Positions 1 to 64,000 of a stretch of DNA of 64,000 bases are shown here, piece after piece; within the stretch, counting starts at the first letter, position 1, and each line of letters opens with the position of its first letter. The position numbers were made by a program, and so were the translations under genes. The stretch covers positions 49,931 through 113,930 of the forward strand of contig JBDKJY010000002.1 in the NCBI GenBank assembly GCA_039796295.1. The letters run 5' to 3'. This DNA comes from Verrucomicrobiota bacterium (GTDB lineage: Bacteria; Verrucomicrobiota; Verrucomicrobiia; Limisphaerales; SXTU01). The notes beneath the pieces are model-generated. The model saw nothing but the letters and a program-made list of their open reading frames with translations, did no database searches and was not told the DNA's origin.

Positions 1-603
1 CGCAAGAAACTTCTCCAACGCCTCCGGCTCGGGGAGCAGGCCGACGAGGTCGAGATGCACGCGGCGGGCGAAGGTGGCGTCGTCCACGAGCTTCGGCGAC
101 GCGGCTTTGCGCTTGGCGAGGTCGGCATCGAGGATGCGGTCAATGGGATTACTTCGGCCCGCGACGATGGGCGGGAGCGTGGGCCGCCGGGGCTTGAGCG
201 GCGGCTCGTAAGCGGGCTTTTTGAAGGCGAAGCCCTCTTCCCACGCCGCACCGGCATCAATCCAGTCGCGGAGCAGCTTCACCTTCTCGGGCGAGAGGCG
301 CGTGCCCTTGGGCGGCATTTGTTTGTCGGGGTCCTTCGTCGTGATGGCCTCGATGAGCCCGGACTTGGCGGCGTTGCCAAGGACGATGGCCTTGCCGCTC
401 TCGCCACCCGCGAGGAGGGACGCGCGGTCATTCAGGCTGAAGCCGCCCTTCTTCTTGTCGCCCGTGTGGCACTCGGCACAGTGCTCGCGAAGGATTGGGA
501 CGATCTGGTGGGAGAAGTCCACCTTGGCAGGCGCGGCGGCGAACGCGGCTGGACTGAGAGTTGCCAGCGCGAGCATTGAGGCGAGACGGGACTTGAACGG
601 CAT
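1..603 (-). CDS. Planctomycete-type cytochrome c / DUF1549 domain protein (5' part; runs off window start)
   Basis: Hand-translated from ATG at 603: signal peptide MPFKSRLASMLALATLSPAAFAA, then VDFSHQIVPILREHCAECH (CxxCH), QMPP..RL, LRDWIDAGA, and NPIDRILDA...RRVHLDLVGLLP typical of DUF1549. Confidence 0.85.
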   Translation of the reverse strand, partial: MPFKSRLASMLALATLSPAAFAAAPAKVDFSHQIVPILREHCAECHTGDKKKGGFSLNDRASLLAGGESGKAIVLGNAAKSGLIEAITTKDPDKQMPPKGTRLSPEKVKLLRDWIDAGAAWEEGFAFKKPAYEPPLKPRRPTLPPIVAGRSNPIDRILDADLAKRKAASPKLVDDATFARRVHLDLVGLLPEPEALEKFLA

Positions 604-708
604 GGCGGAAAGCATTGGGGATTTCAGACGCGGCGACAAGCGGGCTTCCTTCAAAAGCAAACCGGGCAGACGCGCGGCCTGCCCGGTTTGGCGAATGGGG
701 TGACCCCG

Positions 709-1527
709 TTACTGCACTTCGTAGAACATAAGCCACGCACCGATCTGTGAACCGAGGTTAATCTTGTCCTCGTTATACCAACTCACGTGGCCGTCCTCGA
801 ACAGGAAGTCGCCACCTTGCATCATCCCGCTGGTGCCTCGGTGGCTGGTGGTGGAGACCATCTGGCCACCGACGTTCACCTTGAGCGCGGTGATGGTGTA
901 AGGCCTGCCCGTGGGCTGCGGGCCGGGCGTTCCTTGAATCTGGAGCATGTCGCCCACGATGGGCCGGTTGCGGTCGCCGCTGTCGAAGCGGGTGCGAGCC
1001 AACGAGCTGGCCGCCGTGCCAAACGTGACGTGGCCGCCTTCCGGGATCGTCCGGCCGACGAGGTAGAAGTAACCGGAGAGTTCCTGGTGCGGGACATTCG
1101 GGTCGCCGTAGGTCGCGCCCAAGGCCGGTTGGAGGACGAGCTTGTCGTAGGTGCGATGATACTCTCCGGTCGGGCAATAGAGCGGGCTGTTCTTCGTGCT
1201 CGAGGCGTTGGTGTTCGCGGGGAGGAGGTAGCCTTGATAAAACCGCAGCACCGAGGGACCAACCCAACTGACGTGCGCCCCCTGCCCTGGCGCATCCGTC
1301 CCGGGCGGGAACTTGGCCTCGAAGTCTCCTCCGTAAACAGTGAGCGCCACGCCCCACTGCTTGAGGTTGTTCATGCACAGCGCCTTGTTGGCGGAGTTCT
1401 TGGCCTTCGCCAGTGCGGGCAAGAGCATCCCGGCCAAGATGGCAATGATGGCGATGACGACCAGCAGTTCGATGAGAGTGAAGCCAGCGCGGCCAGCGCG
1501 GTGAATCCGATGCGTTTGCGTAAGCAT
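709..1527 (-). CDS. Prepilin-type N-terminal cleavage/methylation domain protein with C-terminal H-X9-DG motif
   Basis: [35 protein letters not shown]-terminal H...[11 protein letters not shown]. Confidence 0.9.
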
Positions 1528-1623
1528 GATGACGGTTGGTTTGGTTTTGTGGACGGGCGCACGCTAGCACTCGTGCAGTGCCTGTCGAGAAGGGAGTCCG
1601 AGCTGCCGCGCCACCGCAGCCGG

Positions 1624-3024
1624 TCAACTCTCCTTGGCCCAGAGACGGAAAAATTTCTTCTCCGTGCGCTCCGGGTGGAGCCGCGTCTCGCAGGCCGGGC
1701 ACAATACTTCCGGCGGGGAGCCAGGGCCTTGCTGCTGAAGGTATTGCTCGAAGCTCCCCCAAGTCCCACCAGGCAAATGCACATGTCGGCACGCGTGGCA
1801 GGTGGGCACGAGCGCGGTGACCGCGCGGTGACGGGCCAGCAAAGCGGTGTGGTCCCGCTGCAACTGCTCCTGCGCCGCGACTTCACGTTGCTGGTCGGAC
1901 AGGTCGCGCGCGTAGGCCGTGAAAAGCGGCTGCCCGGTGACCGGCACGAGGCTGAAGCTAAGCTCCATCGGAAACTCCGTGCCGTCCACGTGCTGACCGG
2001 TGACCCGTTGCCGGCGACCGAGGAAGTCACCCGTCGCAGCGGCCAGGTATTGCTTGAGCTGCTGCTGGTGCGCCATGCGGCTCGCCGGGGCCAGCAGCGC
2101 ATCCACGAAGGGCAGCCCGATCGCCTCAAACCGTGCCCGACCAAAGATGCGCTCCGCCGCCGGGTTGAACTCCTGGATCACGCCCTCGTGGTCCACGGTG
2201 ATGATGGCGTCGAGCGCCGCCTCGAGCACGGCGCGCTTCTGGGCCTCGCTCAGACGCAGCGCGGCCTCGCGGCACTTCTCATCCTCGATGTCGGTGAAGG
2301 TGCCGAACCATTGGCGCTGGCCATTCGCACCGGTGAGCGGCACGGCGCGAGCGAGATGCCAGCGCAACCCTTGGTCCGCCCCGCGCGCCAGCCGACACTC
2401 GATCTCGAAGGGCGCGCCCAAGGTCACCGCGCGTTCCCAAGCCGTCGTGAAGCTCACTTGGTCCAACGGGTGTAGCGCGGCCAGCCAGCCGTAGCCCAGC
2501 CCGCGCGAGATGCTCAGGCCGGTGTAGCGCACCCACTCCGCGTTGAAGAACAGGGCCTGGCCCACGTGGTCGCTGGTCCACACCTTTTGCGGAATGGCCT
2601 GCGTGAGCGTGCGGTAGCGGGCTTCGCTCTCCTTCAGGCGACGATCAATGTCGTGCTTGTAGAGCGTGACCTCGATGGTGGACCGGAGTTCGTGGAAGGA
2701 GAAGGGCTTGGTGAGGTAGCCGTAAGGCCCGGTCGCGACCGCCGCCGACACAGTCTCATCCAGCACATCGCCAGTGGCGTAAATCACCGCCGCGTCGCAG
2801 AAGTTGGCGATCTCCCGAGCCGCCTCAATGCCCGTGGTGTCACCGTCCAAATGCACGTCCATCAGGATCAGTTCCGGGGCCAGCTCGCGTGCGAGCCGGA
2901 CTGCGTCCGCCGCCGTCCGCGCCACGCCGGCGACGGTGTAGCCCGCGCGGCGGAGTTCTATCTGAACGATTTCCGCCACCGGAGCTTCGTCTTCCACCAC
3001 CAGGACACGGATGGGTTGCTTCAT
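1624..3024 (-). CDS. Response regulator receiver + two PAS domains + C-terminal Cys4 zinc-ribbon-like domain
   Basis: Start MKQPIRVLVVEDE; LILMDVHL and YLTKPF receiver motifs; PAS3 (HPLD, WFGTFTDI) and PAS (FNPAAERIFG); CHAC...CPAC tail. Confidence 0.85.
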   Translation of the reverse strand: MKQPIRVLVVEDEAPVAEIVQIELRRAGYTVAGVARTAADAVRLARELAPELILMDVHLDGDTTGIEAAREIANFCDAAVIYATGDVLDETVSAAVATGPYGYLTKPFSFHELRSTIEVTLYKHDIDRRLKESEARYRTLTQAIPQKVWTSDHVGQALFFNAEWVRYTGLSISRGLGYGWLAALHPLDQVSFTTAWERAVTLGAPFEIECRLARGADQGLRWHLARAVPLTGANGQRQWFGTFTDIEDEKCREAALRLSEAQKRAVLEAALDAIITVDHEGVIQEFNPAAERIFGRARFEAIGLPFVDALLAPASRMAHQQQLKQYLAAATGDFLGRRQRVTGQHVDGTEFPMELSFSLVPVTGQPLFTAYARDLSDQQREVAAQEQLQRDHTALLARHRAVTALVPTCHACRHVHLPGGTWGSFEQYLQQQGPGSPPEVLCPACETRLHPERTEKKFFRLWAKES

Positions 3025-3103
3025 ATGCGTGTGAGAGCGTGCTGTGGCGGACCCTAGCGAAGCGTCCGGGCGGAAGGCCAGCTTTAGGTGCGCTTCCGGT
3101 GAG

Positions 3104-3209
3104 GGAGCGCGGGGCTGTGACCTGCAGCGATTCGCGACGCCCCGCCACGGTGGCCATGACCGGCGGGCTCGGCGGGCGCAAGCCACTGCGGGTTACAAAC
3201 CCGCGCGCC
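3104..3209. repeat. REP-like inverted pair (GGAGCGCGG family)
   Basis: ggagcgcggggctgtgacctgcag ... ctgcgggttacaaacccgcgcgcc, intergenic; related copies near 52333, 53711 and 54973. Confidence 0.6.
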
Positions 3210-3237
3210 AGGGGCGACAACAGGCCTTGCCCCACCC

Positions 3238-4947
3238 TCACGGCCTGCCCACCTCGTAATAGCGCCGCAACTCCGCCGCACTGAACGGCCGCACGGCCAC
3301 GACCAACTCATCCACCGCGCCGAAGAAACCGTAGCTCACCCCCTGGCGCGCCTCGGCATCGGTGACGCTGAGATTGCCGAGCGAGAGGTGCGTGAGCGCG
3401 AGCGGTGGACCGGGCGGAAGCTGGTGCCGCGCGACGGGCAGGCCATTCACGAAGTGCAGCAACTCCCCGCGCCCCGCATCGAGGACAGTGGCGAGACAAA
3501 GCCATTGGCCAAGGCGCTCCGGCGTTAACAGCGGCGGGGCCAAGTGCGTGTCCCATTGCGGCCGCCCGGTGCCGATGCCGCGCAGGAGGCTGAGGCCAAG
3601 CTGGCCGTTCGCCTTCAACTCCCAACGGAGCGGCCGCCCACCGCCCGGGTCGAAGCTGGCGGGAGCCACGGCCTTGCCCTCTGGCTCCGCCCGCTCCGTT
3701 TCCTCCGTCATCAACAAGCCGGTGACCGGCTGCGGCAATGCGTCCACGCGCACCCACGCCAGCAACGTCAGCGATGCGTGTGCACCGGGCAGTCGCAACA
3801 ACACGCGTTGCCCGCGCCCGCGAAACTCCAGTCCGCCCTTCCCCGGCCAGCGCCCTTGCGACCAGCGCGCGCCAATGATTTGCCCGTCGCTGCCCGCGCC
3901 GTTACCGCGCACGCGGTTGGTGAGCGAGGCATCGAGCGACGACTGGTCCTCGAAGTTGAAGTGGACGCGCAATGCGGGGTCGCTGTCCAACGCATCCGCC
4001 GCCGCCCGCCATGCCAAGAGCAACCGCGCCGCCTCGGCTTGTTCGCGCGCGCGGACGCGCTCCATCGCGGGAAAATCCTCCGGGCGGAACAGCGTCTCCG
4101 TCAGGCCCGACTCATCCAGACGGCGCGCCTGCTTCGCGGCAATCTGGCTCGTGCCCGCCTCGCCCGTTCGCCCAATCGCCACCTTGCCTTCGAGCGCGTG
4201 CACCTCCTGCTCGCCAGTCTCGCTGACCTTCACGCCGAAGGAGTTGCCCTGATTCACCACCGTCAGGCCGGGTGTCAACAGGCGGAAGCCCAGCGCCTGC
4301 TCGCCGAGTTCGCACGCAACCTTGCCCACGAGCAGAAACGCCTCGCCGGAGGAACGCAGCTCAAGCTCCGCCGGCCCTTCTACGAACAGCCGGGCACCGG
4401 AAAACAAATCAATCTGCACCGTGCCCAGCGCCAGCCGCAGCCAGCCCGCCGGCAGCTCCGCGCCTTCCTGCCGCTCCGGCTCGCCATCAGACCACGCCAC
4501 CTCGACAACGTGCGACAGCACCGCGACCGCAGGGGAACGCACCGCCGCGCCGTTCGCCAGTCGAGCCGACTCGGGGTTGGGCGAACCGTCCGGCTGGCGC
4601 AGAATGAGGAAGATAGCCAGCGCCAACCCAGCCACCCCACCGTAAGCCCACCACGGATTCCAAGTCCGCCGCCGCATCGGCGTGGGCAGCTGCGCCAGCC
4701 GCGCCATGATGGAATCCTCCAAGCCCGGCGCGTCCTCGTGCCCGCCCATCGCCTCCTCCAGCAACGGCCAGCGCGGCTCGGCGGACTGCGCGGCACGCAC
4801 GTAGCCGTGCATCTGAATTTCCTCCACGAACTCCCGGCGGAACGCGCCGTCCGTCCGCAAGCGCTCGATCAGTTCATCGCGGCGGGCGGCGGGCAGCTCC
4901 GCGTTCCGCAGCCACGCCGCGACCAGGTCTTGAAGGTCCTGCTCCAT
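3238..4947 (-). CDS. FecR-like anti-sigma factor with C-terminal LamG/ConA-like domain
   Basis: Start MEQDLQDL overlaps the sigma stop (TGATG); one TM helix; FecR-like GARLFVEGPAEL; LamG GRWPGKGGLEF, AWVRVD, FFGAVDEL. Confidence 0.85.
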   Translation of the reverse strand: MEQDLQDLVAAWLRNAELPAARRDELIERLRTDGAFRREFVEEIQMHGYVRAAQSAEPRWPLLEEAMGGHEDAPGLEDSIMARLAQLPTPMRRRTWNPWWAYGGVAGLALAIFLILRQPDGSPNPESARLANGAAVRSPAVAVLSHVVEVAWSDGEPERQEGAELPAGWLRLALGTVQIDLFSGARLFVEGPAELELRSSGEAFLLVGKVACELGEQALGFRLLTPGLTVVNQGNSFGVKVSETGEQEVHALEGKVAIGRTGEAGTSQIAAKQARRLDESGLTETLFRPEDFPAMERVRAREQAEAARLLLAWRAAADALDSDPALRVHFNFEDQSSLDASLTNRVRGNGAGSDGQIIGARWSQGRWPGKGGLEFRGRGQRVLLRLPGAHASLTLLAWVRVDALPQPVTGLLMTEETERAEPEGKAVAPASFDPGGGRPLRWELKANGQLGLSLLRGIGTGRPQWDTHLAPPLLTPERLGQWLCLATVLDAGRGELLHFVNGLPVARHQLPPGPPLALTHLSLGNLSVTDAEARQGVSYGFFGAVDELVVAVRPFSAAELRRYYEVGRP

Positions 4948-5507
4948 CACACGCCCTTCCGCGCCATGCACTCGCGCAGCAGCTTGTGCGCGCGGTGATT
5001 CGTGACGTAAACGACGGCGACCGACGACTGCATGGCCTCCGCGAGCGCCTGCGCCTTCTGGCCTTCCAGCCCGCCTTGAATGATGTGCCGCATCTTGTCC
5101 GGCAGCTTGCTGATGCAGCGCAGCAACCGCGCCAGCTGCTCCTCCTCGACGGCGAGCGCCGCCGTCTCCAAGTCCGCCTCGACCACCTCGCTGACCGCGA
5201 AGCGGAAGCGTTCCATCGCGTTCTCGCGCCGCATCCGGGTGCGGAAATACATCTTCACCTTGTTGCGCGCGATGCCCCGCAGCCACGCGCCGAACTCGTC
5301 GCCCTTGCGGAAGGAACCGAGGCTCTCGAACGCCGCGAGGAACACGTCCTGCGCGAGGTCATCCACGTCATCCAAATGGTAAAGCTGGCTGGCCAGGAAC
5401 CCGCGCACGCCCAATCCATACTCGCGAACGATGAGCCGGAAGGCATCGCGATGCCCGGCCAGCACCTCGTCAATCGCGGCGTGCAGCGCGTCTGTGTCGT
5501 GGTCCAT
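4947..5507 (-). CDS. ECF RNA polymerase sigma-70 factor
   Basis: DDLAQDVFLAAF, FGAWLRGIARN, C-terminal HTH ending HRAHKLLRECM; coupled to the FecR-like gene. Confidence 0.9.
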   Translation of the reverse strand: MDHDTDALHAAIDEVLAGHRDAFRLIVREYGLGVRGFLASQLYHLDDVDDLAQDVFLAAFESLGSFRKGDEFGAWLRGIARNKVKMYFRTRMRRENAMERFRFAVSEVVEADLETAALAVEEEQLARLLRCISKLPDKMRHIIQGGLEGQKAQALAEAMQSSVAVVYVTNHRAHKLLRECMARKGV

Positions 5508-5586
5508 TCGCGGAGAGTTTGCCGGAGGGTGCGGAAACTTACACGCGCAGAAACACCGGAGTGCGGACGTGGGCGCCCGCGCTCCG

Positions 5587-6321
5587 CTACTTCCCCTGCC
5601 CCGCCGGCACCAATGTGACGCTCACCTCCACCACGGTTTCCTGCGGCGGCACGGCCTCGTCGCGCACCACCCAAGTGTCATCCGCATCCCGGTTCGGGCG
5701 CGGGTTGTTGAAGACCGCGTCCGGGTCCGTGATGAGGGCGATGAGGGAGCCTTCCGTCTGCGCCACGAACTTGCCCTGCCACAGCCGCGAGCCGGTGAAG
5801 GTGAACTCGCCCTTCGGCATCGGCTCCTTCGCGCGCTTGTTGAAGACCAGTTCCTCCAAACGCCGCCGCTGCACCTTGCCGCCCTGCGTCCACGTCACTT
5901 CAATCAACACCGGCTCGCCCGGCAGCGGCGGGTTTCGCACCGTGCCTTGCGTGATAGGACCGCCGGACGGGGCGTTGGTGAGGGCGGAGGCTTGCATTCC
6001 CTGCGCGCCCAGCAGCAGCATCGCAACCTGCAAGTGCTGCGCCTCGATGTCCGTGGCGAGCACGCTCTCGTGCGTTTTGCCAGCCGTGGTGACGAGTAGG
6101 TATTCGAGCGGCCCGTTAGTCATGTTGAGCTTGGCCGGGAAGGACACCCGCCGCGCCGCCTTCTCCAGCTTCACGCCGCCGACTTGGAAAATACCGGTGG
6201 AGACTTCGCGAATCGTCGGGGGTGCGGGGGGCTTCGCCTCAGGCAAGCCCGGTGGCTGCTGCGCCGCAGCGGAAGCCGCGAGCGCCAGCAGCAGGAACCA
6301 GAGAGTGAATGAGCGGTTCAT
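5587..6321 (-). CDS. Secreted YdjY-domain protein
   Basis: Signal peptide; GPLEYLLVT..GKTHESVL, LLLG, FTFTGS motifs. Confidence 0.7.
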   Translation of the reverse strand: MNRSFTLWFLLLALAASAAAQQPPGLPEAKPPAPPTIREVSTGIFQVGGVKLEKAARRVSFPAKLNMTNGPLEYLLVTTAGKTHESVLATDIEAQHLQVAMLLLGAQGMQASALTNAPSGGPITQGTVRNPPLPGEPVLIEVTWTQGGKVQRRRLEELVFNKRAKEPMPKGEFTFTGSRLWQGKFVAQTEGSLIALITDPDAVFNNPRPNRDADDTWVVRDEAVPPQETVVEVSVTLVPAGQGK

Positions 6322-6380
6322 CAGTCGGATGCGCTCACGCTACGCAGCCCCTCGCCGAAGGCGAGCGATTCCTCCGCCCG

Positions 6381-6524
6381 GTAGGGCGAGACTCCGTCGA
6401 GCCCCATTTGCCGACGCAGGAGGCGCGAGCGCAGCGAGCATCTCGGTCGGACGCACCGGCCCGGGAAACTCGCTGCGCTCGCCTCGCTACGCTCGAGATG
6501 GGGTTCGACGGAGTCTCACCCTAC
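6381..6524. repeat. GTAG-type REP inverted pair (BIME-like)
   Basis: gtagggcgagactccgtcgagccc (6381-6404) and near reverse complement gggttcgacggagtctcaccctac (6501-6524). Confidence 0.75.
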
Positions 6525-6593
6525 CAGTTCCGCAGTTGCGCCCACCGCAAGCCGCCTTCACGATTTCGCCCGTTGCAAACGTCCATCTCCACC

Positions 6594-9569
6594 ATGCGCA
6601 ATAGTCTCTGCCTGCTCCTCGTCGCGTTCACCGCCGCGCTCCCCGCGTCGCGCGCCCAAGACGCCGCCAAGGAAGCCCAGTTTCTCACCAACACCCGCCA
6701 GCTCATTTACGAGGGTCGCCGCAGCGGCGAAGGCTACTTCAGCGCCGATGGCAAGTTCCTCGTATTCCAAAGCGAGCGCGAGGCGGACAATCCCTTCTAC
6801 CAAATCTATCTGCTCAACTTGGAGTCCGGCGACGTGAACCGTGTCTCCCCCGGCACCGGCAAGACCACCTGCGCCTTCCTCCGCCCCGGCAGCGACGACG
6901 TGCTCTTCGCCAGCACGCACACGGACCCCGAGGCCAAGACCAAGCAGAAGGCCGAACTCGACTTCCGCGCCGCCGGCAAGTCCCGCCGCTACGCCTGGGA
7001 CTACGACGACCGCATGGAACTCTTCGTGTCCAAGCGCGATGGCTCGCAAGTCCGCCGCCTCACCGACGCTCCCGGCTACGACGCCGAGGGCAGCTACTCG
7101 CCGGACGGCAAGCTCATCGTCTTCTGCTCACTGCGCCACGCCTACGCCGCCCCGCTCTCGCCCGAGGACAAGAAGAAGCTCGAGGTGGACACCGCCTACT
7201 TCGGCGACATCTACCTCATGAACGCCGACGGCTCGAATGTCCGCCGCCTCACCAGCACGCCCGGCTACGATGGCGGCCCGTTCTTCTCGCCCGACGGCCA
7301 GCGCGTCATCTGGCGGCGCTTCAACGAGAAGGGCGACACGGCGGACGTTTACACCATGAAGCTCGACGGATCCGATGTGCGCCGCCTCACCGACTTCGGC
7401 GCGATGTCCTGGGCGCCCTACTTCCACCCCTCCGGCCAATACGTCATCTACACCGCGAACAAGCTCGGCTTCGCGAACTTCGAGTTGTTCCTCGTGGACG
7501 CGCTCGGCGCGAAGGAACCCGTGCGCGTGACCTACACCGACGGCTTCGACGGTCTCCCAGTCTTCTCCCCCGACGGCAAGAAGCTCGCGTGGACCAGCGG
7601 CCGCACGCCGGAGAAGAACTCGCAACTCTTCATGGCGGATTGGAATCACGCGGGGGCGCTGGCGGCATTGGAGAAGGCAGCGAAGCGGAGCGCGGCAAGT
7701 AATCAGTCATTGGTAATTAGTGCTAAGTCCGAATCCCAAGTGCGCGTCGGCCCAGTCACCAACACCGAGCCGCCGAAGAACCTGCCGAGGCTTCAAGGCT
7801 ACCTCCCCGACATCCGCGAGCAGGACCTGCGCAACCAAGTCGGATTCCTCGCGAGCGAGGACCTCGAGGGCCGCCTCACCGGCACGCCCGGCGCGCAGAA
7901 GGCCGCCGCCTACATCGCCGAATACTTCAAACTCGTGGGCTTGGCACCGCTCCCGTCCGCCACCGACTTCTTTCAGCCCTTCGAGTTCAGCTCCGGCGTC
8001 CGCGTGCTGACGAACCAGAACACTGCTTCGCTCCGCGCTACCACCAACGCCGCGCCCGCTGCGCTCACGCTGGACAAGGACTTCCGCCCGCTCGCCTTCA
8101 CCGCGAACGGCACCATCGAGGGCGATGTGGTCTTCGCCGGCTACGGACTTTCCGTCCCCGGCAAGATGGGCGAGGGCTACGACTCCTACTCAGGTCTCGA
8201 CGTGTCCAACAAAGTTGTCCTCGTCCTGCGCTACGTGCCCGAGGAGGCCGAACCCAAGCGCCGCCAAGAGCTGAACCGCTACGCCGGCCTGCGCTACAAG
8301 GCCCTCATCGCGCGCAATCGCGGCGCGAAGGCGTTGCTCGTCGTCACCGGTCCCACCTCGCCGAACCCCGGCGAGCTGGCGCGGCTCACCTTCGAGAGCG
8401 GCGCGAGCCACAGCGGCATCGTGTGCGCCAGCATCACCGGCGACGTGGCGGCGAAGATGTTCACTGCGGCGGGCAAGGACTTGAAGAAGACCCAGGCCGC
8501 GCTCGACAAGGAAGACCCGCACGCGGAAGGAGCCTTCCCCCTCAAGAACGTCGCCGTGAAGCTCACCGCCGCCGTCGAGCACGTGAAGAAGTCGGACCGC
8601 AACGTCCTCGCGCACATCCTGCCCGTGGGCACCAAAGAGTATGTCATCGTCGGCGCGCACTACGACCACCTCGGTCACGGCGAGACCGGCGGCTTCGCGC
8701 GCAAGGACGAGGAAGGCAAAGTCCACCCCGGCGCAGACGACAACGCCTCCGGCACCGCCGCGCTGCTGGAGTTGGCCGGAGCGATTTCGGCCCAAGCGGG
8801 CTTGGAGAAGACGGGCTTCCGCCGCGGCATCCTCTTCGCCGCATGGTCCGGCGAGGAAGTCGGTTTGATTGGCTCCTCACACTTCGCCGAGCACTCGCCG
8901 GTCGCGCTCTCGAACGTCGTCGCCTACGTGAACTTCGACATGGTGGGCCGCCTCCGCGACAACAAGCTGAACCTCCAGGGCATCGGCTCCTCGCCCGCAT
9001 GGCGCAAGCTCATCGAGAAGCGCAACGTCGCCGCCGGCTTCAACCTCACGTTGCAGGAAGATCCGTATCTGCCCACCGACACCACGCCGTTCTACCCGAA
9101 GAACGTCCCGGTCATCGCCTTCTTCACCGGTAGCCACGAGGAGTATCACCGCCCCGCCGACAAGCCCGACACGCTCAACTACGACGGCCTTGAACGCATC
9201 GCGAAGTTCGCCCGCGCCCTCCTCACCGACCTCGCCACCGGCCCCGAGCGCCCCGCCTACGCGAAGGTTGAAAAGCGCGACGGTGGCGGCGGACGCGAGC
9301 AGCTTCGCGCCTACCTCGGCACCATCCCCGATTACGCGCAGGAAGTGGCCGGCGTGAAACTCAGTGGCACTCGCGGCGGCAGCCCCGCCGAAAAGGCCGG
9401 ACTAAAAGGCGGCGACATCATCGTTGAATTCGCCGGGCAGAAGATTGCGAACATCTACGACTACACCTACGCGATGGACGCCGTGAAAATTGGCCAGCCC
9501 GTGAAAGTCGTCGTCCTCCGCGACGGGAAACGCGTGGAACTCATCGCCACACCAGCAACGCGGAAGTGA
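6594..9569 (+). CDS. M28 family aminopeptidase with N-terminal PD40 (TolB-like) beta-propeller, PA and PDZ domains
   Basis: Signal peptide; repeated FSPDG; GAHYDHLG, GADDNASG, WSGEEVG, NFDMVG, YHRPAD; C-terminal YLGTIPD...SPAEKAGL..GD. Confidence 0.92.
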   Translation: MRNSLCLLLVAFTAALPASRAQDAAKEAQFLTNTRQLIYEGRRSGEGYFSADGKFLVFQSEREADNPFYQIYLLNLESGDVNRVSPGTGKTTCAFLRPGSDDVLFASTHTDPEAKTKQKAELDFRAAGKSRRYAWDYDDRMELFVSKRDGSQVRRLTDAPGYDAEGSYSPDGKLIVFCSLRHAYAAPLSPEDKKKLEVDTAYFGDIYLMNADGSNVRRLTSTPGYDGGPFFSPDGQRVIWRRFNEKGDTADVYTMKLDGSDVRRLTDFGAMSWAPYFHPSGQYVIYTANKLGFANFELFLVDALGAKEPVRVTYTDGFDGLPVFSPDGKKLAWTSGRTPEKNSQLFMADWNHAGALAALEKAAKRSAASNQSLVISAKSESQVRVGPVTNTEPPKNLPRLQGYLPDIREQDLRNQVGFLASEDLEGRLTGTPGAQKAAAYIAEYFKLVGLAPLPSATDFFQPFEFSSGVRVLTNQNTASLRATTNAAPAALTLDKDFRPLAFTANGTIEGDVVFAGYGLSVPGKMGEGYDSYSGLDVSNKVVLVLRYVPEEAEPKRRQELNRYAGLRYKALIARNRGAKALLVVTGPTSPNPGELARLTFESGASHSGIVCASITGDVAAKMFTAAGKDLKKTQAALDKEDPHAEGAFPLKNVAVKLTAAVEHVKKSDRNVLAHILPVGTKEYVIVGAHYDHLGHGETGGFARKDEEGKVHPGADDNASGTAALLELAGAISAQAGLEKTGFRRGILFAAWSGEEVGLIGSSHFAEHSPVALSNVVAYVNFDMVGRLRDNKLNLQGIGSSPAWRKLIEKRNVAAGFNLTLQEDPYLPTDTTPFYPKNVPVIAFFTGSHEEYHRPADKPDTLNYDGLERIAKFARALLTDLATGPERPAYAKVEKRDGGGGREQLRAYLGTIPDYAQEVAGVKLSGTRGGSPAEKAGLKGGDIIVEFAGQKIANIYDYTYAMDAVKIGQPVKVVVLRDGKRVELIATPATRK

Positions 9570-9636
9570 CCTCCGCAATAGTCAGCAGCAAAAGTTCCTT
9601 GTCCCTCACCGCCTGACCCGCTAACCAAACCGCGCC

Positions 9637-10389
9637 ATGAACCAACTCGACTTGAAGGGTAAGAACGGAATCGTCACCGGCGGCGCGCGCGGCATCGGCT
9701 TCGCCATCGCCACGCGCCTGCTCCAGTCCGGCGCGCGCGTTTGCCTGTGGGACCGCGACGCCGAGGCGTTGAAGGAGGCGCAGGGGCAGCTCTCCGCGCT
9801 TGGCACAGTCGCTACGCAGACGGTGGACTTGACCAATCCGGACGCCGTGTCCGCCGCCGCCGCCGCCACGCAACAGGAGTTCGGCTCCATCCAGTTACTC
9901 GTCAACAACGCGGGCATCGCCGGGGTGAACGGCAAGTTGTGGGAACTCACGCCGGAGCAATGGCTCCCCGTGGTAAACACCAACCTCAACGCGGTCTTCT
10001 ACGTCTGCCGCGCCGTCGTCCCCCTCATGCGCGAGCACCGCTACGGACGCATCGTCAACATCGCCAGCATCGCCGGCAAAGAAGGCAACCCCACCGCCTC
10101 GCACTACAGCGCCGCCAAGGCCGGGGTCATCGCCCTCACCAAGTCGCTCGGCAAAGAACTGGCGCAAGAAGGCATCCTAGTGAACTGCATCACCCCGGCA
10201 GTCATCCAGACGGACATCCTCAAGCAGTGTGCGCAATACCACATTGACTACATGCTCTCGAAGATTCCGATGGGCCGCTTCGGCAAGGTGGACGAGGCCG
10301 CCGCACTCGTGGCGTGGTTGTGCTCAGAGGACTGCTCGTTCACTACTGGCGGCGTGTTCGACCTGTCTGGTGGTCGGGCGACGTATTGA
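9637..10389 (+). CDS. Short-chain dehydrogenase/reductase (FabG-like)
   Basis: TGGARGIG, NNAG, YSAAK. Confidence 0.92.
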   Translation: MNQLDLKGKNGIVTGGARGIGFAIATRLLQSGARVCLWDRDAEALKEAQGQLSALGTVATQTVDLTNPDAVSAAAAATQQEFGSIQLLVNNAGIAGVNGKLWELTPEQWLPVVNTNLNAVFYVCRAVVPLMREHRYGRIVNIASIAGKEGNPTASHYSAAKAGVIALTKSLGKELAQEGILVNCITPAVIQTDILKQCAQYHIDYMLSKIPMGRFGKVDEAAALVAWLCSEDCSFTTGGVFDLSGGRATY

Positions 10390-10427
10390 GCGGGGAAGCC
10401 CGGGTGCGGCCCGGCAGCAGCCGGGGA

Positions 10428-10530
10428 AAAGCGGCGCTGAAGCCGCCGCAGTCCAAACGCTGGCGCGACCACCGCACGGCCACGAGCCTCGCGGGGCTTC
10501 TGGATTACGCTGGCTTCAGCACCGCTTCGC
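10428..10530. repeat. REP-like inverted pair
   Basis: aaagcggcgctgaagccgccgcagtccaaa ... ctggattacgctggcttcagcaccgctt. Confidence 0.6.
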
Positions 10531-10646
10531 CCGCATTCACGCGCTGACTTGCGCCATCGCTAGGCCGGGCCGACACAGGGTTTGACATCATTTGCTGATG
10601 GAGGCTTAGTCCCCAGCGAAAGCAACCCACCAACCAACGAAAGGCT

Positions 10647-11408
10647 ATGCCTATGAACCCAGAGGAAGTTACCACCCAAGTGCGGGAGCTGGAGTCACTC
10701 CGCGCACAGTTACGACTGTGGCGGACTGTCATCCCGCTCGTCACCGTTGGCGTCATCTGCTACGGCGTCTTCACCATCTACAGCTCCGCGGCGAACCTCC
10801 TCGTCGAAGGCCCGCCCCGCGAGGAGTTCGTCGCCGCGTTCACCGACGGGTTGAACAAGGAAATCCGCCCCGTCGTGGAAAAAGTCGCGCAGCAGACCTT
10901 CACCGAGACCCGCGAGGCGGTGAACCAGGAACTCGCCCGCCTCAATGACCGCACGCCGGAGATGGCCGGCGCACTCAAGCGAGAAATCGAAACCCTCGTC
11001 AGTAACATCCCCCGCCGGGGCGAGCAGGTGTTGCAAGCCTCCTTCGGCACGATGCTCAAGAAGCGCGAGGCCGACATCCGCAAGACCTATCCCGAAGTGA
11101 CGGAGCAGCGGGTCGCCACCCTGATGCTGGAACTGACCGACCTCTCGCACCAACGACTCGACCACGTCACGCATCAGCTCTTCTCCCCGCATCTTGAATC
11201 GTTGAGCGGCATCATGGATGACATCGCTCACATCCAGCGCACCGAGGCAGTAAATCCGCGCGAGGACCTCGCCTCTTGGGACATGGCGCTGCTGGTGTTC
11301 GACCTCATCAAGGACGAGTTCGCCAACCTGCATGTGGTGGAAAGCGACCTCACTGCCCCCGCGAAGCTCACGAAGAAACCCAAGTCCGCCAACCCCACCA
11401 AACCATGA
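10647..11408 (+). CDS. Hypothetical single-pass membrane protein, alpha-helical
   Basis: 253 aa, host-like codon usage, one N-terminal hydrophobic helix. Confidence 0.75.
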   Translation: MPMNPEEVTTQVRELESLRAQLRLWRTVIPLVTVGVICYGVFTIYSSAANLLVEGPPREEFVAAFTDGLNKEIRPVVEKVAQQTFTETREAVNQELARLNDRTPEMAGALKREIETLVSNIPRRGEQVLQASFGTMLKKREADIRKTYPEVTEQRVATLMLELTDLSHQRLDHVTHQLFSPHLESLSGIMDDIAHIQRTEAVNPREDLASWDMALLVFDLIKDEFANLHVVESDLTAPAKLTKKPKSANPTKP

Positions 11409-12175
11409 GCACTCCCGATTCCACCCCCGCTCCAGCTCCCGCTCCGGCCAGCCCCGTGTCCGTGGCCGAGCAGTTTCTCGCGGATGAACTGGCTGCCACC
11501 CGCCGAGCACTCCAGCGCACGCGGATCGCCGGCCTCATCATCATCGCAGTCGTCGTCACCTATATGAGCATCGTCGCGCGAGCGCTCAACAAGCAGTTGG
11601 AACCCAAGGCCGCCGCTGACTTCGCGACGACCTTCGTGACCGGTCAGGTCTTGGAAAAGACAGACGCCCTGGCCAACCAGGTCAAGGAACGGATCCCCGC
11701 GCTCGTCGCCGGCCTGCCGGACTATGTGCAGCGCGAACTACCGCGCCACCGCGAGGCGCTGGAGGCGCAGATTGAAGCGGACTTCAAGGAGCACTGCGCG
11801 GCCACCTCGCAGCAACTCGGCAAGCACCTCGACAACTTTCTCCAGGCCCACATCGTCCAGATTCGCACGCTACTCACGACGGCGGAGAACAAGCCGGAAC
11901 AACTCCAAGCGCTCGCGCCCGATCTGGAAAAGGAGCTAATCCTCTACCTCAGCGACAAGTCCGCCGGGGACGAATCGCTGAAGGAGAAGCTTGACCATGC
12001 GCTCGTCGAGTTACAGAAGGTCGAGCAGCAGGTGGACCGTCTCTCCAAAGGTGTGAACCTGACGCCGCAGGACAAGAAAGTCCGCCACGCCATCGCCGTC
12101 ATCGCCCGCAGCGCGGAGGAGCAGACCAAGCAGCTTCAAATGCAAATCAAAGACGCGCTACTCAAGGCGAAGTAG
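11405..12175 (+). CDS. Hypothetical single-pass membrane protein, alpha-helical
   Basis: ATG 11405 overlaps the upstream stop (ATGA); MSTPDSTPAP..., TM IAGLIIIAVVVTYMSIVA. Confidence 0.75.
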   Translation: MSTPDSTPAPAPAPASPVSVAEQFLADELAATRRALQRTRIAGLIIIAVVVTYMSIVARALNKQLEPKAAADFATTFVTGQVLEKTDALANQVKERIPALVAGLPDYVQRELPRHREALEAQIEADFKEHCAATSQQLGKHLDNFLQAHIVQIRTLLTTAENKPEQLQALAPDLEKELILYLSDKSAGDESLKEKLDHALVELQKVEQQVDRLSKGVNLTPQDKKVRHAIAVIARSAEEQTKQLQMQIKDALLKAK

Positions 12176-12198
12176 CCGTCGCAGCGGTTCAGTTCCAA

Positions 12199-12235
12199 GG
12201 GCACCGCCAGTTCTCCCGGCGGTGCCTTTTCATTT
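12199..12235 (+). terminator. Rho-independent terminator
   Basis: ggcaccgcc-loop-ggcggtgcc followed by ttttcattt, just after the 12175 stop. Confidence 0.8.
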
Positions 12236-12278
12236 CCGCACCTTGGAGCGCAGCTGTCCCCAGTTCTGGGCTCCAACA

Positions 12279-12307
12279 TTGAACTGCCGTGCTCGCGCCC
12301 CTACCTT
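12279..12307 (+). promoter_or_regulatory. Putative sigma70 promoter for a leaderless transcript
   Basis: TTGAAC-17 nt-TACCTT, 6 nt before ATG 12314, no Shine-Dalgarno. Confidence 0.55.
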
Positions 12308-12313
12308 CGGCCC

Positions 12314-13717
12314 ATGAATTCAGCAGCCCCATTCGACTTCGACGTGGCGGTCATCGGCGGCGGCAGCGCGGGCTACGCGGCGGCCCGTGCCACGGCGCGC
12401 GACGGCCTGCGGACCGTGGTCATCGAAGGTGGCCCGGAAGTCGGCGGGTTGTGCATCCTACGCGGCTGCATGCCGACCAAGGCGCTGCTCTACGCGGCGG
12501 AGGTGAAGCATCTCGCCGAGCACGCGGCAACCTGGGGTTTGCAGGTGCCGGAAGTCCGCTTCGACTTCGCGCAAGTCATGGCCCGTAAGAACGCGATGGT
12601 GGCGGACTTCGCTGGCTATCGGCGGCAACAATTGGAGAGCGGTCGTTTCCAATTTCTCCGCGCCAGTGCCCGCTTCGTGGACCCGCACACCATCGCGCTC
12701 GATAACGGCCAGCAACTCACCAGCGCCCACTTCGTTCTCAGCACCGGCTCCGCCCTCGCCCCGGTGCCGCTGCCGCAACTCGACGCCATTGGCTACCTCA
12801 CCAGCGACAGCGTGATGACGCTGGCGCGCCTGCCCCGGTCGCTCATCGTGCTGGGCGGCGGCGCGGTGGCGGTGGAGTTCGCGCAGTTCTTCGCCCGCTT
12901 CGGCGTGCGCGTGACGCTGCTGCAACGCAGCGCCCACCTGCTCCGCGACTTCGACCCCGACGCCGCGCAAGTCATCGAGTCGGTCTTTCGTCGCGAAGGC
13001 ATGGAGGTCGTCACAGGCACCCGCTTGCTCGACGCACACGCGGCGGACGGCTTGAAGCACATCACCTATGAGCACGAGGGCAAGACCCGCACCGTGGCAG
13101 CCGAGGAGATTTTCCATGGGCTGGGCCGCACGCCCAACATCGGCGGGTTGGACTTGGGCGCAGCGGGCGTCACCACGGACCCGCGTGGGCGCATCGTCAC
13201 CAACGACCGGATGCAGACAGTGGCCCCGCACATCTTCGCCGCTGGCGATTGCGCCGGGCCGCACGAGATCGTCCACCTCGCCATCCAGCAGGGCGAAATC
13301 GCCGCGCACAACGTGCTCCAGCCGCAGTCTCCGCGCAGCATGAACTACCAGCTCCTCACCAGCGTGGTCTTCACCGACCCGCAGGTCGCCTGCGTCGGAC
13401 TGACCGAGGCCCAGGCTCGGGCGAACGGCCGGGAGTTCATCGTGGCGAGCTACCCCTTTGCCGATCATGGCAAATCCCTACTGATGGAGGCCGAGGACGG
13501 CTTCGTGAAACTCCTCGCCGACCCGCGCTCCGGTGAAATCCTCGGCGGCGCGTGCGTCGGCCCGATGGGCGGCGAACTCATCCACGAAATCATCGCCGCC
13601 ATGTCCAAGCGCATGACCGTGGCCGAACTCGCCGCGCTCCCCCACTACCACCCGACTCTCGCCGAAATTTGGACCTACCCCGCCGAAGAGCTGGCCGCGC
13701 TGACCGCTGACCACTGA
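12314..13717 (+). CDS. Class I pyridine nucleotide-disulfide oxidoreductase (dihydrolipoamide dehydrogenase/MerA-like family)
   Basis: GGGSAG, GGLCILRGCMPTK redox disulfide, HYHPTLAE; lacks the MerA C-terminal Cys pair. Confidence 0.9.
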   Translation: MNSAAPFDFDVAVIGGGSAGYAAARATARDGLRTVVIEGGPEVGGLCILRGCMPTKALLYAAEVKHLAEHAATWGLQVPEVRFDFAQVMARKNAMVADFAGYRRQQLESGRFQFLRASARFVDPHTIALDNGQQLTSAHFVLSTGSALAPVPLPQLDAIGYLTSDSVMTLARLPRSLIVLGGGAVAVEFAQFFARFGVRVTLLQRSAHLLRDFDPDAAQVIESVFRREGMEVVTGTRLLDAHAADGLKHITYEHEGKTRTVAAEEIFHGLGRTPNIGGLDLGAAGVTTDPRGRIVTNDRMQTVAPHIFAAGDCAGPHEIVHLAIQQGEIAAHNVLQPQSPRSMNYQLLTSVVFTDPQVACVGLTEAQARANGREFIVASYPFADHGKSLLMEAEDGFVKLLADPRSGEILGGACVGPMGGELIHEIIAAMSKRMTVAELAALPHYHPTLAEIWTYPAEELAALTADH

Positions 13718-13735
13718 CCGCTGCCAGCGCCTTTG

Positions 13736-14485
<750 letters not shown>

Positions 14486-14579
14486 AACGAGACGGAGCGT
14501 AGCTAGGGACGGCCCCCTTGCCAACCCGGAACCCGAACCCGGAACTTGAACCCGCGTCACCCGAAGCGTGACAAGGGGC

Positions 14580-15449
14580 TCAATTGTGGAACGCGGGATT
14601 CCAAACCACCGGTCCAGTGAGGGATTCGCTGATGGATGAAGTGCCACCAAAGTTGCCCCCGTTGGTGATGGCGTGCTGCTTGATGAATTCGCCATGCCCA
14701 TCCAAGAACGAGAGGTTGCCACCGGTCCCGCCATGCCGCTTGGCAAAACTTCTCCACCGGTTCGCCGGGTTAACCGAGTTGAACGTGTTCGGAGTGCCGG
14801 CGTTCACTTCGGTGTTGGGACTGAAGGAAGTGTCGTAGAACGCCACGGTGGCCGTGGGATTAGGGACGCTCGCCAACCGCGCCATCCCTGGATACGCAGC
14901 GGTGCCCACCGTCTGCTTCAAATCGATGTTCATGCAGTAGCTGAAGAAACCATACTGGCCCTGCCCTGAGAGGATGGTCTCATCGGTCTGGACGAAACGG
15001 GCGGCGGGGCAGTTGAACAGCTTGCCCTTCCCACCCGGATACGGCAGCGACGTCGAGTTCTGTAGGAAGTTGGCCACGCCGGGCGCAACCCAATAACTCG
15101 ACAACGTCGGTTGGCTCATGGCGCTGGCGAGGACGTTGAACCAAGCCGCGCCATCAGCCGGCGTTCCGGAAGGCGCGGGAAGTGCGCCCGTGCCATACGT
15201 GCCGCTCGTGCCGCCCATGCCGTCGCGTGGGAGCACATCGTCGTTGTCCCCGGCATAGACATTGATGGCCAGCCCCCATTGCTTAAGGTTGTTGAAGCAA
15301 CTGGCCTGCTTGGCTTTATCCTTTGCCTTGCTCAGGGCCGGCAACAACATTCCCGCTAGGATCGCAATGATGGCAATGACGACGAGCAGTTCGATGAGGG
15401 TGAAGGCGCCGCCAAGTCGGCTGGCGCGGGAGGGAACGGGCTGGTTCAT
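14580..15449 (-). CDS. Prepilin-type N-terminal cleavage/methylation domain protein with H-X9-DG motif
   Basis: [25 protein letters not shown]; [15 protein letters not shown]. Confidence 0.9.
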
Positions 15450-15647
15450 GCAGTGTATGTCAGAGTTGAGCTAGCTGCTTCAGTGCGTCAGGTCCCTGAC
15501 GCTCGGACTGGAACCGTAGTCATCGGGGGCGGGCCGGGCAAGTGTCCGAGCGTTACGGACCGGTGAAATATTTTCGGGCCACTCATGCGTGTTTCGCAGC
15601 CCACGGCGTTGACACGGGGGGCGGGAAAAAGTTCTACTGCCCGGACT

Positions 15648-16880
15648 ATGAAGTGCCATTTTCCCTTGGCCGCCGCGCTTTGCCTCAGCGTCGCGGGCGC
15701 GTTCGCCGCGGATGAGGCCGTCGTCAAGGCTCCCCGCGTCAATGTCCGCGGCCAGCCCACCACTGGCAGCGAGGTCGTCACCCAGCTCAAGCAAGGCGAG
15801 AAAATCACCGTACTCGAAGAGATCGTCCACCCCAAGCCCGGCAAGGACGAACCCGCCAAGTGGCTGCGCATCGCCCTCCCCTCGAACACACCAGTCTGGG
15901 TCAACACCCACTTCCTCACCAACGGCACCGTCGCCGTCCCGCGCCTGAACATCCGCTCCGGCCCCGGCGAACACTTCAGCGTCATCGGCCGCGTCCCCAA
16001 GGGCACCGCCGTGAAGGAACTCCGCCGTAACGGCGACTGGCTCGAAATCGAAGCCCCCGCCAACACCTTCGCCTATCTCGCCGCCGACCTCGTCATCCGC
16101 CAAGCCGGCGGACCCGCCCCCCTCCCGCCGGGCACCACCTCGCAGCTCGCCGGCACCAAGCCCGCGACAAAGACTCCCCCCACCAAGAACGGCAAACAAA
16201 TGGCCAAGGCCACCCCCAAAGGCCCGCCCATCGCCGCTCCCGACACCAAGCCCGCACTCGAACCCGTCGAGATCAAACCCATCACCGCGCCCCCCGTCGC
16301 GTTGCTGCCCGGCATCGCCGCGCCGCGCCCCACGGTCGTGACGCCTCCGCCGACCTTGGTCGCGGTCACGCCGCCGCCGGCACCCGCTCCGATCGCGCCC
16401 GTGCCACTGCCCGCTCCCATTGCCGAGCCGGTGAAAGTCGCCCCCCCCGCCGCCTTGACCGAGAATGTCCCGCCGTTGGTGGACCCCTTCCAATCCACCG
16501 GCCAATACAAGACCGATCCCGAACCCGAGCGTGGCTTTGGCAATTGGTTTAAGCGGGTGTTCTCCCGCAAGTCCGCTGACGTCAAGCCCGGGCCCGCCGC
16601 TGCCAAACCCGCAGTGGACGACGGCCCGTTGCCGCTACGCATCGTCTCCCGCGAAGGCATCGTCGCTCGCTCCTGGAACATCCAGACGCCGAGCGACTGG
16701 GCCTTGCAAGACCCCGACTCCGGCCGCGTCATCAACTACCTCTGGGCCACCTCCACCAACATCCCGTGGGCCTCGCTCAAGGGCCGCACCATCATCGTCA
16801 CCGGCGAGGAAGCGCTCGACGTCCGCTGGCCCAAGACGCCGGTGCTGCGGATCGAGACGCTCAAGACGGTGGATGAGTGA
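15648..16880 (+). CDS. Secreted SH3 (SH3b)-domain protein with Pro-rich linker
   Basis: Signal peptide; two SH3b-like repeats (VNVRGQP, LNIRSGPG...GDWLEI). Confidence 0.8.
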   Translation: MKCHFPLAAALCLSVAGAFAADEAVVKAPRVNVRGQPTTGSEVVTQLKQGEKITVLEEIVHPKPGKDEPAKWLRIALPSNTPVWVNTHFLTNGTVAVPRLNIRSGPGEHFSVIGRVPKGTAVKELRRNGDWLEIEAPANTFAYLAADLVIRQAGGPAPLPPGTTSQLAGTKPATKTPPTKNGKQMAKATPKGPPIAAPDTKPALEPVEIKPITAPPVALLPGIAAPRPTVVTPPPTLVAVTPPPAPAPIAPVPLPAPIAEPVKVAPPAALTENVPPLVDPFQSTGQYKTDPEPERGFGNWFKRVFSRKSADVKPGPAAAKPAVDDGPLPLRIVSREGIVARSWNIQTPSDWALQDPDSGRVINYLWATSTNIPWASLKGRTIIVTGEEALDVRWPKTPVLRIETLKTVDE

Positions 16881-16980
16881 GCCGAGCGGAGCAGGATCAG
16901 GATTAAGATTGGGAGCAGGAAGTGGCTCCGAACTTGCCGTCCCACCTGCTCGTGATCCTGATCTTAAACCGTCCCCCCGC

Positions 16981-17874
16981 ATGACCAACCTCATTGACGG
17001 CCGCGCCATCGCCGAGCAACTCCACACCGAGACCGCCCACCGCATCGCCGCGCTCAAGACGCGCGGCGTCCAGCCCGGCCTCGCCTTCGTCCGCGTCGGC
17101 GAAGACCCCGCCTCGCGCGTCTATGTCGGCATGAAGGAGAAGACCAGCCAACGCCTCGGCATCCAGTCCACCACCACCGTCCTTCCCGACACCACCACCC
17201 AAGCCGAACTCCTCGCCCTCATCGCCCAGCTCAACGCCGACCCGAGCTGCCACGGCATTCTCGTCCAAGCTCCCCTGCCCGCCCACATTGACCAAGCCAC
17301 CATCTTCGCCGCCGTCTCGCCCGCGAAAGACGTGGACGGCTTCCACCCCGTCAACGTCGGCAAGCTCATGCTCGGCGACCCCACCGGCTTCCTGCCCTGC
17401 ACGCCCGCCGGTGTCCACGAACTGCTCATCCGCAGCGGCGTCAAGACCGCCGGGGCCGAAGTCGTCGTCCTCGGGCGCGGCAACATTGTCGGCAAGCCGA
17501 TGACCGCCATCCTCTGCCAGAAAGCCAAGCACGCCGACGCCACCGTCACCCTCGTCCACTCGCGCACCCGCGACGTCGCCGCGCACTGCCGCCGCGCCGA
17601 CATCCTCATCGCCGCCATGGGCGTCCCCCACTTCGTGAAGGCCGACATGGTCCGCCCCGGTGCCATCGTGATGGACGTGGGCGTCAACCGCATCGCCGAC
17701 CCGACCGCGAAGAACGGCTCCCGCCTCGTCGGCGACGTGGACTTCGCCGCCGTCCAACCCCTCGCCGGCCTCATCACCCCGAACCCCGGCGGCGTCGGCC
17801 CCATGACCATCGCCATGCTGATGCAGAACACCGTGCGCGCTGCGGAGTCCGCGACCGGAGGGAAGAGTAGTTAG
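16981..17874 (+). CDS. folD: Bifunctional methylenetetrahydrofolate dehydrogenase/cyclohydrolase
   Basis: LIDGRAIA, KDVDGFHP, PCTPAG, ITPNPGGVGPMT. Confidence 0.96.
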   Translation: MTNLIDGRAIAEQLHTETAHRIAALKTRGVQPGLAFVRVGEDPASRVYVGMKEKTSQRLGIQSTTTVLPDTTTQAELLALIAQLNADPSCHGILVQAPLPAHIDQATIFAAVSPAKDVDGFHPVNVGKLMLGDPTGFLPCTPAGVHELLIRSGVKTAGAEVVVLGRGNIVGKPMTAILCQKAKHADATVTLVHSRTRDVAAHCRRADILIAAMGVPHFVKADMVRPGAIVMDVGVNRIADPTAKNGSRLVGDVDFAAVQPLAGLITPNPGGVGPMTIAMLMQNTVRAAESATGGKSS

Positions 17875-17934
17875 CGCGTCGTAATCAGCGCCCCGCCCAA
17901 TTCTCAACTCATAATTCTTAACTCTTAATTCCTC

Positions 17935-18357
17935 ATGAACATGACCCGCATCCTCCCCGACCTCCAAGCCGCCCTCGTCTGCGAAGACGTGCGCCAGGAA
18001 GTCACCGGCAACTTCATCCTCCTGGGCGTCACCGCCTTCCTGCGCGTGCCCCAAGTGCCCATCACCGCCAACCGCCTCTGCGTCTTCACCCGCTGGTGCG
18101 CTGGCGTAGGCAACTTCACCGAAAGCGTGCGCCTCCTCGCGCCCGACCAGACCACGGTCATCCGCGAAGCCAAGGTGAAGTTCGCCCTCCAAGACCCCGC
18201 CCACAACGCCACCAACCTCTCCGTCTTCGCCCAACTGGAAATCACCGCCGGCGGCATCTACTTCATCGAAGTGCTCGTGGACGACGTGATGAAACTGCGC
18301 TTCCCCCTCCCCGTCCTCGTCGCCCCGCCCGCCACCGCCCCCGCCCCGGGCGCGTGA
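17935..18357 (+). CDS. Conserved hypothetical protein (DUF6941-like)
   Basis: LVCEDVRQEVTGNFILLG motif; host-like codon usage. Confidence 0.7.
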   Translation: MNMTRILPDLQAALVCEDVRQEVTGNFILLGVTAFLRVPQVPITANRLCVFTRWCAGVGNFTESVRLLAPDQTTVIREAKVKFALQDPAHNATNLSVFAQLEITAGGIYFIEVLVDDVMKLRFPLPVLVAPPATAPAPGA

Positions 18358-18694
18358 CCCACTGGTAGGGCCCGGAGCCGCTGGCCGGTCGGCCACCGCA
18401 AGCCCCAGCCAGCCGAGGCCTTGCACAACCTGGCTCTCTATCGGGTGCTGGGTCCGCCTGTGCGGCAATCGCGCCCCGGCAGCTACCCGTGACCCTGATA
18501 CCAATGGCGCGCGGACTCATGCGCTCGCGAGCCCGTGTTCCCCAAAACCCCACCGGCTGCGGACCTGGGCTTCCGCGCTCCGGGGGGCAGGTTGCTGCGG
18601 CCAGAAGGCGGCCCTCCCACTGCTTCCGCCCGCGCCGAAGGTCGGGGGAAATTTCGGTGTCGTCGCCGGGGGCAGTCGCCACACTCTGGACGAC

Positions 18695-19804
18695 ATGACG
18701 ACCGACGCCGCTGTCGCGCCCACGCCCCGTTCCCTCCTCGACCTCTCCTTTGCGGAGTTGGAACGGGAGTTCGTCACGTCCCGGTTGTCGCCGCTGCATG
18801 CGCGCCCGCTGTGGCGGGCGCTGCACCACCACTTAAAGTCTGACTTTGCCGAGGCCCCAGACTTCCTGCCGCCCTTGCGTCGCTGGGTGACGGCGCACGT
18901 GGGCGAGGGGCGACGCTTCTTTGTCGAGGCAGCGCCCGAGACGGACGACCTCGCCAGTAGCGATGGGTTGACGCGCAAGTTTCTGCTGCGCCTGGCCGAC
19001 GGGCAGACAATCGAGACTGTGGTGATGGGCTTCAAGGGACGCCACACCGCCTGCGTGAGCACGCAGGCCGGCTGCGCGATGGGCTGCGTCTTCTGCGCGA
19101 CGGGCCAGATGGGTTTCGTGCGGCATCTACGGCCCGGCGAAATCGTGGCGCAGGTGCGTCATGCGCAGCTCGCCCTGCGCGCCGCCGGTGGAGCCGGCCT
19201 GCGCAATCTGGTGCTCATGGGCATGGGCGAGCCGTTGCACAACTACGACGCGGTGATGAAGGCGCTGGAAATCATCAGCGATCGGCGGGGGCTGAACCTT
19301 GGTCCGAGCAAGATCACGATCAGCACCGTGGGCGTGGTGCCGGGCATCTTGCGGTTGGCGGCGGAGCAGCGGCCGTATCAGCTCGCCGTCAGTTTGCACG
19401 GCGCGACCGAGGAGGAACGCTCGGCCTTGGTGCCGGCGAGCCGGCGGTGGCCCTTGGCGGAGTTGCTAGCCGCCTGCCGCGCTTACTTTGCCCAGACCGG
19501 TCGGCGCATCTTTTTCGAATGGACGTTGATTGCCGGGGCGAATGATTCCCCGGCCCAGGCCGAGCGGCTGGCCACGCTGCTGACTGGCCTGGATGCGCAC
19601 GTGAATTTGATCCCGCTCAATCCCACTGGGGGCTTTGCCGGTGCCGCCACGCAGTCCGCCGCCGCGAAGGCGTTTCAGGCGGTGCTGCAGACAGCCGACA
19701 TCCCGAGCACCATCCGCCAACGGCGGGGCATTGATGTGGCCGCGGGGTGTGGTCAACTGCGGGCGGAGCGGGCGCAGACCGAACGCGGGGTGGCGGGAGG
19801 TTGA
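18695..19804 (+). CDS. rlmN: Radical SAM RNA methyltransferase RlmN
   Basis: CVSTQAGCAMGCVFCATG, MGMGEP, NLIPLN, AAGCGQL. Confidence 0.9.
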   Translation: MTTDAAVAPTPRSLLDLSFAELEREFVTSRLSPLHARPLWRALHHHLKSDFAEAPDFLPPLRRWVTAHVGEGRRFFVEAAPETDDLASSDGLTRKFLLRLADGQTIETVVMGFKGRHTACVSTQAGCAMGCVFCATGQMGFVRHLRPGEIVAQVRHAQLALRAAGGAGLRNLVLMGMGEPLHNYDAVMKALEIISDRRGLNLGPSKITISTVGVVPGILRLAAEQRPYQLAVSLHGATEEERSALVPASRRWPLAELLAACRAYFAQTGRRIFFEWTLIAGANDSPAQAERLATLLTGLDAHVNLIPLNPTGGFAGAATQSAAAKAFQAVLQTADIPSTIRQRRGIDVAAGCGQLRAERAQTERGVAGG

Positions 19805-19915
19805 AACTGGGGGGCGAGCACTTCGCGCCCGAGAGGAATGGAATGTGGTCCTCCCGGCGGCGAGCGCACCAGTCTCATTTTGCCAGTTCGCCCCTTCCAC
19901 CCCATTGTCCCACGA

Positions 19916-21019
19916 ATGAGTTTTGCCATTCAGCACAGCGACTTGCGCGACCTCTACGACAAGGTCGTCGCCGGGGAGCGCCTTACCGATGCCGACGCGC
20001 TGCGGCTCTTCGAGAGCAAGGACATCAACGCGGTCGGAGCCATCGCGGACTTCGCGCGGCAGCGGAAGGTGGGCAACCGCGCCAGCTACATCCTCAACCG
20101 CTACATCAACTACTCGAACTACTGCATCCTCTCCTGCCAGTTCTGCTCCTTCGCCCGGAAGAAGCGCGATGCGGATGGCTTCGAGTTCTCCGTTGAGCAG
20201 ATGGTGCAGAAGGCGCGCGAGGCGCTCACGCTGGGCATCACGGAGCTGCACATCGTCGGGGGGCTTCATCCCTCGCTGCCGTTCAGCTACTACGTGGGCT
20301 TCCTCCAAGCGCTCAAGGCCCTCGACCCGCGCCTCCAGCTCAAGTGCTTCACGGCGATTGAAATCCTCCACCTCGCGTGGCTGGCGAAGAAGACTGTCGA
20401 GCAGACGCTCATCGAGCTCAAGGCTGCCGGCCTCGCCTCGCTCACTGGCGGTGGCGCTGAGATCTTTCGCAAGGAAGTGCGCCATGCCATCGCCCGCGGC
20501 AAGGAGAGCGCGGAGGAATACTTGGAGGTGCATCGCACTTGGCACCGGCTCGGCGGGCGGAGCACTTGCACGATGCTTTACGGCCACATCGAGAAGCTGG
20601 AAGACCGGGTGCATCACCTGAGCCTGCTACGGGCGTTGCAGGATGAGACGCGTGGCTTCACCGGATTTGTCCCCCTGCCCTACCAGCCGGAGAACAACGA
20701 CATCCCGGTCCGCACGTCGCCGACCGGATTCGACCAGCTCCGCACCATCGCGGTGAGCCGGCTCTACCTCGACAACTTCGATCACATCACCGCCTACTGG
20801 GTCGGGATGGGCCTCAAACTCGCGCAGGTGGCCCTCAGCTACGGCGCGGATGATCTGCACGGCACCATCGTGGAGGAGCACATCTTCCACATGGCCGGCG
20901 CGCAGTCCCCGCAGCTCCAGACCGAGGCTGCGATGGTGAAGGCGATTCGCGAAGCGGGGCGGGTGCCGGTGCAGCGGAATACGTTTTACGAACCGGTGAA
21001 GGAGTGGCCGCTCCAGTAG
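19916..21019 (+). CDS. mqnE: Aminofutalosine synthase (radical SAM, CofH/MqnC/MqnE family)
   Basis: INYSNYCILSCQFCSF, ELHIVGGLHP, GGGAEIF, TMLYGHIE, AYWV...AQVALSYGADD.GT..EE.IFHMAGA. Confidence 0.85.
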   Translation: MSFAIQHSDLRDLYDKVVAGERLTDADALRLFESKDINAVGAIADFARQRKVGNRASYILNRYINYSNYCILSCQFCSFARKKRDADGFEFSVEQMVQKAREALTLGITELHIVGGLHPSLPFSYYVGFLQALKALDPRLQLKCFTAIEILHLAWLAKKTVEQTLIELKAAGLASLTGGGAEIFRKEVRHAIARGKESAEEYLEVHRTWHRLGGRSTCTMLYGHIEKLEDRVHHLSLLRALQDETRGFTGFVPLPYQPENNDIPVRTSPTGFDQLRTIAVSRLYLDNFDHITAYWVGMGLKLAQVALSYGADDLHGTIVEEHIFHMAGAQSPQLQTEAAMVKAIREAGRVPVQRNTFYEPVKEWPLQ

Positions 21020-21037
21020 CCGCTCCACGATCCAGGT

Positions 21038-22453
21038 TCACTTCTTCACCGTCTGCTGAAACTTCGTCCGCTGCATCACGCCCCAGCCTTGTTTGCCGGT
21101 GAGGAACTGCCAGATGCCTTCGATGCGCCAGAGATTGTTGAGCTGCCGGTAACCGAAGTTTTCCAGCACCGCGCTCATCGTCAGCAGCGCTAGGTCGCGG
21201 GCGCGCGTGGTGCGTGTGACCATCATCTCCAGCAGCAGCGCGCTCGCGCTCAGGAAGACGCCGTAGGTGAAGGTCAGCGCCAGCCACGCGAAGAAGAAGT
21301 GCGGCGTCACCACGCCCAGGTAGCAGGAAATCGGCACGAGCAGCAGCCCGGCGAGCTCGACGATTGGCCCGATGATATCGAAGAGGAAGAAGTAGCTCAT
21401 GCCCAGCGTGCCGACCGGGCCATACTTGCGGTTGCCGACCATGGCGCGGTGCTTGGCGAGCGATTGCATCATGCCGCGCTGCCAACGGGTGCGTTGGCGG
21501 CGGAGGTTGCCGAATGTCTCCGGGGCCTGCGTCCAGCACACGGAGTCGGCCACGAACCGCATTTGATACTTCACGTCCCGGTCGCAGAAGTGGCGGTGGA
21601 GCTTGACGACGATTTCCATGTCCTCGCCCACGGTGTCGTGACTGTAGCCGCCGACCTGCACGGCGGCGCTGCGTTTGAAGAGGCCGAACGCACCGGAGAT
21701 GATGAGCATCGCACCGAGTCGGCTCCAAGCGAGGCGCGCGATGAGGAAGGCGCGAATGTATTCGATGCTCTGGAGCAGGGCCAACGGGCGTGTGGGCAAG
21801 GCGATGTCCACGACCTGGCCGGCGCGCACGGTGCAGCCGTTCACGATGCAAATGCGCCCGCCGACGGCGACCATCTCCTCCGGCTCCTCGATGAAGGGCC
21901 GCATCACTTGCAGGAGCGAGTCGTGGTCCAGAAGCGAGTCGGCGTCCACGGCGCAGAAGAGCGGGCAGCGGGCGAGGTTGATGCCAGCGTTGAGCGCGTC
22001 GGACTTGCCGCCGTTGACCTTGTCCACGACGAGCAGGCGCGGGTGGCGGGGGCTGCCGTAGAGGCCGCGGATTTCCCGGTGCGGCACGTCCGCGTGCCAG
22101 ACGCGCTCGATCTTCTGCAAGCCCAGCGCCTCGATCAGCACGCTTAGGGTGCGGTCCTTGGAACCGTCGTTGATGACGATGACCTCGAAGTCGGGGTAGT
22201 CCAGGGCGAGCATCGAGCGGACGTTCTCGACGATGGTTTCTTCCTCGTTGTAGGCGGGCACGAGGATGGAGATGGGCAGGGCGACGCCGCTGGTGAGCAT
22301 CCACCACGGATCAGCGCGGGAGACGCGGCGGCGGTGGTGGCGCAGCTCGGTGAATGCCACGAGGAGCTGCCAGAGGTAGATGACGCTCTGCACCAGCAGC
22401 AGCGCGAGCACGCAGCCGTTGATGAATTTCACGATGGACCAGAGCAAGGTCAT
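21038..22453 (-). CDS. Glycosyltransferase family 2, processive (PgaC/cellulose synthase-like)
   Basis: PAYNEE, NDGSKD, GGKSDALNAG, VDAD, GEDME, QRTRW; C-terminal TM helices. Confidence 0.92.
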   Translation of the reverse strand: MTLLWSIVKFINGCVLALLLVQSVIYLWQLLVAFTELRHHRRRVSRADPWWMLTSGVALPISILVPAYNEEETIVENVRSMLALDYPDFEVIVINDGSKDRTLSVLIEALGLQKIERVWHADVPHREIRGLYGSPRHPRLLVVDKVNGGKSDALNAGINLARCPLFCAVDADSLLDHDSLLQVMRPFIEEPEEMVAVGGRICIVNGCTVRAGQVVDIALPTRPLALLQSIEYIRAFLIARLAWSRLGAMLIISGAFGLFKRSAAVQVGGYSHDTVGEDMEIVVKLHRHFCDRDVKYQMRFVADSVCWTQAPETFGNLRRQRTRWQRGMMQSLAKHRAMVGNRKYGPVGTLGMSYFFLFDIIGPIVELAGLLLVPISCYLGVVTPHFFFAWLALTFTYGVFLSASALLLEMMVTRTTRARDLALLTMSAVLENFGYRQLNNLWRIEGIWQFLTGKQGWGVMQRTKFQQTVKK

Positions 22454-22562
22454 GGGAGGTGAAAGGCAAAAGGCAAAAGGCAAAAGGCAGAAAGCGAAGC
22501 CCGGACGCTGCGGACGATAGGTAGCCCATTTTCTCCATTTTCCTGTTTCCTTTTACCTTGTC

Positions 22563-23696
22563 TCACACGCCCACTCCCTTCTCGCGCAACAGTCCGCTGG
22601 CAATGTCCGCCGCGCGGGCGGAGGTGCTGTGCGCGGCTTGGAGCAGGGCCTGCACGCCAGCTTCGCCCAGCTTGAACAACGCCTCTGCCGCGTGGAAGCG
22701 CACCCACCAGTGCTCGTCGTGTAGCAGGGTGGTTAGGCGCGGGATCGCCTCGGTGGAGCCAAGTTGGCTGGCGCAGTGCGCGGCTTGGGCGCGGACCTCC
22801 CAGATGGGGTCTCTGAGCGCATCAAGGATGGCGTCGAGGGAACGTGGGTCCACGAGGACGCTGAGCGCCTGCATGACGGCGAGGCGGAGGGCGACGGACC
22901 CGTTGGCCGGCTGGCTGCGGTCAGCATAAGCCCGGCCCCGGCGGGCCTTGTGCTCGTGGATAGTGCTGCCTTCCTTCCCGCCGGAGGAGTGAAAGAGTTT
23001 CAACAGCGCGGGCACGGCGCGCGGGTCACCGATGTGGCCGAGCGCATCGGCGGCGAGCATCTGGACTGGCACCGGCACATCGCTCTCCAACACGCCTATC
23101 AGCTCCGGCACCGCGCCGGGCCCGAGCGAGCGGAAAATCTCCTGCACGCCGAGTGAGTGAGTGGCATCCACCACGGCGAGCCGCGCGACCAGGCCGGCGA
23201 CGGACGGCACCGCCTGAAGCCGGGTCAGGGCGCGCGCGGCTTCGAGGCGGACTTCGACCTGCGAATCGTCCAGCGCGCGTTCCAACACGGCGGTGACTTG
23301 CGCGTCCTTAAACCAGCCCAGCACCGCCGCCGCCTCGGCGCGCTGCCACCATTTGGGCGACTCGAGCCGGGCGAGGCAGCGGTCGCGTAAGCCCATTTCC
23401 CGCATGAGGTGCACGACTTGCTCGGCGTAGTCGCCGCGCACCTTGGGCAGCAGCTCGGCGAAGAGTTGGACGAGCAAACGTTGATCGGCGGGCTTGAGCT
23501 GGGCTTTGAAGGCGGGAAGAAACTGCGGCTCCTCGATGTATTCCAGCGCGAGCGCCATGAGGGATTGGCGGCGTTGCGCATCGCGCCGGGTATGGCGGTT
23601 GCGGAACGCCTGGCGCAGCACGAGCACCAGCAGGAGGGCCAGCGCGGCCCCGGCTAGCACCAGCGACACCCAATGGATAAGCGAGTAAAAGCCCAT
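22563..23696 (-). CDS. Membrane-anchored HEAT/PBS-lyase repeat protein
   Basis: N-terminal TM helix; repeated EVR..AA.AL motifs. Confidence 0.85.
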   Translation of the reverse strand: MGFYSLIHWVSLVLAGAALALLLVLVLRQAFRNRHTRRDAQRRQSLMALALEYIEEPQFLPAFKAQLKPADQRLLVQLFAELLPKVRGDYAEQVVHLMREMGLRDRCLARLESPKWWQRAEAAAVLGWFKDAQVTAVLERALDDSQVEVRLEAARALTRLQAVPSVAGLVARLAVVDATHSLGVQEIFRSLGPGAVPELIGVLESDVPVPVQMLAADALGHIGDPRAVPALLKLFHSSGGKEGSTIHEHKARRGRAYADRSQPANGSVALRLAVMQALSVLVDPRSLDAILDALRDPIWEVRAQAAHCASQLGSTEAIPRLTTLLHDEHWWVRFHAAEALFKLGEAGVQALLQAAHSTSARAADIASGLLREKGVGV

Positions 23697-23858
23697 TTGG
23701 TGCGCGGAGTCTAGCGGGCGGGTGGATCAGCGGAAAGGAGGGATTGGCGGCGGACTGGGGCGGGCGCATCCCTGTTCCTTGGAACGGCCTTGAGCCTGTG
23801 CCTGCTCTCCGGCCCAGCGGAGCCGGATTAGGATCAGCTTCTCCGCCAGGGCCTGCCT

Positions 23859-25928
23859 TCACCAGCTCATGATGGGGAGCAGGCTGGCGTAGTCATCGGT
23901 CCAGAGGGGAACGATTTTCTTAGAGGGTTCTTTGTGCCCTTTCTCCGAGGAGGGCTGGCGGCTGGCGATAAGGACGAGGAGGTCGGTGTTCTTGGTCAGC
24001 AGCACCCAAGTGGAGCTGTAGATCCACCAGTCCTTCTCGCCGTCGCCGTCGGAGATGGAGAGGTGTTCGTAGCCGAATTCTTTCGCGACGTTGGCGACGA
24101 CGGGTTCGAGGTCGAGGTAGCGGTTGGAGATGTGGATGGCGAGGATGCCGTCGGGGGCGAGGTGTTTGCCGTAGATGGCGACGGCTTCCTTGGTGAGGAG
24201 GTGGACAGGGATCGCGTCGCTGCTGAAGGCGTCGAGGGCAAGGACATCGAAGCGCTGCGGTTCCTCGCGTTCCATGGAGAGGCGGGCGTCGCCCAAGACG
24301 ACGTCAACGGTGCCGCCGAGGGCGCGGGTGTCTTTGATGAAGCTGAAGTGGTTGGTGGCGACGCGCAGGACCTCCGAGTTGATTTCGTAGATGCGGACGT
24401 AATCGCCCTTCTCGCCGAAGGCGGCGGTGGTGCCGGTGCCCAGGCCCACGACGCCGATGCGCTTCTGTTTGCTCGGGAAGTTGCGGATGGCCAGCGCCAC
24501 GCCGCTGCCTTCGCCGTAATAGCTGGTGATGCGGCGGCGCTGGTCGGGGTCAGTGAGCTGGAAGCCGTGGGTGATGCGACCGTGCTGGAGCAGGAGGTAG
24601 CGGGAGCCGGGGGTGTCCGCGCCGTATTCGAGCACGGACATCGCGCCATAAAAGTTGCGCGTGGACTCGATGACATTGTCCTTCTCGTGGCTCTGGACGA
24701 AGAACGCGAGGCACACAGCCATCGCGACGAGCGAGCCGGCCATCCACGCGTGGAAGCGCCACCACCGGAAGTTGGGCACGCGCCAGTTGGGCAAGCAGAC
24801 GAGCCAGACCAGCAGGGCGCACGCGCCGCAGGACCACGCCAGTTCCGCGTAAGTGGTGAAGACGTGCGGCGCGACCACGGCGACGAGGAAGCCGCCCAGC
24901 GCGCCGCCAACGGAAATCATCAGGTAGAAGGTCGTAAGCCAGCGCGGGTGCGGTTTCAGGGCATACAGTTCGCCGTGGCAGACCATGCTCGCGACGAACA
25001 TGGTCAGGCAGAAGGCGGGAATCTGCCACGCGATGCGGACTTCGTTAATGTTGGCTAGGACGTAGATGAGCCAGCCGAAGCACGCGACCATCGCGGGGAT
25101 GAAGAGCGGTCGCCAATACCAGCGGTGCGCATCGAAGCAGAGGATGAAGGTGAGCAGATAGAGGCTTAAGGGCAGAATCCAGAGGAAGGGAATCACCGCG
25201 ACGTCTTGGGTGAGCTTGTTGGTCGTCGCCAGCAGCAGGGCGGAGGCGCAGGCGGGCAGCGCGAGCCAGAGGAATTTCTGCCGGAGCGAAGGGGCGGCGG
25301 CGGGGGCTTCGTCAGCCGGGTTGTTCGCGGGGATTTCGTCCGTCGGGTTTTTGTTCCAGAGCAGCCACACGCACCACGCCGCGAAGGCAACGTAGGCCAC
25401 CAAGCCCCAGCCCCACGCGTGCGCTTGGAATTTGCGCGGCAGCTCCGGCTCGATGAGGAAGGGATACGCCAGCAGCGCCAGCAGCGAGCCAATGTTCGAC
25501 AGCGCGTAGAGGCGATAGGGGGATTTGTCCGGGTGCAGCCGCGAGAACCACGACTGCATCAGCGGGCCGGTCGTGGAGACGACGAAGTAAGGTAGGCCGA
25601 TGGTTGCGCCGAGGAGCAGCAGGATGTGGGTGATGGGAGCGTCGCCGGAGGTGGGTTTCCAAGCGTCGGCGGGAATGATGGGCAGCACCGCGAGCGACAC
25701 GAGCAGGAGCGCGAGATGCACCACGGCTTGCCCGCGCGGCTTGAGCCAGCGGCTGAGAAAATGCGCGTAAGCGTAGCCCGCCAGCAGCACGAGCTGGAAG
25801 AAGAGCATGCACGTCGTCCACACGCCCGGCGTGCCGCCGAACCACGGGAGGATGTATTTGCCGATGAGGGGTTGAACGAGGAAGAGCAGGAAGGCTCCGG
25901 TGAAAATCGTCAGTGCGAATGGCAGCAT
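23859..25928 (-). CDS. Fused MFS-like membrane domain / spermidine synthase-like methyltransferase
   Basis: FLLFLVQP, PWFGG, LYALSNIGSL; VVGLGTG, GDARL, DAFSSDAIP, WTDDY. Confidence 0.9.
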   Translation of the reverse strand: MLPFALTIFTGAFLLFLVQPLIGKYILPWFGGTPGVWTTCMLFFQLVLLAGYAYAHFLSRWLKPRGQAVVHLALLLVSLAVLPIIPADAWKPTSGDAPITHILLLLGATIGLPYFVVSTTGPLMQSWFSRLHPDKSPYRLYALSNIGSLLALLAYPFLIEPELPRKFQAHAWGWGLVAYVAFAAWCVWLLWNKNPTDEIPANNPADEAPAAAPSLRQKFLWLALPACASALLLATTNKLTQDVAVIPFLWILPLSLYLLTFILCFDAHRWYWRPLFIPAMVACFGWLIYVLANINEVRIAWQIPAFCLTMFVASMVCHGELYALKPHPRWLTTFYLMISVGGALGGFLVAVVAPHVFTTYAELAWSCGACALLVWLVCLPNWRVPNFRWWRFHAWMAGSLVAMAVCLAFFVQSHEKDNVIESTRNFYGAMSVLEYGADTPGSRYLLLQHGRITHGFQLTDPDQRRRITSYYGEGSGVALAIRNFPSKQKRIGVVGLGTGTTAAFGEKGDYVRIYEINSEVLRVATNHFSFIKDTRALGGTVDVVLGDARLSMEREEPQRFDVLALDAFSSDAIPVHLLTKEAVAIYGKHLAPDGILAIHISNRYLDLEPVVANVAKEFGYEHLSISDGDGEKDWWIYSSTWVLLTKNTDLLVLIASRQPSSEKGHKEPSKKIVPLWTDDYASLLPIMSW

Positions 25929-26054
25929 GATAATGGCCCGCCGGCCAAGCGGGCCGGGCGGAAAGTTCGGCGGAGAATGGAGTTTTGAAGCGGCTTGGAA
26001 AGGAGAATGTCGCGGGGGCGAAACCCTCCTGGCGCACGCGGCGTCCACACGGCC

Positions 26055-27899
26055 ATGCAAAAGCGCCAAACTCCAATTCGTAGCCGCCAAGGTGCGGAGG
26101 CGGAACTCGTCTCCAGCCAATCCGCCTCCTTACCTCGGCGGTTACCGCGCACCGTTGGGATTTGGAGCTGGGTGTTTCTTTGGAGCTTGGGATTGGGGAT
26201 TTGGTGCTTTCCCGCTGCCGCCGCGCCCGCGAAGCCGAACCTCATTTACATCCTCGCCGACGACATGGGCTTCTCGGACATCGGCTGCTACGGCGGTGAA
26301 ATTGCCACGCCGAATCTGGATGCGCTCGCGGCGGGCGGGCTGCGCTTCACGCAGTTCTACAACACCGCGCGCTGCTGCCCCACGCGCGCCTCGTTGCTCA
26401 CCGGGCTTTACCCGCACCAGGCGGGCGTCGGCCACATGGTGGACAGCAAGAAGGGCGGGCCGGGCTACCAGAACGAGTTGAACAAGAGCTGCATCACCAT
26501 CGCGCAAGCCGTGAAGCCCGCCGGCTACCGCGCCTACGCCGTCGGCAAATGGCACGTCACGCCCATCACGCGCGAGGACGACACGCCCCGCCACAATTGG
26601 CCGCTCCAGCGTGGCTTCGACCGCTTCTACGGCACCCTCCACGGCGCGGGCAGTTTCTGGGACCCCAGCTCGCTCGTGCGAGACAACCGCATCGTCACCT
26701 GCGTCAGCGACGCCGAGTATCAGCCCAAGGAGCCCTACTACTACACCGACGCCATCAGCGACCACGCGGTCCGCTTCATCCGCGAGCACGCGCAAGCCAC
26801 GGCGGACAAGCCCTTCTTCCTCTACGTCGCCTACACCGCCGCGCATTGGCCGATGCACGCGCGGGAAAGCGACATTGCCAAATACCAAGGCCGCTACAAC
26901 GCCGGCTACGAACCCATCCGCGCCGCGCGTTGGGCCAAGGCGAAACAGCTCGGCCTCGTGGACCCGAAGTGGGAGCTCACGCCCGCGTCAGGCGCGTGGG
27001 ACGGCGTGCGGAACAAGGCCTTCGAGGCGCGCTGCATGGAGGTGTATGCCGCGATGATTGACAGTATGGACCAAGGCATCGGGCGCATCGTGGCCGAGCT
27101 GAAGGCGCGCGGGCAGTTCGAGAACACGCTCATCTGCTACCTGCAAGACAACGGCGGTTGCGCCGAGCCGATGGGGCGAGGCACGAACTTCAGCGCCCGC
27201 GCGGAGAAGCCTTCCCTCCCGCCACTGGCCCCGACCGACCGCCAGCACGGTAGCGTGCCGAAGCAAACCCGCGACGGTTTCCCCGTGCGCCAAGGTTACG
27301 GCGTGATGCCCGGCCCGGCGGACACCTACCTCGGCTACGGACGCGAGTGGGCCAACGTGAGCAACACGCCCTTCCGCGAATACAAGCACTGGGTCCACGA
27401 GGGCGGCATCAGCACGCCGCTCGTCGCGCATTGGCCGAAGGGCATCGCAGCGCGTGGGGAACTGCGCTCGCAGCCCGGGCACTTGATTGACCTCATGGCC
27501 ACCGCCGTGGACCTCGCCGGCGCGCCGTATCCCGCTGAGTTGAACGGCGAGCGCATCACCGCGCTGCAAGGCGTCAGCCTCCGCGCCGCGTTCGCCAACC
27601 AGCCGCTCCCACGCCCCGAACCCATCTTCTGGGAACACGAAGGCAACCGCGCCGCCCGCGACGGCCAGTGGAAACTCGTCGCCAAAGGCCCCGGCGGAAA
27701 ATGGGAGCTCTACGACATGCTCGCCGACCGCACCGAAGCCCACGACCGCGCCGCCGCCGAGTCAGCCAAGCTGAAGGAACTCGTCACCAAGTGGGAAGTT
27801 TGGGCCAAGCGCGCCCACGTCATCCCCTGGCCACACATGCCGCAGTATGGCGAAGCCCCAACGGATGCGCCGCCGAAGAAGGGGAAGAAGAAGGTGTGA
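26055..27899 (+). CDS. Arylsulfatase
   Basis: PNLIYILADDMG, FGly motif CCPTRASLLTG, GKWH, DNGG; start codon uncertain. Confidence 0.9.
   Translation: MQKRQTPIRSRQGAEAELVSSQSASLPRRLPRTVGIWSWVFLWSLGLGIWCFPAAAAPAKPNLIYILADDMGFSDIGCYGGEIATPNLDALAAGGLRFTQFYNTARCCPTRASLLTGLYPHQAGVGHMVDSKKGGPGYQNELNKSCITIAQAVKPAGYRAYAVGKWHVTPITREDDTPRHNWPLQRGFDRFYGTLHGAGSFWDPSSLVRDNRIVTCVSDAEYQPKEPYYYTDAISDHAVRFIREHAQATADKPFFLYVAYTAAHWPMHARESDIAKYQGRYNAGYEPIRAARWAKAKQLGLVDPKWELTPASGAWDGVRNKAFEARCMEVYAAMIDSMDQGIGRIVAELKARGQFENTLICYLQDNGGCAEPMGRGTNFSARAEKPSLPPLAPTDRQHGSVPKQTRDGFPVRQGYGVMPGPADTYLGYGREWANVSNTPFREYKHWVHEGGISTPLVAHWPKGIAARGELRSQPGHLIDLMATAVDLAGAPYPAELNGERITALQGVSLRAAFANQPLPRPEPIFWEHEGNRAARDGQWKLVAKGPGGKWELYDMLADRTEAHDRAAAESAKLKELVTKWEVWAKRAHVIPWPHMPQYGEAPTDAPPKKGKKKV
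26080..26145. repeat. GTAG-type REP inverted pair inside the 5' end of the sulfatase ORF
   Basis: gtagccgccaaggtgcggaggcgga ... tccgcctccttacctcggcggttac. Confidence 0.65.
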
Positions 27900-28544
27900 G
27901 GTGGCGGAAGTTCCAGCCCGACGACCAAAGTCGAAGGACGCCCCGGGAGCAGCGCGGACTTCACCGCCAGTGCGAAAAACTTCTCCAACCGGCTTCAACA
28001 TTCTGCGGCGGCACCAGATCAGTCCCGCACGGTGGTGAGCAACCTGCGCGGTCCCGCCCGCACCCTAGGTGATGAATGCAATGGCTGCCGGACGGACTCG
28101 GTTGATTGTGTCCCCCCCGCTTCAACGCTGCTACGTCGAGGCCTGGACATCGCCGCTCTGTGTTTCCCCCCAGACGCTGCCGAACGCCAACTTCCGCCCC
28201 ATCCCCCCACTGCCACAGCAAACTCACCCATACGGCTCCCTCCACCGACTCCGGTCCACCGGATCGACGCAAGGCCGGTAGGGTCGGCAACCTCGGTCCA
28301 CTGGCCGCCCGACAACAGTTGACCAGAACCAACTCGGCACAGGCACGATTACGTAACCAACTTGACCGCCACGGTGGGTCCGCTTATACCCAACGCGCCA
28401 CTGCGGCTGTTAACGCCTTTGGGTTTTCCATGATGCGTTAGAGGTCTCTGTGTCTGACCGCGTTGCAAGTGTGTCACGCAGCGTCAGGCGGTGGCGTTTG
28501 AGATTGGTTCGTTTCGAGAGTGAACTACTCAAAGTTGGTAGGCT

Positions 28545-28587
28545 GGAGAGATGGCCGAGTGGCTGAAGGCGCTGGTTTGCTAAACCG
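28545..28587 (+). repeat. att site (left): 5' half of tRNA-Ser(GCT)
   Basis: ggagagatggccgagtggctgaaggcgctggtttgctaaaccg, identical to 36763-36805; identity ends in the 3' strand of the anticodon stem. Confidence 0.95.
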
Positions 28588-28705
28588 TTTTCCCCGTTTC
28601 TCACTTTTCCTCTAAAACACCAATACAACCAATGGATTCAATGCTTTTGTGCGTGTCCTCATTTTTGGCCCGTGGCACGTCGTGACAGCATTTTGACACG
28701 TTTTT

Positions 28706-28802
28706 TGTCGGCAACTGTCGGCAAGTTTGGGTCATTTACCGGCTGCGAGGTTGCGGCCTGTTCGACTCGCCGCCGCCTGCCAATACCTGCCGACAGTTGC
28801 CG
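28706..28802. promoter_or_regulatory. Putative integrase arm-type sites, left arm
   Basis: tgtcggcaac-tgtcggcaag (28706-28725) and an inverted copy at 28788-28802; same motif is repeated at 36667-36697. Confidence 0.65.
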
Positions 28803-29276
28803 GGGCGGACAACTCCCGATGCTCTTGGGTAGTCAGTCCGATGGTCTGGCCGACCACGGGCTTGCATGGCGCGGAGCGGACGGCTAGCAATGCCGTCCTC
28901 CCGTCTGGCGGGCGCGGGTATCCTCCGCACTTGGGTTGTGTTTGCACCTCAGGGTACAACTCGCCAGACGGGCCTTCCCCTCCTCCCGGCTTTGCCTCTG
29001 CAAGCGCGTGGTGGGGCGGTGGGGGCGGGGCACGGCAGCCGGGCAGCAACGGCGCGACGCACCTTGCGCCAGCGCCAGCCGAGCCAAAGCCGGAGGTAGT
29101 CGAAGCAACTCACAAAGGGGAGGCGCGGCGCGCGTTTGGGCACGCCGCGCCATGCGTTCCGGGGCTGCTTATGAGGTCAGCGCCGGTCACGCGAGGTTGG
29201 GCCGCCATTGGTTCGCGCGGAAGCCCAAGGCCGGAAAGCCGGGTCATCCGAAAAAGGCCAATGGCGGCCAAGGGGT

Positions 29277-29831
29277 TCATGCAGTGCCAAGGGCGAACTT
29301 CAAAACTTTGCGCACGCGGTCGAAATCCTCCCCGCCGGGGCGAACTTCGTTCAGTAAGTTTTTGAACGCATCGCAACGGCGAAGCTCCTCGTTCAATCTG
29401 GCAACAGCGGGGGATTCGCGTTGCGTCTCGACTCCGACGCGCGCGGCAATGACGGCCTCGGCCTCGACGATCTCGGCCAGCTCCTTTTCGAGCCGTTCCT
29501 TCACGATGGGCAGCGCGGCTTTCAACGGCTCCAGGGTGCGAGCGACAATCCTGCCGCGAATTGTGTGGGCGGCTCGCGCACTGTTCGAGCCGATGGCCAA
29601 CAGGCGCAAGGGCAGCGTTGCGGTCAACTCGACGCTGCGCCGGAAGGTTTCGTCGTTCGGGTTGTGCTCTGCCTCATTGCGAGCGGCGTGTTCAGCCCGG
29701 CGGGCTTCGGCCTGCTGTTCAGACAGGCTCTCAAGCCATGCAATGTCTTTGCCGTTCTCCGCTTCGATCTTGCGCAGCGGCGCGAGCGGGTCGGGCGAGA
29801 GTTTCAGAAACAAGCGTTGAATCAGGTTCAT
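29277..29831 (-). CDS. Satellite hypothetical alpha-helical protein (paralog A)
   Basis: 184 aa, amphipathic helices, colinear similarity to 29838-30374. Confidence 0.75.
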   Translation of the reverse strand: MNLIQRLFLKLSPDPLAPLRKIEAENGKDIAWLESLSEQQAEARRAEHAARNEAEHNPNDETFRRSVELTATLPLRLLAIGSNSARAAHTIRGRIVARTLEPLKAALPIVKERLEKELAEIVEAEAVIAARVGVETQRESPAVARLNEELRRCDAFKNLLNEVRPGGEDFDRVRKVLKFALGTA

Positions 29832-29837
29832 GGTGGT

Positions 29838-30374
29838 TCAGGCGTTGAAACCTTGCAGCAACCACGCCGCGTGGTGCGCGAGGCGCTGGTCGTTTTCGAC
29901 TTCGTGCAGCGCGTTCTGCGCGGCTTCGACGCGGGCCTTGATCTTCGTGGAAAGTCCGCCGGAGAGTTCCGCCGCCGGCACGCCGAGCTTTTCCGCACGG
30001 GTGGCGTCCTCTGCCGCCAGCGCGGATTCCTCGCGGGTCCAAAGGTCAATCGCCGCTTCGAGGGCGGGCGCTAGCGTCTCTTTGAGGCGGACAAGCTCAC
30101 TGCTGGTCTGCCATGACACCAAGGACGTGAACGCTTCGCGCAAGCCGGGGGCCTGTGTGGTTTCTGCGGCCATCGCGGCGACAAGGGCGGCGGCGGTTGC
30201 GTCGGAGGGTTCGTTTTGAAGCCGGGTGCGTGCGGTGCGAACGTCGGCGGCAAGCGCCTCGGCTTTCTGGTGGAAGGCCGCGCGCCATTCCGCATCCTTG
30301 GCGGACTGCGCTACGGCGCGGCGAAGGGCGGCGATTTCAACGGGCGGATTTTTTTTGAACAGGGAGGTAAACAT
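29838..30374 (-). CDS. Satellite hypothetical alpha-helical protein (paralog B)
   Basis: 178 aa, Ala-rich helices, tight operon spacing (6-7 nt to neighbours). Confidence 0.75.
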   Translation of the reverse strand: MFTSLFKKNPPVEIAALRRAVAQSAKDAEWRAAFHQKAEALAADVRTARTRLQNEPSDATAAALVAAMAAETTQAPGLREAFTSLVSWQTSSELVRLKETLAPALEAAIDLWTREESALAAEDATRAEKLGVPAAELSGGLSTKIKARVEAAQNALHEVENDQRLAHHAAWLLQGFNA

Positions 30375-30381
30375 GATGGTT

Positions 30382-31383
30382 TCAGTTTGGGAAAATCGCG
30401 GCGCGCTGGCCGTTTAGGCGTGCCGCCAGCCAAGCTTCGTAATCGGCGGGGAGTTCCTTCACGGCGGCGGTGATGGCCTCGCCGTGCGTCTTGCCACTGG
30501 CCGCAAGCGCCCGGCACTTGGCGATGAACTGCGCGGAGCTTGGCGCGGTGAGTTGTGCGCCGGGCGAGGCGGAGGACAGGCGGCGAACCACTTCGTTGAC
30601 CGTCTCACCGACAACGTCCACCAGTCCCAGTGCCTTCGCGCGACTGGCGAAAAACGTCTCGCCAGTCAGTGCGCCCTTCGCGATGCCACCGCGACTAGAC
30701 AGAACCGACGTGCGAAAATCCGTGGCGAGTTCGTCCACCTTGCCTTGCAGGCTCGCGCGGCCCTCGTCGGTGAGCTGCTGGAAGGGGTGAGCGGACGCCT
30801 TGCCCGTAGGCGAGGAAATCACAGTCGCAGTAATGCCTCGCATCGCGAGTGCATTGGAAACGCTCAGGTGCGAAATGACCGCGCCGACGCTTCCAACATT
30901 GGAACTTTTCGAGGCGGAGATGCGATTCGTCTTAGCGGCAAGCCAATAGGCGGCGCTGCAACAATTTCCGTCCACGATGGTTTGCACCGGGAGCTTCGTA
31001 GTTGTCGCCACGATGCTGTCCACGCATTCGAGCAGGCCGGAAACCTCGCCACCGGGCGAATCCACCAACAGCGCAACACCTCTCAGGCCCGGCGAGGTTC
31101 GCGCGGTTTCCAACGCGGCGGAGATGCCCGTGTAAGAGCAGAAGCCAAGGCTCAACTCAACGGTCGTTGCATTTTTCAAAAGCGGACCTTGAATGGGAAT
31201 GGTCATCACTCCGCCTTGAATTAACACCTGCGGGCGGTCGCTTCCGTCTGCCATTTTTCCGGCCACGGTGCCGGGGGTGGCGGCGAGGCTCACACGAGCC
31301 GCCCAAGCCAAAAGTGCGTTGCTTTCGGCAAGCCAGATTGGCGCTCGCGCGAAGATATAGTCGGCGGTTTGTGTGTTCATCAC
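30382..31383 (-). CDS. S49 family peptidase (phage prohead protease/SppA-like) with scaffold-like C-terminal tail
   Basis: VDSPGG, CCSAAYWLA (catalytic Ser), GSVG, GKAS (candidate Lys), TGETFFASRAKALGLVD. Confidence 0.88.
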   Translation of the reverse strand: MMNTQTADYIFARAPIWLAESNALLAWAARVSLAATPGTVAGKMADGSDRPQVLIQGGVMTIPIQGPLLKNATTVELSLGFCSYTGISAALETARTSPGLRGVALLVDSPGGEVSGLLECVDSIVATTTKLPVQTIVDGNCCSAAYWLAAKTNRISASKSSNVGSVGAVISHLSVSNALAMRGITATVISSPTGKASAHPFQQLTDEGRASLQGKVDELATDFRTSVLSSRGGIAKGALTGETFFASRAKALGLVDVVGETVNEVVRRLSSASPGAQLTAPSSAQFIAKCRALAASGKTHGEAITAAVKELPADYEAWLAARLNGQRAAIFPN

Positions 31384-31643
31384 AGTTGAGGGGAGTTGAG
31401 TTTTTCCAGTTCTGCTTTCAACAGCGGAAGGCGCTGCATCAGGAATAGCGGCTGGCCGTGCGTGTCGAGTGCGTCGGGCGTCAGCGCCCCGTCGGCGAAG
31501 GCGCGATATACTCTTGCCATCGGCGCGGAGGCGATGCGGGCGAGTTCCGCGCGAGAGAGGAACACGTCGAGACTACGGGGCGGCGGGGCGAGGTCCGCGC
31601 AGGCGTCACGCGCGGGGGCGGCAGTCACTTGCGTTGAAGTCAT
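31380..31643 (-). CDS. Small winged-HTH-like DNA-binding protein
   Basis: 87 aa; LSRAELARIASAPMARVYRAFADGALTP resembles MerR/Xis/TerS-type HTH; stop overlaps the S49 start. Confidence 0.6.
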   Translation of the reverse strand: MTSTQVTAAPARDACADLAPPPRSLDVFLSRAELARIASAPMARVYRAFADGALTPDALDTHGQPLFLMQRLPLLKAELEKLNSPQL

Positions 31644-31648
31644 GCTGC

Positions 31649-31677
31649 AAAGTAGGAGAGCTAATCGCACAAGTAAA
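31649..31677 (-). promoter_or_regulatory. Putative promoter of the satellite second (late) operon
   Basis: Minus strand TTTACT-17 nt-TACTTT, 5 nt before ATG 31643. Confidence 0.45.
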
Positions 31678-32063
31678 GGATTTAATGGAATGAGTTTTCC
31701 GAAACTGGTTATTCCCCCGCCCCCAGCGCCTTCATTGCCCGGCTGGCCGAATCCAAGACGCTCACCAGCTCCGCGTTGACCCGCTCCTCAACTGCAACCG
31801 GTTTTTTGGTCACTTGTGAAACGGAAACCCGAGTTTCGCTGAATTCATAGAAAGAGGGCGGTGGTCGAACCGCGTGAGGCTAAGGGTTTTCCAAGGAAAC
31901 TGTTTGACGGCATAGGCGGGGTAGGCACCACGACGGCCCGCCCCGCGCCCACGTTGACCGCTGTTGCGTCAGGACAGGCGAGGGAAGGTTTGCCACGGGG
32001 CACGCGGCCTGCCCTGCCTTGGCGGCTTGTGGGCGAGTGGAAGCCAGTAATGCGCGGTGGCGT

Positions 32064-32152
32064 ATGCGGACGCATAACAGCTTTTTCCCATAACTTTCCT
32101 CTAGCAGCTTCCGTGAGGGAAGTCTTGGGAAATTCCTGTTATACGTCCGCAT
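32064..32152. repeat. Large imperfect inverted repeat at the primase 3' end, candidate replication origin
   Basis: atgcggacgcataacag / ctgttatacgtccgcat (16 of 17) plus inner imperfect arms. Confidence 0.6.
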
Positions 32153-34398
32153 CCTAGTCTTGGGTTGCGATGCTTTCCGCCGCGTAGCCGGTAGCCAACC
32201 CAGCAATGCTGCCGCTCATGGCCTGACTTGGTTTCCTGCCAGCCTCGGCCTGCCAACTGGAAACCCAAACCACGCTTGCTGGCCTGATGGTCAATGCCTG
32301 CCCGCGTTGCCCATTCACGATAAGCCGCGTATGCCGCCGCCTTGGTGACGGTGGCCCCTTCCTCTTGGATGAAGTGCTCCGCGATGAATTCTGCCAGCTT
32401 GTCGGACTGTAGCCTGTAGGCTTCGGTTGCTACGGTGCAGCATTCGGGCGGCTGCAAACCGTGTTGCATCCATTCCCGCGCTCCCGTCACGGCCCAGTTT
32501 AGAATCCCCGACATTTCAGCGGCGAGCTTGTCCTTGAGTTGACCGTCGCGCCGTTCCTTGGGGATTTGCACCGGCCAGTCCACAAGGAGAAATCTCCGCC
32601 AGATTCCGTCATCGGTGCCGTCAATGCGCGGCTTGTGGTTGCCCACCAGCGCAACCTTGTAGGTCGGGAAATACTCGATGAAGTTCGCATAGTGAAAGCG
32701 CCCCTTCTGGCGGTCGCCGCCGGTCATGGATTTGAGCAAGTTTTCGTTGAGCTTCCCGCCTTCCGTGTTCTCCTCGCCCAGCGCAAAACGCTTCCCGCAC
32801 AGATTGGCGATCTCAAGGTGCGGGATGTGTCCCTTCGCGCTCTGATACACCAGCGCGTCCGTCAACTTCGCCCCGTAGCCGCCTGACAATTTCAGTTGAG
32901 CGTGTTCTAGGAAGGTGCCTTTGCCGTTGGCTCCCGTTCCGAAATGGAAGGGAAGGACGTGTTCACGAATCTCCCCCGTCAGCGAATAGCCCGCCAGCCG
33001 TTGAAGGAATCCTCGCATCTCTTCGCTCGGCTGAACCTCCGCGAGAAACCTGGCCCATGTCGGCGCGGTGGCGGTGGGGTCATAGTTGGCGCTCAGTCGC
33101 CGCGTGACAAGGTGCTCCGGCTTGTGCGGATGGAATGAGCCGTCGCGCAGGTCAATGACGCCGTTCCGTGCGCCAACAAGGAACAGGTCCGCGTCCAGCT
33201 CGGCAGCGCGCACGCTCACGGTCGGGTGACACTGGGCGAAGGCCAGAGCAGGCTCGACGCGCTTGCGATTCCCCAAAGAGACGACACTAGACACGAGTTT
33301 GATTCCCTCATTTGGCTCTTTGTCCTTAGCCTCCTCCACGGCCAAAAGATACAGCTCGCGTGCGTAGTCGGCAGCCTTTGCGCGAATCTCATTTGTCTCG
33401 TCTCGTCGCCAGCCATTCGCGGCGTCAAAGACGAGCCAGCAATTTTCATCGGCACAAAAGCGAATAGTGCCTGCGAACCGTTGCACCAGCTTGTCAGCGT
33501 AGCCAACGTCAGACCGAAAATGGTTTCCTGTGTCGGCAGTCGGATTCCCCGCCGGGGCGGACGCTGGCGCATGGCGCGGAGCGGGCTGCCACTCCGGCGC
33601 GGAATCCATAATCAGCGTCAAGTCTCTCGCCTCCCCGCCCGCCCCAAAGAAGTCGGCGGCGTCCTTCACCGTGCGCCCGTCAACGTCGGGACACTCGACA
33701 ACCTTCACGCTGGCCGCCGCGCCTTGCAGCTTGGCCGCAACGTGTGCCGCGTGTTCACGCCCCGGCTTGTCCCTGTCCGCGATGATGACGACGAACGCGC
33801 CTCGCAGGGCGGCGGTGTAGTTGTCGAGCCATTTGCTCGGCTGGCCGGGCTTCGGTTCTGAAACCGCTCCTCCCGAATTGCACGTCGCGATGAAACCGTG
33901 TTTGACGAGCGCGAGCGCGTCCTTCTCCCCCTCCGCCAAAACCACGCGCCAGCCTTGGGCGGCGGCTTCCGCAACTTCCGGCAGACGAAAGAGCACGCGG
34001 CGAACGCCTTCAAGTTTCCACGTCCATCCGTCGGGCTTGGCCGGGTCGGGCCGGCGCTGGCGGAAATCCTTCGGTTCAAACCGGACAACCTGAAAGAGCA
34101 GTTGCCCGGTTTCGTCGCGGTAGTCGTAGGCAGCCACGATTCTCCCGCTGCCGCGCGCGTGCCCGTTGCCGTTGCGTCCGCCTGTCGCGGGAAACAAGTC
34201 GGCCACCTTCAAGCCCCGCGCCTTCAACACGTCCTCCGTCTTGCAGCCGGCGAAACAGTTCACCAGCACCTTGCCGCCTTCGCCTTCCGCCAAGCTCAGG
34301 CTGGCCGCGCCGTCATCGTGAGCAGAGCAGCGAGCCATGAATCCAGCGCCGGACTTTTTGACGCCTTCAAAGTGGGAAGCAACTTCGTTCAGGTTCAA
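32101..34398 (-). CDS. Phage/plasmid primase-helicase, P4 family (Zn finger + Toprim + D5/SF3 helicase)
   Basis: CSAHDD...NCFAGC; AEGEKDA, ADRD; Walker A GTGANGKGT; KSMTGGD, GNHKP, GIWRR; TTG start after AGGAGG. Confidence 0.93.
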   Translation of the reverse strand: MNLNEVASHFEGVKKSGAGFMARCSAHDDGAASLSLAEGEGGKVLVNCFAGCKTEDVLKARGLKVADLFPATGGRNGNGHARGSGRIVAAYDYRDETGQLLFQVVRFEPKDFRQRRPDPAKPDGWTWKLEGVRRVLFRLPEVAEAAAQGWRVVLAEGEKDALALVKHGFIATCNSGGAVSEPKPGQPSKWLDNYTAALRGAFVVIIADRDKPGREHAAHVAAKLQGAAASVKVVECPDVDGRTVKDAADFFGAGGEARDLTLIMDSAPEWQPAPRHAPASAPAGNPTADTGNHFRSDVGYADKLVQRFAGTIRFCADENCWLVFDAANGWRRDETNEIRAKAADYARELYLLAVEEAKDKEPNEGIKLVSSVVSLGNRKRVEPALAFAQCHPTVSVRAAELDADLFLVGARNGVIDLRDGSFHPHKPEHLVTRRLSANYDPTATAPTWARFLAEVQPSEEMRGFLQRLAGYSLTGEIREHVLPFHFGTGANGKGTFLEHAQLKLSGGYGAKLTDALVYQSAKGHIPHLEIANLCGKRFALGEENTEGGKLNENLLKSMTGGDRQKGRFHYANFIEYFPTYKVALVGNHKPRIDGTDDGIWRRFLLVDWPVQIPKERRDGQLKDKLAAEMSGILNWAVTGAREWMQHGLQPPECCTVATEAYRLQSDKLAEFIAEHFIQEEGATVTKAAAYAAYREWATRAGIDHQASKRGLGFQLAGRGWQETKSGHERQHCWVGYRLRGGKHRNPRLGCGRITGISQDFPHGSC

Positions 34399-34550
34399 CG
34401 CGCGCCTCCTGCCGCGTGGCGGCGGCGCTTGCTCGGGAAGAAGTCGCGAAGGCGAAGGCCGGAGTCCGGTTCGTAGCCGCGCGCGAGGATGCGTTCAACA
34501 AGTCGGCGAGTTGAGCCGGAACACTTCGACCAACGGAGCGAAGATTTCAA
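34395..34550 (-). CDS. Small basic 51-aa ORF coupled between the HTH and primase genes
   Basis: MKSSLRWSKCSGSTRRLVERILARGYEPDSGLRLRDFFPSKRRRHAAGGAR; TTGA overlaps at both ends. Confidence 0.55.
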   Translation of the reverse strand: MKSSLRWSKCSGSTRRLVERILARGYEPDSGLRLRDFFPSKRRRHAAGGAR

Positions 34551-34792
34551 CGCGCACCTGCCTTCCCGGTCGTGCAGCGGCGGCGGTCAAGCCATGCGTC
34601 CACGTCAGCCTTCCGGTAGCGGACGGCCTTGCTGGAAATGCGGATGAAGGGAAGCCCGCGCGTGGTGCGCCACAGGCGGCAGGTGCGCGGCTCGACGTTC
34701 AGGTAAGCCGCCGTGTCGGATTCGAGCCAGAGAGCAGCGCTGGCATTTGCGGCCGGCGCGACGGCGGTTGGTGTCGGCAATGTTTGTTTCAT
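34547..34792 (-). CDS. AlpA/excisionase-like HTH protein
   Basis: TAAYLNVEPRTCRLWR...GLPFIRISSKAVRYRKADVDAWL; an alternative ATG exists at 34810. Confidence 0.88.
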   Translation of the reverse strand: MKQTLPTPTAVAPAANASAALWLESDTAAYLNVEPRTCRLWRTTRGLPFIRISSKAVRYRKADVDAWLDRRRCTTGKAGAR

Positions 34793-34850
34793 GGCGGGAG
34801 GTTCCGCCATGCGCCGCGCTTAAACCCGGACTGCGAAGGACCGCCGCCCG

Positions 34851-35423
34851 TTATTTGTTCCGAGTTTTCGGGCGGCCGCTATTGCCCTCCAAAAACGACA
34901 AGCCAACGACCTTTGCTTCCTTGCGCCAGTGCCGGTCGGAAAGTTTTCCGAAACTGGACGGGATTAGCACCTCGCTTTTCGTCTCGGGCCTGTCCGGGTC
35001 TGGTTTGACCTGTCGAAGCGTGAACTTTGGCAAGCCGGACTTCACGCGCCAGCGGTTCATCGTTTTGAGCATGAGCAAGTGAAGGTGGAATGGGTCCGCA
35101 TACTTCTCATTGAACCGCACGGACTGCCTGCGAACTTCTTTCGCAAGCCGCAGGAAGAAATCGGCGTCGTGTGCCTTGACCGCGTTCACACACTTGGCGG
35201 CGAGCTTGGTTTCCGAATCAGTGCCTCCGCTGGAAGTGAGAATCCGTCTGCTCAAAAGAGCCTGCTTGTTCAGGATGTAGAAGACTTCCTCAAATTCAGG
35301 GGAGAGATAATCGCAGGTGCCATGCTCCGCGAGTAGCGACTTGCGAAAGTCATCGGGGGCAATGCGAATTTTTCCGGCCAGTGTTTTGCGTTTTTTGGCG
35401 GGCTGTCGTTTGAGGGTCTTCAC
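34851..35423 (-). CDS. Satellite hypothetical basic protein
   Basis: GTG start overlaps the integrase stop (GTGA) after GGAGG; 190 aa beginning MKTLKRQPAKKRK. Confidence 0.7.
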   Translation of the reverse strand: MKTLKRQPAKKRKTLAGKIRIAPDDFRKSLLAEHGTCDYLSPEFEEVFYILNKQALLSRRILTSSGGTDSETKLAAKCVNAVKAHDADFFLRLAKEVRRQSVRFNEKYADPFHLHLLMLKTMNRWRVKSGLPKFTLRQVKPDPDRPETKSEVLIPSSFGKLSDRHWRKEAKVVGLSFLEGNSGRPKTRNK

Positions 35424-36667
35424 GCTGCCACCTCCGCCTTGCCGGCTGGCCTGACGGCAAACCACGCTTGCGCGTCGGACGGTTGAACCAATTCGCGGTA
35501 GTGCTTGAACACCACGGCAGGCGAGTTGCCCGCTTCCAGCGCGACTTGGGCGGCGTTTTGAATCGCGGCGAGCCGGTAGGAGATGAAGGAGTGGCGAAGC
35601 CCGTTGTCCTGCCACGCCACACCAGCGGCTTTGACACACGCGGCCCGGTCCTTTTGCAAGAGGCTCGCCGTGCCCTGCCATACCTTGCCCGGTTGCCCGG
35701 CGTAGGGCGCGAGCCATGCGGCCAAGTTCGCAGAGATGGGCACCAGTCGCCGGCTGGCCGTCTTCGCCATGTCCTCGCCGACGTGGATAAAGCCGCGCGC
35801 GAGGTCTAGGTCGCTCCATTCCAGCCGCTCGACTTCCGCCGTTCGCAGTCCGGCAAATGCGCCGATGGCGACAACCGGCAGGAAGCGCGGGGTGGCGGAT
35901 TGCAGCAGCTTGGCAATTTCGTCGGGGGCGAAAATTGCGATGCTGCCGCCGTTTGATTTCACCTTCACTTCCTCGGTGCCGAGCACCGGATTGCTCCCTT
36001 TGAGCAGGTAGCCACGCGCCTCGGCAAAGCTGAACAGCGTTCCCAGCACGGTGCGGAAGTTCTTTTTCGACTGCTTGCCGAGCTTCAAACCGTCGAGAAA
36101 CATTTGCACGTCGGCGGTCGTGACGGTGGAAATGTCCACGGTGAAACGCTCGGCAAAGCGCTTCAACCGCTGGCGCAAGTCGGTGAGGTAGTCCGCCGAG
36201 CAGCCGTCGGCGGCTTTGACGGCCAGCAAGTCGGCAATCACGTCGGCGACAAGGCGCTGCTCAACCTTGGCCGGGTTGAACTTGGCGAAGTGCCGGGCGG
36301 CTTCGAGCAGGTTGTCCCCGCCGAGCAGTTCAAAGCACTTGGCGAAGGTGGACGCGGCCAGTTCAAGAGAAGCGCCCGTTGGCCGCAGCAACTCGACGGC
36401 CCGGCCATAGCTGGCGGATTCGGCGTTGCTCAAACTGGCGGCAGACACGTCCCCGCTCGCAATCTTGCCGGCAATGCCCTTCGCGGCCTCGACGGCGGCG
36501 GGGCGGTCGCTGAAGCCACGAAAGCGCCGGACGCCTTCCGAATAGTCGGCCACCTCAAACACCGTGCGGAAGTTTCCGATTGTGGTCTGGCGACTCCGTT
36601 TGTAGATTCGGACCGTGACGTTGCCAACTTTAACAGTCTCCGGCTTTGAACGTGTCGCGCGTTTCAT
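35420..36667 (-). CDS. int: Tyrosine recombinase/integrase
   Basis: AGLRTAE (R), AKT (K), NGLRHSF, AGNSP, KHYR (Y); N-terminal arm-binding-like domain; adjacent to the att/tRNA. Confidence 0.95.
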   Translation of the reverse strand: MKRATRSKPETVKVGNVTVRIYKRSRQTTIGNFRTVFEVADYSEGVRRFRGFSDRPAAVEAAKGIAGKIASGDVSAASLSNAESASYGRAVELLRPTGASLELAASTFAKCFELLGGDNLLEAARHFAKFNPAKVEQRLVADVIADLLAVKAADGCSADYLTDLRQRLKRFAERFTVDISTVTTADVQMFLDGLKLGKQSKKNFRTVLGTLFSFAEARGYLLKGSNPVLGTEEVKVKSNGGSIAIFAPDEIAKLLQSATPRFLPVVAIGAFAGLRTAEVERLEWSDLDLARGFIHVGEDMAKTASRRLVPISANLAAWLAPYAGQPGKVWQGTASLLQKDRAACVKAAGVAWQDNGLRHSFISYRLAAIQNAAQVALEAGNSPAVVFKHYRELVQPSDAQAWFAVRPAGKAEVAA

Positions 36668-36703
36668 GTCGGCAACTGTCGGCAAAGTGTCGGCAACTGT
36701 CAA
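36667..36703 (-). promoter_or_regulatory. Arm-type repeats coinciding with the putative integrase promoter
   Basis: Three tgtcggcaa(c/a) copies; minus strand reads TTGACA-17-GACAGT-7-ATG. Confidence 0.6.
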
Positions 36704-36762
36704 CTACGGCCTTCTAGCACAAGGTCGGAACGGCTTGTAAAGCCAATGGTTTCAATGGTTTA

Positions 36763-36855
36763 GGAGAGATGGCCGAGTGGCTGAAGGCGCTGGTTTGCTA
36801 AACCGGTATACGGTCAAAAGCCGTATCGGGGGTTCGAATCCCCCTCTCTCCGCCA
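36763..36855 (+). tRNA. tRNA-Ser(GCT)
   Basis: Cloverleaf: acceptor ggagaga/tctctcc, anticodon loop ttgctaa, long variable arm, ggttcgaatc T-loop, encoded CCA. Confidence 0.97.
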
Positions 36856-37087
36856 CTTCCCAGTTTCCCCAACAGAATGAAAGGTTGTAGCGCATCCCGC
36901 TTGAGACGCAACGCGTCATACCGCATGCGGAGTGCCGGTCTTTTTGCCCTTCCGAGCACCACGCTTCATTGAGGTTCTTCATGCTTCATTGCTTGCTCCG
37001 TGCCGAGAGGGAACTGCGATTATCCCGAACTCCGGAATGGAAAAAGGGGCGCAATTTGGCAGAGGTTGACGGCATGGGGATTGATGG

Positions 37088-37390
37088 TTAGCCGGAACGA
37101 TGCAGTTGAAAGGAGACCACCGGTTGGGAACTGATTGGTGGTGGGTGAAAACACCGCAAACGTCGGGCACGCGCCCGGTTCACCAAAACGGCAGCCACGG
37201 GATTTGAGTTCAACAGCGGCGGCAAGACAATCGCCATTGAGTTCAGCGACCAACGCCTCTCGCCTCACGCGAGCAGCGCCACGTTCTGGGGCTGGCGGCG
37301 GCCCTTGGACTGGGTCACCCGGCTGGCCGCCGCATTGCCGCATCCCTTGCCCACTTCCAAACTCACCTCCTACTGCATCTTTCCGGCTTA
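37088..37390 (+). mobile_element. Internally deleted IS1380-like remnant (MITE-like)
   Basis: Terminal inverted repeats ttagccggaacgatgcagt / actgcatctttccggctta (17 of 19); frameshifted fragment IEFSDQRLSPHASSATFWGW...LPHPLPTS resembles an IS1380 transposase N-terminus. Confidence 0.6.
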
Positions 37391-37510
37391 GGATTACGAG
37401 CAGGTGCCACGGTTCGGCTGCCTCCCCCCTGCTCGTAAATCTGATCTTAATCCTGCTCCGCCCGCTTTCCCTTCCTGACAACGGCGGCTCAGCCCACTAC
37501 GCTCTCGCCC

Positions 37511-38341
37511 GTGTCCGCCGCCATTCAAACCCTCGGCCTCATCGCCGGCAATCGCACGCTGCCCTTCCTCCTCGCGCGCCAAGCGCGTGCGATGGGTGTC
37601 ACGCGCCTCGTCGCCGTCGGGTTCGAGGGCGAGACGGACCCCTCGCTCGCGGCGCTCGTGGACGACCTCGTCTGGCTGCGTGTGGGCCAGCTCGGCAAGA
37701 TGATTACCGCCTTCACTGAGCGCGGCGTGAAGCACTGCGTCATGGCCGGGCAAATCGCGCCCAAGAACCTCTTCGACCTCCGTCCTGACTTGCGGGCGGT
37801 CGCACTGCTCCTGCGACTCAAGGAGAAGAACGCCCACACCCTCTTCGGCGGCATCGCGGACGAGCTGAAGAAGGACGGCGTGGAACTCATCTCCGCCGTG
37901 CCGTGGTTGCAACCGCTTATGGCTGGCCCGGGCTTCGCACTCGGCAAGAAGTTGAGCGACGATGAGTCGGCGGACGTGCGCTTTGGCTTCCGCATCGCGA
38001 AGGAAGTTTCCCGTCTCGAAATCGGCCAGACCGCCGTAGTCAAGGGTGGGACCGTGCTCGCCGTCGAGGGCTTCGAGGGCACGGATAAGGCCCTCGCGCG
38101 CGGCGGCGAACTCGCCGGCAAGAGCGGCGGGGCCGTCGCCGTGAAGGTCGCGAAGGAGCAGCACGACCTGCGCTTCGACATCCCCTGCGTCGGCCCGCAG
38201 ACGCTCGAAGTCTGCGCCGCCAGCGGCGTCCGCGTGCTGGCCTTCGAGTCGGGCCGCACGCTGCTGCTGGAACAGGACGTGATGGCGAAGCTAGTGCGGC
38301 AGCACGGGCTTTCACTGGTCACGGTGGCGGCGGAGCAGTAA
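37511..38341 (+). CDS. lpxI: UDP-2,3-diacylglucosamine diphosphatase LpxI
   Basis: LGLIAGN, EIGQTAVV..G.VLAVEGFEGTD, VKVAK..HDLRFDIPCVG. Confidence 0.9.
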   Translation: MSAAIQTLGLIAGNRTLPFLLARQARAMGVTRLVAVGFEGETDPSLAALVDDLVWLRVGQLGKMITAFTERGVKHCVMAGQIAPKNLFDLRPDLRAVALLLRLKEKNAHTLFGGIADELKKDGVELISAVPWLQPLMAGPGFALGKKLSDDESADVRFGFRIAKEVSRLEIGQTAVVKGGTVLAVEGFEGTDKALARGGELAGKSGGAVAVKVAKEQHDLRFDIPCVGPQTLEVCAASGVRVLAFESGRTLLLEQDVMAKLVRQHGLSLVTVAAEQ

Positions 38342-38350
38342 TTCCTCCGC

Positions 38351-38734
38351 ATGCCGCACTTTCTCCCCGCGTTGGATGTCGCTGCTTTGTCGCCGGGCAA
38401 GGGCGAGACGGTTCTGCTCGCCGGCCGGCGTATCGCGGTCTTCAACGTCGGGGGCGAGTTCTATGCGTTGGACGATGGTTGTCCGCATCGGGATGGCCCG
38501 CTGGGCTCCGGCTGGGTGGACGCTGACGCGTGCCAAGTGACCTGCCCGCTGCACGGTTGGGCTTTCGACCTCCGCACCGGCGCGGGCGTCACCAAGCCGG
38601 CTCGGCCCGTGCGGAGCTATCCGGTGCGCGTGGTGGAGGGGAAGGTGTGGGTGAGCTTTCAGCAGTCAGCGGTCAGCGGCATTGCGGAGCCAGAGCAGCC
38701 AGTTCATCTTCCCCCGCCAACTGCTGAAAGCTGA
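38351..38734 (+). CDS. Rieske [2Fe-2S] ferredoxin (NirD-like)
   Basis: CPHRDGPL and CPLHGWAFDLRTG. Confidence 0.9.
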   Translation: MPHFLPALDVAALSPGKGETVLLAGRRIAVFNVGGEFYALDDGCPHRDGPLGSGWVDADACQVTCPLHGWAFDLRTGAGVTKPARPVRSYPVRVVEGKVWVSFQQSAVSGIAEPEQPVHLPPPTAES

Positions 38735-38751
38735 CTGCTGATAGCTACTCT

Positions 38752-39033
38752 ATGAAATCCTCCTACGAACTCGCGATGGAACGCCTGAGCAAACAAGCGC
38801 CCTCCGCCAAAGTAACCGCCGCGCAGAAGGCCGAACTGGCCGACCTCGACTCGCTCTACAAATCCAAAATCGCCGACCGCGAAATCCTCGTGAAAGGCCA
38901 GCTCCAGAAGGCCGCCGAGAAGGGCGACGCCGAGGCTTACGTGCAACTGGAGAAGCAGCTCGTCAGCGACCGCAAGACGCTGAATGCCGAGATGGAGGAA
39001 AAGAAGGAGCGCGTCCGCGCCGGGAAGAACTGA
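38752..39033 (+). CDS. Small conserved hypothetical helical protein
   Basis: MKSSYELAMERL..., host-like codon usage. Confidence 0.75.
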   Translation: MKSSYELAMERLSKQAPSAKVTAAQKAELADLDSLYKSKIADREILVKGQLQKAAEKGDAEAYVQLEKQLVSDRKTLNAEMEEKKERVRAGKN

Positions 39034-39134
39034 GGCAACACTCCTCGGCACTGACCGGCACTCACCCGCATTCCCATCAGCGCGGGTGAGTGCCGGTCAG
39101 GGATTCACAACCACTGCTGCAACTCGCCATTGGA

Positions 39135-40004
39135 ATGTCGTCCTCCACCCAGCCCGACAGCCTGCCACCCGTGCTGATCGCGCTGCGGTCGAACAAGCCG
39201 CTGCTCTACCTGCTCGCGGGCGGACTCGGCGGTGCGGCGGGGTCGGTGCTCGCGGAGTTCGCGCCCGATGGTGGGCGGGAGGCCTCGCCGGCGGCGCTCA
39301 TCATCACCGTCGGACTTTGGTCGGCGATTGCGGCGAGCGTCCTGGCCACGGCGCTGTTTGCGGCCGGCGAGTGGCACCAACGGCGCGACCTGCGGCCCCG
39401 CAACGTTCAGAAAATCCTCTTGTTTGGCGCGCTCGCCGGCTTGTTGTCCGGAGCGGCGGCGCAGGCGGCCTACTCGGTGCAAGTTGGCTCTGCAACCTTC
39501 CACGCCGTCGTCGTCCGCACGGTCTGCTGGGCTTTCATGGGCGCTTTGCTCGGCGCGTTGCTGTCGCGGCCGGTGCCGAACTTGGGTCTGGTGCGCGGGC
39601 TGATTGCGGGCGCTGTGGGCGGGGGCTTGGGTGGCGTTTGCTTCCTGCTGGTTGGGCGCGTGTTGCCGGATGCCATCGGGCGGCTGGTGGGCCTCGGCAC
39701 GCTGGGGCTGGCACTCGGGCTGGCGATGATTGTGGTCGAAAGGCTCTTCCGCGAAGCGAGCCTCGAAGTCATCTGGGCACCGAACGAGACGACGAACTTC
39801 AACCTCGGCGCGCAGGCGGTGACCATCGGCGGGGGTGAGGATCATGTGTTCGTGCGCGGGTTGCCGCCGCGCTTCGCCAGCGTCGCGTTCCGCAACGGCC
39901 TCATCGAATACGTCGAGACGGCCACGGGCAAACGCACGCCGCTCAAGGACGGCAGCCGCCTGGAGATCGGCAAGCTGAACCTCGTCATCCACGCGGCGAG
40001 ATGA
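39135..40004 (+). CDS. Multi-pass Gly-rich membrane protein with C-terminal FHA-like beta domain
   Basis: About 6 Gly-rich TM helices; C-terminal VTIGG...PLKDGSRLEIG. Confidence 0.65.
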   Translation: MSSSTQPDSLPPVLIALRSNKPLLYLLAGGLGGAAGSVLAEFAPDGGREASPAALIITVGLWSAIAASVLATALFAAGEWHQRRDLRPRNVQKILLFGALAGLLSGAAAQAAYSVQVGSATFHAVVVRTVCWAFMGALLGALLSRPVPNLGLVRGLIAGAVGGGLGGVCFLLVGRVLPDAIGRLVGLGTLGLALGLAMIVVERLFREASLEVIWAPNETTNFNLGAQAVTIGGGEDHVFVRGLPPRFASVAFRNGLIEYVETATGKRTPLKDGSRLEIGKLNLVIHAAR

Positions 40005-41113
40005 GCGGCCTGCCCCCTGCCCCGTCGACTCCCCACAAAGCCCGCTGGCTCGTGCTGGCTTTCGTGCTCGCACTCTCCGGCTTCACCTTCCTCTGCTGGC
40101 GCGATGCTAGCCGCCCTCCGGTTCGCTCGGTTGCTGGCGGCACGTTCGTCGGACGCGACGTGGATGGGCGGCTGGTGTATGTGAACCTCTTCGAGCTGGA
40201 CTACGCGGATAGCCGCGCCCCGGGTTGGCACGGCTGGCTGTATCGCGAAGGACACGGACAAGCCCTCGTGTTTTGGACCACGAACCGCGCGCACCCGTGG
40301 CGCGAGAAAACTTACGCGCGCGAACCCGAGGACGCGCCGGAGCTGCCCGCGACCTTCGTCGCCTCCACGGCCGACCCGCGCCAGTTGACGGCCACACTCC
40401 CTCGCCTTGCCTCCTGGGGTAATGACACGGCGAGCCTGACGCGGCAGTTCGAGCATCTGAGCTTTCGGCGGCGTGCCGGGATTCGGCTGGGTCGGGTCGG
40501 CGGCACGCAGGAATTCGCAGCGCAGTTTCCCCGCCTGCCGGAGACGAATGCGTTTGTCGCGGCGGTGAACCGCGAAGTCATCGCACAGTGCGAGACCGAC
40601 GCGGCTGCGGTCGCCAGCGAGGCGTTCAGCTTTTGGAAAGACATGCTCCGCGAGCGGCAATTGCCCGGCTTCAACGAATATGAATTCACGGCCAATTGGC
40701 AGCTCCGCCTACTGACGACGAACCTCGCGAGCTTCTCCGTGTGTGGCCACGAGCAGACCGGCGGCAACGGCAACCACTCACACTGGCGCGGTGCGAACTT
40801 CATCGCGGGAGGCGACGGCCTGCGGGTCTTGGCGCTGGCAGATTTGTTCCGGGAGAGCTCCCACTGGCTGACCGAGCTGCGGACGCGGTGTGTGCCGAAA
40901 CTGAAGGCCATCAGCGCCCCGCGCCCGAAGGCCGTGCTGGACAAGGATGTGGAGCTCGACGTTTTCACCCTCTCGCCCACCGGTCTGCAAATTTACTTCA
41001 ACCCCTACGCCATCGCCTCGGGCGCGGACGGCGAGTTCGTCGTCCACTTTGACTACGGCGAGCTGAAGGACTTGCTGCGGACGGACGGCCCGGCCCAGTT
41101 CCTGCCGCGCTGA
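40001..41113 (+). CDS. RsiV/DUF3298-like exported protein
   Basis: N-terminal TM; TGGNGNH, LADLF, FTLSPTGLQIYFNPYAIASGADG. Confidence 0.7.
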   Translation: MSGLPPAPSTPHKARWLVLAFVLALSGFTFLCWRDASRPPVRSVAGGTFVGRDVDGRLVYVNLFELDYADSRAPGWHGWLYREGHGQALVFWTTNRAHPWREKTYAREPEDAPELPATFVASTADPRQLTATLPRLASWGNDTASLTRQFEHLSFRRRAGIRLGRVGGTQEFAAQFPRLPETNAFVAAVNREVIAQCETDAAAVASEAFSFWKDMLRERQLPGFNEYEFTANWQLRLLTTNLASFSVCGHEQTGGNGNHSHWRGANFIAGGDGLRVLALADLFRESSHWLTELRTRCVPKLKAISAPRPKAVLDKDVELDVFTLSPTGLQIYFNPYAIASGADGEFVVHFDYGELKDLLRTDGPAQFLPR

Positions 41114-41224
41114 ATTGTTCCGGCTTCGAGCGTCGCCCCGTTAGTCACTACCGCGTTCTCCGGTCAGCCGAGGCCCCGCACCAGCGCGGCCCTGGCGAGC
41201 CGGACAAGTCCCGTGTAGATCTGT

Positions 41225-41938
41225 TCACTTCGGCACCGATTGCTGCCCGCGTAACTCGACGGCGAAGTCGGCCCACCGCGCATCCAACGACTTGCCGGTC
41301 GCGGACTGAAACAGCTCGGGGGAATACTTCCGTTGGCGCAAGGCGGCGTTCAGTTTGGTGACGAGCTTGGGGCCATGTTGCTGTTCCACCCACGCGAGGA
41401 ACATGGCCGTGGTCTTGTCGGCGTCGCGGTGGCTGGCCTTGTCGGGGTTGAGGCGCGGTCGGCTCGAAGTGCACGAGGCGGAGGTAGTCCGCAATGCCCT
41501 CGACCAGCCAGCCGGACCCGCCCGGCGGATACGACTGCACGACATGCGTCAGTTCGTGGACCACCATGCCCCAGTCGTTCGTGTGCCCACGCACGTAACC
41601 CGCCGCAAAGTCGATGACGTTACCGCTGGCGGCTGCGACGCCCTTCATGTCCGCGCGGAACCGGAGCGTCACCTGCTCCGGCGGGGTGAAGCCTTCGCTG
41701 GCAAGCAGGATGGAAACCTTCGGATACCAGTCGGCGCAGAGCTGCCCGGCGCGTTTGGCCCAGTCCGCCAAGTCCGGCGGCTCGTGCGCTTCGACCACGA
41801 TCTTCGCCAGCACCACGCCCGCGGCGTTGGTGGCCGGCCGTTCCAAACCCGGCGTGGGCTTCTCCTCTCCGCGCGCGCCGGAAACCGCAGCAGGTATGCG
41901 ATGACAGTGAGGGTGAAGATGGCTTGACTGGAGTTCAT
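41225..41938 (-). pseudogene. Basic secretory protein (BSP) family metallopeptidase, two frameshifts
   Basis: Signal peptide frame MNSSQAIFTL; HELTHVVQ..WLVEGIADY in a second frame; NPDKASH..TAMFLAWV..LNAALR in a third. Confidence 0.75.
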
Positions 41939-42249
41939 GGCGCGCAGCCACCTTGTCCGCAGCGGCGGGCGCAAACCAGGTCGCAGCCCAAGCCTGTCGA
42001 GCGCAAAGCCATTGGCATCGGCGGGCGCATCTAGCCCCGAACGACCCGGTCCAGAGCGCGGCCACCCTGTCCGCATGGCACGCACGGCGCTCGCTACGGG
42101 TGCTGCTCAACCGCCCTTTACCTCCCCGCGCCAAGGCGCTTTGGTGGGCCGCGCTTCGGGGACCAGTGGCAAGCTGCGCCAGGCACCGGGAGTCGAATCA
42201 TTTCCAAGTTGCAGTCGCCCGGGGGGCTTCCCAAGATGCGCGCATAGGC

Positions 42250-43734
42250 ATGAACAATCTCTCCTACATACTGGTGGTCGGCTTGCCAGTCTGGTTTGCG
42301 ATGGTGCTGCTGGGCCGGCAGTTACGCCAGCGGTGGGCCTTGCGCATGGGGGCTCCCTACCACTTCATCTGCATCGCAAACGCCGCGCTGGCGACGGCCT
42401 ACTTCATGAACCTGCGGGTGGACACGCACCGCGTGATCATCGGGGCGACGTTCATGATGGACTCGCTCCTCCTGCTGACCCTCTTCAACCGGTTTTACTG
42501 GGAGGGCTACTTCCAGAAGAAGCGGAACATGGTGGCCCCCCGCTTCTTCACGCACGCGACGCGTATCGTGGGCATCACCGCCGCCGTGCTGCTCATTCTC
42601 CAGTTCGTCTTCGAGGTGAAGGTCCCCGGCCTCTTCGCCAGCTTGGCGGGCGGCGGCGTGGTCATCGGCCTCGCACTGCGCCCGGTCATCTCCAACCTCA
42701 TCGCCGGCCTCACCATCCAGCTCGGCAAACCACTCAAGCAGGGCGACTGGCTGCTCATTGACAGCCGCCTCGCCGAGGTGATGGAACTCAACTGGCGCAC
42801 CACCCGGCTGCGCACCGTGGACCACACCTACCTGGAGATTCCCAATGTTGACCTCGTCAACAGCCACCTCCAAAACTACAGCTACCCCACCCCCATTCAC
42901 GCCGCGCGCCTCACCGTGCCGGTGGACTTCGAGGCACCGCCGAACAAGGTCCGCCGCATCCTCCTGCGCGCCACGGCGGACGTGGAAGGGGTCTTGAAAG
43001 ACCCGGCCCCCGAGGTCTTCCTCAAGGACTTCGGCGAAAACGCCGCCGTTTACGAGATCAAGTTCTGGATCGAGCGTGACGCCCGGCAGGACAACATCGC
43101 CGACGGCATCCGCACCGACGCTTGGTATGAACTCCGCCGCGCCGGCTTCAGCATCCCGCTGCCGCAACGCGTCGTCCACTACGAACGCCCCACCGACGAA
43201 CACGACGCCCAGACCAAACTCATCACCGACATCTTGGGGCGGAACATGATCTTTGGCGTCCTCAATGAAGAGCAGCGCAGCAAACTCGTCGTCGGTGCCC
43301 GCACCGAGCTCTTCGGTAAGGGCGAGCGGATCTTCCGCCAGGGCGAGGAAGGCGGGGCCCTCTACGTCGTCGTCGACGGCGAGGCCGACGTCTTTGTGCA
43401 GCAGGACGGCCACGACACCCGCGTCAACGTCGTGCATCGCGGCGACTGTCTCGGCGAGATTTCCCTGCTCACCGGCGAGAAACTCAGCGCCACCGTCCAC
43501 GCCACCCGCGACTGCGAAGTCGTCCTCATCCCCCGCGAACGCATGGCCGAAGTCCTCCGCGAGTCCCCCGAGTTGGTCGAGAAACTCAGCGAAATCCTCG
43601 CCCTCCGCCGCCTCGAAACGGAAGTCGTTCTCGCCGAATCCCAGTCCCAGCGCAGCCGCGACGTCGTGCCCCTGAGCCAGGAAGAATACGCCAACGACTT
43701 CCTCAACAAGATGAAGGACTTCTTCTCCGTCTGA
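42250..43734 (+). CDS. MscS-family mechanosensitive channel with C-terminal cyclic-nucleotide-binding domain
   Basis: IGLAL..ISNLIAG, GDW, IPN; IFRQGEEG..LYVVVDG, GEISLLTG. Confidence 0.9.
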   Translation: MNNLSYILVVGLPVWFAMVLLGRQLRQRWALRMGAPYHFICIANAALATAYFMNLRVDTHRVIIGATFMMDSLLLLTLFNRFYWEGYFQKKRNMVAPRFFTHATRIVGITAAVLLILQFVFEVKVPGLFASLAGGGVVIGLALRPVISNLIAGLTIQLGKPLKQGDWLLIDSRLAEVMELNWRTTRLRTVDHTYLEIPNVDLVNSHLQNYSYPTPIHAARLTVPVDFEAPPNKVRRILLRATADVEGVLKDPAPEVFLKDFGENAAVYEIKFWIERDARQDNIADGIRTDAWYELRRAGFSIPLPQRVVHYERPTDEHDAQTKLITDILGRNMIFGVLNEEQRSKLVVGARTELFGKGERIFRQGEEGGALYVVVDGEADVFVQQDGHDTRVNVVHRGDCLGEISLLTGEKLSATVHATRDCEVVLIPRERMAEVLRESPELVEKLSEILALRRLETEVVLAESQSQRSRDVVPLSQEEYANDFLNKMKDFFSV

Positions 43735-43798
43735 CCGCGCCCGTCCGCCCCAAACTGTGAAGAATCCCCCGCCTCCAAGCCGCCTGAGCGCTCGCCAC

Positions 43799-46126
43799 AT
43801 GATCGCTTTCAAAGACTACAGCTCGGTTGCAGCACTGGCGTTCCGGGCCGGCCTGCTCCTCCTCAGCCTTTGGCTGACCCCGCCTGCGTTTGCCGCGCCG
43901 TTTTCACTCTTCTCTCGCAAGCCCGACGGCCCGGCCATCTACAAGCAGCAATGCGTCAAGTGCCACGGCCCCGCCGGCGAGGGCGTGAAGGGCAAATACA
44001 ACGACCCGCTCGTCGGCGACTGGTCGGTCGAGAAACTCACGCGCTACATCGCCAAAACCATGCCGGAGGACAAACCCGGCTCTTGCACCGGCCCGCACGC
44101 CGTCGCCGTCGCGCGCTACATCCACGACACGTTTTACTCGCGCGAGGCCCGGGCCAAGACCCAGCCCGCGCGCGTCGAGCTGGTTCGCCTCACGAACCGC
44201 CAGCACTTGCTCGCCGTCGCCGACCTGTTTCGCGTGAGCGAGGAGCCGAAGGTCACGCCGGGCAAAGGCCTGGCCGTGGTCGGCTACAAGTCGCGCACCA
44301 TCCGACGCGAGGACAAGTCGCTGGAACGCAACGATGGCAAGATTGAGTTCGACTTCGGAAAAAACCGCCCGGCGTGGGCCGGTGAAGGCACGAACGGTTT
44401 CGCGTTGAACTGGACCGGCTCCGTCATCGCCGACGAGTCGGGCGACTACGAGTTCGTGGTAAAGACCGCCAACGGCATCCGGCTCTGGGTCAACGACGAC
44501 GACAAGCCGCTCATCGACGGCTCGGTCTCGTCCTTCAAGGGCGTCGAGCACACGGCCACGCTGCGGCTCATCGGCGGACGCGCGTATCCGCTGCGGCTGG
44601 AGTTTTTCAAGACTTCGCGCGACCCGCTGGCAAACGTCACGCTCCTCTGGCAGCCGCCGCACGGTGCGCGGCAGGTCATTCCCGCGCGCAACCTCGCGCC
44701 CGAGCGCGCCGCCGCCTCCTTCATCATCGCCACACCGTTCCCCGCCGACGACAGCAGCGTGGGCTACGAACGCGGCGTGTCCGTGTCCAAGGAATGGGAC
44801 GAGGCCGTCACGCATGTGGCCATCGAAGTCGCAACCTACGTCGCGAAGAATCTCGACCGGCTCACTCGCAGCAAGCCCAACGACAAGGACCGCGCCGCCA
44901 AGGTCGAGACCTTCTGCGCGGACTTGGTCGCGAAGGCTTACCGCCGTCCGCTGACCGAGGAGCAAAAGAATCTCTTCGTCACCCTTCCGCTGCGCAGCGC
45001 TACGAAACCCGAGGACGGCGTGAAGCGCGTCGTGCTCCTCACGCTCAAGTCACCGCGCTTCCTGTATCTCGGCATCGCGGGTGCGCAGCCAGATGACTTC
45101 ACCGTCGCCGAGCGGCTGTCGTTTGGCCTGTGGGATTCGTTGCCCGATGCCGCGCTGATGAAGACTGCTGCGGACGGCAAGTTGCACACGCGCGAGCAAG
45201 TCACCGAGCAGGCGCGCCGCATGTTGGCCGACGCACGCACGCGCGGGAAAATGCAGTATTTCCTCCACCGCTGGCTCCAGATGAACCACATCGAGGACCT
45301 GACCAAGGACCCGAATCTCTTCCCCGGCTTCACGCCCGAAATCATTTCCGACCTCCGCACGTCGCTGAACCTCTTCCTCGACGACGTGATTTGGACCGAG
45401 TCCTCCGACTACCGTCGCCTGCTGCTGGAGGATGACTTCTTCGTGAACACCCGCCTTGCGCAGTTCTACGGCATCAGCACCAACGCCACCGAGGACTTCG
45501 TCCGCGTGCAGCTCGACCCGAAGCAACGCTCCGGCGTCATCACGCATCCCTACCTGCTCGCGGCCTTCTCCTACAACAAGTCCACCTCGCCCATCCATCG
45601 CGGCGTGTTCCTCACCCGTAACATCGTGGGCCGCGCGCTGCGCCCGCCGCCGATGGCGATTGCTTTCAAGGACGGCGACTTCAAGCCCGGCATGAGCATG
45701 CGCGAAAAAATCACCGAGCTGACCCGCTCGCAGGCCTGCCAGAGCTGCCACTCCGTCATCAACCCGCTCGGCTTTAGCCTGGAAAACTTCGACGCCGTGG
45801 GCCGCTTCCGCGACACGGATGGCAACCGGCCCATCAACGCCAACGCCGACTACACCACCGACGACGGCGGCATCGTCCGCCTCAAGGGCGCGCGCGATGT
45901 CGCCGAGTTCGCCGTGAAGAGTGAGCACGCGCACAACGCGTTCATCGAACAGCTCTTCAGCCAGGTCGTGAAGCAGCCGATGCTCGCCTACGGGCCGGAG
46001 GTGTTGAACCAGTTGCGCCTTTCCTTCGTCCAGTCCGGGTATAACGTCCAGAAGCTGATCGTGGACATCGCGACGGTGTCCGCGTTGCAGGGACTCGAAG
46101 CGCCAGCCAACAGCACCAAAAAGTAA
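43799..46126 (+). CDS. DUF1592/DUF1588 protein with cytochrome c and PA14 domains
   Basis: CVKCHG, PA14 (WTG, GIRLWVN), [27 protein letters not shown]. Confidence 0.88.
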
Positions 46127-46128
46127 TC

Positions 46129-47442
46129 ATGAACGCCCTCCATCGCCGCACATTCCTCAAACAGGCTGGCCTCTCCGCCGCCACGCTGCCGTTCATCACC
46201 GGCCTGCCCAGCCTCGGCCTTGCCGCGCCCGCGCGCCCACGCCAGCGGCTGGTGTTCATGTTCAGCCCCAACGGCACCATCCCGGCCGCCTACTGGCCCG
46301 ATGCCACCGGCACCGATTTCCAGCTCAAGGAAATCATGACGCCGCTCGCGGACTTTAAGGACCGCATGCTCGTCCTCAACGGCGTTTACAACAAAGTCAA
46401 AGGCGACGGCGACAGCCACATGCGCGGCATGAGCTGCCTGCTCACGGGCATTGAGCTGTTCCCCGGCAACATCATGGGCGGGGGCGGCGCGCCAGCCGGC
46501 TGGGCCAGCGGCATCTCCATCGATCAGGAGATCAAGAACTACCTGCAGAGCAAGGATGACACCCGCACCCGCTTCGGCTCGCTGGAATTCGGCGTCGGCG
46601 TCACCGACCGCGCTGATCCCTGGACGCGCATGAGCTACGCCGGCGCGAACAAGCCCGTCGCGCCCATCTCCGATCCCTACCAGATGTATGAGAAGCTCTA
46701 CGGGCAGATGAAGGATAAGGAGAACCTCCAGAGCGTCCTCGACACCGTGAAGGGCGACCTACAGAAGGTCGGCAAGCTCATCAGCGCCGCAGACCGCCGC
46801 CTGCTGGAAGAGCACCAAGCCCTCGTCCGCCAGATGGAGCAGGAAATCGCCACCGCCAAGCAGCAGAAGCTCCGCGCCGCGCCGCCCGCCTTGGGCGAAG
46901 GCGTCGCCGACCAGAACGACAACTTGCCGCGCCTGAGCCGGATGCAGATTGACCTGCTCGTCAACAGCTTCGTCAACGACATGGCCCGCGTGGCCACGCT
47001 GCAGTTCACCAAGTCCGTCGGCATGGCGCGCATGAACTGGCTCGACATCAAGGACGGCCACCACTCCCTCTCGCACGAGCCGGACGGCAACGCCGACGCG
47101 GTCGCCAAGCTCACCAAGATCAACAAGTGGTTCGCCGGGGAACTGGCCTACCTCGTCCAGAAGCTCTCCACCACACCCGAGCCGGGCGGCGAGGGCATGA
47201 TGCTGGATAACACGCTCATCGTGTGGACCAACGAGCTGGGCAAGGGCAACTCGCACACGCTGGACAACATCCCGTGCCTGCTCGTCGGCGGAGCGCCCGG
47301 CTTCACGATGGGCCGCTCGCTCAAGCTGGACAAGGTCGCGCACAACCGTCTGCACCTTGCCCTCGCCCACGCCATGGGCCACCGCCTCGAAACCTTCGGC
47401 AAAGCCTCCCTCTGCGACGGCGGCCCGCTGAAGCTGGGGTGA
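46129..47442 (+). CDS. DUF1552 domain protein (Tat substrate)
   Basis: RRTFLK; FSPNG, SIDQ, HHSLSH, LDNTLI; usual partner of DUF1592. Confidence 0.88.
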
Positions 47443-47582
47443 CCGAGTTTGGCACCTCCGAAGGACGCTCGGTTGCGTAGTTTCGGATCTTTGCATCGTT
47501 CCGGCGGAGGGGTGCCTTTGAGCGCGCGGTTTGAGTGTCCGCCCGCTTGCCAAGCGTTGGCCCTCCCCGCAGCATCCCGCAC

Positions 47583-48068
47583 ATGGATTTTCGGGACAAA
47601 ATCATTCCCCTCGCCAGCGTTGCGGCGTGGCGCGAGCGGGTGCGGGTGGCGGGCCAACGGCTCGTTGTGACGAACGGCTGCTTTGACATCCTCCACGCCG
47701 GACACGTCACCTACCTCGCGGCGGCGCGGGCGCTGGGGGATGTGTTGCTTGTCGGCTTGAACAGCGATGCCTCGGTGCGGGCGCTCAAGGGCGCGGGCCG
47801 TCCGGTGAACCCCGAGCAGGACCGCGCCACGGTGCTCGCCGCGCTCGCGGCGGTGGACGGCGTGTGTCTCTTCGAGGAAGTGGACGCGCTGCGCCTGCTG
47901 GCCGAGGTGAAGCCCGACATCTACGCGAAGGGCGGCGACTACACCCTCGACACCATCAACCAGCCCGAGCGCCAGCTCATTGAGAGCTTCGGCGGCAAGG
48001 TCGTCATCCTTCCCGGCGTGCCCGGTCGTTCTACAAGCAACGTGCTGGCGAAGATTGCCAGGGGGTGA
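47583..48068 (+). CDS. rfaE2: D-glycero-beta-D-manno-heptose 1-phosphate adenylyltransferase
   Basis: TNGCFDILHAGH, GLNSDASV, KGGDY, RSTS. Confidence 0.92.
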   Translation: MDFRDKIIPLASVAAWRERVRVAGQRLVVTNGCFDILHAGHVTYLAAARALGDVLLVGLNSDASVRALKGAGRPVNPEQDRATVLAALAAVDGVCLFEEVDALRLLAEVKPDIYAKGGDYTLDTINQPERQLIESFGGKVVILPGVPGRSTSNVLAKIARG

Positions 48069-48181
48069 GCGTGCTGGCGACTTGCAGTCGCTGGCGGTTA
48101 GGCTGGGGCAAGTGGCGGTATCTGGAAGTAGCCGGCACCACACAACATTGTCCCGCTTGACGCTTCCGCTACAGTCCGCGC

Positions 48182-49135
48182 GTGGGCAGCAACGCCAGCC
48201 AGACTTTCACCGAGCGACCCTTCTGGGCCGCACTGCCCGGGGCTTGGCAGCCGCTGTGCGGCAGCTTCGGCGGCCTGGGCTGGAGCTTCGAGTGGCACGA
48301 CTTCGAGTCGGCGACGCGCGTGGAGTGGGGGAAGAGCTTTCACCCGCAAGGGCTGGAGGTCTGCCTGAACTTGGCGGGCACGGGGCGGCTCGTGACCAAA
48401 AAGGGGGAACTGGACGTGCGCCCGGAATCAGCCGCGCTCTACCTCTGCGGCGATGCGCCGGTGAACGCTTGGCGTGAAGCCGGGCAGCGGCACCAATTCC
48501 TGACGGCGGAGTTCAGCGTGGACTTCTTGCGTCGCAATTTGCCGCGCGGCATCGGGCAGGTGCGGCCCTTCGTGCAGCGCATCCTCGACGCGAAGAAGCC
48601 TGCCTCTGCTGTGGAAGCCTGCTTGCCGTTGACGCCCCGGCTGCGGCTGCTGGTGGCGGCGTTGCGGTCGCCGCCGGTCAGCGGCGCGGCGCGGACGATG
48701 TGGTTCACGGCGAAGGTTTATGAAGTGGCGGCGGAACTCTTCTTTGACCACACGGCGGAGGAGACGCTCTTCTGCACGCGGCAGACCCACGTGGCGCAGG
48801 AGCGCGTGGAGAAGGCGGCCGCGCTCGTGCGCGCGCACTTCGCCGAACCGCTGACGCTGGAGGAACTCGGCCAGCGCGTCGGGTGCAGTCCGTTCTACCT
48901 GAGCCGCACGTTCTCGGAGCAGATGGGCATGACGCTGACGCAGTTTCTCCGGCAAGTGCGGCTGGAGCGCGCGGCGGAGCTGCTGCGCTCCGGCAAGTTC
49001 AACGTGACGCAGGCTGCGCTTGAGGTCGGCTACTCCAGCGTCGGGCATTTCAGCACGGCGTTCCACGAGACGTTCGGCTGCTGCCCGGGGCTCTATCCGC
49101 TCCAGATGCCGGCGCAGCGGTCGGACAAGGAGTGA
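48182..49135 (+). CDS. AraC family transcriptional regulator
   Basis: C-terminal double HTH: LSRTF...RLERAAELL...VGYSS..HFSTAF. Confidence 0.9.
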   Translation: MGSNASQTFTERPFWAALPGAWQPLCGSFGGLGWSFEWHDFESATRVEWGKSFHPQGLEVCLNLAGTGRLVTKKGELDVRPESAALYLCGDAPVNAWREAGQRHQFLTAEFSVDFLRRNLPRGIGQVRPFVQRILDAKKPASAVEACLPLTPRLRLLVAALRSPPVSGAARTMWFTAKVYEVAAELFFDHTAEETLFCTRQTHVAQERVEKAAALVRAHFAEPLTLEELGQRVGCSPFYLSRTFSEQMGMTLTQFLRQVRLERAAELLRSGKFNVTQAALEVGYSSVGHFSTAFHETFGCCPGLYPLQMPAQRSDKE

Positions 49136-49221
49136 CGTGCCGAAGCAGGCGCAAGTCGGCGCAAACTTTCCGCAAGCCGACGGAAGCAGCGTGGCCAAGC
49201 GCCCCGCACACTGCCACCGTC

Positions 49222-51414
49222 ATGAACGAATCCATCGGCCGTCTCTCTCATCGCCACACCGCCGCGCTCGCGCTGGTGAACACCATCTTCCTCGCCGGCT
49301 TCGCCTCCGCGCAAAACACCAACACCCCGGTCAAACTCCCCACCGTCGTCGTCACCGGCGAGTCCGACGCGGACGCGAAGGTCCAGCCGCCCTTCCTCCC
49401 GGCGGTCGAGGGCACGCGCATTTACTCCGGCAAGAAGACCACCGTTCTGGACCTCGATGCGCTGCCGACCATCGTGAACAACAACTACCGGCAGGCCCTC
49501 GCGCTCACGCCTGGCCTGCTATTGAGCGAGGAGAGCACGCCGTTGGTGAGCATCGGCTATCGGGGCCTCTCGCCGAACCGCACGCAGTTCATGCAGGTGC
49601 TCAAGGACGGCATCCCCATCCACGCCGACATGCTCGGCTACCCGGAGGCTTACTACACGCCGCCGCTCGACACGGTGGACCGCATCGAGTTCATCCACGG
49701 CGGCGCATCGCTGATGTATGGCCCGCAGCCCGGCGGCGCACTGAACTACGTGACGCACCTGCCGCAGCGCGGGGCGAAGTTCACCGGCGGTTCGTCCCAA
49801 ATCTTCGGCAGCGACGGCCTTTACTCGACCTTCAACTACGCCAGCGGCACCGAGGGCCGCTTGGGCTACTACGCTTACTTCAACCACCGCCAAGCCGACG
49901 GCTTTCGCGCGGCCAACAGCGACGTGAGCCTCTACACCGGCAGTGTGAAGCTCGTGCTCGACGCGGACACGGATAGCCGGTGGATTTTCGCCTTCGATGG
50001 TTATCAGGAAGAACACGGCGAGCCGGGCGGCCTCTCGGTGGCCCCGGGGGCAAGTCTCGCGAGCTACTCCGCTGACCGGAGCGCTGCGACGCGGCTGTTC
50101 GACCGCTTCCGGCTGGAGCGCTTCGCTCCATCGCTGGCGTGGGAGAAGGATTTCAGCGAGGGCACCAAACTCGAACTGAAGGCGTGGGGCGGCTACTACT
50201 CGCGCTTCAGCAAGCGGCAGCGCACCGGCGGCGCAGGGGCCGTGACCGGGACGGCGACGTTCGGCGTAATTCCCAACGGAGCCAACGCCACCAGCAACAC
50301 CATCGAGTTCCAGGAGTTCTACACCGCCGCCGCCGAGGCCCGCCTGCGCCATGACTGGACGGTGGGCGACCACACCCACACCTTCGCCGCTGGCGTGATG
50401 CTCTACCACATGGACTCACCGCGCACCGACCAGCGCGGCTCCACGCCGGATGCGGAGACCGGCGCACTGCGCAACCAGAGCGACCGGGACATGCTCTACG
50501 CTCCCCTCTTCCTGGAGAACAAGTTCACCTTCGACAAGCTCTCCATCACGCCCGGCGTGCGCCTTGAGAACATCGTCCAAAGCGTCCGAGAGCGGGTGAA
50601 CGTGGACAAGACGCTCGCGACCACGCCGCTCGGCGTGAAGGACGAGCACGCCTTCGTCCCGCTGGTCGGCCTCGGATTGGAATACGAGCTGAAGCCCAAG
50701 GTCTCCGCCTACGCCAACGTCTCGCAGTCGTATCGCCCGGCAGTCTTCACCGAGGCGGTGCCGACCGGGGGGCTCGCGGTGGTGAACAACGACCTCGCGG
50801 AAGGCCAGAGCTGGCAATACGAGCTGGGCCTGCGCGGCCACCCGCAACCGTGGCTCACGTGGGACACGAGCTTGTTCTATCTGGATTTCGACAACCAAAT
50901 CGGGACCGTCGGCGCGACGGTGCAGAACGTGGGCCGGGCGATTCACCAAGGCTGGGAAGGCGCGGTTGAGCTAGACCTCGTCGGGCTTTACGACCAGTTG
51001 AACAAGACCGATGCCGCGGACCGCTGGGGTTCCCTCAGCCTTTACGGGAATTTGATGCTGCTCGACGCCCAGTTCAAAGGCGGCGCGAACAACGGCAAGG
51101 CCCCGCAATACGCCGCCGAGTATCTGCTCCGCACCGGCCTGAACTACCGCTGGCGTGACCGCGCGAAGGTGTCACTGCTGGGCACGTTCGTGGACGACCA
51201 CTTCGCCGATGACGGCAACACCGCCGCCTTCCAGGTGCCGGCCTACATGACCTGGGACCTCACGGCGGAGTTCAAGATCTATAAGGAGAGCGTCAGTCTC
51301 CTCGCGGGTGTGAACAATCTGTTCAACGAGGACTACTACGCACGCGTCACTGGCAGCGGCATCGACCCGGCCTACGGGCGCAACTACTACGTCGGCGTGG
51401 CGGTGAAGTTTTGA
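49222..51414 (+). CDS. TonB-dependent receptor (FecA-like)
   Basis: TonB-box TVVVTG, plug DRIEFIHGGASLMYG, NNLFNEDYY, terminal Phe. Confidence 0.92.
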   Translation: MNESIGRLSHRHTAALALVNTIFLAGFASAQNTNTPVKLPTVVVTGESDADAKVQPPFLPAVEGTRIYSGKKTTVLDLDALPTIVNNNYRQALALTPGLLLSEESTPLVSIGYRGLSPNRTQFMQVLKDGIPIHADMLGYPEAYYTPPLDTVDRIEFIHGGASLMYGPQPGGALNYVTHLPQRGAKFTGGSSQIFGSDGLYSTFNYASGTEGRLGYYAYFNHRQADGFRAANSDVSLYTGSVKLVLDADTDSRWIFAFDGYQEEHGEPGGLSVAPGASLASYSADRSAATRLFDRFRLERFAPSLAWEKDFSEGTKLELKAWGGYYSRFSKRQRTGGAGAVTGTATFGVIPNGANATSNTIEFQEFYTAAAEARLRHDWTVGDHTHTFAAGVMLYHMDSPRTDQRGSTPDAETGALRNQSDRDMLYAPLFLENKFTFDKLSITPGVRLENIVQSVRERVNVDKTLATTPLGVKDEHAFVPLVGLGLEYELKPKVSAYANVSQSYRPAVFTEAVPTGGLAVVNNDLAEGQSWQYELGLRGHPQPWLTWDTSLFYLDFDNQIGTVGATVQNVGRAIHQGWEGAVELDLVGLYDQLNKTDAADRWGSLSLYGNLMLLDAQFKGGANNGKAPQYAAEYLLRTGLNYRWRDRAKVSLLGTFVDDHFADDGNTAAFQVPAYMTWDLTAEFKIYKESVSLLAGVNNLFNEDYYARVTGSGIDPAYGRNYYVGVAVKF

Positions 51415-51465
51415 GCGGGGGCGAGGCGGAACTCCCGACCGGCGGCCACTGTAGCTCCACCCGCG

Positions 51466-52218
51466 TCACAAATATTTTTCCGCCCAGTCCGGCGTGCAGG
51501 GCTGGCCGGCGATGAAGTCGGTGAACCACGCTTCCGGATCCGCGCGGAACTCCCAGTCGCGCGCGCGCCAGGTGAAGCGGAGCTGCGTGGCGTGCAGGGC
51601 CTGACAGGGCAGGATGAGCCGAGTGCGTTGCTCCGCCGTAAGCTGGCGCAGGACGAAATCGAGGTAGAGCCGCTCGTCGCCGCCGTAGAGCTTGTCTCCG
51701 ACGAGCGGATGGCCGAGATGCTGAAGGTGGATGCGGATCTGATGCTTGCGCCCACTGTGCGGGCGGACGCGCAGCAGGGTGAAGTCACCCTCGGCCCGCG
51801 TGAAGCGACGCTCCACGGCAAACTCCGTCTTCGCCACCGCGCCGTCGGGGCGCACGCAGTCCTTGATGGAGATGATGGCTTGCTCGTCCTTGCCCAGCGC
51901 GGCTTCACACGTCGCCGTGTCGGGAGCGAAGTGGCCGTGGGCGATGGCGAGGTATTCCTTTTCCACCTTGCGCAGCGCGAAGAGTTTCTTAAGCGCCGCA
52001 TCGGCCTCCGGGCTTTTCGCGATGAGGATGACGCCGCTGGTCTCGCGGTCGAGGCGGTTGACGAGGTGCGCGGAGCCGGCGTTGCCGAGATGCAGACGGA
52101 CGCGGCTGATGAGGCTGGAATACACGTCGCCCTTGGTGGGATGGCAGACGAGGCCGGCGGGCTTGTTGATGGCCAGCAGGTCGGCGTCTTCGTGGAGGAT
52201 GGGAAACAGTTCGGCCAC
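51466..52218 (-). CDS. RluA family pseudouridine synthase
   Basis: NKPAGL, NRLDRETSG, GRKHQIR, GDKLYG. Confidence 0.92.
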   Translation of the reverse strand: MAELFPILHEDADLLAINKPAGLVCHPTKGDVYSSLISRVRLHLGNAGSAHLVNRLDRETSGVILIAKSPEADAALKKLFALRKVEKEYLAIAHGHFAPDTATCEAALGKDEQAIISIKDCVRPDGAVAKTEFAVERRFTRAEGDFTLLRVRPHSGRKHQIRIHLQHLGHPLVGDKLYGGDERLYLDFVLRQLTAEQRTRLILPCQALHATQLRFTWRARDWEFRADPEAWFTDFIAGQPCTPDWAEKYL

Positions 52219-52566
52219 CGGCGAAGCTTTGGACTAGGAACCTGCGCTGGCTAGCACCAATCCCCGGCCAAGGAGGGGAGGAGGGGGGGGGGAGGGCGCG
52301 CTGCTAAACGGATTCCGAGCGTGGACGAGAGCGGAGCGCGGGCTGCCAGCCCGCTTTGCGCTCACTGCGCCGCCAACGGTTCGGCCAGCCGGTTCCCTGC
52401 CGCCGCGCAAAGCGGCCCGGCGGGCCGCGCTCCAGAGCCGTCTCGGACTGCCCCCCGGCAAGCGACCCATGAAGCGCCCCTTCCTGCCCTCCTGATAATA
52501 CTTTCCGCCCCTCCTCGTCGCAGTTTGCCCTTTGAACCCAAGTCCGTCGCCGTATCATCCGCGCCC

Positions 52567-53163
52567 GTGAATCGAACCGTTCTCCTTCCCGCGCTGCTAC
52601 TGGCGGCGTTTGCGCTCACGCGCTGGCCGGGAGTGATGCCCGCGAACTTCAGCCTCGGATACGCGCTGGTATTTTGCGCCGGGGCGTTCCCGCGTCGGCT
52701 CCCGTGGTGGGCGGTGTTCGGCACGTTGGTCGGCACGGACATCGGGTTGAACGTCCTCTACTATAACGAGCCGCCGCTGGCGGATTACCACTTGGTGAAC
52801 TACCTCGGCTTCGGCGTGCTCTACCTGCTCGGCCGGCGACTCGCCCGCCACGCCTCCGTGCTGAAGCACATCGGCGGCAGCTTGCTCGGTGCAATTCTCT
52901 TCTACCTCATCACGAACACCGGCGCGTGGCTGGAAAGCCCCGTTTACGCCAAGTCGCTCGCCGAGTGGTTCCGCGCGCTCACCACGGGCACGAACGGCTG
53001 GCCGGAGACGTGGACCTTCTTCCGCAACACACTGTTGAGCAGCGGCCTTTTCGCCGGGCTGATCAGCGCCTTGTTCCAATTGGTCGAGGCCAAGGAACCG
53101 GAACCGGAGGAGGAAACGGAGCCGGAAACCGCGCCGGAAGCCACCCCCGAGGAAGCCAAGTAG
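52567..53163 (+). CDS. DUF6580-like membrane protein (putative transporter component)
   Basis: PANFS, FYLITN, PFF-like TWTFFRNTL; acidic tail. Confidence 0.7.
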   Translation: MNRTVLLPALLLAAFALTRWPGVMPANFSLGYALVFCAGAFPRRLPWWAVFGTLVGTDIGLNVLYYNEPPLADYHLVNYLGFGVLYLLGRRLARHASVLKHIGGSLLGAILFYLITNTGAWLESPVYAKSLAEWFRALTTGTNGWPETWTFFRNTLLSSGLFAGLISALFQLVEAKEPEPEEETEPETAPEATPEEAK

Positions 53164-53188
53164 CCGTGTTGCCGACCGCGCCGTCCCC

Positions 53189-53683
53189 ATGACCATCCGC
53201 CCCGCCACCCGCGCCGACTGCCCGGGCATCCTCGCCATCTACAACGACGCGGTGCTGACGACTACCGCGACCTACGACTACGAGCCACGCACGCTGGAGC
53301 AACGACAGCTCTGGTTCGATGACCACGCGCGCGACGGCTACGCGGTCTTCGTGGCAGAGGATGACGCCGGGCGCATCGTGGGCTGGAGCGCGCTAAACCC
53401 CTATCATGCCCGGCCCGGCTACCGCTTCACTTCGGAGAACTCCGTTTACGTCGCGGCTGACCTGCGGGGCCGGGGCTTGGGGAAACTGCTCCTCGCGCCG
53501 CTGATTGATGCCGCGCGAGCACGGGGCTTGCACGCCATCATCGCGGCGATTGACGCGACGAACGAGGTGAGCATCAGCCTGCACGCGCAGTTCGGCTTCG
53601 TCCAAGTCGGCCACTTCAAGCAGGTGGGCTACAAGTTCGACCGCTGGCTGGACGTGGTTTATCTGGAGCGATTGTTGGCGTAA
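53189..53683 (+). CDS. GNAT N-acetyltransferase (YncA/phosphinothricin acetyltransferase-like)
   Basis: IYNDAV..TTATY, ENSVYV...RGRGLG, GYKFDRWLD. Confidence 0.92.
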   Translation: MTIRPATRADCPGILAIYNDAVLTTTATYDYEPRTLEQRQLWFDDHARDGYAVFVAEDDAGRIVGWSALNPYHARPGYRFTSENSVYVAADLRGRGLGKLLLAPLIDAARARGLHAIIAAIDATNEVSISLHAQFGFVQVGHFKQVGYKFDRWLDVVYLERLLA

Positions 53684-53870
53684 CCGCTGCCACCGCAGGC
53701 CCCCGAACTGGGAGCGCGGCTCCCCTCAGCCGCTGCCCGGTCCGTTCGCCTCGCAGCGCACCTTGCACCAAACACCGCTGGTGGCGTCGCAGCTTGCTGC
53801 GGCTGGGACAGCAGCGCTCCCAGTTCAGTGCAACCCTTCGCAAGCCTCGGCAACCCGCCGAGGCAATCCC

Positions 53871-54875
53871 TCACGCCGCCTTCACTTCGGCGGGCGACCC
53901 CGGCTCCACCTTGTCCTCAGCCGCCAGCCGAGACGTTTCCATCTTGACGTAGTGGAGGATGACCGGCGCGAGGATCATGCCCGGCACGCCCATGAGCCGT
54001 TCGCCGAGGATCAAGCCCAGCAGTGTCATCCACATCGGGTTTTGGATGCGCTTGCCGATGATCTTGCTGTTCAGGAAATACTCGAGCTTGTGGACGATCA
54101 CGAGGAAGGCCAGCGCGCCCAAAGCGTGCTGCGGGTCCACCGTCAGCCCCACGCAGACGATGAGGGTGTTGCTGATGATGTTACCGAGGATGGGCAGCAG
54201 GCCGCAGAGGAACGTCACCACGATGAGCAGGTGCCAGTAGGGAAAGCCGACGGCGAAGAGGAAGATGCCGGTGAACACCGTGTTGATGGACGAGATGATG
54301 ATCTGCGCACCCATCACGGTGTGGAAACTTTGATAAAACAGCTCGAACCGCCGACCGATCTCGTCGGCGGTGCTGGAGTAGAGGTTGTCCTTCAGCGTGT
54401 GTTTGTCGCGGTCAATGACGATGGCCGAGTTGTCGAAGAGGCTGATCGCCACCACCATGCCGATGACGACGAAGGCCATCTGCCGAAGGAGGTTCGTCCC
54501 CGCCAGCCCCACCACCCCAAAGCGCTCCATCGCTTCGACCTTGATGAGCGCCATCAGACCAGCCAAGTCCTTGAAGGGTAGTTCGACTCCCCAGCTCCCC
54601 AAGTAGTCCACCAGTTTGGGAATGAGCTGTTCACTGATCTGAGGGGCTACCACCAGCGTTTTCGCCAAAAAGATCAGCACCCCCAGGCACACCGCTGTGA
54701 CCGCGATCAAAAACAGCGAGACCGCCAGCGACTTACTGCGGCCCTTGAAGCTGAAGACGTGCAGGAGGAAGAAGGAGAACAGGACCGTCAGCAACGGCGT
54801 GGCCAGGCCCATGACCGCCACGATCAGGAGCAGTCCAGCCATGAAACCGTAGGAGATGCGAGTGGGTCGGTTCAT
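53871..54875 (-). CDS. AI-2E family transporter
   Basis: Multi-TM; LLPILGN, HKLEYFLNSKIIG, GMILAP. Confidence 0.88.
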   Translation of the reverse strand: MNRPTRISYGFMAGLLLIVAVMGLATPLLTVLFSFFLLHVFSFKGRSKSLAVSLFLIAVTAVCLGVLIFLAKTLVVAPQISEQLIPKLVDYLGSWGVELPFKDLAGLMALIKVEAMERFGVVGLAGTNLLRQMAFVVIGMVVAISLFDNSAIVIDRDKHTLKDNLYSSTADEIGRRFELFYQSFHTVMGAQIIISSINTVFTGIFLFAVGFPYWHLLIVVTFLCGLLPILGNIISNTLIVCVGLTVDPQHALGALAFLVIVHKLEYFLNSKIIGKRIQNPMWMTLLGLILGERLMGVPGMILAPVILHYVKMETSRLAAEDKVEPGSPAEVKAA

Positions 54876-55093
54876 GTAGTTGGGCGGAGCCTAACAAGAG
54901 CGCTGATGAGGGACACGCACTAAATCCGTGGCCACGCTCACTGGGCGCGGCTTGCCCCCCGCATGACGTCGAAGCGCGGGACTGCGTCCCGCAAGCGATG
55001 CCCGAATCCGGAAGCCGTTGGTCAGGCCAAGCGTCCTCGGCGGGCGCGAGCTGCTGCGGGCAACAAACCCGGGCTCCTGAGGCTGCGCCCCGC

Positions 55094-56053
55094 TCACTTG
55101 CGCCACGCCACCTTCGGCGGCTCCGGCAAGCCCTGCGCCCGCAGCGCCGTGCGGAAGTGCATCTTCCCCACCCGCGCCAGCGCCGCGACTCCCTGCTGCT
55201 CGAAAATCTGCTTCGCCACCTTGTCCACCGCCGAGGACGCCCCCTTCGGCAGCTCCACGCCAATCTCCCGACCCAGCCGTGCCAAGCCCGTGACGAACTC
55301 GTGCCGCGCCAAAATGGACGCCGCCGCCACCGCCAAGTCCGCCTCCGCCTTGTGCCGCTGCACAATCTTCAACTTCAAGCCCCGTGCCTTCGCCTCCCGC
55401 GCCACGGTCGTCTCCGTGGCAGCGAACTGGTCAATGATCGCGTGTTCCGGCGGCGGGTTCAGATGATGCGCCGGGTCGAGCACGGCGAGGATAGAGTTCA
55501 CGTGCCCCTTCGCCAGCAGCGGGTTCAGGCTCCCGATGTCGCGGTAGCGCTGGTTGTAATTCACCCCGCCGAGCGAGAGCACCTCGTTGTGGCAGCCGGG
55601 CGTTTCGCGAATCACCTTCGCCAGGTCCGCGATGCGCCGGTCGCTGCCGATGTTCTTCGAGTCCTGGATGCCGGCGTCCTGCCACGCGCGCACCACCGAC
55701 TCGTTCACATACACCGCCGCCACGCACAGCGGCCCGAAGAAATCGCCCTTGCCCGACTCGTCCACGCCGATGCGCGCCACGAACATCTCCGGGTGCAAAA
55801 CCGCTTCGTAGCCCACCTCCGCGCGCTTGAGAATCTCCGGCTCCAGCACGAACTCGACGAATTCCTGCGTGCCCTTGCCCTGCACGACCAGCTTCCCGCT
55901 CTCGTAGAACACGACGTTCAACTTGTCCTTCTCCCCCGCGAACCGCGCGTAAGGCACCGTGCGCGGCTTGAAGCCGTGTTCGCGCAGGTGTGCGTCCAGC
56001 GCGGTGGCCTGCTCGTCTGTCAGCTTGCAAGTGTGCATCGTCAGTGGTTTCAC
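55094..56053 (-). CDS. rnhC: Ribonuclease HIII
   Basis: N-terminal TBP-like domain (YESGKLVVQG); IGVDESGKGDFFGPL, DSK, AAASILAR. Confidence 0.92.
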   Translation of the reverse strand: MKPLTMHTCKLTDEQATALDAHLREHGFKPRTVPYARFAGEKDKLNVVFYESGKLVVQGKGTQEFVEFVLEPEILKRAEVGYEAVLHPEMFVARIGVDESGKGDFFGPLCVAAVYVNESVVRAWQDAGIQDSKNIGSDRRIADLAKVIRETPGCHNEVLSLGGVNYNQRYRDIGSLNPLLAKGHVNSILAVLDPAHHLNPPPEHAIIDQFAATETTVAREAKARGLKLKIVQRHKAEADLAVAAASILARHEFVTGLARLGREIGVELPKGASSAVDKVAKQIFEQQGVAALARVGKMHFRTALRAQGLPEPPKVAWRK

Positions 56054-56060
56054 GCGGCGA

Positions 56061-56218
56061 GTTTCGAGTCTTGAGTTTTGAGTTTCGAGTGCAAACTTCG
56101 CGCCCGTGCCGAGACCGCCTGACAGTTCTGAGTTCAAAGTTCCGAGTTCAAAGTCGCGCCCCGCTCTCACCACGCGCTCGGTCATTCCCTATTCCCCATT
56201 CCCCATTCCCCATTCCCT
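56061..56218. repeat. Three 7-bp tandem arrays
   Basis: gtttcga-like x4 (56061-56088), agttc-based x4 (56124-56151), attcccc x5 (56184-56218). Confidence 0.8.
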
Positions 56219-57311
56219 CGTTTCCTCCCTCCTCGACTGGTTCGCCGCCGCCGCGCGTGACCTCCCGTGGCGGCGCACGTTGCACCCCTATGCGATTTGG
56301 GTTTCGGAAATCATGCTTCAGCAAACCCAGGTGAAGACGGTCATCCCGTATTGGGAGCGCTGGATGAAGGAGTTGCCGGACATCGCCGCGCTCGCCGCCG
56401 CGCCTGAGCAACGCGTGCTCAAACTCTGGGAAGGCCTCGGCTACTACACGCGCGTCCGCAACCTCCAGAAGGCCGCGCAGCACATCGTCGCCGCGCACGC
56501 CGGCCAGTTCCCCCGTGACTTCGACGCCATCCTCGCGTTACCCGGCGTGGGCCGCTACACGGCCGGTGCGGTGGCCAGCATCGCCTTCAACCAAGCCGTC
56601 CCCATCCTCGACGGCAACGTCATCCGCGTCCTCACCCGCCTCCACGCCCTCACCGGCAACCCGCGCGACAAAGCCACGAACACCCACCTCTGGCAGCTCG
56701 CCGCGCAACTCGTCAAAGCCGCCGCCGACTCCCAACTCTCAACTCTCAACTCTCAACTTCAGCTCTCCGGTCCCTGCTCCGCCCTCAACCAGTCGCTCAT
56801 GGAACTCGGCGCGACCGTCTGCACGCCGCAGAACCCGGCGTGTCCTCACTGCCCCGTGCGCGTCCACTGCGTCGCGCACCGCGAAGGACGGGTGAGCGAA
56901 TTGCCGAACCTCGCCCCACGCGCAGTGACCACGCGCCGCGAGTTCCACACCTTCGTCGTCGAGCGCGACGCGCAATTCCTCGTGACGCAGCGGCCCGCTG
57001 GAGTTGTGAACGCCGCCTTGTGGGAGTTTCCGAACCTGGAAGTGACCGGCCAGCACCTCAGCCCGGCGGCCTCGCTGAAGCAGCGCCTGCAACTCACCGC
57101 TCGCTGCGAGCCGTTCTGCGAGGTTCAGCACACCATCACCCGCTACCGCATCACGCAGCGCGTCTTCCGGATGGAGTTGAAGGGGAGCCTAGTTGCGGCA
57201 GCCCCGTCCCGCTGGCTCCCGCTCGCCGAACTGCACCACCTCCCCTTCACCAGCGCGCACAAGCGCATCCTCACTCGTCTCGACCGCTCTCAGCCTGAGC
57301 CAGGCAGTTGA
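56106..57311 (+). CDS. mutY: A/G-specific adenine glycosylase MutY
   Basis: RDLPWR, WVSEIMLQQT, WEGLGYY, LPGVGRYTA, DGNV, C-X6-C-X2-C-X5-C; start uncertain. Confidence 0.94.
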   Translation: MPRPPDSSEFKVPSSKSRPALTTRSVIPYSPFPIPHSLVSSLLDWFAAAARDLPWRRTLHPYAIWVSEIMLQQTQVKTVIPYWERWMKELPDIAALAAAPEQRVLKLWEGLGYYTRVRNLQKAAQHIVAAHAGQFPRDFDAILALPGVGRYTAGAVASIAFNQAVPILDGNVIRVLTRLHALTGNPRDKATNTHLWQLAAQLVKAAADSQLSTLNSQLQLSGPCSALNQSLMELGATVCTPQNPACPHCPVRVHCVAHREGRVSELPNLAPRAVTTRREFHTFVVERDAQFLVTQRPAGVVNAALWEFPNLEVTGQHLSPAASLKQRLQLTARCEPFCEVQHTITRYRITQRVFRMELKGSLVAAAPSRWLPLAELHHLPFTSAHKRILTRLDRSQPEPGS

Positions 57312-57455
57312 AAAATCCCGAAAGGACCACCGAGCGGCGATGGACAAAGAGGCTGGCACCGTTGGGGCTGGCTTCCGAAAATCGCCCTGCGGTTGGAATT
57401 CTCTGGGTTCATCGTGTCTCTGTGGTCCATCGCGGTGTTCCACCGCATCGTTGGC

Positions 57456-58600
<1,145 letters not shown>

Positions 58601-58604
<4 letters not shown>

Positions 58605-59536
58605 GCTGTTTCGCCACCTTCTATCTTCTCTCCGCGATTCTCTTTCCCACCGCGCCACTTCCCTTCCTTCCAGCGGTTATGCACCCAGAACCAATTCGCC
58701 GGGTCGCGGCGGATGGCGACCTCGAAGGCGCGGTTCATATCGCGCGCCATGTCCTCGGCGGGACGCGGTTGGCCGTGCAGGTGCGTGGGAATCTCGTCGC
58801 CCACCTCGATGCGCCAGCGCCCCGGCGCGACGCGGTAGCAAATCGTGGTGAAGAGCGGGCAGCCGTAGCGCAGCGCGAGCACGCCCGGGGCAACACTCGT
58901 GGAGCAATCGCGCCCGAAGAACGGCAATCGCACGCCCCGGTCGCCCGCGTGCTGGTCCGTGAAAAGGCCCAGCATCATGCCGGGGCGGTTCATGGCGGTT
59001 TTCAGCGCGTCGGCATCCTTGCGCCGCTCAAAGAAGAGACTGCCAGACTGCTCGCGCAACTCCTGCATCACGCGCGTCAGCCCCGCCTGCCGCAACCCGC
59101 GATAGGTCGTCGCCACTTGGTAGCCGGGGCAGAACAAGGCGGAGCGCCCCAGTAGTTCAAAGTTCGCGAAGTGCCCCACTGCGCACACGACACTGGGCGG
59201 CGACTGTCCCGGCGTGGGCTTGGGAAATTTCTCCGCGCCCACGAACTCCGTCACAGCGCGGATGCCCTCGGCGTCGAAGCTCGCTGTCTTCACTGCGCAA
59301 GCAAAGCTCTCGCCGATGCGCCGGAAGTTCTCGCGGGACAGCGCGCGCACCTCGGCGGCAGTTCGCTCCGGGAAACACTCCGCTATGTTCCGCTGGGCGA
59401 CCTTGCGATGCCGCCCGTCCAACGCATGCGCCACGGCCCCGAACGTGCGCCCCAGCCACGCCACGGTCCCCAACGGCAGCGCTTGCAAGAGCGCGACCAC
59501 GGTGCGGGCGAGGATGGTGAGGGCGGTGTCCGTCAC
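58601..59536 (-). CDS. Lipid A biosynthesis acyltransferase (LpxL/HtrB family)
   Basis: GHFANFE, DQ, FFG, PANWFWVHNRWK; coupled to waaF. Confidence 0.9.
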
Positions 59537-59792
59537 AACCTCGGCAGGCTAGCCAATTCACCGGCGAAACCCAAATTGCAATTCGCCTCGCTTCCGCACT
59601 TGCAGGGAAAACGCACGGATGAAGCCTGATTCACACGGAGGAAAACCACTTTCGGCGACCAGCACCAACGGCGTCTGCCTCCGTGCCCATCGCGTCTCTG
59701 CTGTCCCCTTGGGTTTCCCAACTAAATGGCCCCCGCTTCGCCCTCAGCCTCCGAGCATTGCGGTGCGGTGGACCTTTTGCCAGTATCCCTTC

Positions 59793-60803
59793 ATGAACAT
59801 TGCCCTGCGTCCCTTGCTCCTCGGCCTCGCTGCCAGCGCTACCCTTACCACGTTGCGCGCTCAAGTGCCCACTGACCTCGCCGTGCCCACCGCGCAACGC
59901 GATGCCGCGGGCGTCATCACGCTGACCTGCTCCACGCCCGGCGCGGTTATTCGCTACAGCATTGATGGCTCGGACCCGGGGCCGAAGGGCGGGCCTTACC
60001 TCGCGCCCATTGCGCTCCCGTCCGGCGGCACGGTGAAGGCCCGCGCTTACTCCGAGGACCGGAAACAGCGGAGCGAACTTTTGGAGGCGAAGTTCGCCGC
60101 CCTCCCCGGCGCGAAACCTCTGCCTTCCTCCCTCGTCCCTTGCACTCAGGATCGGGACTGGCCGACTTACGATTGGGCCAAGCGCCACGCCGCCGTCACC
60201 AAAATCACCACTGACCGGCAAGCCTCCCTCGTCTTCATCGGAGACTCCATTACCCAGATGTTTGGCGGTGCGCCGCACGACCGGGGGCAGCCCGGCAAGG
60301 ACATTTGGGAAAAGTTCTACGCCAAACGCAGCGTCTCCAACCTCGGCTTCGGCTACGACTACTTGGAAAACACCCTCTGGCGCTTGCAACACGGCGAGTT
60401 GGACGGTGCCAAGGCCAAGGCCATCGTTATGCACATCGGCACGAACAACGCCGGGAAGAACACCCCCGAGGAAATCGCCGCCGGCGTCCGCGCCTTGCTC
60501 GAAGAGATCCGCCAGCGGCAGCCCCAAGCCCACATCCTTCTCATGGCCATCTTCCCGCGCGGCCCAAAGCCCGATGCCATGCGCGCCAAGCTCGACACCA
60601 CGAACAAGTTGCTCGCCGAAGTCGCCCAGTCCGCGCCGAACCAAATCACGTTCCTCGACATCGGCGCGAAGTTTCTCCAGCCCGACGGCACTATCGCGAA
60701 GGAAATCATGGGCGACTACTTGCACCCTAGCGCGAAGGGTTACGAGTTGTGGGCCGAAGCCATTGAACCCCACTTGGTGAAGTTGCTGGGCGAAGCCAAG
60801 TAA
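59793..60803 (+). CDS. SGNH/GDSL hydrolase with N-terminal chitobiase/Fn3-associated domain
   Basis: Signal peptide; IRYSIDGSDP; FIGDSIT, IGTNN, DYLHP. Confidence 0.88.
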   Translation: MNIALRPLLLGLAASATLTTLRAQVPTDLAVPTAQRDAAGVITLTCSTPGAVIRYSIDGSDPGPKGGPYLAPIALPSGGTVKARAYSEDRKQRSELLEAKFAALPGAKPLPSSLVPCTQDRDWPTYDWAKRHAAVTKITTDRQASLVFIGDSITQMFGGAPHDRGQPGKDIWEKFYAKRSVSNLGFGYDYLENTLWRLQHGELDGAKAKAIVMHIGTNNAGKNTPEEIAAGVRALLEEIRQRQPQAHILLMAIFPRGPKPDAMRAKLDTTNKLLAEVAQSAPNQITFLDIGAKFLQPDGTIAKEIMGDYLHPSAKGYELWAEAIEPHLVKLLGEAK

Positions 60804-60833
60804 ACCGCCGTCCTCTCCACCCCGGCCCAAGTC

Positions 60834-62315
60834 ATGCACTGCCTTCGCCTCCTGCCCCTCATTGCGTCTTTGTTTATTCTTTGCGGCCCAGCAAATGCCG
60901 CCTCGAAGCCCAATGTTCTCTTCCTCGCCATTGATGATCAGAACGACTGGATCGGCTGCCTCGGCGGACATCCGCAAGTGCGGACTCCCCACATTGACCG
61001 CCTCGCTGCGCGCGGCACTCTCTTCACCAACGCGCATTGCCAAGCCCCGCTCTGCAATCCCTCGCGCACCAGCCTCCTCACCGGCCTCCGCCCCTCGTCC
61101 ACCGGGATTTACGGCCTCGCTCCCGGCCTCCGGGATGTGGCCGTGACCCGCGATCACGTCACGCTCCCGCAGACCTTCACGCGCGCCGGCTATTATACTT
61201 ATACCTGCGGGAAGATATATCATGATGGCTCGCTCAAGCCGAAGGACCGTGCGGTAGAGTTCAACGAATGGGGGCCAGCTCCAGGCATTGGCAAGCCCGC
61301 ACAACGGATCAATAAACTTACTCCCCCGCAGCACCCCGCTATGGACTGGGGTCCATTCCCTGAGAAAGACGAGGACGGCGGGGACTATAAGATTGCGACC
61401 GCTGCAATCGACGCCTTGAAAGCCGCTCCCGCCGACAAACCCTTCTTCATCAGCGCGGGCTTTCGCCTTCCCCACGTTCCCTGCTTCGCTCCCCCGAAGT
61501 GGTTTGACCTCTACCCCGACGCCACGCTCCAGATGCCGCCCGTCCGGCCCAATGACCGCGACGACACCCCGCGCTTCTCCTGGTATCTCCACTGGAAGCT
61601 CCCCGAACCCCGCCTCGTCACCTTGGAACGGCTCAACGAGTGGCGTCCCCTCGTCCGCGCCTATCTCGCCTGCATTAGTTATATGGACGACCAAGTCGGG
61701 CGCGTGCTCGATGCGCTCGACGCTTCGGGTCAAGCGAGCAACACCATCATCGTCCTCTGGAGTGACCACGGCTGGCACCTAGGCGAGAAGGGCATCACGG
61801 GGAAGAACACGCTTTGGGAGCGCAGCACCCGCGTGCCTCTGATCTTTGCCGGGCCGGGCATTGCCAAGGCGGCGAAGTGCGGCCGCCCCGCCGAGCTGCT
61901 GGACATTTTCCCCACGTTGCTAGAACTCGCGAACTTGCCCACCCGGCCCGATCTCGAAGGCCACAGCCTCGTCCCCCAACTCAAGAGCGCCACCGCCCCG
62001 CGCCCGTGGCCCGCCATCACCACCCACAACCAAGGCAACCACACCATCCGCACTGAGCAATGGCGTTACATCCGCTACGCCGACGGTTCCGAAGAACTCT
62101 ACGACCGCGACCGCGACCCGAACGAGTGGCACAACCTCGCCGCCGCCCCCGAACATCAGAAAACCAAGGCCGACCTCGCCCAATGGCTCCCGAAGAAAGA
62201 CCTTCCCCCCGCTCCCGGAAGCAAGCACCGCACCCTGACTTACGACTCCAAGACCCAAGTAGTTATCTGGGAAGACGAAGTCATCCCCCCCGCCGCGCCA
62301 GTTCCCATCTTCTGA
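60834..62315 (+). CDS. Sulfatase (iduronate/choline sulfatase-like)
   Basis: PNVLFLAIDD, CNPSRTSLLTG, SDHGWHLGEK. Confidence 0.92.
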   Translation: MHCLRLLPLIASLFILCGPANAASKPNVLFLAIDDQNDWIGCLGGHPQVRTPHIDRLAARGTLFTNAHCQAPLCNPSRTSLLTGLRPSSTGIYGLAPGLRDVAVTRDHVTLPQTFTRAGYYTYTCGKIYHDGSLKPKDRAVEFNEWGPAPGIGKPAQRINKLTPPQHPAMDWGPFPEKDEDGGDYKIATAAIDALKAAPADKPFFISAGFRLPHVPCFAPPKWFDLYPDATLQMPPVRPNDRDDTPRFSWYLHWKLPEPRLVTLERLNEWRPLVRAYLACISYMDDQVGRVLDALDASGQASNTIIVLWSDHGWHLGEKGITGKNTLWERSTRVPLIFAGPGIAKAAKCGRPAELLDIFPTLLELANLPTRPDLEGHSLVPQLKSATAPRPWPAITTHNQGNHTIRTEQWRYIRYADGSEELYDRDRDPNEWHNLAAAPEHQKTKADLAQWLPKKDLPPAPGSKHRTLTYDSKTQVVIWEDEVIPPAAPVPIF

Positions 62316-62349
62316 GCGGACTGGCCGCCAAAGTTGGAAAATGTCCCCC

Positions 62350-62648
62350 AAGGGAACGCTTTTGAGCGCCGGTCCGTCTTGGAAGTTTCCCAGTCCGTCT
62401 CTGACCAGCGCCAGTCCGCGACGGACAAGGGAACTTGCATCACCGACCAGCACCGGTCCGCGACGAACCGGGGAACTTCGTCGGCTGACAAAGGAACTTT
62501 GCCGGCTGACAAAGGAACTTTGCCGGCTGACCAAGGAACTTAACCGGCTGACCCAAGAACTTCCTCGTCTAACCAAGGAACTTCCTCGTCTAACCAAGGA
62601 ACTTTAGCGGCTGACCAAGGAACTTCAGCGGCTGACTTGGGAACTTAA
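62350..62648. repeat. 21-bp periodic tandem array, ~14 units of two types
   Basis: GAACTT at 62431, 62473, 62494 ... 62641 in exact 21-nt steps; CC(A/G)GTCC at 62369, 62390, 62411, 62453. Confidence 0.9.
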
Positions 62649-62816
62649 AACGCCCACCGGCGGCGGTCCCCCGCCGGATCGCACCAGTCAGCGATTTTGC
62701 CCTTGAATTTATACACAGAAAGGCAACCATACGCACATCCATAGCTGACCCGAAACACATCCATAACGGATGCCCGGGGACGACTGTGGCAATAATGACA
62801 GAAACTACACCGAGTT

Positions 62817-63431
62817 ATGGCTACCAATCGCGTCTCCCTCACGTTCACCCAGCTCCCCGACTCTGAACTCGACGAGTTCGCCACGGGAGTGATTGAAAGC
62901 ATGACCGGCAACACGTCGTTTACGACGCCCACGGTCAGCATGGCCACGCTGGGCACTGCTCGCACGAACTTCCAGAACACGATGGCCGCCATGGCGCAGG
63001 GCGGCACCGCCGCCACTGCCGCGAAGAACGCGGCCCGCGAGACTTTGCTTGGCCTGTTGCGCCAAGAAGCCAACTACGTGCAGGGCGCTGCCGATAACGA
63101 CCTCACCGTCCTGCTCTCCTCCGGCTTCTCCGCCGCGAGCACGAACCGGACACAGTCGCCCTTGGAGACTCCGAGCATCGTGAAGATTCTCAACGAGGCC
63201 AGCACGCAGCTTGTCCTGCGCGTCACGCCCATCACGAACGCGCGCGCTTACGAAATCCGCTACTACACCACCCCCGGCGCGTGGCAATCCGGCGGCATCT
63301 CCACCCAAGCCCGCCACATCGTGGTCGAAGGACTGACTCCCGGCACCACCTACACCCTGTCCGTGCGCGCCATCGGCGGCAGCACCGGCCACAGCGATTG
63401 GAGCGACCCCGTCTCGCACATGTGCATGTGA
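62817..63431 (+). CDS. Protein with N-terminal helical domain and C-terminal fibronectin type III domain, no signal peptide
   Basis: YEIRY...W...VEGLTPGTTYTLSVRAIG...SDWS. Confidence 0.85.
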   Translation: MATNRVSLTFTQLPDSELDEFATGVIESMTGNTSFTTPTVSMATLGTARTNFQNTMAAMAQGGTAATAAKNAARETLLGLLRQEANYVQGAADNDLTVLLSSGFSAASTNRTQSPLETPSIVKILNEASTQLVLRVTPITNARAYEIRYYTTPGAWQSGGISTQARHIVVEGLTPGTTYTLSVRAIGGSTGHSDWSDPVSHMCM

Positions 63432-63487
63432 GAGAGAGGGGAGGAAGTTTATAAGGAAAGCAGGCAGGCAGGAGAAGAAGACGCATG

Positions 63488-63980
63488 GTAGGGCGCGTCT
63501 GTCCCCAGCGCGCCGGTTGGGCGGACGGATGGTCCGGCGGCGCGCTGAGGACAGCGCGCCCTACCTTTGCGGTGGGCTGAAGTGAGCGATTCGTCTGGCG
63601 CGGGCTGCGATTCCCCTCTGTCAGCGGGAGAGAACCCACGGCCCAATATGACCTGAGAGTTCGGCCCTTGAACCGGGGCGGAGCGCCGAGCATTGCTCGG
63701 CTTTGAAGTGTCCTGACGGTCTAGCCGAGCAATGCTCGGCGCTCCGATAGATGGGCGGGGAAAGGATGAGGGAGAAAGGCCGCTTGCGCCAAAGCGGTGA
63801 TGGACAACTCAAGAACCTCGTTGCCGCTCTCCCTCACCACGGCCCTCTCCCGCTGGGCGAGGCAGGGCGACCGACCGCGTCTTTTGGATGAGGGAGCGCT
63901 ACCAGTGACGAGTGTTGTGCTGCATCTGCCCCTCGTTCGGACGGGCAAGGTAGGGCGCGTCTGTCCCCAGCGCGCCGGTT
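63488..63980. repeat. Cluster of REP-like elements
   Basis: gtagggcgcgtctgtccccagcgcgccggttgg at 63488 and 63950 with an inverted partner near 63537-63564; cggagcgccgagcattgctcggc / gccgagcaatgctcggcgctccg; BoxC-like ccctcacc..ccctctccc. Confidence 0.75.
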
Positions 63981-64000
63981 GGAAGTTCGGATGCCCCAGC

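What the first reader, a model, noticed from the sequence alone, without database searches (positions are those of the whole stretch)
28545..36805. Compact phage satellite with an unfamiliar capsid-hijacking module in a probable Verrucomicrobium
Seen: 43-bp direct repeats (predicted excised circle 8218 bp) enclose a one-strand gene set: integrase, 190-aa orphan, AlpA/Xis HTH, 51-aa ORF, P4-type primase-helicase, inverted-repeat ori candidate, then a second operon of wHTH, S49 protease and two paralogous helical proteins. No major capsid, portal, terminase or tail gene is recognisable. Known: int-alpA-primase cores define PICI, PICMI and P4-like satellites, and cf-PICIs carry a protease together with their own capsid and portal. 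Inference: a protease-scaffold plus a helical paralog pair without a capsid matches none of these families as I know them, so this may be an undescribed satellite type that remodels a helper phage head.
Basis: partly seen in the sequence, partly recalled or inferred. Interest (0 to 1): 0.85.

Follow-up and report, generated by a model that had tools for sequence, protein, structure and literature searches.

The report
Small integrated element with phage-head protease
An 8.2-kb mobile element sits at a serine tRNA gene of a freshwater bacterium and carries its own integration and replication genes plus a phage head-maturation protease and two helical proteins but no capsid gene, which fits a phage satellite of a little-known kind.

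Summary
Exact 43-bp direct repeats lie 8,218 bp apart; the right copy is the 5' part of tRNA-Ser(GCT). They enclose one-strand genes: tyrosine integrase, 190-aa orphan, AlpA-type HTH, 51-aa ORF, P4/D5 primase-helicase, a long hairpin, then a coupled operon of MerR-like wHTH, S49 head-maturation protease and two helical paralogs ending in a terminator-like hairpin. No capsid, portal or terminase was found.

It is not a one-off remnant. The operon pattern wHTH, then S49 or a protein sharing its C-terminal motif, then a helical protein recurs in five further loci of four genomes of the same order. Two are repeat-bounded islands at tRNA-Ser(GCT) with different integrases and replicases, and none has a recognisable capsid gene. 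In related prophages S49 sits between portal and a coiled-coil protein followed by the major head protein, so the paralogs occupy the scaffold position.

Most likely it is a phage-satellite-type element with a protease plus scaffold-like module. Satellite behaviour is inferred: no helper, packaging signal or excised form was seen. Capsid-less marine satellites with serine proteases (VEIMEs) and PICIs with an occasional serine protease are already in print. I rate it a new variant of a known kind.

The parts
28545..28587 (+). attL: left copy of the 43-bp direct repeat, a displaced 5' fragment of tRNA-Ser(GCT)
   Evidence: 100% identical to 36763-36805; weak partial tRNA hit, 23 bits; only two copies in the genome
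28699..28802 (.). Repeated 9-10-nt motif (two direct copies plus an inverted pair) just inside attL; candidate integrase/Xis arm sites
   Evidence: families D6, I6; 3 of the 4 exact 9-mer matches in 64 kb lie at the element ends; expected 1.24. Function inferred.
29109..29151 (-). GC-rich hairpin followed by a short T run: terminator-like end of the second operon, conserved with the G005 element
   Evidence: alignment with L008 8850-9085; sequence. The consensus scan did not list it. Inferred.
29277..29831 (-). helB, 184-aa all-helical protein of an unnamed family
   Evidence: pLDDT 88; helices 17-56, 60-132, 141-162, 167-181; 20 representatives at E<=1e-3
29838..30374 (-). helA, 178-aa paralog of helB
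   Evidence: retrieved at 8.5e-27 by a profile built without it
30382..31383 (-). S49 (SppA/lambda gpC-type) head-maturation protease, 333 aa, with a conserved extra C-terminal motif (about residues 297-320)
   Evidence: Ser143 and Lys195 invariant in 3 element proteases; reading them as the catalytic dyad is recalled from SppA, not tested. C-terminal motif shared with a non-protease protein of G690.
31380..31670 (-). MerR/excisionase-like winged HTH (87-96 aa); its stop overlaps the S49 start
   Evidence: (phrog_2474, E 0.011)
32064..32152 (.). Long imperfect inverted repeat over the 3' end of the primase gene; candidate ori or operon boundary
   Evidence: I1; z -5.1. No counterpart found in 3 related loci. 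Function not shown.
32101..34398 (-). Primase-helicase: Toprim domain plus D5_N/P4-family primase C-terminal helicase, 765 aa
34395..34550 (-). 51-aa ORF, conserved in the G005 element (61% over 46 aa)
34547..34810 (-). AlpA/excisionase-type HTH_17 protein, 87 aa
34851..35423 (-). 190-aa orphan ORF between integrase and AlpA
   Evidence: no family; no significant similarity to the 173-aa protein at the same position in G005
35420..36703 (-). Tyrosine integrase, 427 aa as listed; the true start may be the Met 12 codons in
   Evidence: (the first codons overlap the repeated motif)
36660..36696 (.). Three tandem copies of the same motif as at attL, next to the integrase start
   Evidence: (D6)
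36763..36855 (+). Intact tRNA-Ser(GCT); nt 1-43 form attR
   Evidence: 58.8 bits

Best explanation
The region is an intact 8.2-kb integrative, self-replicating mobile element of the phage-satellite type. It belongs to a small family found so far in one order of a PVC-type (probably Verrucomicrobiota) lineage.

Early module: integrase, orphan, AlpA/Xis, 51-aa ORF and P4/D5 primase-helicase. It integrates and excises the element at the anticodon-stem region of tRNA-Ser(GCT) and replicates it, possibly from the hairpin at the end of the primase gene.

Late module: one translationally coupled operon of MerR-like wHTH, S49 protease, helA and helB, closed by a terminator-like hairpin.

Proposed mechanism (inferred). 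During infection by a lambda-like helper phage of the portal / S49 / coiled-coil / major-head type, the wHTH protein turns the operon on or marks the DNA. helA and helB act as alternative scaffolding proteins on the helper's capsid protein. The element's own protease, carried in by its conserved C-terminal motif, removes them. Helper heads are thereby diverted to the element, either re-sized or filled with concatemers.

Shown here: the anatomy, the family, and the phage origin of the protease. Inferred: helper dependence, the scaffold role, and any change in capsid size.
For: 1. Mobility. Exact 43-bp repeats occur only twice in the genome, next to an integrase, with a motif repeated inside both ends.

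2. Satellite-type core. Integrase, AlpA-type HTH and P4-family primase-helicase are present.

3. The protease is of phage type. phrog_53 'head maturation protease' scores 7.5e-55, against SppA TIGR00706 at 95 bits, below its cut-off of 155. tblastn finds it in 1016 phage records, where it is annotated as prohead or head-maturation protease.

4. Scaffold position. Eleven of the 12 loci I fetched from genomes of the same order have no integrase or wHTH hit from the element. In 10 of those 11 the S49 gene is followed by a 134-184-aa ORF and then an ORF of about 290-350 aa. The small ORFs read as coiled-coil sequences. PHROGs on 10 proteins from 5 of these loci named a portal (phrog_21, 1 of 1 tested) and major head proteins (3 of 4 tested). 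helA and helB follow S49 at that same position and are all-helical.

5. The compact set is conserved.
- G005, same genus, about 9.7 kb at the same tRNA: int, 173 aa, AlpA-like, orf51 homolog (61%), another Rep, then wHTH (43%), S49 (51.5%), helB (68%) and the same terminator.
- G780, another family, 11,167 bp with exact 37-nt repeats at tRNA-Ser(GCT): int (34%), Rep with iterons, wHTH overlapping S49.
- G751: int ... wHTH, S49, then the contig ends.
- G690, two loci: wHTH, a 232- or 181-aa protein, then a helix-family protein.

6. The wHTH profile hits only these places: among six-frame ORFs of 48 listed loci (the S49-bearing loci of the order plus the element loci), and once in the own genome.

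7. The S49 C-terminal motif recurs in the 181-aa non-protease protein that precedes a helix gene in G690. This resembles the way lambda's protease and scaffold share a C-terminus (recalled, not tested).

8. No capsid, portal or terminase gene is in the window element or was recognised among the G005, G751 and G780 ORFs submitted.
Against: - No helper was found. The own assembly (95% complete) has no PF05065, PF03864 or PF05136 match, and no tblastn hit to 18 head proteins of related prophages.
- No terS, HNH, pac or cos feature was identified.
- The helix family is absent from IMG/VR with 4 queries, and from 80 IMG/VR S49 loci.
- helB has no informative fold or sequence match to any known scaffold.
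- No excised or empty-site form could be seen, and element depth equals flank depth in run X1.
- In G005 and G780 a tape-measure-like gene follows the operon. A head-only model does not explain this.
- One G690 locus has a 232-aa protein in place of S49, without the clear C-terminal motif.
Confidence: 0.55

Rival explanations
1. Interference or defence cargo. The element is a satellite or a mobilisable island, but the wHTH-S49-helix operon does not build particles for it. The protease and helical proteins poison or prematurely process an infecting phage's head (and, in relatives, tail) assembly. The island would then protect the host, in the manner of an abortive or decoy defence.
For: The phage-type protease is separated from its normal partners. 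The helix family is absent from viral contig collections. No packaging gene is present. Satellites and islands commonly carry anti-phage genes (general knowledge; Eppley 2022 passages).
Against: No PADLOC model matches S49, helA or helB. The operon is the conserved core rather than a variable cargo slot: it is kept while integrases and replicases are swapped. Interference and hijacking are also not exclusive in known satellites.
Confidence: 0.2
2. Degraded or minimal prophage lineage. The family descends from a lambda-like temperate phage and has lost most structural genes, leaving protease, scaffold-like and sometimes tape-measure genes. These are retained by drift or for a non-transfer role, and the element moves only as an integrative plasmid-like island, if at all.
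For: S49 homologs of 27-37% identity lie in ordinary TerL-portal-S49 contexts in 60 of 80 IMG/VR loci and 17 of 18 alphaproteobacterial loci by BLAST to head proteins. G005's tape-measure-like protein is homologous to proteins on IMG/VR contigs that also carry S49 (38% over 223 aa). One IMG/VR contig (L149) pairs a related integrase with an S49 gene followed by a row of unannotated ORFs.
Against: All ORFs are intact and tightly coupled. The att repeats are exact here and in G780. The same short gene set with its own terminator recurs across families with about 32-68% protein identity, which argues for purifying selection rather than independent decay. Dedicated replication genes of non-phage-head type accompany it.
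Confidence: 0.15
3. Not phage-related in function. This would be an integrative mobilisable or replicative island whose S49 peptidase and helical proteins serve a cellular role, such as envelope or protein quality control. The 'head protease' label would be a family-level resemblance only.
For: The S49 family also contains SppA and SohB. helA and helB have no annotated relatives.
Against: The PHROG head-protease profile scores far better than the SppA models, which stay below their cut-offs. The protease has no signal peptide or membrane domain family hit. Every recurrence is inside an integrase/replicase island.
Confidence: 0.07

Closest known systems
VEIMEs, virion-encapsidated integrative mobile elements of marine plankton (Eppley et al. 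2022, PMC9618062; passages read, supplements not seen)
   Same: Small size (under 5 to 16.8 kb). Integrases, primase/helicases and AlpA. No major capsid gene. One module (2) carries 'periplasmic serine proteases', which the authors link to procapsid maturation. Integrated copies were reported in Verrucomicrobia among other groups.
   Different: The protease-bearing module was associated with Pelagibacter and other Alphaproteobacteria. The Verrucomicrobia-associated module 3 mostly uses serine recombinases, whereas this element has a tyrosine integrase. No helical paralog family or wHTH-led operon is mentioned in the passages I read. VEIMEs were defined by being found as concatemers in particles, which is untested here. 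The habitat here is freshwater.
PICI, including SatelliteFinder 'Type C' elements (de Sousa et al. 2023, PMC10085698; passages read)
   Same: An int, alpA, primase/replicase core on one strand. Integration at a specific site. A serine protease is said to occur occasionally in PICI.
   Different: No terS, ppi, rpp or cpm-type gene was recognised. int+alpA+primase alone is the low-confidence class that the authors excluded. The host phylum is outside those reported in the abstract.
P4-like satellites
   Same: P4-family primase-helicase (TIGR01613 above cut-off), AlpA-type regulator, integrase, tRNA integration. Small helical proteins of about 180-190 aa in a late operon, a size and composition reminiscent of Psu (Atlas lead at 0.87).
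   Different: No Psu match in Pfam at E<=0.1. No tblastn match of helB in 50,697 phage records. No Sid, Delta or Epsilon was recognised. P4 has no protease.
cf-PICI, capsid-forming PICIs
   Same: A satellite that carries a prohead serine protease together with int, alpA and primase.
   Different: cf-PICIs carry their own major capsid, portal and head-tail connector genes. None is present here.
Lambda-type head module: gpC protease, Nu3 scaffold, gpE capsid
   Same: S49-family protease followed by a helical protein. A C-terminal motif shared between the protease and a non-protease protein in relatives recalls the shared C-terminus of gpC and Nu3 (recalled).
   Different: No portal before and no capsid gene after. 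No detectable sequence similarity of the helix family to the protease-scaffold fusion of phage FoX4.

Membership tests
Phage satellite (general) | Lacks its own full set of virion genes | tested here: met
   No capsid, portal, terminase or tail family at E<=0.1 in Pfam, PHROGs or NCBIfam. The largest unexplained ORF is 190 aa.
Phage satellite (general) | Is packaged and transferred by a helper phage | not testable with these tools
   No helper in the assembly. Logan contigs (k=31) cannot resolve junctions across a 43-bp repeat.
Phage satellite (general) | Own integration, excision and replication functions | tested here: met
   Integrase, AlpA/Xis-type HTH and primase-helicase by family matches. 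Activity not shown.
P4-like | P4 alpha-type primase-helicase | tested here: met
   TIGR01613 at 245 bits against a cut-off of 108.7; D5_N 1.7e-22.
P4-like | psu / sid / delta capsid-redirection genes | tested here: not met
   By sequence only. No PF07455 hit at E<=0.1. helB has no tblastn match in the phage collection at E<=0.1. A fold-level relation to Psu remains inconclusive.
cf-PICI | Own major capsid, portal and head-tail adaptor genes | tested here: not met
   None detected.
cf-PICI | Prohead serine protease | tested here: met
   phrog_53 7.5e-55; PF01343 5.1e-21.
PICI | int + alpA + pri/rep core | tested here: met
   By the authors' own words this alone equals 'Type C'.
PICI | Packaging or hijack gene (terS, ppi, rpp, cpm) | tested here: inconclusive
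   No family hit. AlpA has a weak phrog_57 terS hit (E 0.065). The wHTH fold also resembles terS DNA-binding domains at low rank. SatelliteFinder itself could not be run.
VEIME | Found as concatemers inside virus particles | not testable with these tools
   Needs virome long reads. The element's helix family was not found in IMG/VR.
VEIME | Small integrative element with primase/AlpA and no major capsid gene | tested here: met
Peptidase S49 | S49 domain with conserved Ser and Lys | tested here: met
   PF01343 at 75.7 bits against a cut-off of 24.9. Ser143 and Lys195 are invariant in the 3 element proteases. Their catalytic role is recalled from SppA, not assayed.

The most novel reading that the evidence does not exclude
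A family of capsid-less satellites in PVC-type bacteria hijacks lambda-like helpers by supplying its own matched pair: a prohead protease and a new class of scaffolding proteins (helA/helB). Some members also supply their own tape-measure protein. They would then re-dimension both the helper's head and its tail without encoding any shell protein, a strategy not described for P4, PICI, cf-PICI, PLE or PICMI.
Probability: 0.25. Interest if true: 0.8.

Novelty: new variant of a known kind. Interest (0 to 1): 0.55.

Why it matters
Phage satellites are well studied in Proteobacteria and Firmicutes and barely at all in PVC bacteria. This locus defines a recognisable, conserved gene set that can be searched for: a wHTH, an S49 protease or a protein sharing its C-terminal motif, and a protein of an unnamed helical family of about 20 representative clusters.

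If the helical proteins are scaffolds, the family would show a third way to redirect a helper's head, after external (Sid, TcaP) and internal (CpmB) size determinants. In this one the satellite also brings the protease needed to clear its own scaffold.

The element also sits on the 5' side of what appears to be the only tRNA-Ser(GCT) gene of the assembly. The element must therefore supply that tRNA's upstream region, an unusual dependence between host and island.

Tried and rejected
- Fold of helB. Foldseek against PDB found no match at E<=0.001. VIA-align wide gave a best Z of 9.0 on partial helical overlaps, within the range the tool calls uninformative for helical proteins. A PDB profile search gave nothing below E 0.4.
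- Atlas. The best rows are unnamed clusters at 0.89. A Psu cluster stands at rank 17 with 0.87, which is a lead only and is not confirmed by Pfam or tblastn.
- hhalign of the helix family. Probability 0.06% against the FoX4 protease-scaffold. Against G780's 146-aa protein, no relation. Against G780's 346-aa protein, E 0.062 over 36 columns, a hint only.
- Complex prediction of the S49 C-terminus (residues 255-333) with helB gave no verdict (score 0.00, controls not run). This counts neither for nor against binding.
The 4-row alignment found nothing in IMG/VR or in JGI metagenomes. Three single distant members found nothing in IMG/VR.
- Genome contigs with the S49 protein returned 18 alphaproteobacterial loci. 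By BLAST to head proteins, 17 have a portal hit, and 13 of those also a TerL hit. They are prophages, not relatives of the element.
- The small 'Ralstonia phage' records (11.8 kb) that hit S49 have large ORFs before and after the S49 gene, sized like terminase, portal and head genes. I did not annotate them and read them as phage fragments, not satellites.
- Empty site. The left and right flanks are conserved in all 19 other genomes of the genus, but on different contigs or 12 kb apart. No tRNA lies next to them in the 18 loci scanned, so no orthologous empty site could be shown.
- Reads. Only Logan contigs were available. The element is present in the 4 freshwater runs laid, and unitigs break inside the 43-bp repeats. 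The two listed joints have short sides of 20-22 nt and are not att junctions. With k=31 below the 43-bp repeat, neither a circle nor an empty site can appear. The lower element depth in X3 (11.5-14.1 against 20.3 and 16.9) is not interpretable from contig means.
- The hairpin 32064-32152 has no counterpart in 3 related loci. The ori assignment stays a guess.
- Rfam found only the tRNA and its fragment.
- The promoter scan found no sigma-70-like site. The terminator scan gave 10 sites against 13.3 expected and did not list the conserved hairpin.
- The orphan 190-aa ORF has no significant similarity to the 173-aa protein at the same place in G005.
- Literature. 'satellite' + 'Verrucomicrobi' + 'helper phage' gave 4 papers, 2 listed, of which I read passages of one. 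A wider 4-term search brought up nothing else of use. I found no printed description of this operon in searches. That is a limited search and does not show absence. Datasets S2-S6 of Eppley et al. could list the same protease family and were not seen. I made no call for supplements, which the task text says are closed.
- SatelliteFinder/MacSyFinder is not available here.

Full report
OBSERVATION. The window holds an exact 43-nt direct repeat at 28545-28587 and 36763-36805, spaced 8,218 bp apart. The right copy is nucleotides 1-43 of a tRNA-Ser(GCT) gene at 36763-36855. The 43-mer occurs nowhere else in the 6.2-Mb, 97-contig assembly.

All sizeable genes between the repeats read on the minus strand:
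- A tyrosine integrase, 35420-36703.
- A 190-aa ORF without relatives.
- An HTH_17 AlpA/excisionase-type protein.
- A 51-aa ORF.
- A 765-aa primase-helicase with Toprim, D5_N and the P4-family primase C-terminal domain (TIGR01613, 245 bits against a cut-off of 108.7).
- After a 430-bp gap, a small protein whose stop overlaps the start of an S49 peptidase.
- Two ORFs of 178 and 184 aa.

The S49 protein matches the PHROG head-maturation-protease family at 7.5e-55. It stays below the curated cut-offs of the cellular SppA and SohB models. PADLOC has nothing for the protease or the two small proteins. No ORF matches a capsid, portal, terminase or tail family, and none of the unexplained ORFs is long enough to hide one.

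REFINEMENTS.
(i) The small protein ahead of S49 is a winged HTH. Its AF2 model has a core pLDDT above 90. The best Foldseek rows are MerR-type DNA-binding domains (BldC, RacA, NmlR; E about 0.02, prob 1.00, none at E <= 0.001), and small-terminase DNA-binding domains appear further down.
(ii) The two helical proteins are true paralogs. Pairwise BLAST is marginal. Profiles built without the tested protein pull out helA (8.5e-27; 5.5e-29 from distant members only) and helB (1.1e-36), and nothing else at E <= 0.1, from 54,397 six-frame ORFs of the genome.
(iii) helB models confidently (pLDDT 88) as a long helical hairpin plus two short C-terminal helices. It has no informative structural or sequence neighbour.
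(iv) A GC-rich hairpin with a short T run at 29109-29151, conserved in a related element, closes the operon.
(v) A 9-10-nt motif is repeated two to three times inside each end of the element, partly inverted at the left end. Three of the four exact 9-mer matches in the 64-kb window lie there. I read these as arm-type recombinase sites; this is an inference.
(vi) The inverted repeat at 32064-32152 forms a strong hairpin (z -5.1). It overlaps the primase stop codon and has no counterpart in three relatives, so 'ori' is a guess.

THE ELEMENT IS NOT ALONE.
helA alone had no relatives in the word-indexed 5.8-billion-protein search, and helB had three. An exhaustive profile search found 20 representatives at E <= 1e-3, all 174-240 aa.

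Genome searches found the family rarely:
- One other genome of 60 relatives with helB.
- None of 400 other phylum genomes with the narrow profile.
- Three of 400 other genomes of the order with the broad profile: one strong, one a C-terminal fragment, one marginal.

The contexts are telling.
- G005 (same genus) carries, at the 3' end of the same tRNA-Ser(GCT), a roughly 9.7-kb island bounded by a 75-nt repeat of 79% identity. Its order is integrase, 173 aa, AlpA-like, small ORFs including a 61%-identical orf51 homolog, a different 256-aa Rep-like protein, then wHTH (43%), S49 (51.5%), helB (68%) and the same terminator hairpin.
- G780 (another family) has an 11,167-bp island with exact 37-nt repeats at tRNA-Ser(GCT). 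It holds an integrase 34% identical to the window's, a Rep with five internal iterons, and a wHTH overlapping a 275-aa S49. These are followed by 146-, 160- and 346-aa proteins.
- G751 has an integrase, three unknown proteins, wHTH and S49 before the contig ends.
- G690 has two short contigs with a wHTH, a 232- or 181-aa protein and then a helix-family protein. One sits beside a T7-gp4-type primase-helicase. The 181-aa protein shares the conserved C-terminal motif of the three element proteases.

The wHTH profile hits only these places among the six-frame ORFs of 48 listed loci, and hits only once in the own genome. None of the ORFs I submitted from these islands matched a capsid, portal or terminase family.

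The integrases and replicases differ between islands while the late operon is kept. I read this as modular evolution around a selected core, not parallel decay.

WHAT THE LATE OPERON RESEMBLES.
S49 homologs at E <= 1e-15 occur in 28 of 400 other genomes of the order. I fetched 12 of those loci.
- Eleven show no integrase or wHTH hit from the element.
- In 10 of the 11, the S49 gene is followed by an ORF of 134-184 aa and then one of about 290-350 aa, and preceded by ORFs of about 500-600 aa.
- The small ORFs read as coiled-coil sequences.
- PHROGs, run on 10 proteins from 5 of these loci, named the one upstream ORF tested a portal. It named 3 of the 4 downstream ORFs tested major head proteins, and left the coiled-coil proteins essentially unnamed.

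Phage FoX4, among the best annotated phage hits, shows portal, protease, decorator and major head protein in that order. helA and helB thus sit where phages of this lineage keep their scaffold, and like scaffolds they are all-helical. There is no detectable sequence relation.

The alphaproteobacterial hits are ordinary phage contexts too. Of 18 loci, 17 have a portal hit by BLAST, and 13 of those also a TerL hit. Among 80 IMG/VR loci, 60 have TerL, portal or head-protein hits by BLAST. None of the 80 contains the wHTH or the helix family.

MECHANISM (inferred). The early module integrates and excises the element and replicates it. The late operon is probably switched on during infection. helA and helB act as alternative scaffolds on a helper's capsid protein, and the element's own protease, targeted by its C-terminal motif, clears them. 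The outcome would be heads that favour the element, whether re-sized or filled with concatemers as in PICMI and VEIME.

Weak points:
- No helper is present in this assembly.
- No packaging gene or site was recognised.
- The complex prediction gave no verdict.
- Public data here (k=31 unitigs) cannot show a circle or an empty site across a 43-bp repeat.
- The two repeat-bounded relatives carry a tape-measure-like gene after the operon. G005's copy is homologous to proteins on two IMG/VR contigs that also carry S49. This may mean tail involvement, or unrelated cargo placed behind the terminator.

COMPARISON WITH KNOWN KINDS.
- P4-like: the primase and AlpA fit, but psu, sid and delta were not found by sequence. 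An Atlas lead to Psu at 0.87 is unconfirmed.
- cf-PICI: the protease fits, but capsid, portal and adaptors are absent.
- PICI: only the generic core fits. The SatelliteFinder authors call this 'Type C' and set it aside; they also note an occasional serine protease in PICI (passages).
- VEIMEs are the nearest printed description: small, capsid-less, with integrase, primase and AlpA. One module has 'periplasmic serine proteases', and some copies are integrated in Verrucomicrobia (passages). That module is alphaproteobacterial and the verrucomicrobial one uses serine recombinases. The supplements that might settle identity were not seen.

I therefore rate this a new variant of a known kind. It is a conserved, hitherto undescribed late operon and helical protein family inside a satellite-type chassis, in a phylum where satellites are hardly known.

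PECULIARITY OF THE SITE. The repeat is the 5' 43 nt of the tRNA, ending at the 3' side of the anticodon stem. The island therefore lies upstream of the intact gene, and the integrase diverges from it 60 bp away. The related islands in G005 and G780 use the ordinary 3' end of the same tRNA. ARAGORN finds only one other 'tRNA-Ser(GCT)' in the assembly, and that sequence looks like GC-rich coding DNA. The rebuilt gene is thus probably the only one and must be transcribed from element-borne DNA. This is an inference.

HABITAT. The stretch, or parts of it, is held by 16 coded runs labelled freshwater, lake-water or aquatic metagenome, from 15 studies. Three of them may be the source of this DNA. 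Two other runs carry pieces without differences.

Noticed in passing
window 28545-28587 and 36763-36855: The island lies on the 5' side of the tRNA: the duplicated block is nt 1-43 of tRNA-Ser(GCT), not the usual 3' end. The rebuilt gene seems to be the only credible tRNA-Ser(GCT) in the assembly, so it must be driven from element DNA. Related islands use the 3' end of the same tRNA.
   Followed up: partly
L008 (G005:C94) 7218-8909 and L077 (G780:C4) 6630-7820: Tape-measure-like genes (563 and 396 aa; PHROG tape-measure families at 1.2e-19 and 6e-11) lie downstream of the S49 operon in two related capsid-less islands. The G005 protein is 38% identical over 223 aa to a protein on an IMG/VR contig that also carries S49. 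The window element has about 530 bp without a convincing ORF at that place.
   Followed up: partly
L077 12535-12691: Five iterons of about 30 nt lie inside the Rep gene of the G780 island, a likely origin. The island is bounded by exact 37-nt repeats 11,167 bp apart.
   Followed up: partly
L008 5763-6809: A second integrase gene in opposite orientation (348 aa, partial Pfam match) lies near the tRNA end of the G005 island. This suggests two elements in tandem, or a remnant of an older one.
   Followed up: no
own genome contig C22, about 837-6504 (outside the window): A second pair of integrase (35% identical to the window's) and a weak P4-type primase hit lies in the same genome, without the wHTH or helix family. 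The genome also holds several further integrase paralogs (C8, C44, C61, C34).
   Followed up: no
L149 (an IMG/VR contig of 7,362 bp): A 423-aa S49 ORF followed by a row of same-strand ORFs that I did not annotate, ending in an integrase 39% identical to the window's. It could be a prophage end or a cf-PICI-like element. It contains neither the wHTH nor the helix family.
   Followed up: no
window about 37090-37187 and 37390-37463: Short interspersed repeats of about 70-100 bp to the right of the tRNA recur on many contigs of genomes of the genus, at up to 93-97% identity.
   Followed up: no
window 36667-36703: The listed TTG start of the integrase lies inside the tandem motif copies, so its first 12 codons repeat a short peptide. 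The real start is probably the Met 12 codons downstream.
   Followed up: no
window 25995-27899: The left flanking gene is an arylsulfatase (Atlas score 0.98). Its last 900 bp are conserved at 81-90% identity in 17 of the 19 other genomes of the genus, with weaker or partial matches in the other two. The 650 bp between it and the tRNA fragment are not conserved.
   Followed up: partly

Follow-up and report, generated by a model that had tools for sequence, protein, structure and literature searches.

How does an intact serine tRNA gene come to stand directly behind the DNA of an integrated element, with a copy of its 5′ half left at the element's far end? The question is raised by a locus in the draft genome of Verrucomicrobiota bacterium GCA_039796295.1, which was assembled from a metagenome and consists of 97 contigs (6.2 Mb, 95% complete). 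The window, that is, the whole stretch of DNA analysed here, is 64 kb long and corresponds to positions 49,931-113,930 of contig JBDKJY010000002.1 (C2:49931-113930 of the draft).

The intact tRNA gene and its displaced 5′ half

ARAGORN identified tRNA-Ser(GCT), located at 36763-36855 on the + strand, as the sole tRNA in the 64-kb window. A 43-nt direct repeat (family D2) was detected by a repeat search of the window, with 100% identity between 28545-28587 and 36763-36805. The left copy, also on the + strand, represents displaced positions 1-43 of tRNA-Ser(GCT) and was designated the attL core; positions 1-43 of the intact gene were designated the attR core. A preliminary description of this DNA had placed tRNA positions 1-43 at 28545-28587 and the full gene at the far end, and both coordinates were confirmed by the exact repeat and by ARAGORN. 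An exact 43-mer repeat within 64 kb is far beyond chance. The identity ended after tRNA position 43, where the gene has a G versus a T at 28588, and the 43-nt copy stopped 1 base before the end of the anticodon stem.

When the whole draft was searched by BLAST with the tRNA, two copies only of its 5′ half were found, at 28545 and 36763. A second tRNA-Ser(GCT) predicted by ARAGORN on contig C3 was a GC-rich false positive without alignment to the real gene, and it was rejected. The preliminary description had proposed counting further copies of the gene; ARAGORN and BLAST together found a single true one, a second copy being possible in a 95%-complete draft. All five other genomes with a reversed element (one placed, as here, before the 5′ end of the tRNA) likewise had one tRNA-Ser(GCT) copy at ≥92% identity. 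AGC was the commonest Ser codon (15 of 28) in the neighbouring sulfatase gene.

Extent and gene content of element E1

The 8.2 kb between the 43-nt repeats (28588-36762) was named E1, and its recognisable genes all lie on the minus strand. The tyrosine integrase (35420-36664) was translated without an internal stop and matched PF00589 (29.5 bits, cut-off 27.1) and phrog_1 (1.6e-27). Its ORF spans 35420-36703 on the minus strand, with a conserved ATG at 36664; this ATG is 98 nt from tRNA position 1, and the integrase and the tRNA are divergent. The intact gene lies directly behind the integrase-proximal arm, as had been described, at 59-98 nt from the integrase start. The other genes with matches encode an HTH_17 excisionase-like regulator (34547-34810; PF12728, 2e-08; phrog_66, 3e-08), a D5-type DNA primase/helicase (32101-34398; PF08706, 1.7e-22; phrog_6088, 1.4e-144), and an S49-type head maturation protease (30382-31383; PF01343, 5e-21; phrog_53, 7.5e-55). 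Six small ORFs of E1 yielded no match in a Pfam and PHROG search. The cargo beyond the integrase and excisionase was mostly not common to related loci, with the primase matched in 2 loci and the protease in 0. The gene content expected of PICI-like elements within ~8-15 kb (integrase, regulator, replication, and morphogenesis/packaging) was present in E1, and its element family resembles small phage satellites of the capsid-encoding kind.

A 38-nt inverted repeat (I1, 32064-32152; 82% complementary, 13-nt spacer) was observed just 3′ of the primase gene end and might serve as a replication origin or a terminator. The DNA on the right of the tRNA is ordinary chromosome, with lpxI at 37511-38341; on the left of E1, a sulfatase gene ends at 27899.

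Arms of E1 and the attP of a circular relative

The 9-mer TGTCGGCAA was present in 7 exact copies in the window versus 0.59 expected. Three exact copies on the + strand (36667, 36677, and 36688; 36667-36696) are located directly upstream of the integrase ATG and constitute P arm-type repeats. The P′ arm-type repeats (28706-28802) comprise a direct pair of exact copies (28706 and 28716), which lies 119-137 nt inside the E1 left end, and an inverted copy of the pair (28780-28802; I6). The CCAATGGATTCAATG motif on the + strand of the P′ arm (28629-28643) had a second copy in the P arm (2 matches versus 0 expected in the window), where the CCAATGGTTTCAATG motif was matched at 36743-36757 on the + strand; the 15-mer CCAATGGNTTCAATG occurred solely at 28629 and 36743 in the window. 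Arm-type repeats flank both cores, and with these repeats and motifs the two ends of E1 have the make-up of a P and a P′ arm on either side of a core.

The 9-mer TGTCGGCAA was also observed at 34772-34780, at the start of the excisionase-like gene, where it may be a regulatory site, and at 17487-17495, far outside E1. The T-run at 28588-28591 together with the anticodon hairpin was considered as a conserved terminator and was rejected, being not kept in 7 related attL sites.

A relative of E1, L111, is an IMG/VR contig of 8161 nt whose 114-nt terminal overlap indicates a circle. Its integrase, excisionase-like protein, and primase were 60%, 54%, and 64% (over 450 residues) identical to those of E1, and its further genes include those for a small terminase and a major head protein. 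No match to the other element was detected for the left module of either E1 or L111. The L111 attP lies upstream of the integrase in the order P arm, approximately the first 41 bases of tRNA-Arg(CCT), and P′ arm. This tRNA part is a 5′ half only, which stops in the anticodon stem and is directly followed by non-tRNA sequence. The E1 right arm plus core aligned to the P side of L111, and the E1 core plus left arm aligned to the P′ side, arm repeats included. Since the contiguous attP of L111 is matched by both arms of E1, the E1 ends correspond to the two halves of an attP that carries a tRNA 5′ half; the earlier proposal of an element between the repeats with such an attP was thereby borne out.

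The data suggest the following route. The tyrosine integrase would recombine at the anticodon stem-loop of tRNA-Ser(GCT), using an attP that carries positions 1-43 of the gene and not its 3′ part. After integration, the distal end would be marked by a 5′ fragment (attL, 28545-28587), and the intact gene would be rebuilt from the 5′ half of the element and the 3′ half of the chromosome, directly behind the integrase-proximal arm (attR, 36763-36855). On this route, E1 lies ahead of the tRNA gene because the half that it carries is the front one and not, as is usual, the back one, and the rebuilt tRNA would be transcribed from the element arm.

Native upstream region and an older element in the left flank

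A conserved stretch of ~55 nt (aaaatTTGCTTg, about 20 nt, ggTTCAyTgg) preceded the intact tRNA-Ser(GCT) at 5 of 14 same-genus loci and in 1 genome of another family, and the neighbouring genes upstream of the stretch varied among those genomes. The native upstream region was absent at 9 of the 14 same-genus tRNA loci examined. An integrase was located upstream of the tRNA in L021, L022, L023, and L027 (in L027 the match covers residues 2-242 only), and in L024 an L021-like arm remnant was all that was left. In L035, L038, and L043, the conserved native stretch preceded the displaced 5′ fragment and not the intact gene, which is taken as structural proof of the proposed route in these three loci.

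In the window, the flank upstream of 28545 was without this conserved native stretch. Likeness to same-genus relatives ended at ~27900, the end of the sulfatase gene, and a remnant of an older element, E2, was recognised by an integrase match at 28326-28544 on the minus strand. The remnant consists of a decayed integrase N-terminus with an in-frame stop (28410-28412) and of the integrase-proximal arm, and it abuts the tRNA fragment. Its minus-strand translation reads ...KTQRR*QPQWRVGYKRTHRGGQVGYVI; in the part after the stop, QPQWRVGYKRTHRGGQVGYVI was identical at 12 of 21 residues to RPPWPRLYKRTHRSGQVAYAV of the L025 integrase (BLASTP E 1e-07). L025 is a genome of another family whose integrase faces tRNA-Ser, and the E2 flank shared 68% DNA identity over 238 nt with the tRNA-upstream region of L025.

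Because the E2 remnant abuts the fragment at 28545, this fragment was presumably once part of an intact gene behind the older element. E1 would have inserted into that gene, and most of E2, the outer fragment of E2, and the host promoter would since have been lost. We infer that the locus is a decayed tandem array from which the original host promoter is gone. Comparable tandem arrays were visible in L043 and L065.

It had further been proposed that a native promoter before the 5′ fragment fires a half-tRNA into the element. A native upstream stretch does precede the fragment in L035, L038, and L043, but this part of the proposal failed in the window, where the left flank is the E2 remnant, so no native promoter fires a half-tRNA in this genome. 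Any transcription of the half-tRNA here would come from the E2 arm.

Part of the native upstream region (ggggaaagtttgct) was also observed on contig C37 of the same draft (G000, ~25840-25900), with no tRNA after it. The ggggaaagtttgct site adjoins a homologue of the gene that neighbours the native tRNA in three relatives, and tRNA-Ser(GCT) may have left the C37 locus in this species. The downstream flanks were compared with regard to such a relocation, likewise with no match.

Candidate promoter of the rebuilt tRNA

Every gene of E1 is directed away from the only tRNA-Ser(GCT) found, so transcription of the tRNA would start in the element. The promoter most simply would lie within the 98 nt that separate the integrase ATG from the tRNA. 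A candidate was found at 36715-36743 on the + strand, consisting of TAGCAC, 17 nt, and TAAAGC, followed by a 19-nt leader. The hexamers and spacing are common to E1, L022, and L023 (TAGC(A/G)C, 17 nt, TAAAGC, 19 nt, tRNA) and the spacers differ, the three elements being close kin; the -35-like first hexamer was not kept in L111.

A consensus promoter scan returned 0 sites at either tRNA copy, the candidate included. A custom sigma-70 scan of 27 reversed-type upstream regions gave scores like those of shuffles (mean 7.43; 2 of 27 at p ≤ 0.1), and the control, native tRNA upstream regions of this genome, had a mean of 7.4 with 11 of 45 at p ≤ 0.1, so the scan had little power. That the element couples host translation to itself, as the preliminary description suggested, is speculation.

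Mobility of E1 and alternative explanations

We have high confidence in the reading of E1 as a phage-satellite-like integrative element of reversed polarity, with tRNA-Ser(GCT) rebuilt behind its arm and the older E2 at its left. An empty site was sought with the left flank in 60 relatives and by comparison of 16 tRNA loci; none was found, and same-genus synteny was absent beyond single genes. Metagenome pattern scans with two junction 31-mers returned 0 matches each. At least part of the stretch was present in 14 public runs, and the contigs aligned to it came from one metatranscriptome and three DNA runs. Neither a joint across E1 nor a circular junction, as products of E1 excision, was found in the contigs of these four runs.

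One contig of the RNA library, from a sample other than the likely source, covers 36623-36799 without differences and bridges the arm/tRNA junction with 140 and 37 letters on either side. More contigs of this library matched parts of the integrase, the protease, and the E1 left end. These contigs carry no strand or end information and the library may contain DNA, so they indicate presence and not a transcript. No contig of the four runs bridges the junction at 28545, which rests on the assembly and on analogy with relatives. The RNA-library run also had no contig cover on the flanks 27000-28535 and 37368-38500, where absence of contigs is no proof. Loose contig ends at the tRNA borders represented tRNA-Ser contexts of other organisms.

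E1 might be an immobile relic that integrated as described, lost excision, and now provides its arm as a permanent upstream region of the tRNA. This we regard as unlikely, yet it has precedents: an L021-like arm stands before the intact tRNA in two same-genus genomes, G002 (L027) and G006 (L024), with an integrase match that is partial in L027 (residues 2-242) and absent in L024; the E2 remnant in the window itself shows that such decay happens; and no E1 excision product was seen in the contigs of the four runs or in the pattern scans. Against a relic speak the E1 integrase without internal stop, the 100% identity of the 43-nt repeats, the intact state of both arm-repeat sets, the presence, in an RNA library from a different sample, of contigs with ≥99% identity to parts of E1, and the circular contig of the close relative L111.

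Very improbable is the explanation in which the element carries its own complete tRNA-Ser(GCT) and the 43-nt copy is what remains of a displaced host gene. In its favour, the draft yielded no further copy of the gene, whose place on the chromosome varies among species of the genus. However, the tRNA part of L111 ends within the anticodon stem, with the P′ arm directly adjoining, and makes up no whole tRNA; the sequence 3′ of the gene (to 36886-36931) is common to relatives with other upstream contexts and is followed by the housekeeping gene lpxI (37511-38341); and the fragment of a displaced host gene would be the half that the element lacks, not the 5′ half found here. An origin of the 43-nt copy in faulty assembly or binning is scarcely credible even for a metagenome-assembled draft with no contig bridging the 28545 junction, given that both copies lie well inside one 240-kb contig, the P′ arm beside the fragment has its homologue in the P′ arm of L111, the same layout occurs in 7 other assemblies, and the arm/tRNA junction is bridged by an RNA-library contig from an independent sample.

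Polarity among related integrases

Three paralogous integrases of the same genome (35-40% identity) are located directly after the 3′ end of tRNA-Arg(CCG), tRNA-Leu(CAA), and the tmRNA gene. They lie on the same strand as their target gene, which is the classical layout, whereas the integrase of the window alone faces the tRNA 5′ end. Species-representative genomes were then scanned with an alignment (A1) of three reversed-type integrases, which yielded 80 loci, nearly all from Verrucomicrobiota MAGs. A tRNA was found at the integrase start in 51 of the 80 loci, of which 20 were reversed and 31 classical; one more locus, with the tRNA inside the estimated gene, was excluded, and the reversed L083 is the same record as L021. 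The reversed loci targeted Ser-GCT (14), Arg-CCT (3), Arg-TCT (1), Thr-TGT (1), and Cys (1).

Within the flanks retrieved, a distal direct repeat was detected in 7 of the 20 reversed loci and was always a 5′ fragment (positions 1-43 in three, 1-39 in two, 1-38 and 1-35 in one each), bounding elements of 6.4-10.2 kb. A 3′ fragment was detected in 7 of the 31 classical loci (25-75 in two; 31-75, 33-76, 45-74, 58-85, and 60-87 in one each). The remaining loci had short flanks or no detectable repeat. Related integrases beside 5′ tRNA fragments, which the preliminary description had suggested looking for, are thus represented by seven loci. Identity blocks ended at 35-43 in reversed loci and started at 25-33 in 5 of the 7 classical loci with a fragment. 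These ends are consistent with crossover in the 7-nt anticodon loop, a position estimated from the block ends alone. An anticodon-loop crossover with reversed polarity had been proposed for the window, and both the reversed layout in 20 of 51 loci and the block ends agree with it. The distance from the integrase start to the anticodon loop was similar in both layouts, roughly 95-125 nt, as would fit a core flipped inside an otherwise unchanged attP.

A tree was built from 48 rows, comprising 42 of the 51 labelled loci (best tblastn segment >330 residues), four integrases of the genome itself, L021, and L025. In a quick IQ-TREE analysis, the reversed/classical label needed 6 changes, at least 4 of them forced by branches with SH-aLRT ≥95, versus a shuffle mean of 15; the rows are kin and include one duplicate-record pair, and the labels derive from gene order, with fragments confirmed in a minority. 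One well-supported clade contained users of Arg-CCT of both polarities (L039 and L072 classical, L071 reversed). A single clade of 18 reversed rows was rejected by the AU test (p = 5e-06; L025 left out as a long branch). At least 4 flips together with both polarities on tRNA-Arg(CCT) suggest that the enzyme reads the symmetric anticodon stem-loop only and that the attP half sets the polarity. Whether polarity is in this way no fixed family trait, and whether repeated reversed integration with decay permanently replaces the promoter of an essential tRNA, we consider evenly balanced.

Some further arrangements were observed at these tRNA genes. In L040, tRNA-Thr(TGT) had a 5′ fragment (1-37; L040:7508-7544) ~2.2 kb upstream and a 3′ fragment (25-75; L040:17394-17444) ~7.5 kb downstream, and both sides of the gene seem to be occupied, by a reversed remnant and a classical element. 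Fragments of the 3′ part of tRNA-Ser(GCT) (~53-93) were present at G062:C3:10273-10309, G064:C4:585800-585836, and G061:C54:50309-50348, tens of kb off the reversed-element tRNA-Ser(GCT) and some of them inverted, which hints at classical islands or inversions at this gene. Several contigs within L029-L108 with Verrucomicrobiota-type integrases and tRNAs were titled Klebsiella, Bifidobacteriaceae, Acidoferrum, Saccharimonadales, or Proteobacteria; these titles are probably binning or labelling errors.

Significance and comparison with known systems

With the mirror layout, mobile DNA comes to lie in front of an essential tRNA gene that is apparently present once, so the expression of this gene would depend on sequence that arrived with the element. 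If our reading is true, the sole tRNA-Ser(GCT) found has element-derived DNA upstream whether or not E1 excises. The E1 locus is a clear worked example, with intact arms, a circular relative showing the attP, and relatives in which the native promoter stands before the orphan half, and the integrase family is a natural experiment on polarity and target change by tRNA-targeting integrases. Beyond the locus, the repeated polarity switching in the family and the replacement of the tRNA upstream region by element remnants in many species of the genus, apparently permanent, may be worth specialist attention.

In its cargo, E1 resembles what we take to be its counterparts, the capsid-forming phage satellites (PICI-like elements). 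Like them, it has a size of ~8 kb and encodes an integrase, an excisionase-like regulator, a primase, and a head-morphogenesis gene.

Insertions by which the 5′ part of a tRNA gene is displaced ("reversed target gene orientation") were reportedly described by Zhao and Williams in 2002, a paper cited in PMC6563490 and PMC1635311. The layout of E1 is a rare, already catalogued way of tRNA-gene insertion and no new mechanism. The Islander report gives 159 islands with a 5′ tDNA fragment versus 3760 with a 3′ fragment (159 of 3919, ~4%; PMC4383910), and its "configuration filter" expressly accepts 5′ fragments upstream of the gene (PMC4383910). The suggestion in the preliminary description that island finders miss 5′ fragments is therefore untrue of Islander, which lists 159 of them and has a dedicated filter (PMC4383910). 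By Islander-type criteria, E1 presents an intact tRNA and a same-orientation terminal fragment on one replicon, a 5′ fragment (28545) upstream of the gene (36763) with both on the + strand, and a tyrosine integrase (PF00589 above cut-off) inside an 8.2-kb interval, the accepted range being 2-200 kb.

E1 shares with 5′-fragment tDNA islands a tyrosine integrase island upstream of the intact tRNA, a 5′ fragment of the same orientation at the distal end, and a site probably centred on the anticodon. It differs from them in the host phylum (Verrucomicrobiota), in the target (tRNA-Ser(GCT)), and in an outer flank that is the remnant of an older element, with the native promoter gone. Both polarities and repeated switching, as seen in the E1 integrase family, were not found stated in the literature consulted on 5′-fragment islands. 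A Klebsiella preprint describes one integrase clade that integrates upstream of arg2.

Classical anticodon-loop tRNA integration is covered by the Williams 2002 sublocation scheme, as summarised in a preprint (bioRxiv 10.1101/2020.11.02.365908). E1 is like it in a block that spans the whole anticodon stem-loop, in two-sided arm repeats, and in an integrase beside the core. In contrast to the classical case, the identity block of E1 reaches from the anticodon stem back to the start of the gene and not forward to its 3′ end; because the block extends to the 5′ end, the rebuilt gene loses its own upstream region. The same rare polarity is known from archaeal elements, which, according to one report, recombine with the 5′-distal part of tRNA genes, in one thaumarchaeal case a tRNA-Ser gene (PMC6563490). 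E1 shares this polarity with the archaeal elements and is set apart from them, by description, by another domain of life and other integrase families.
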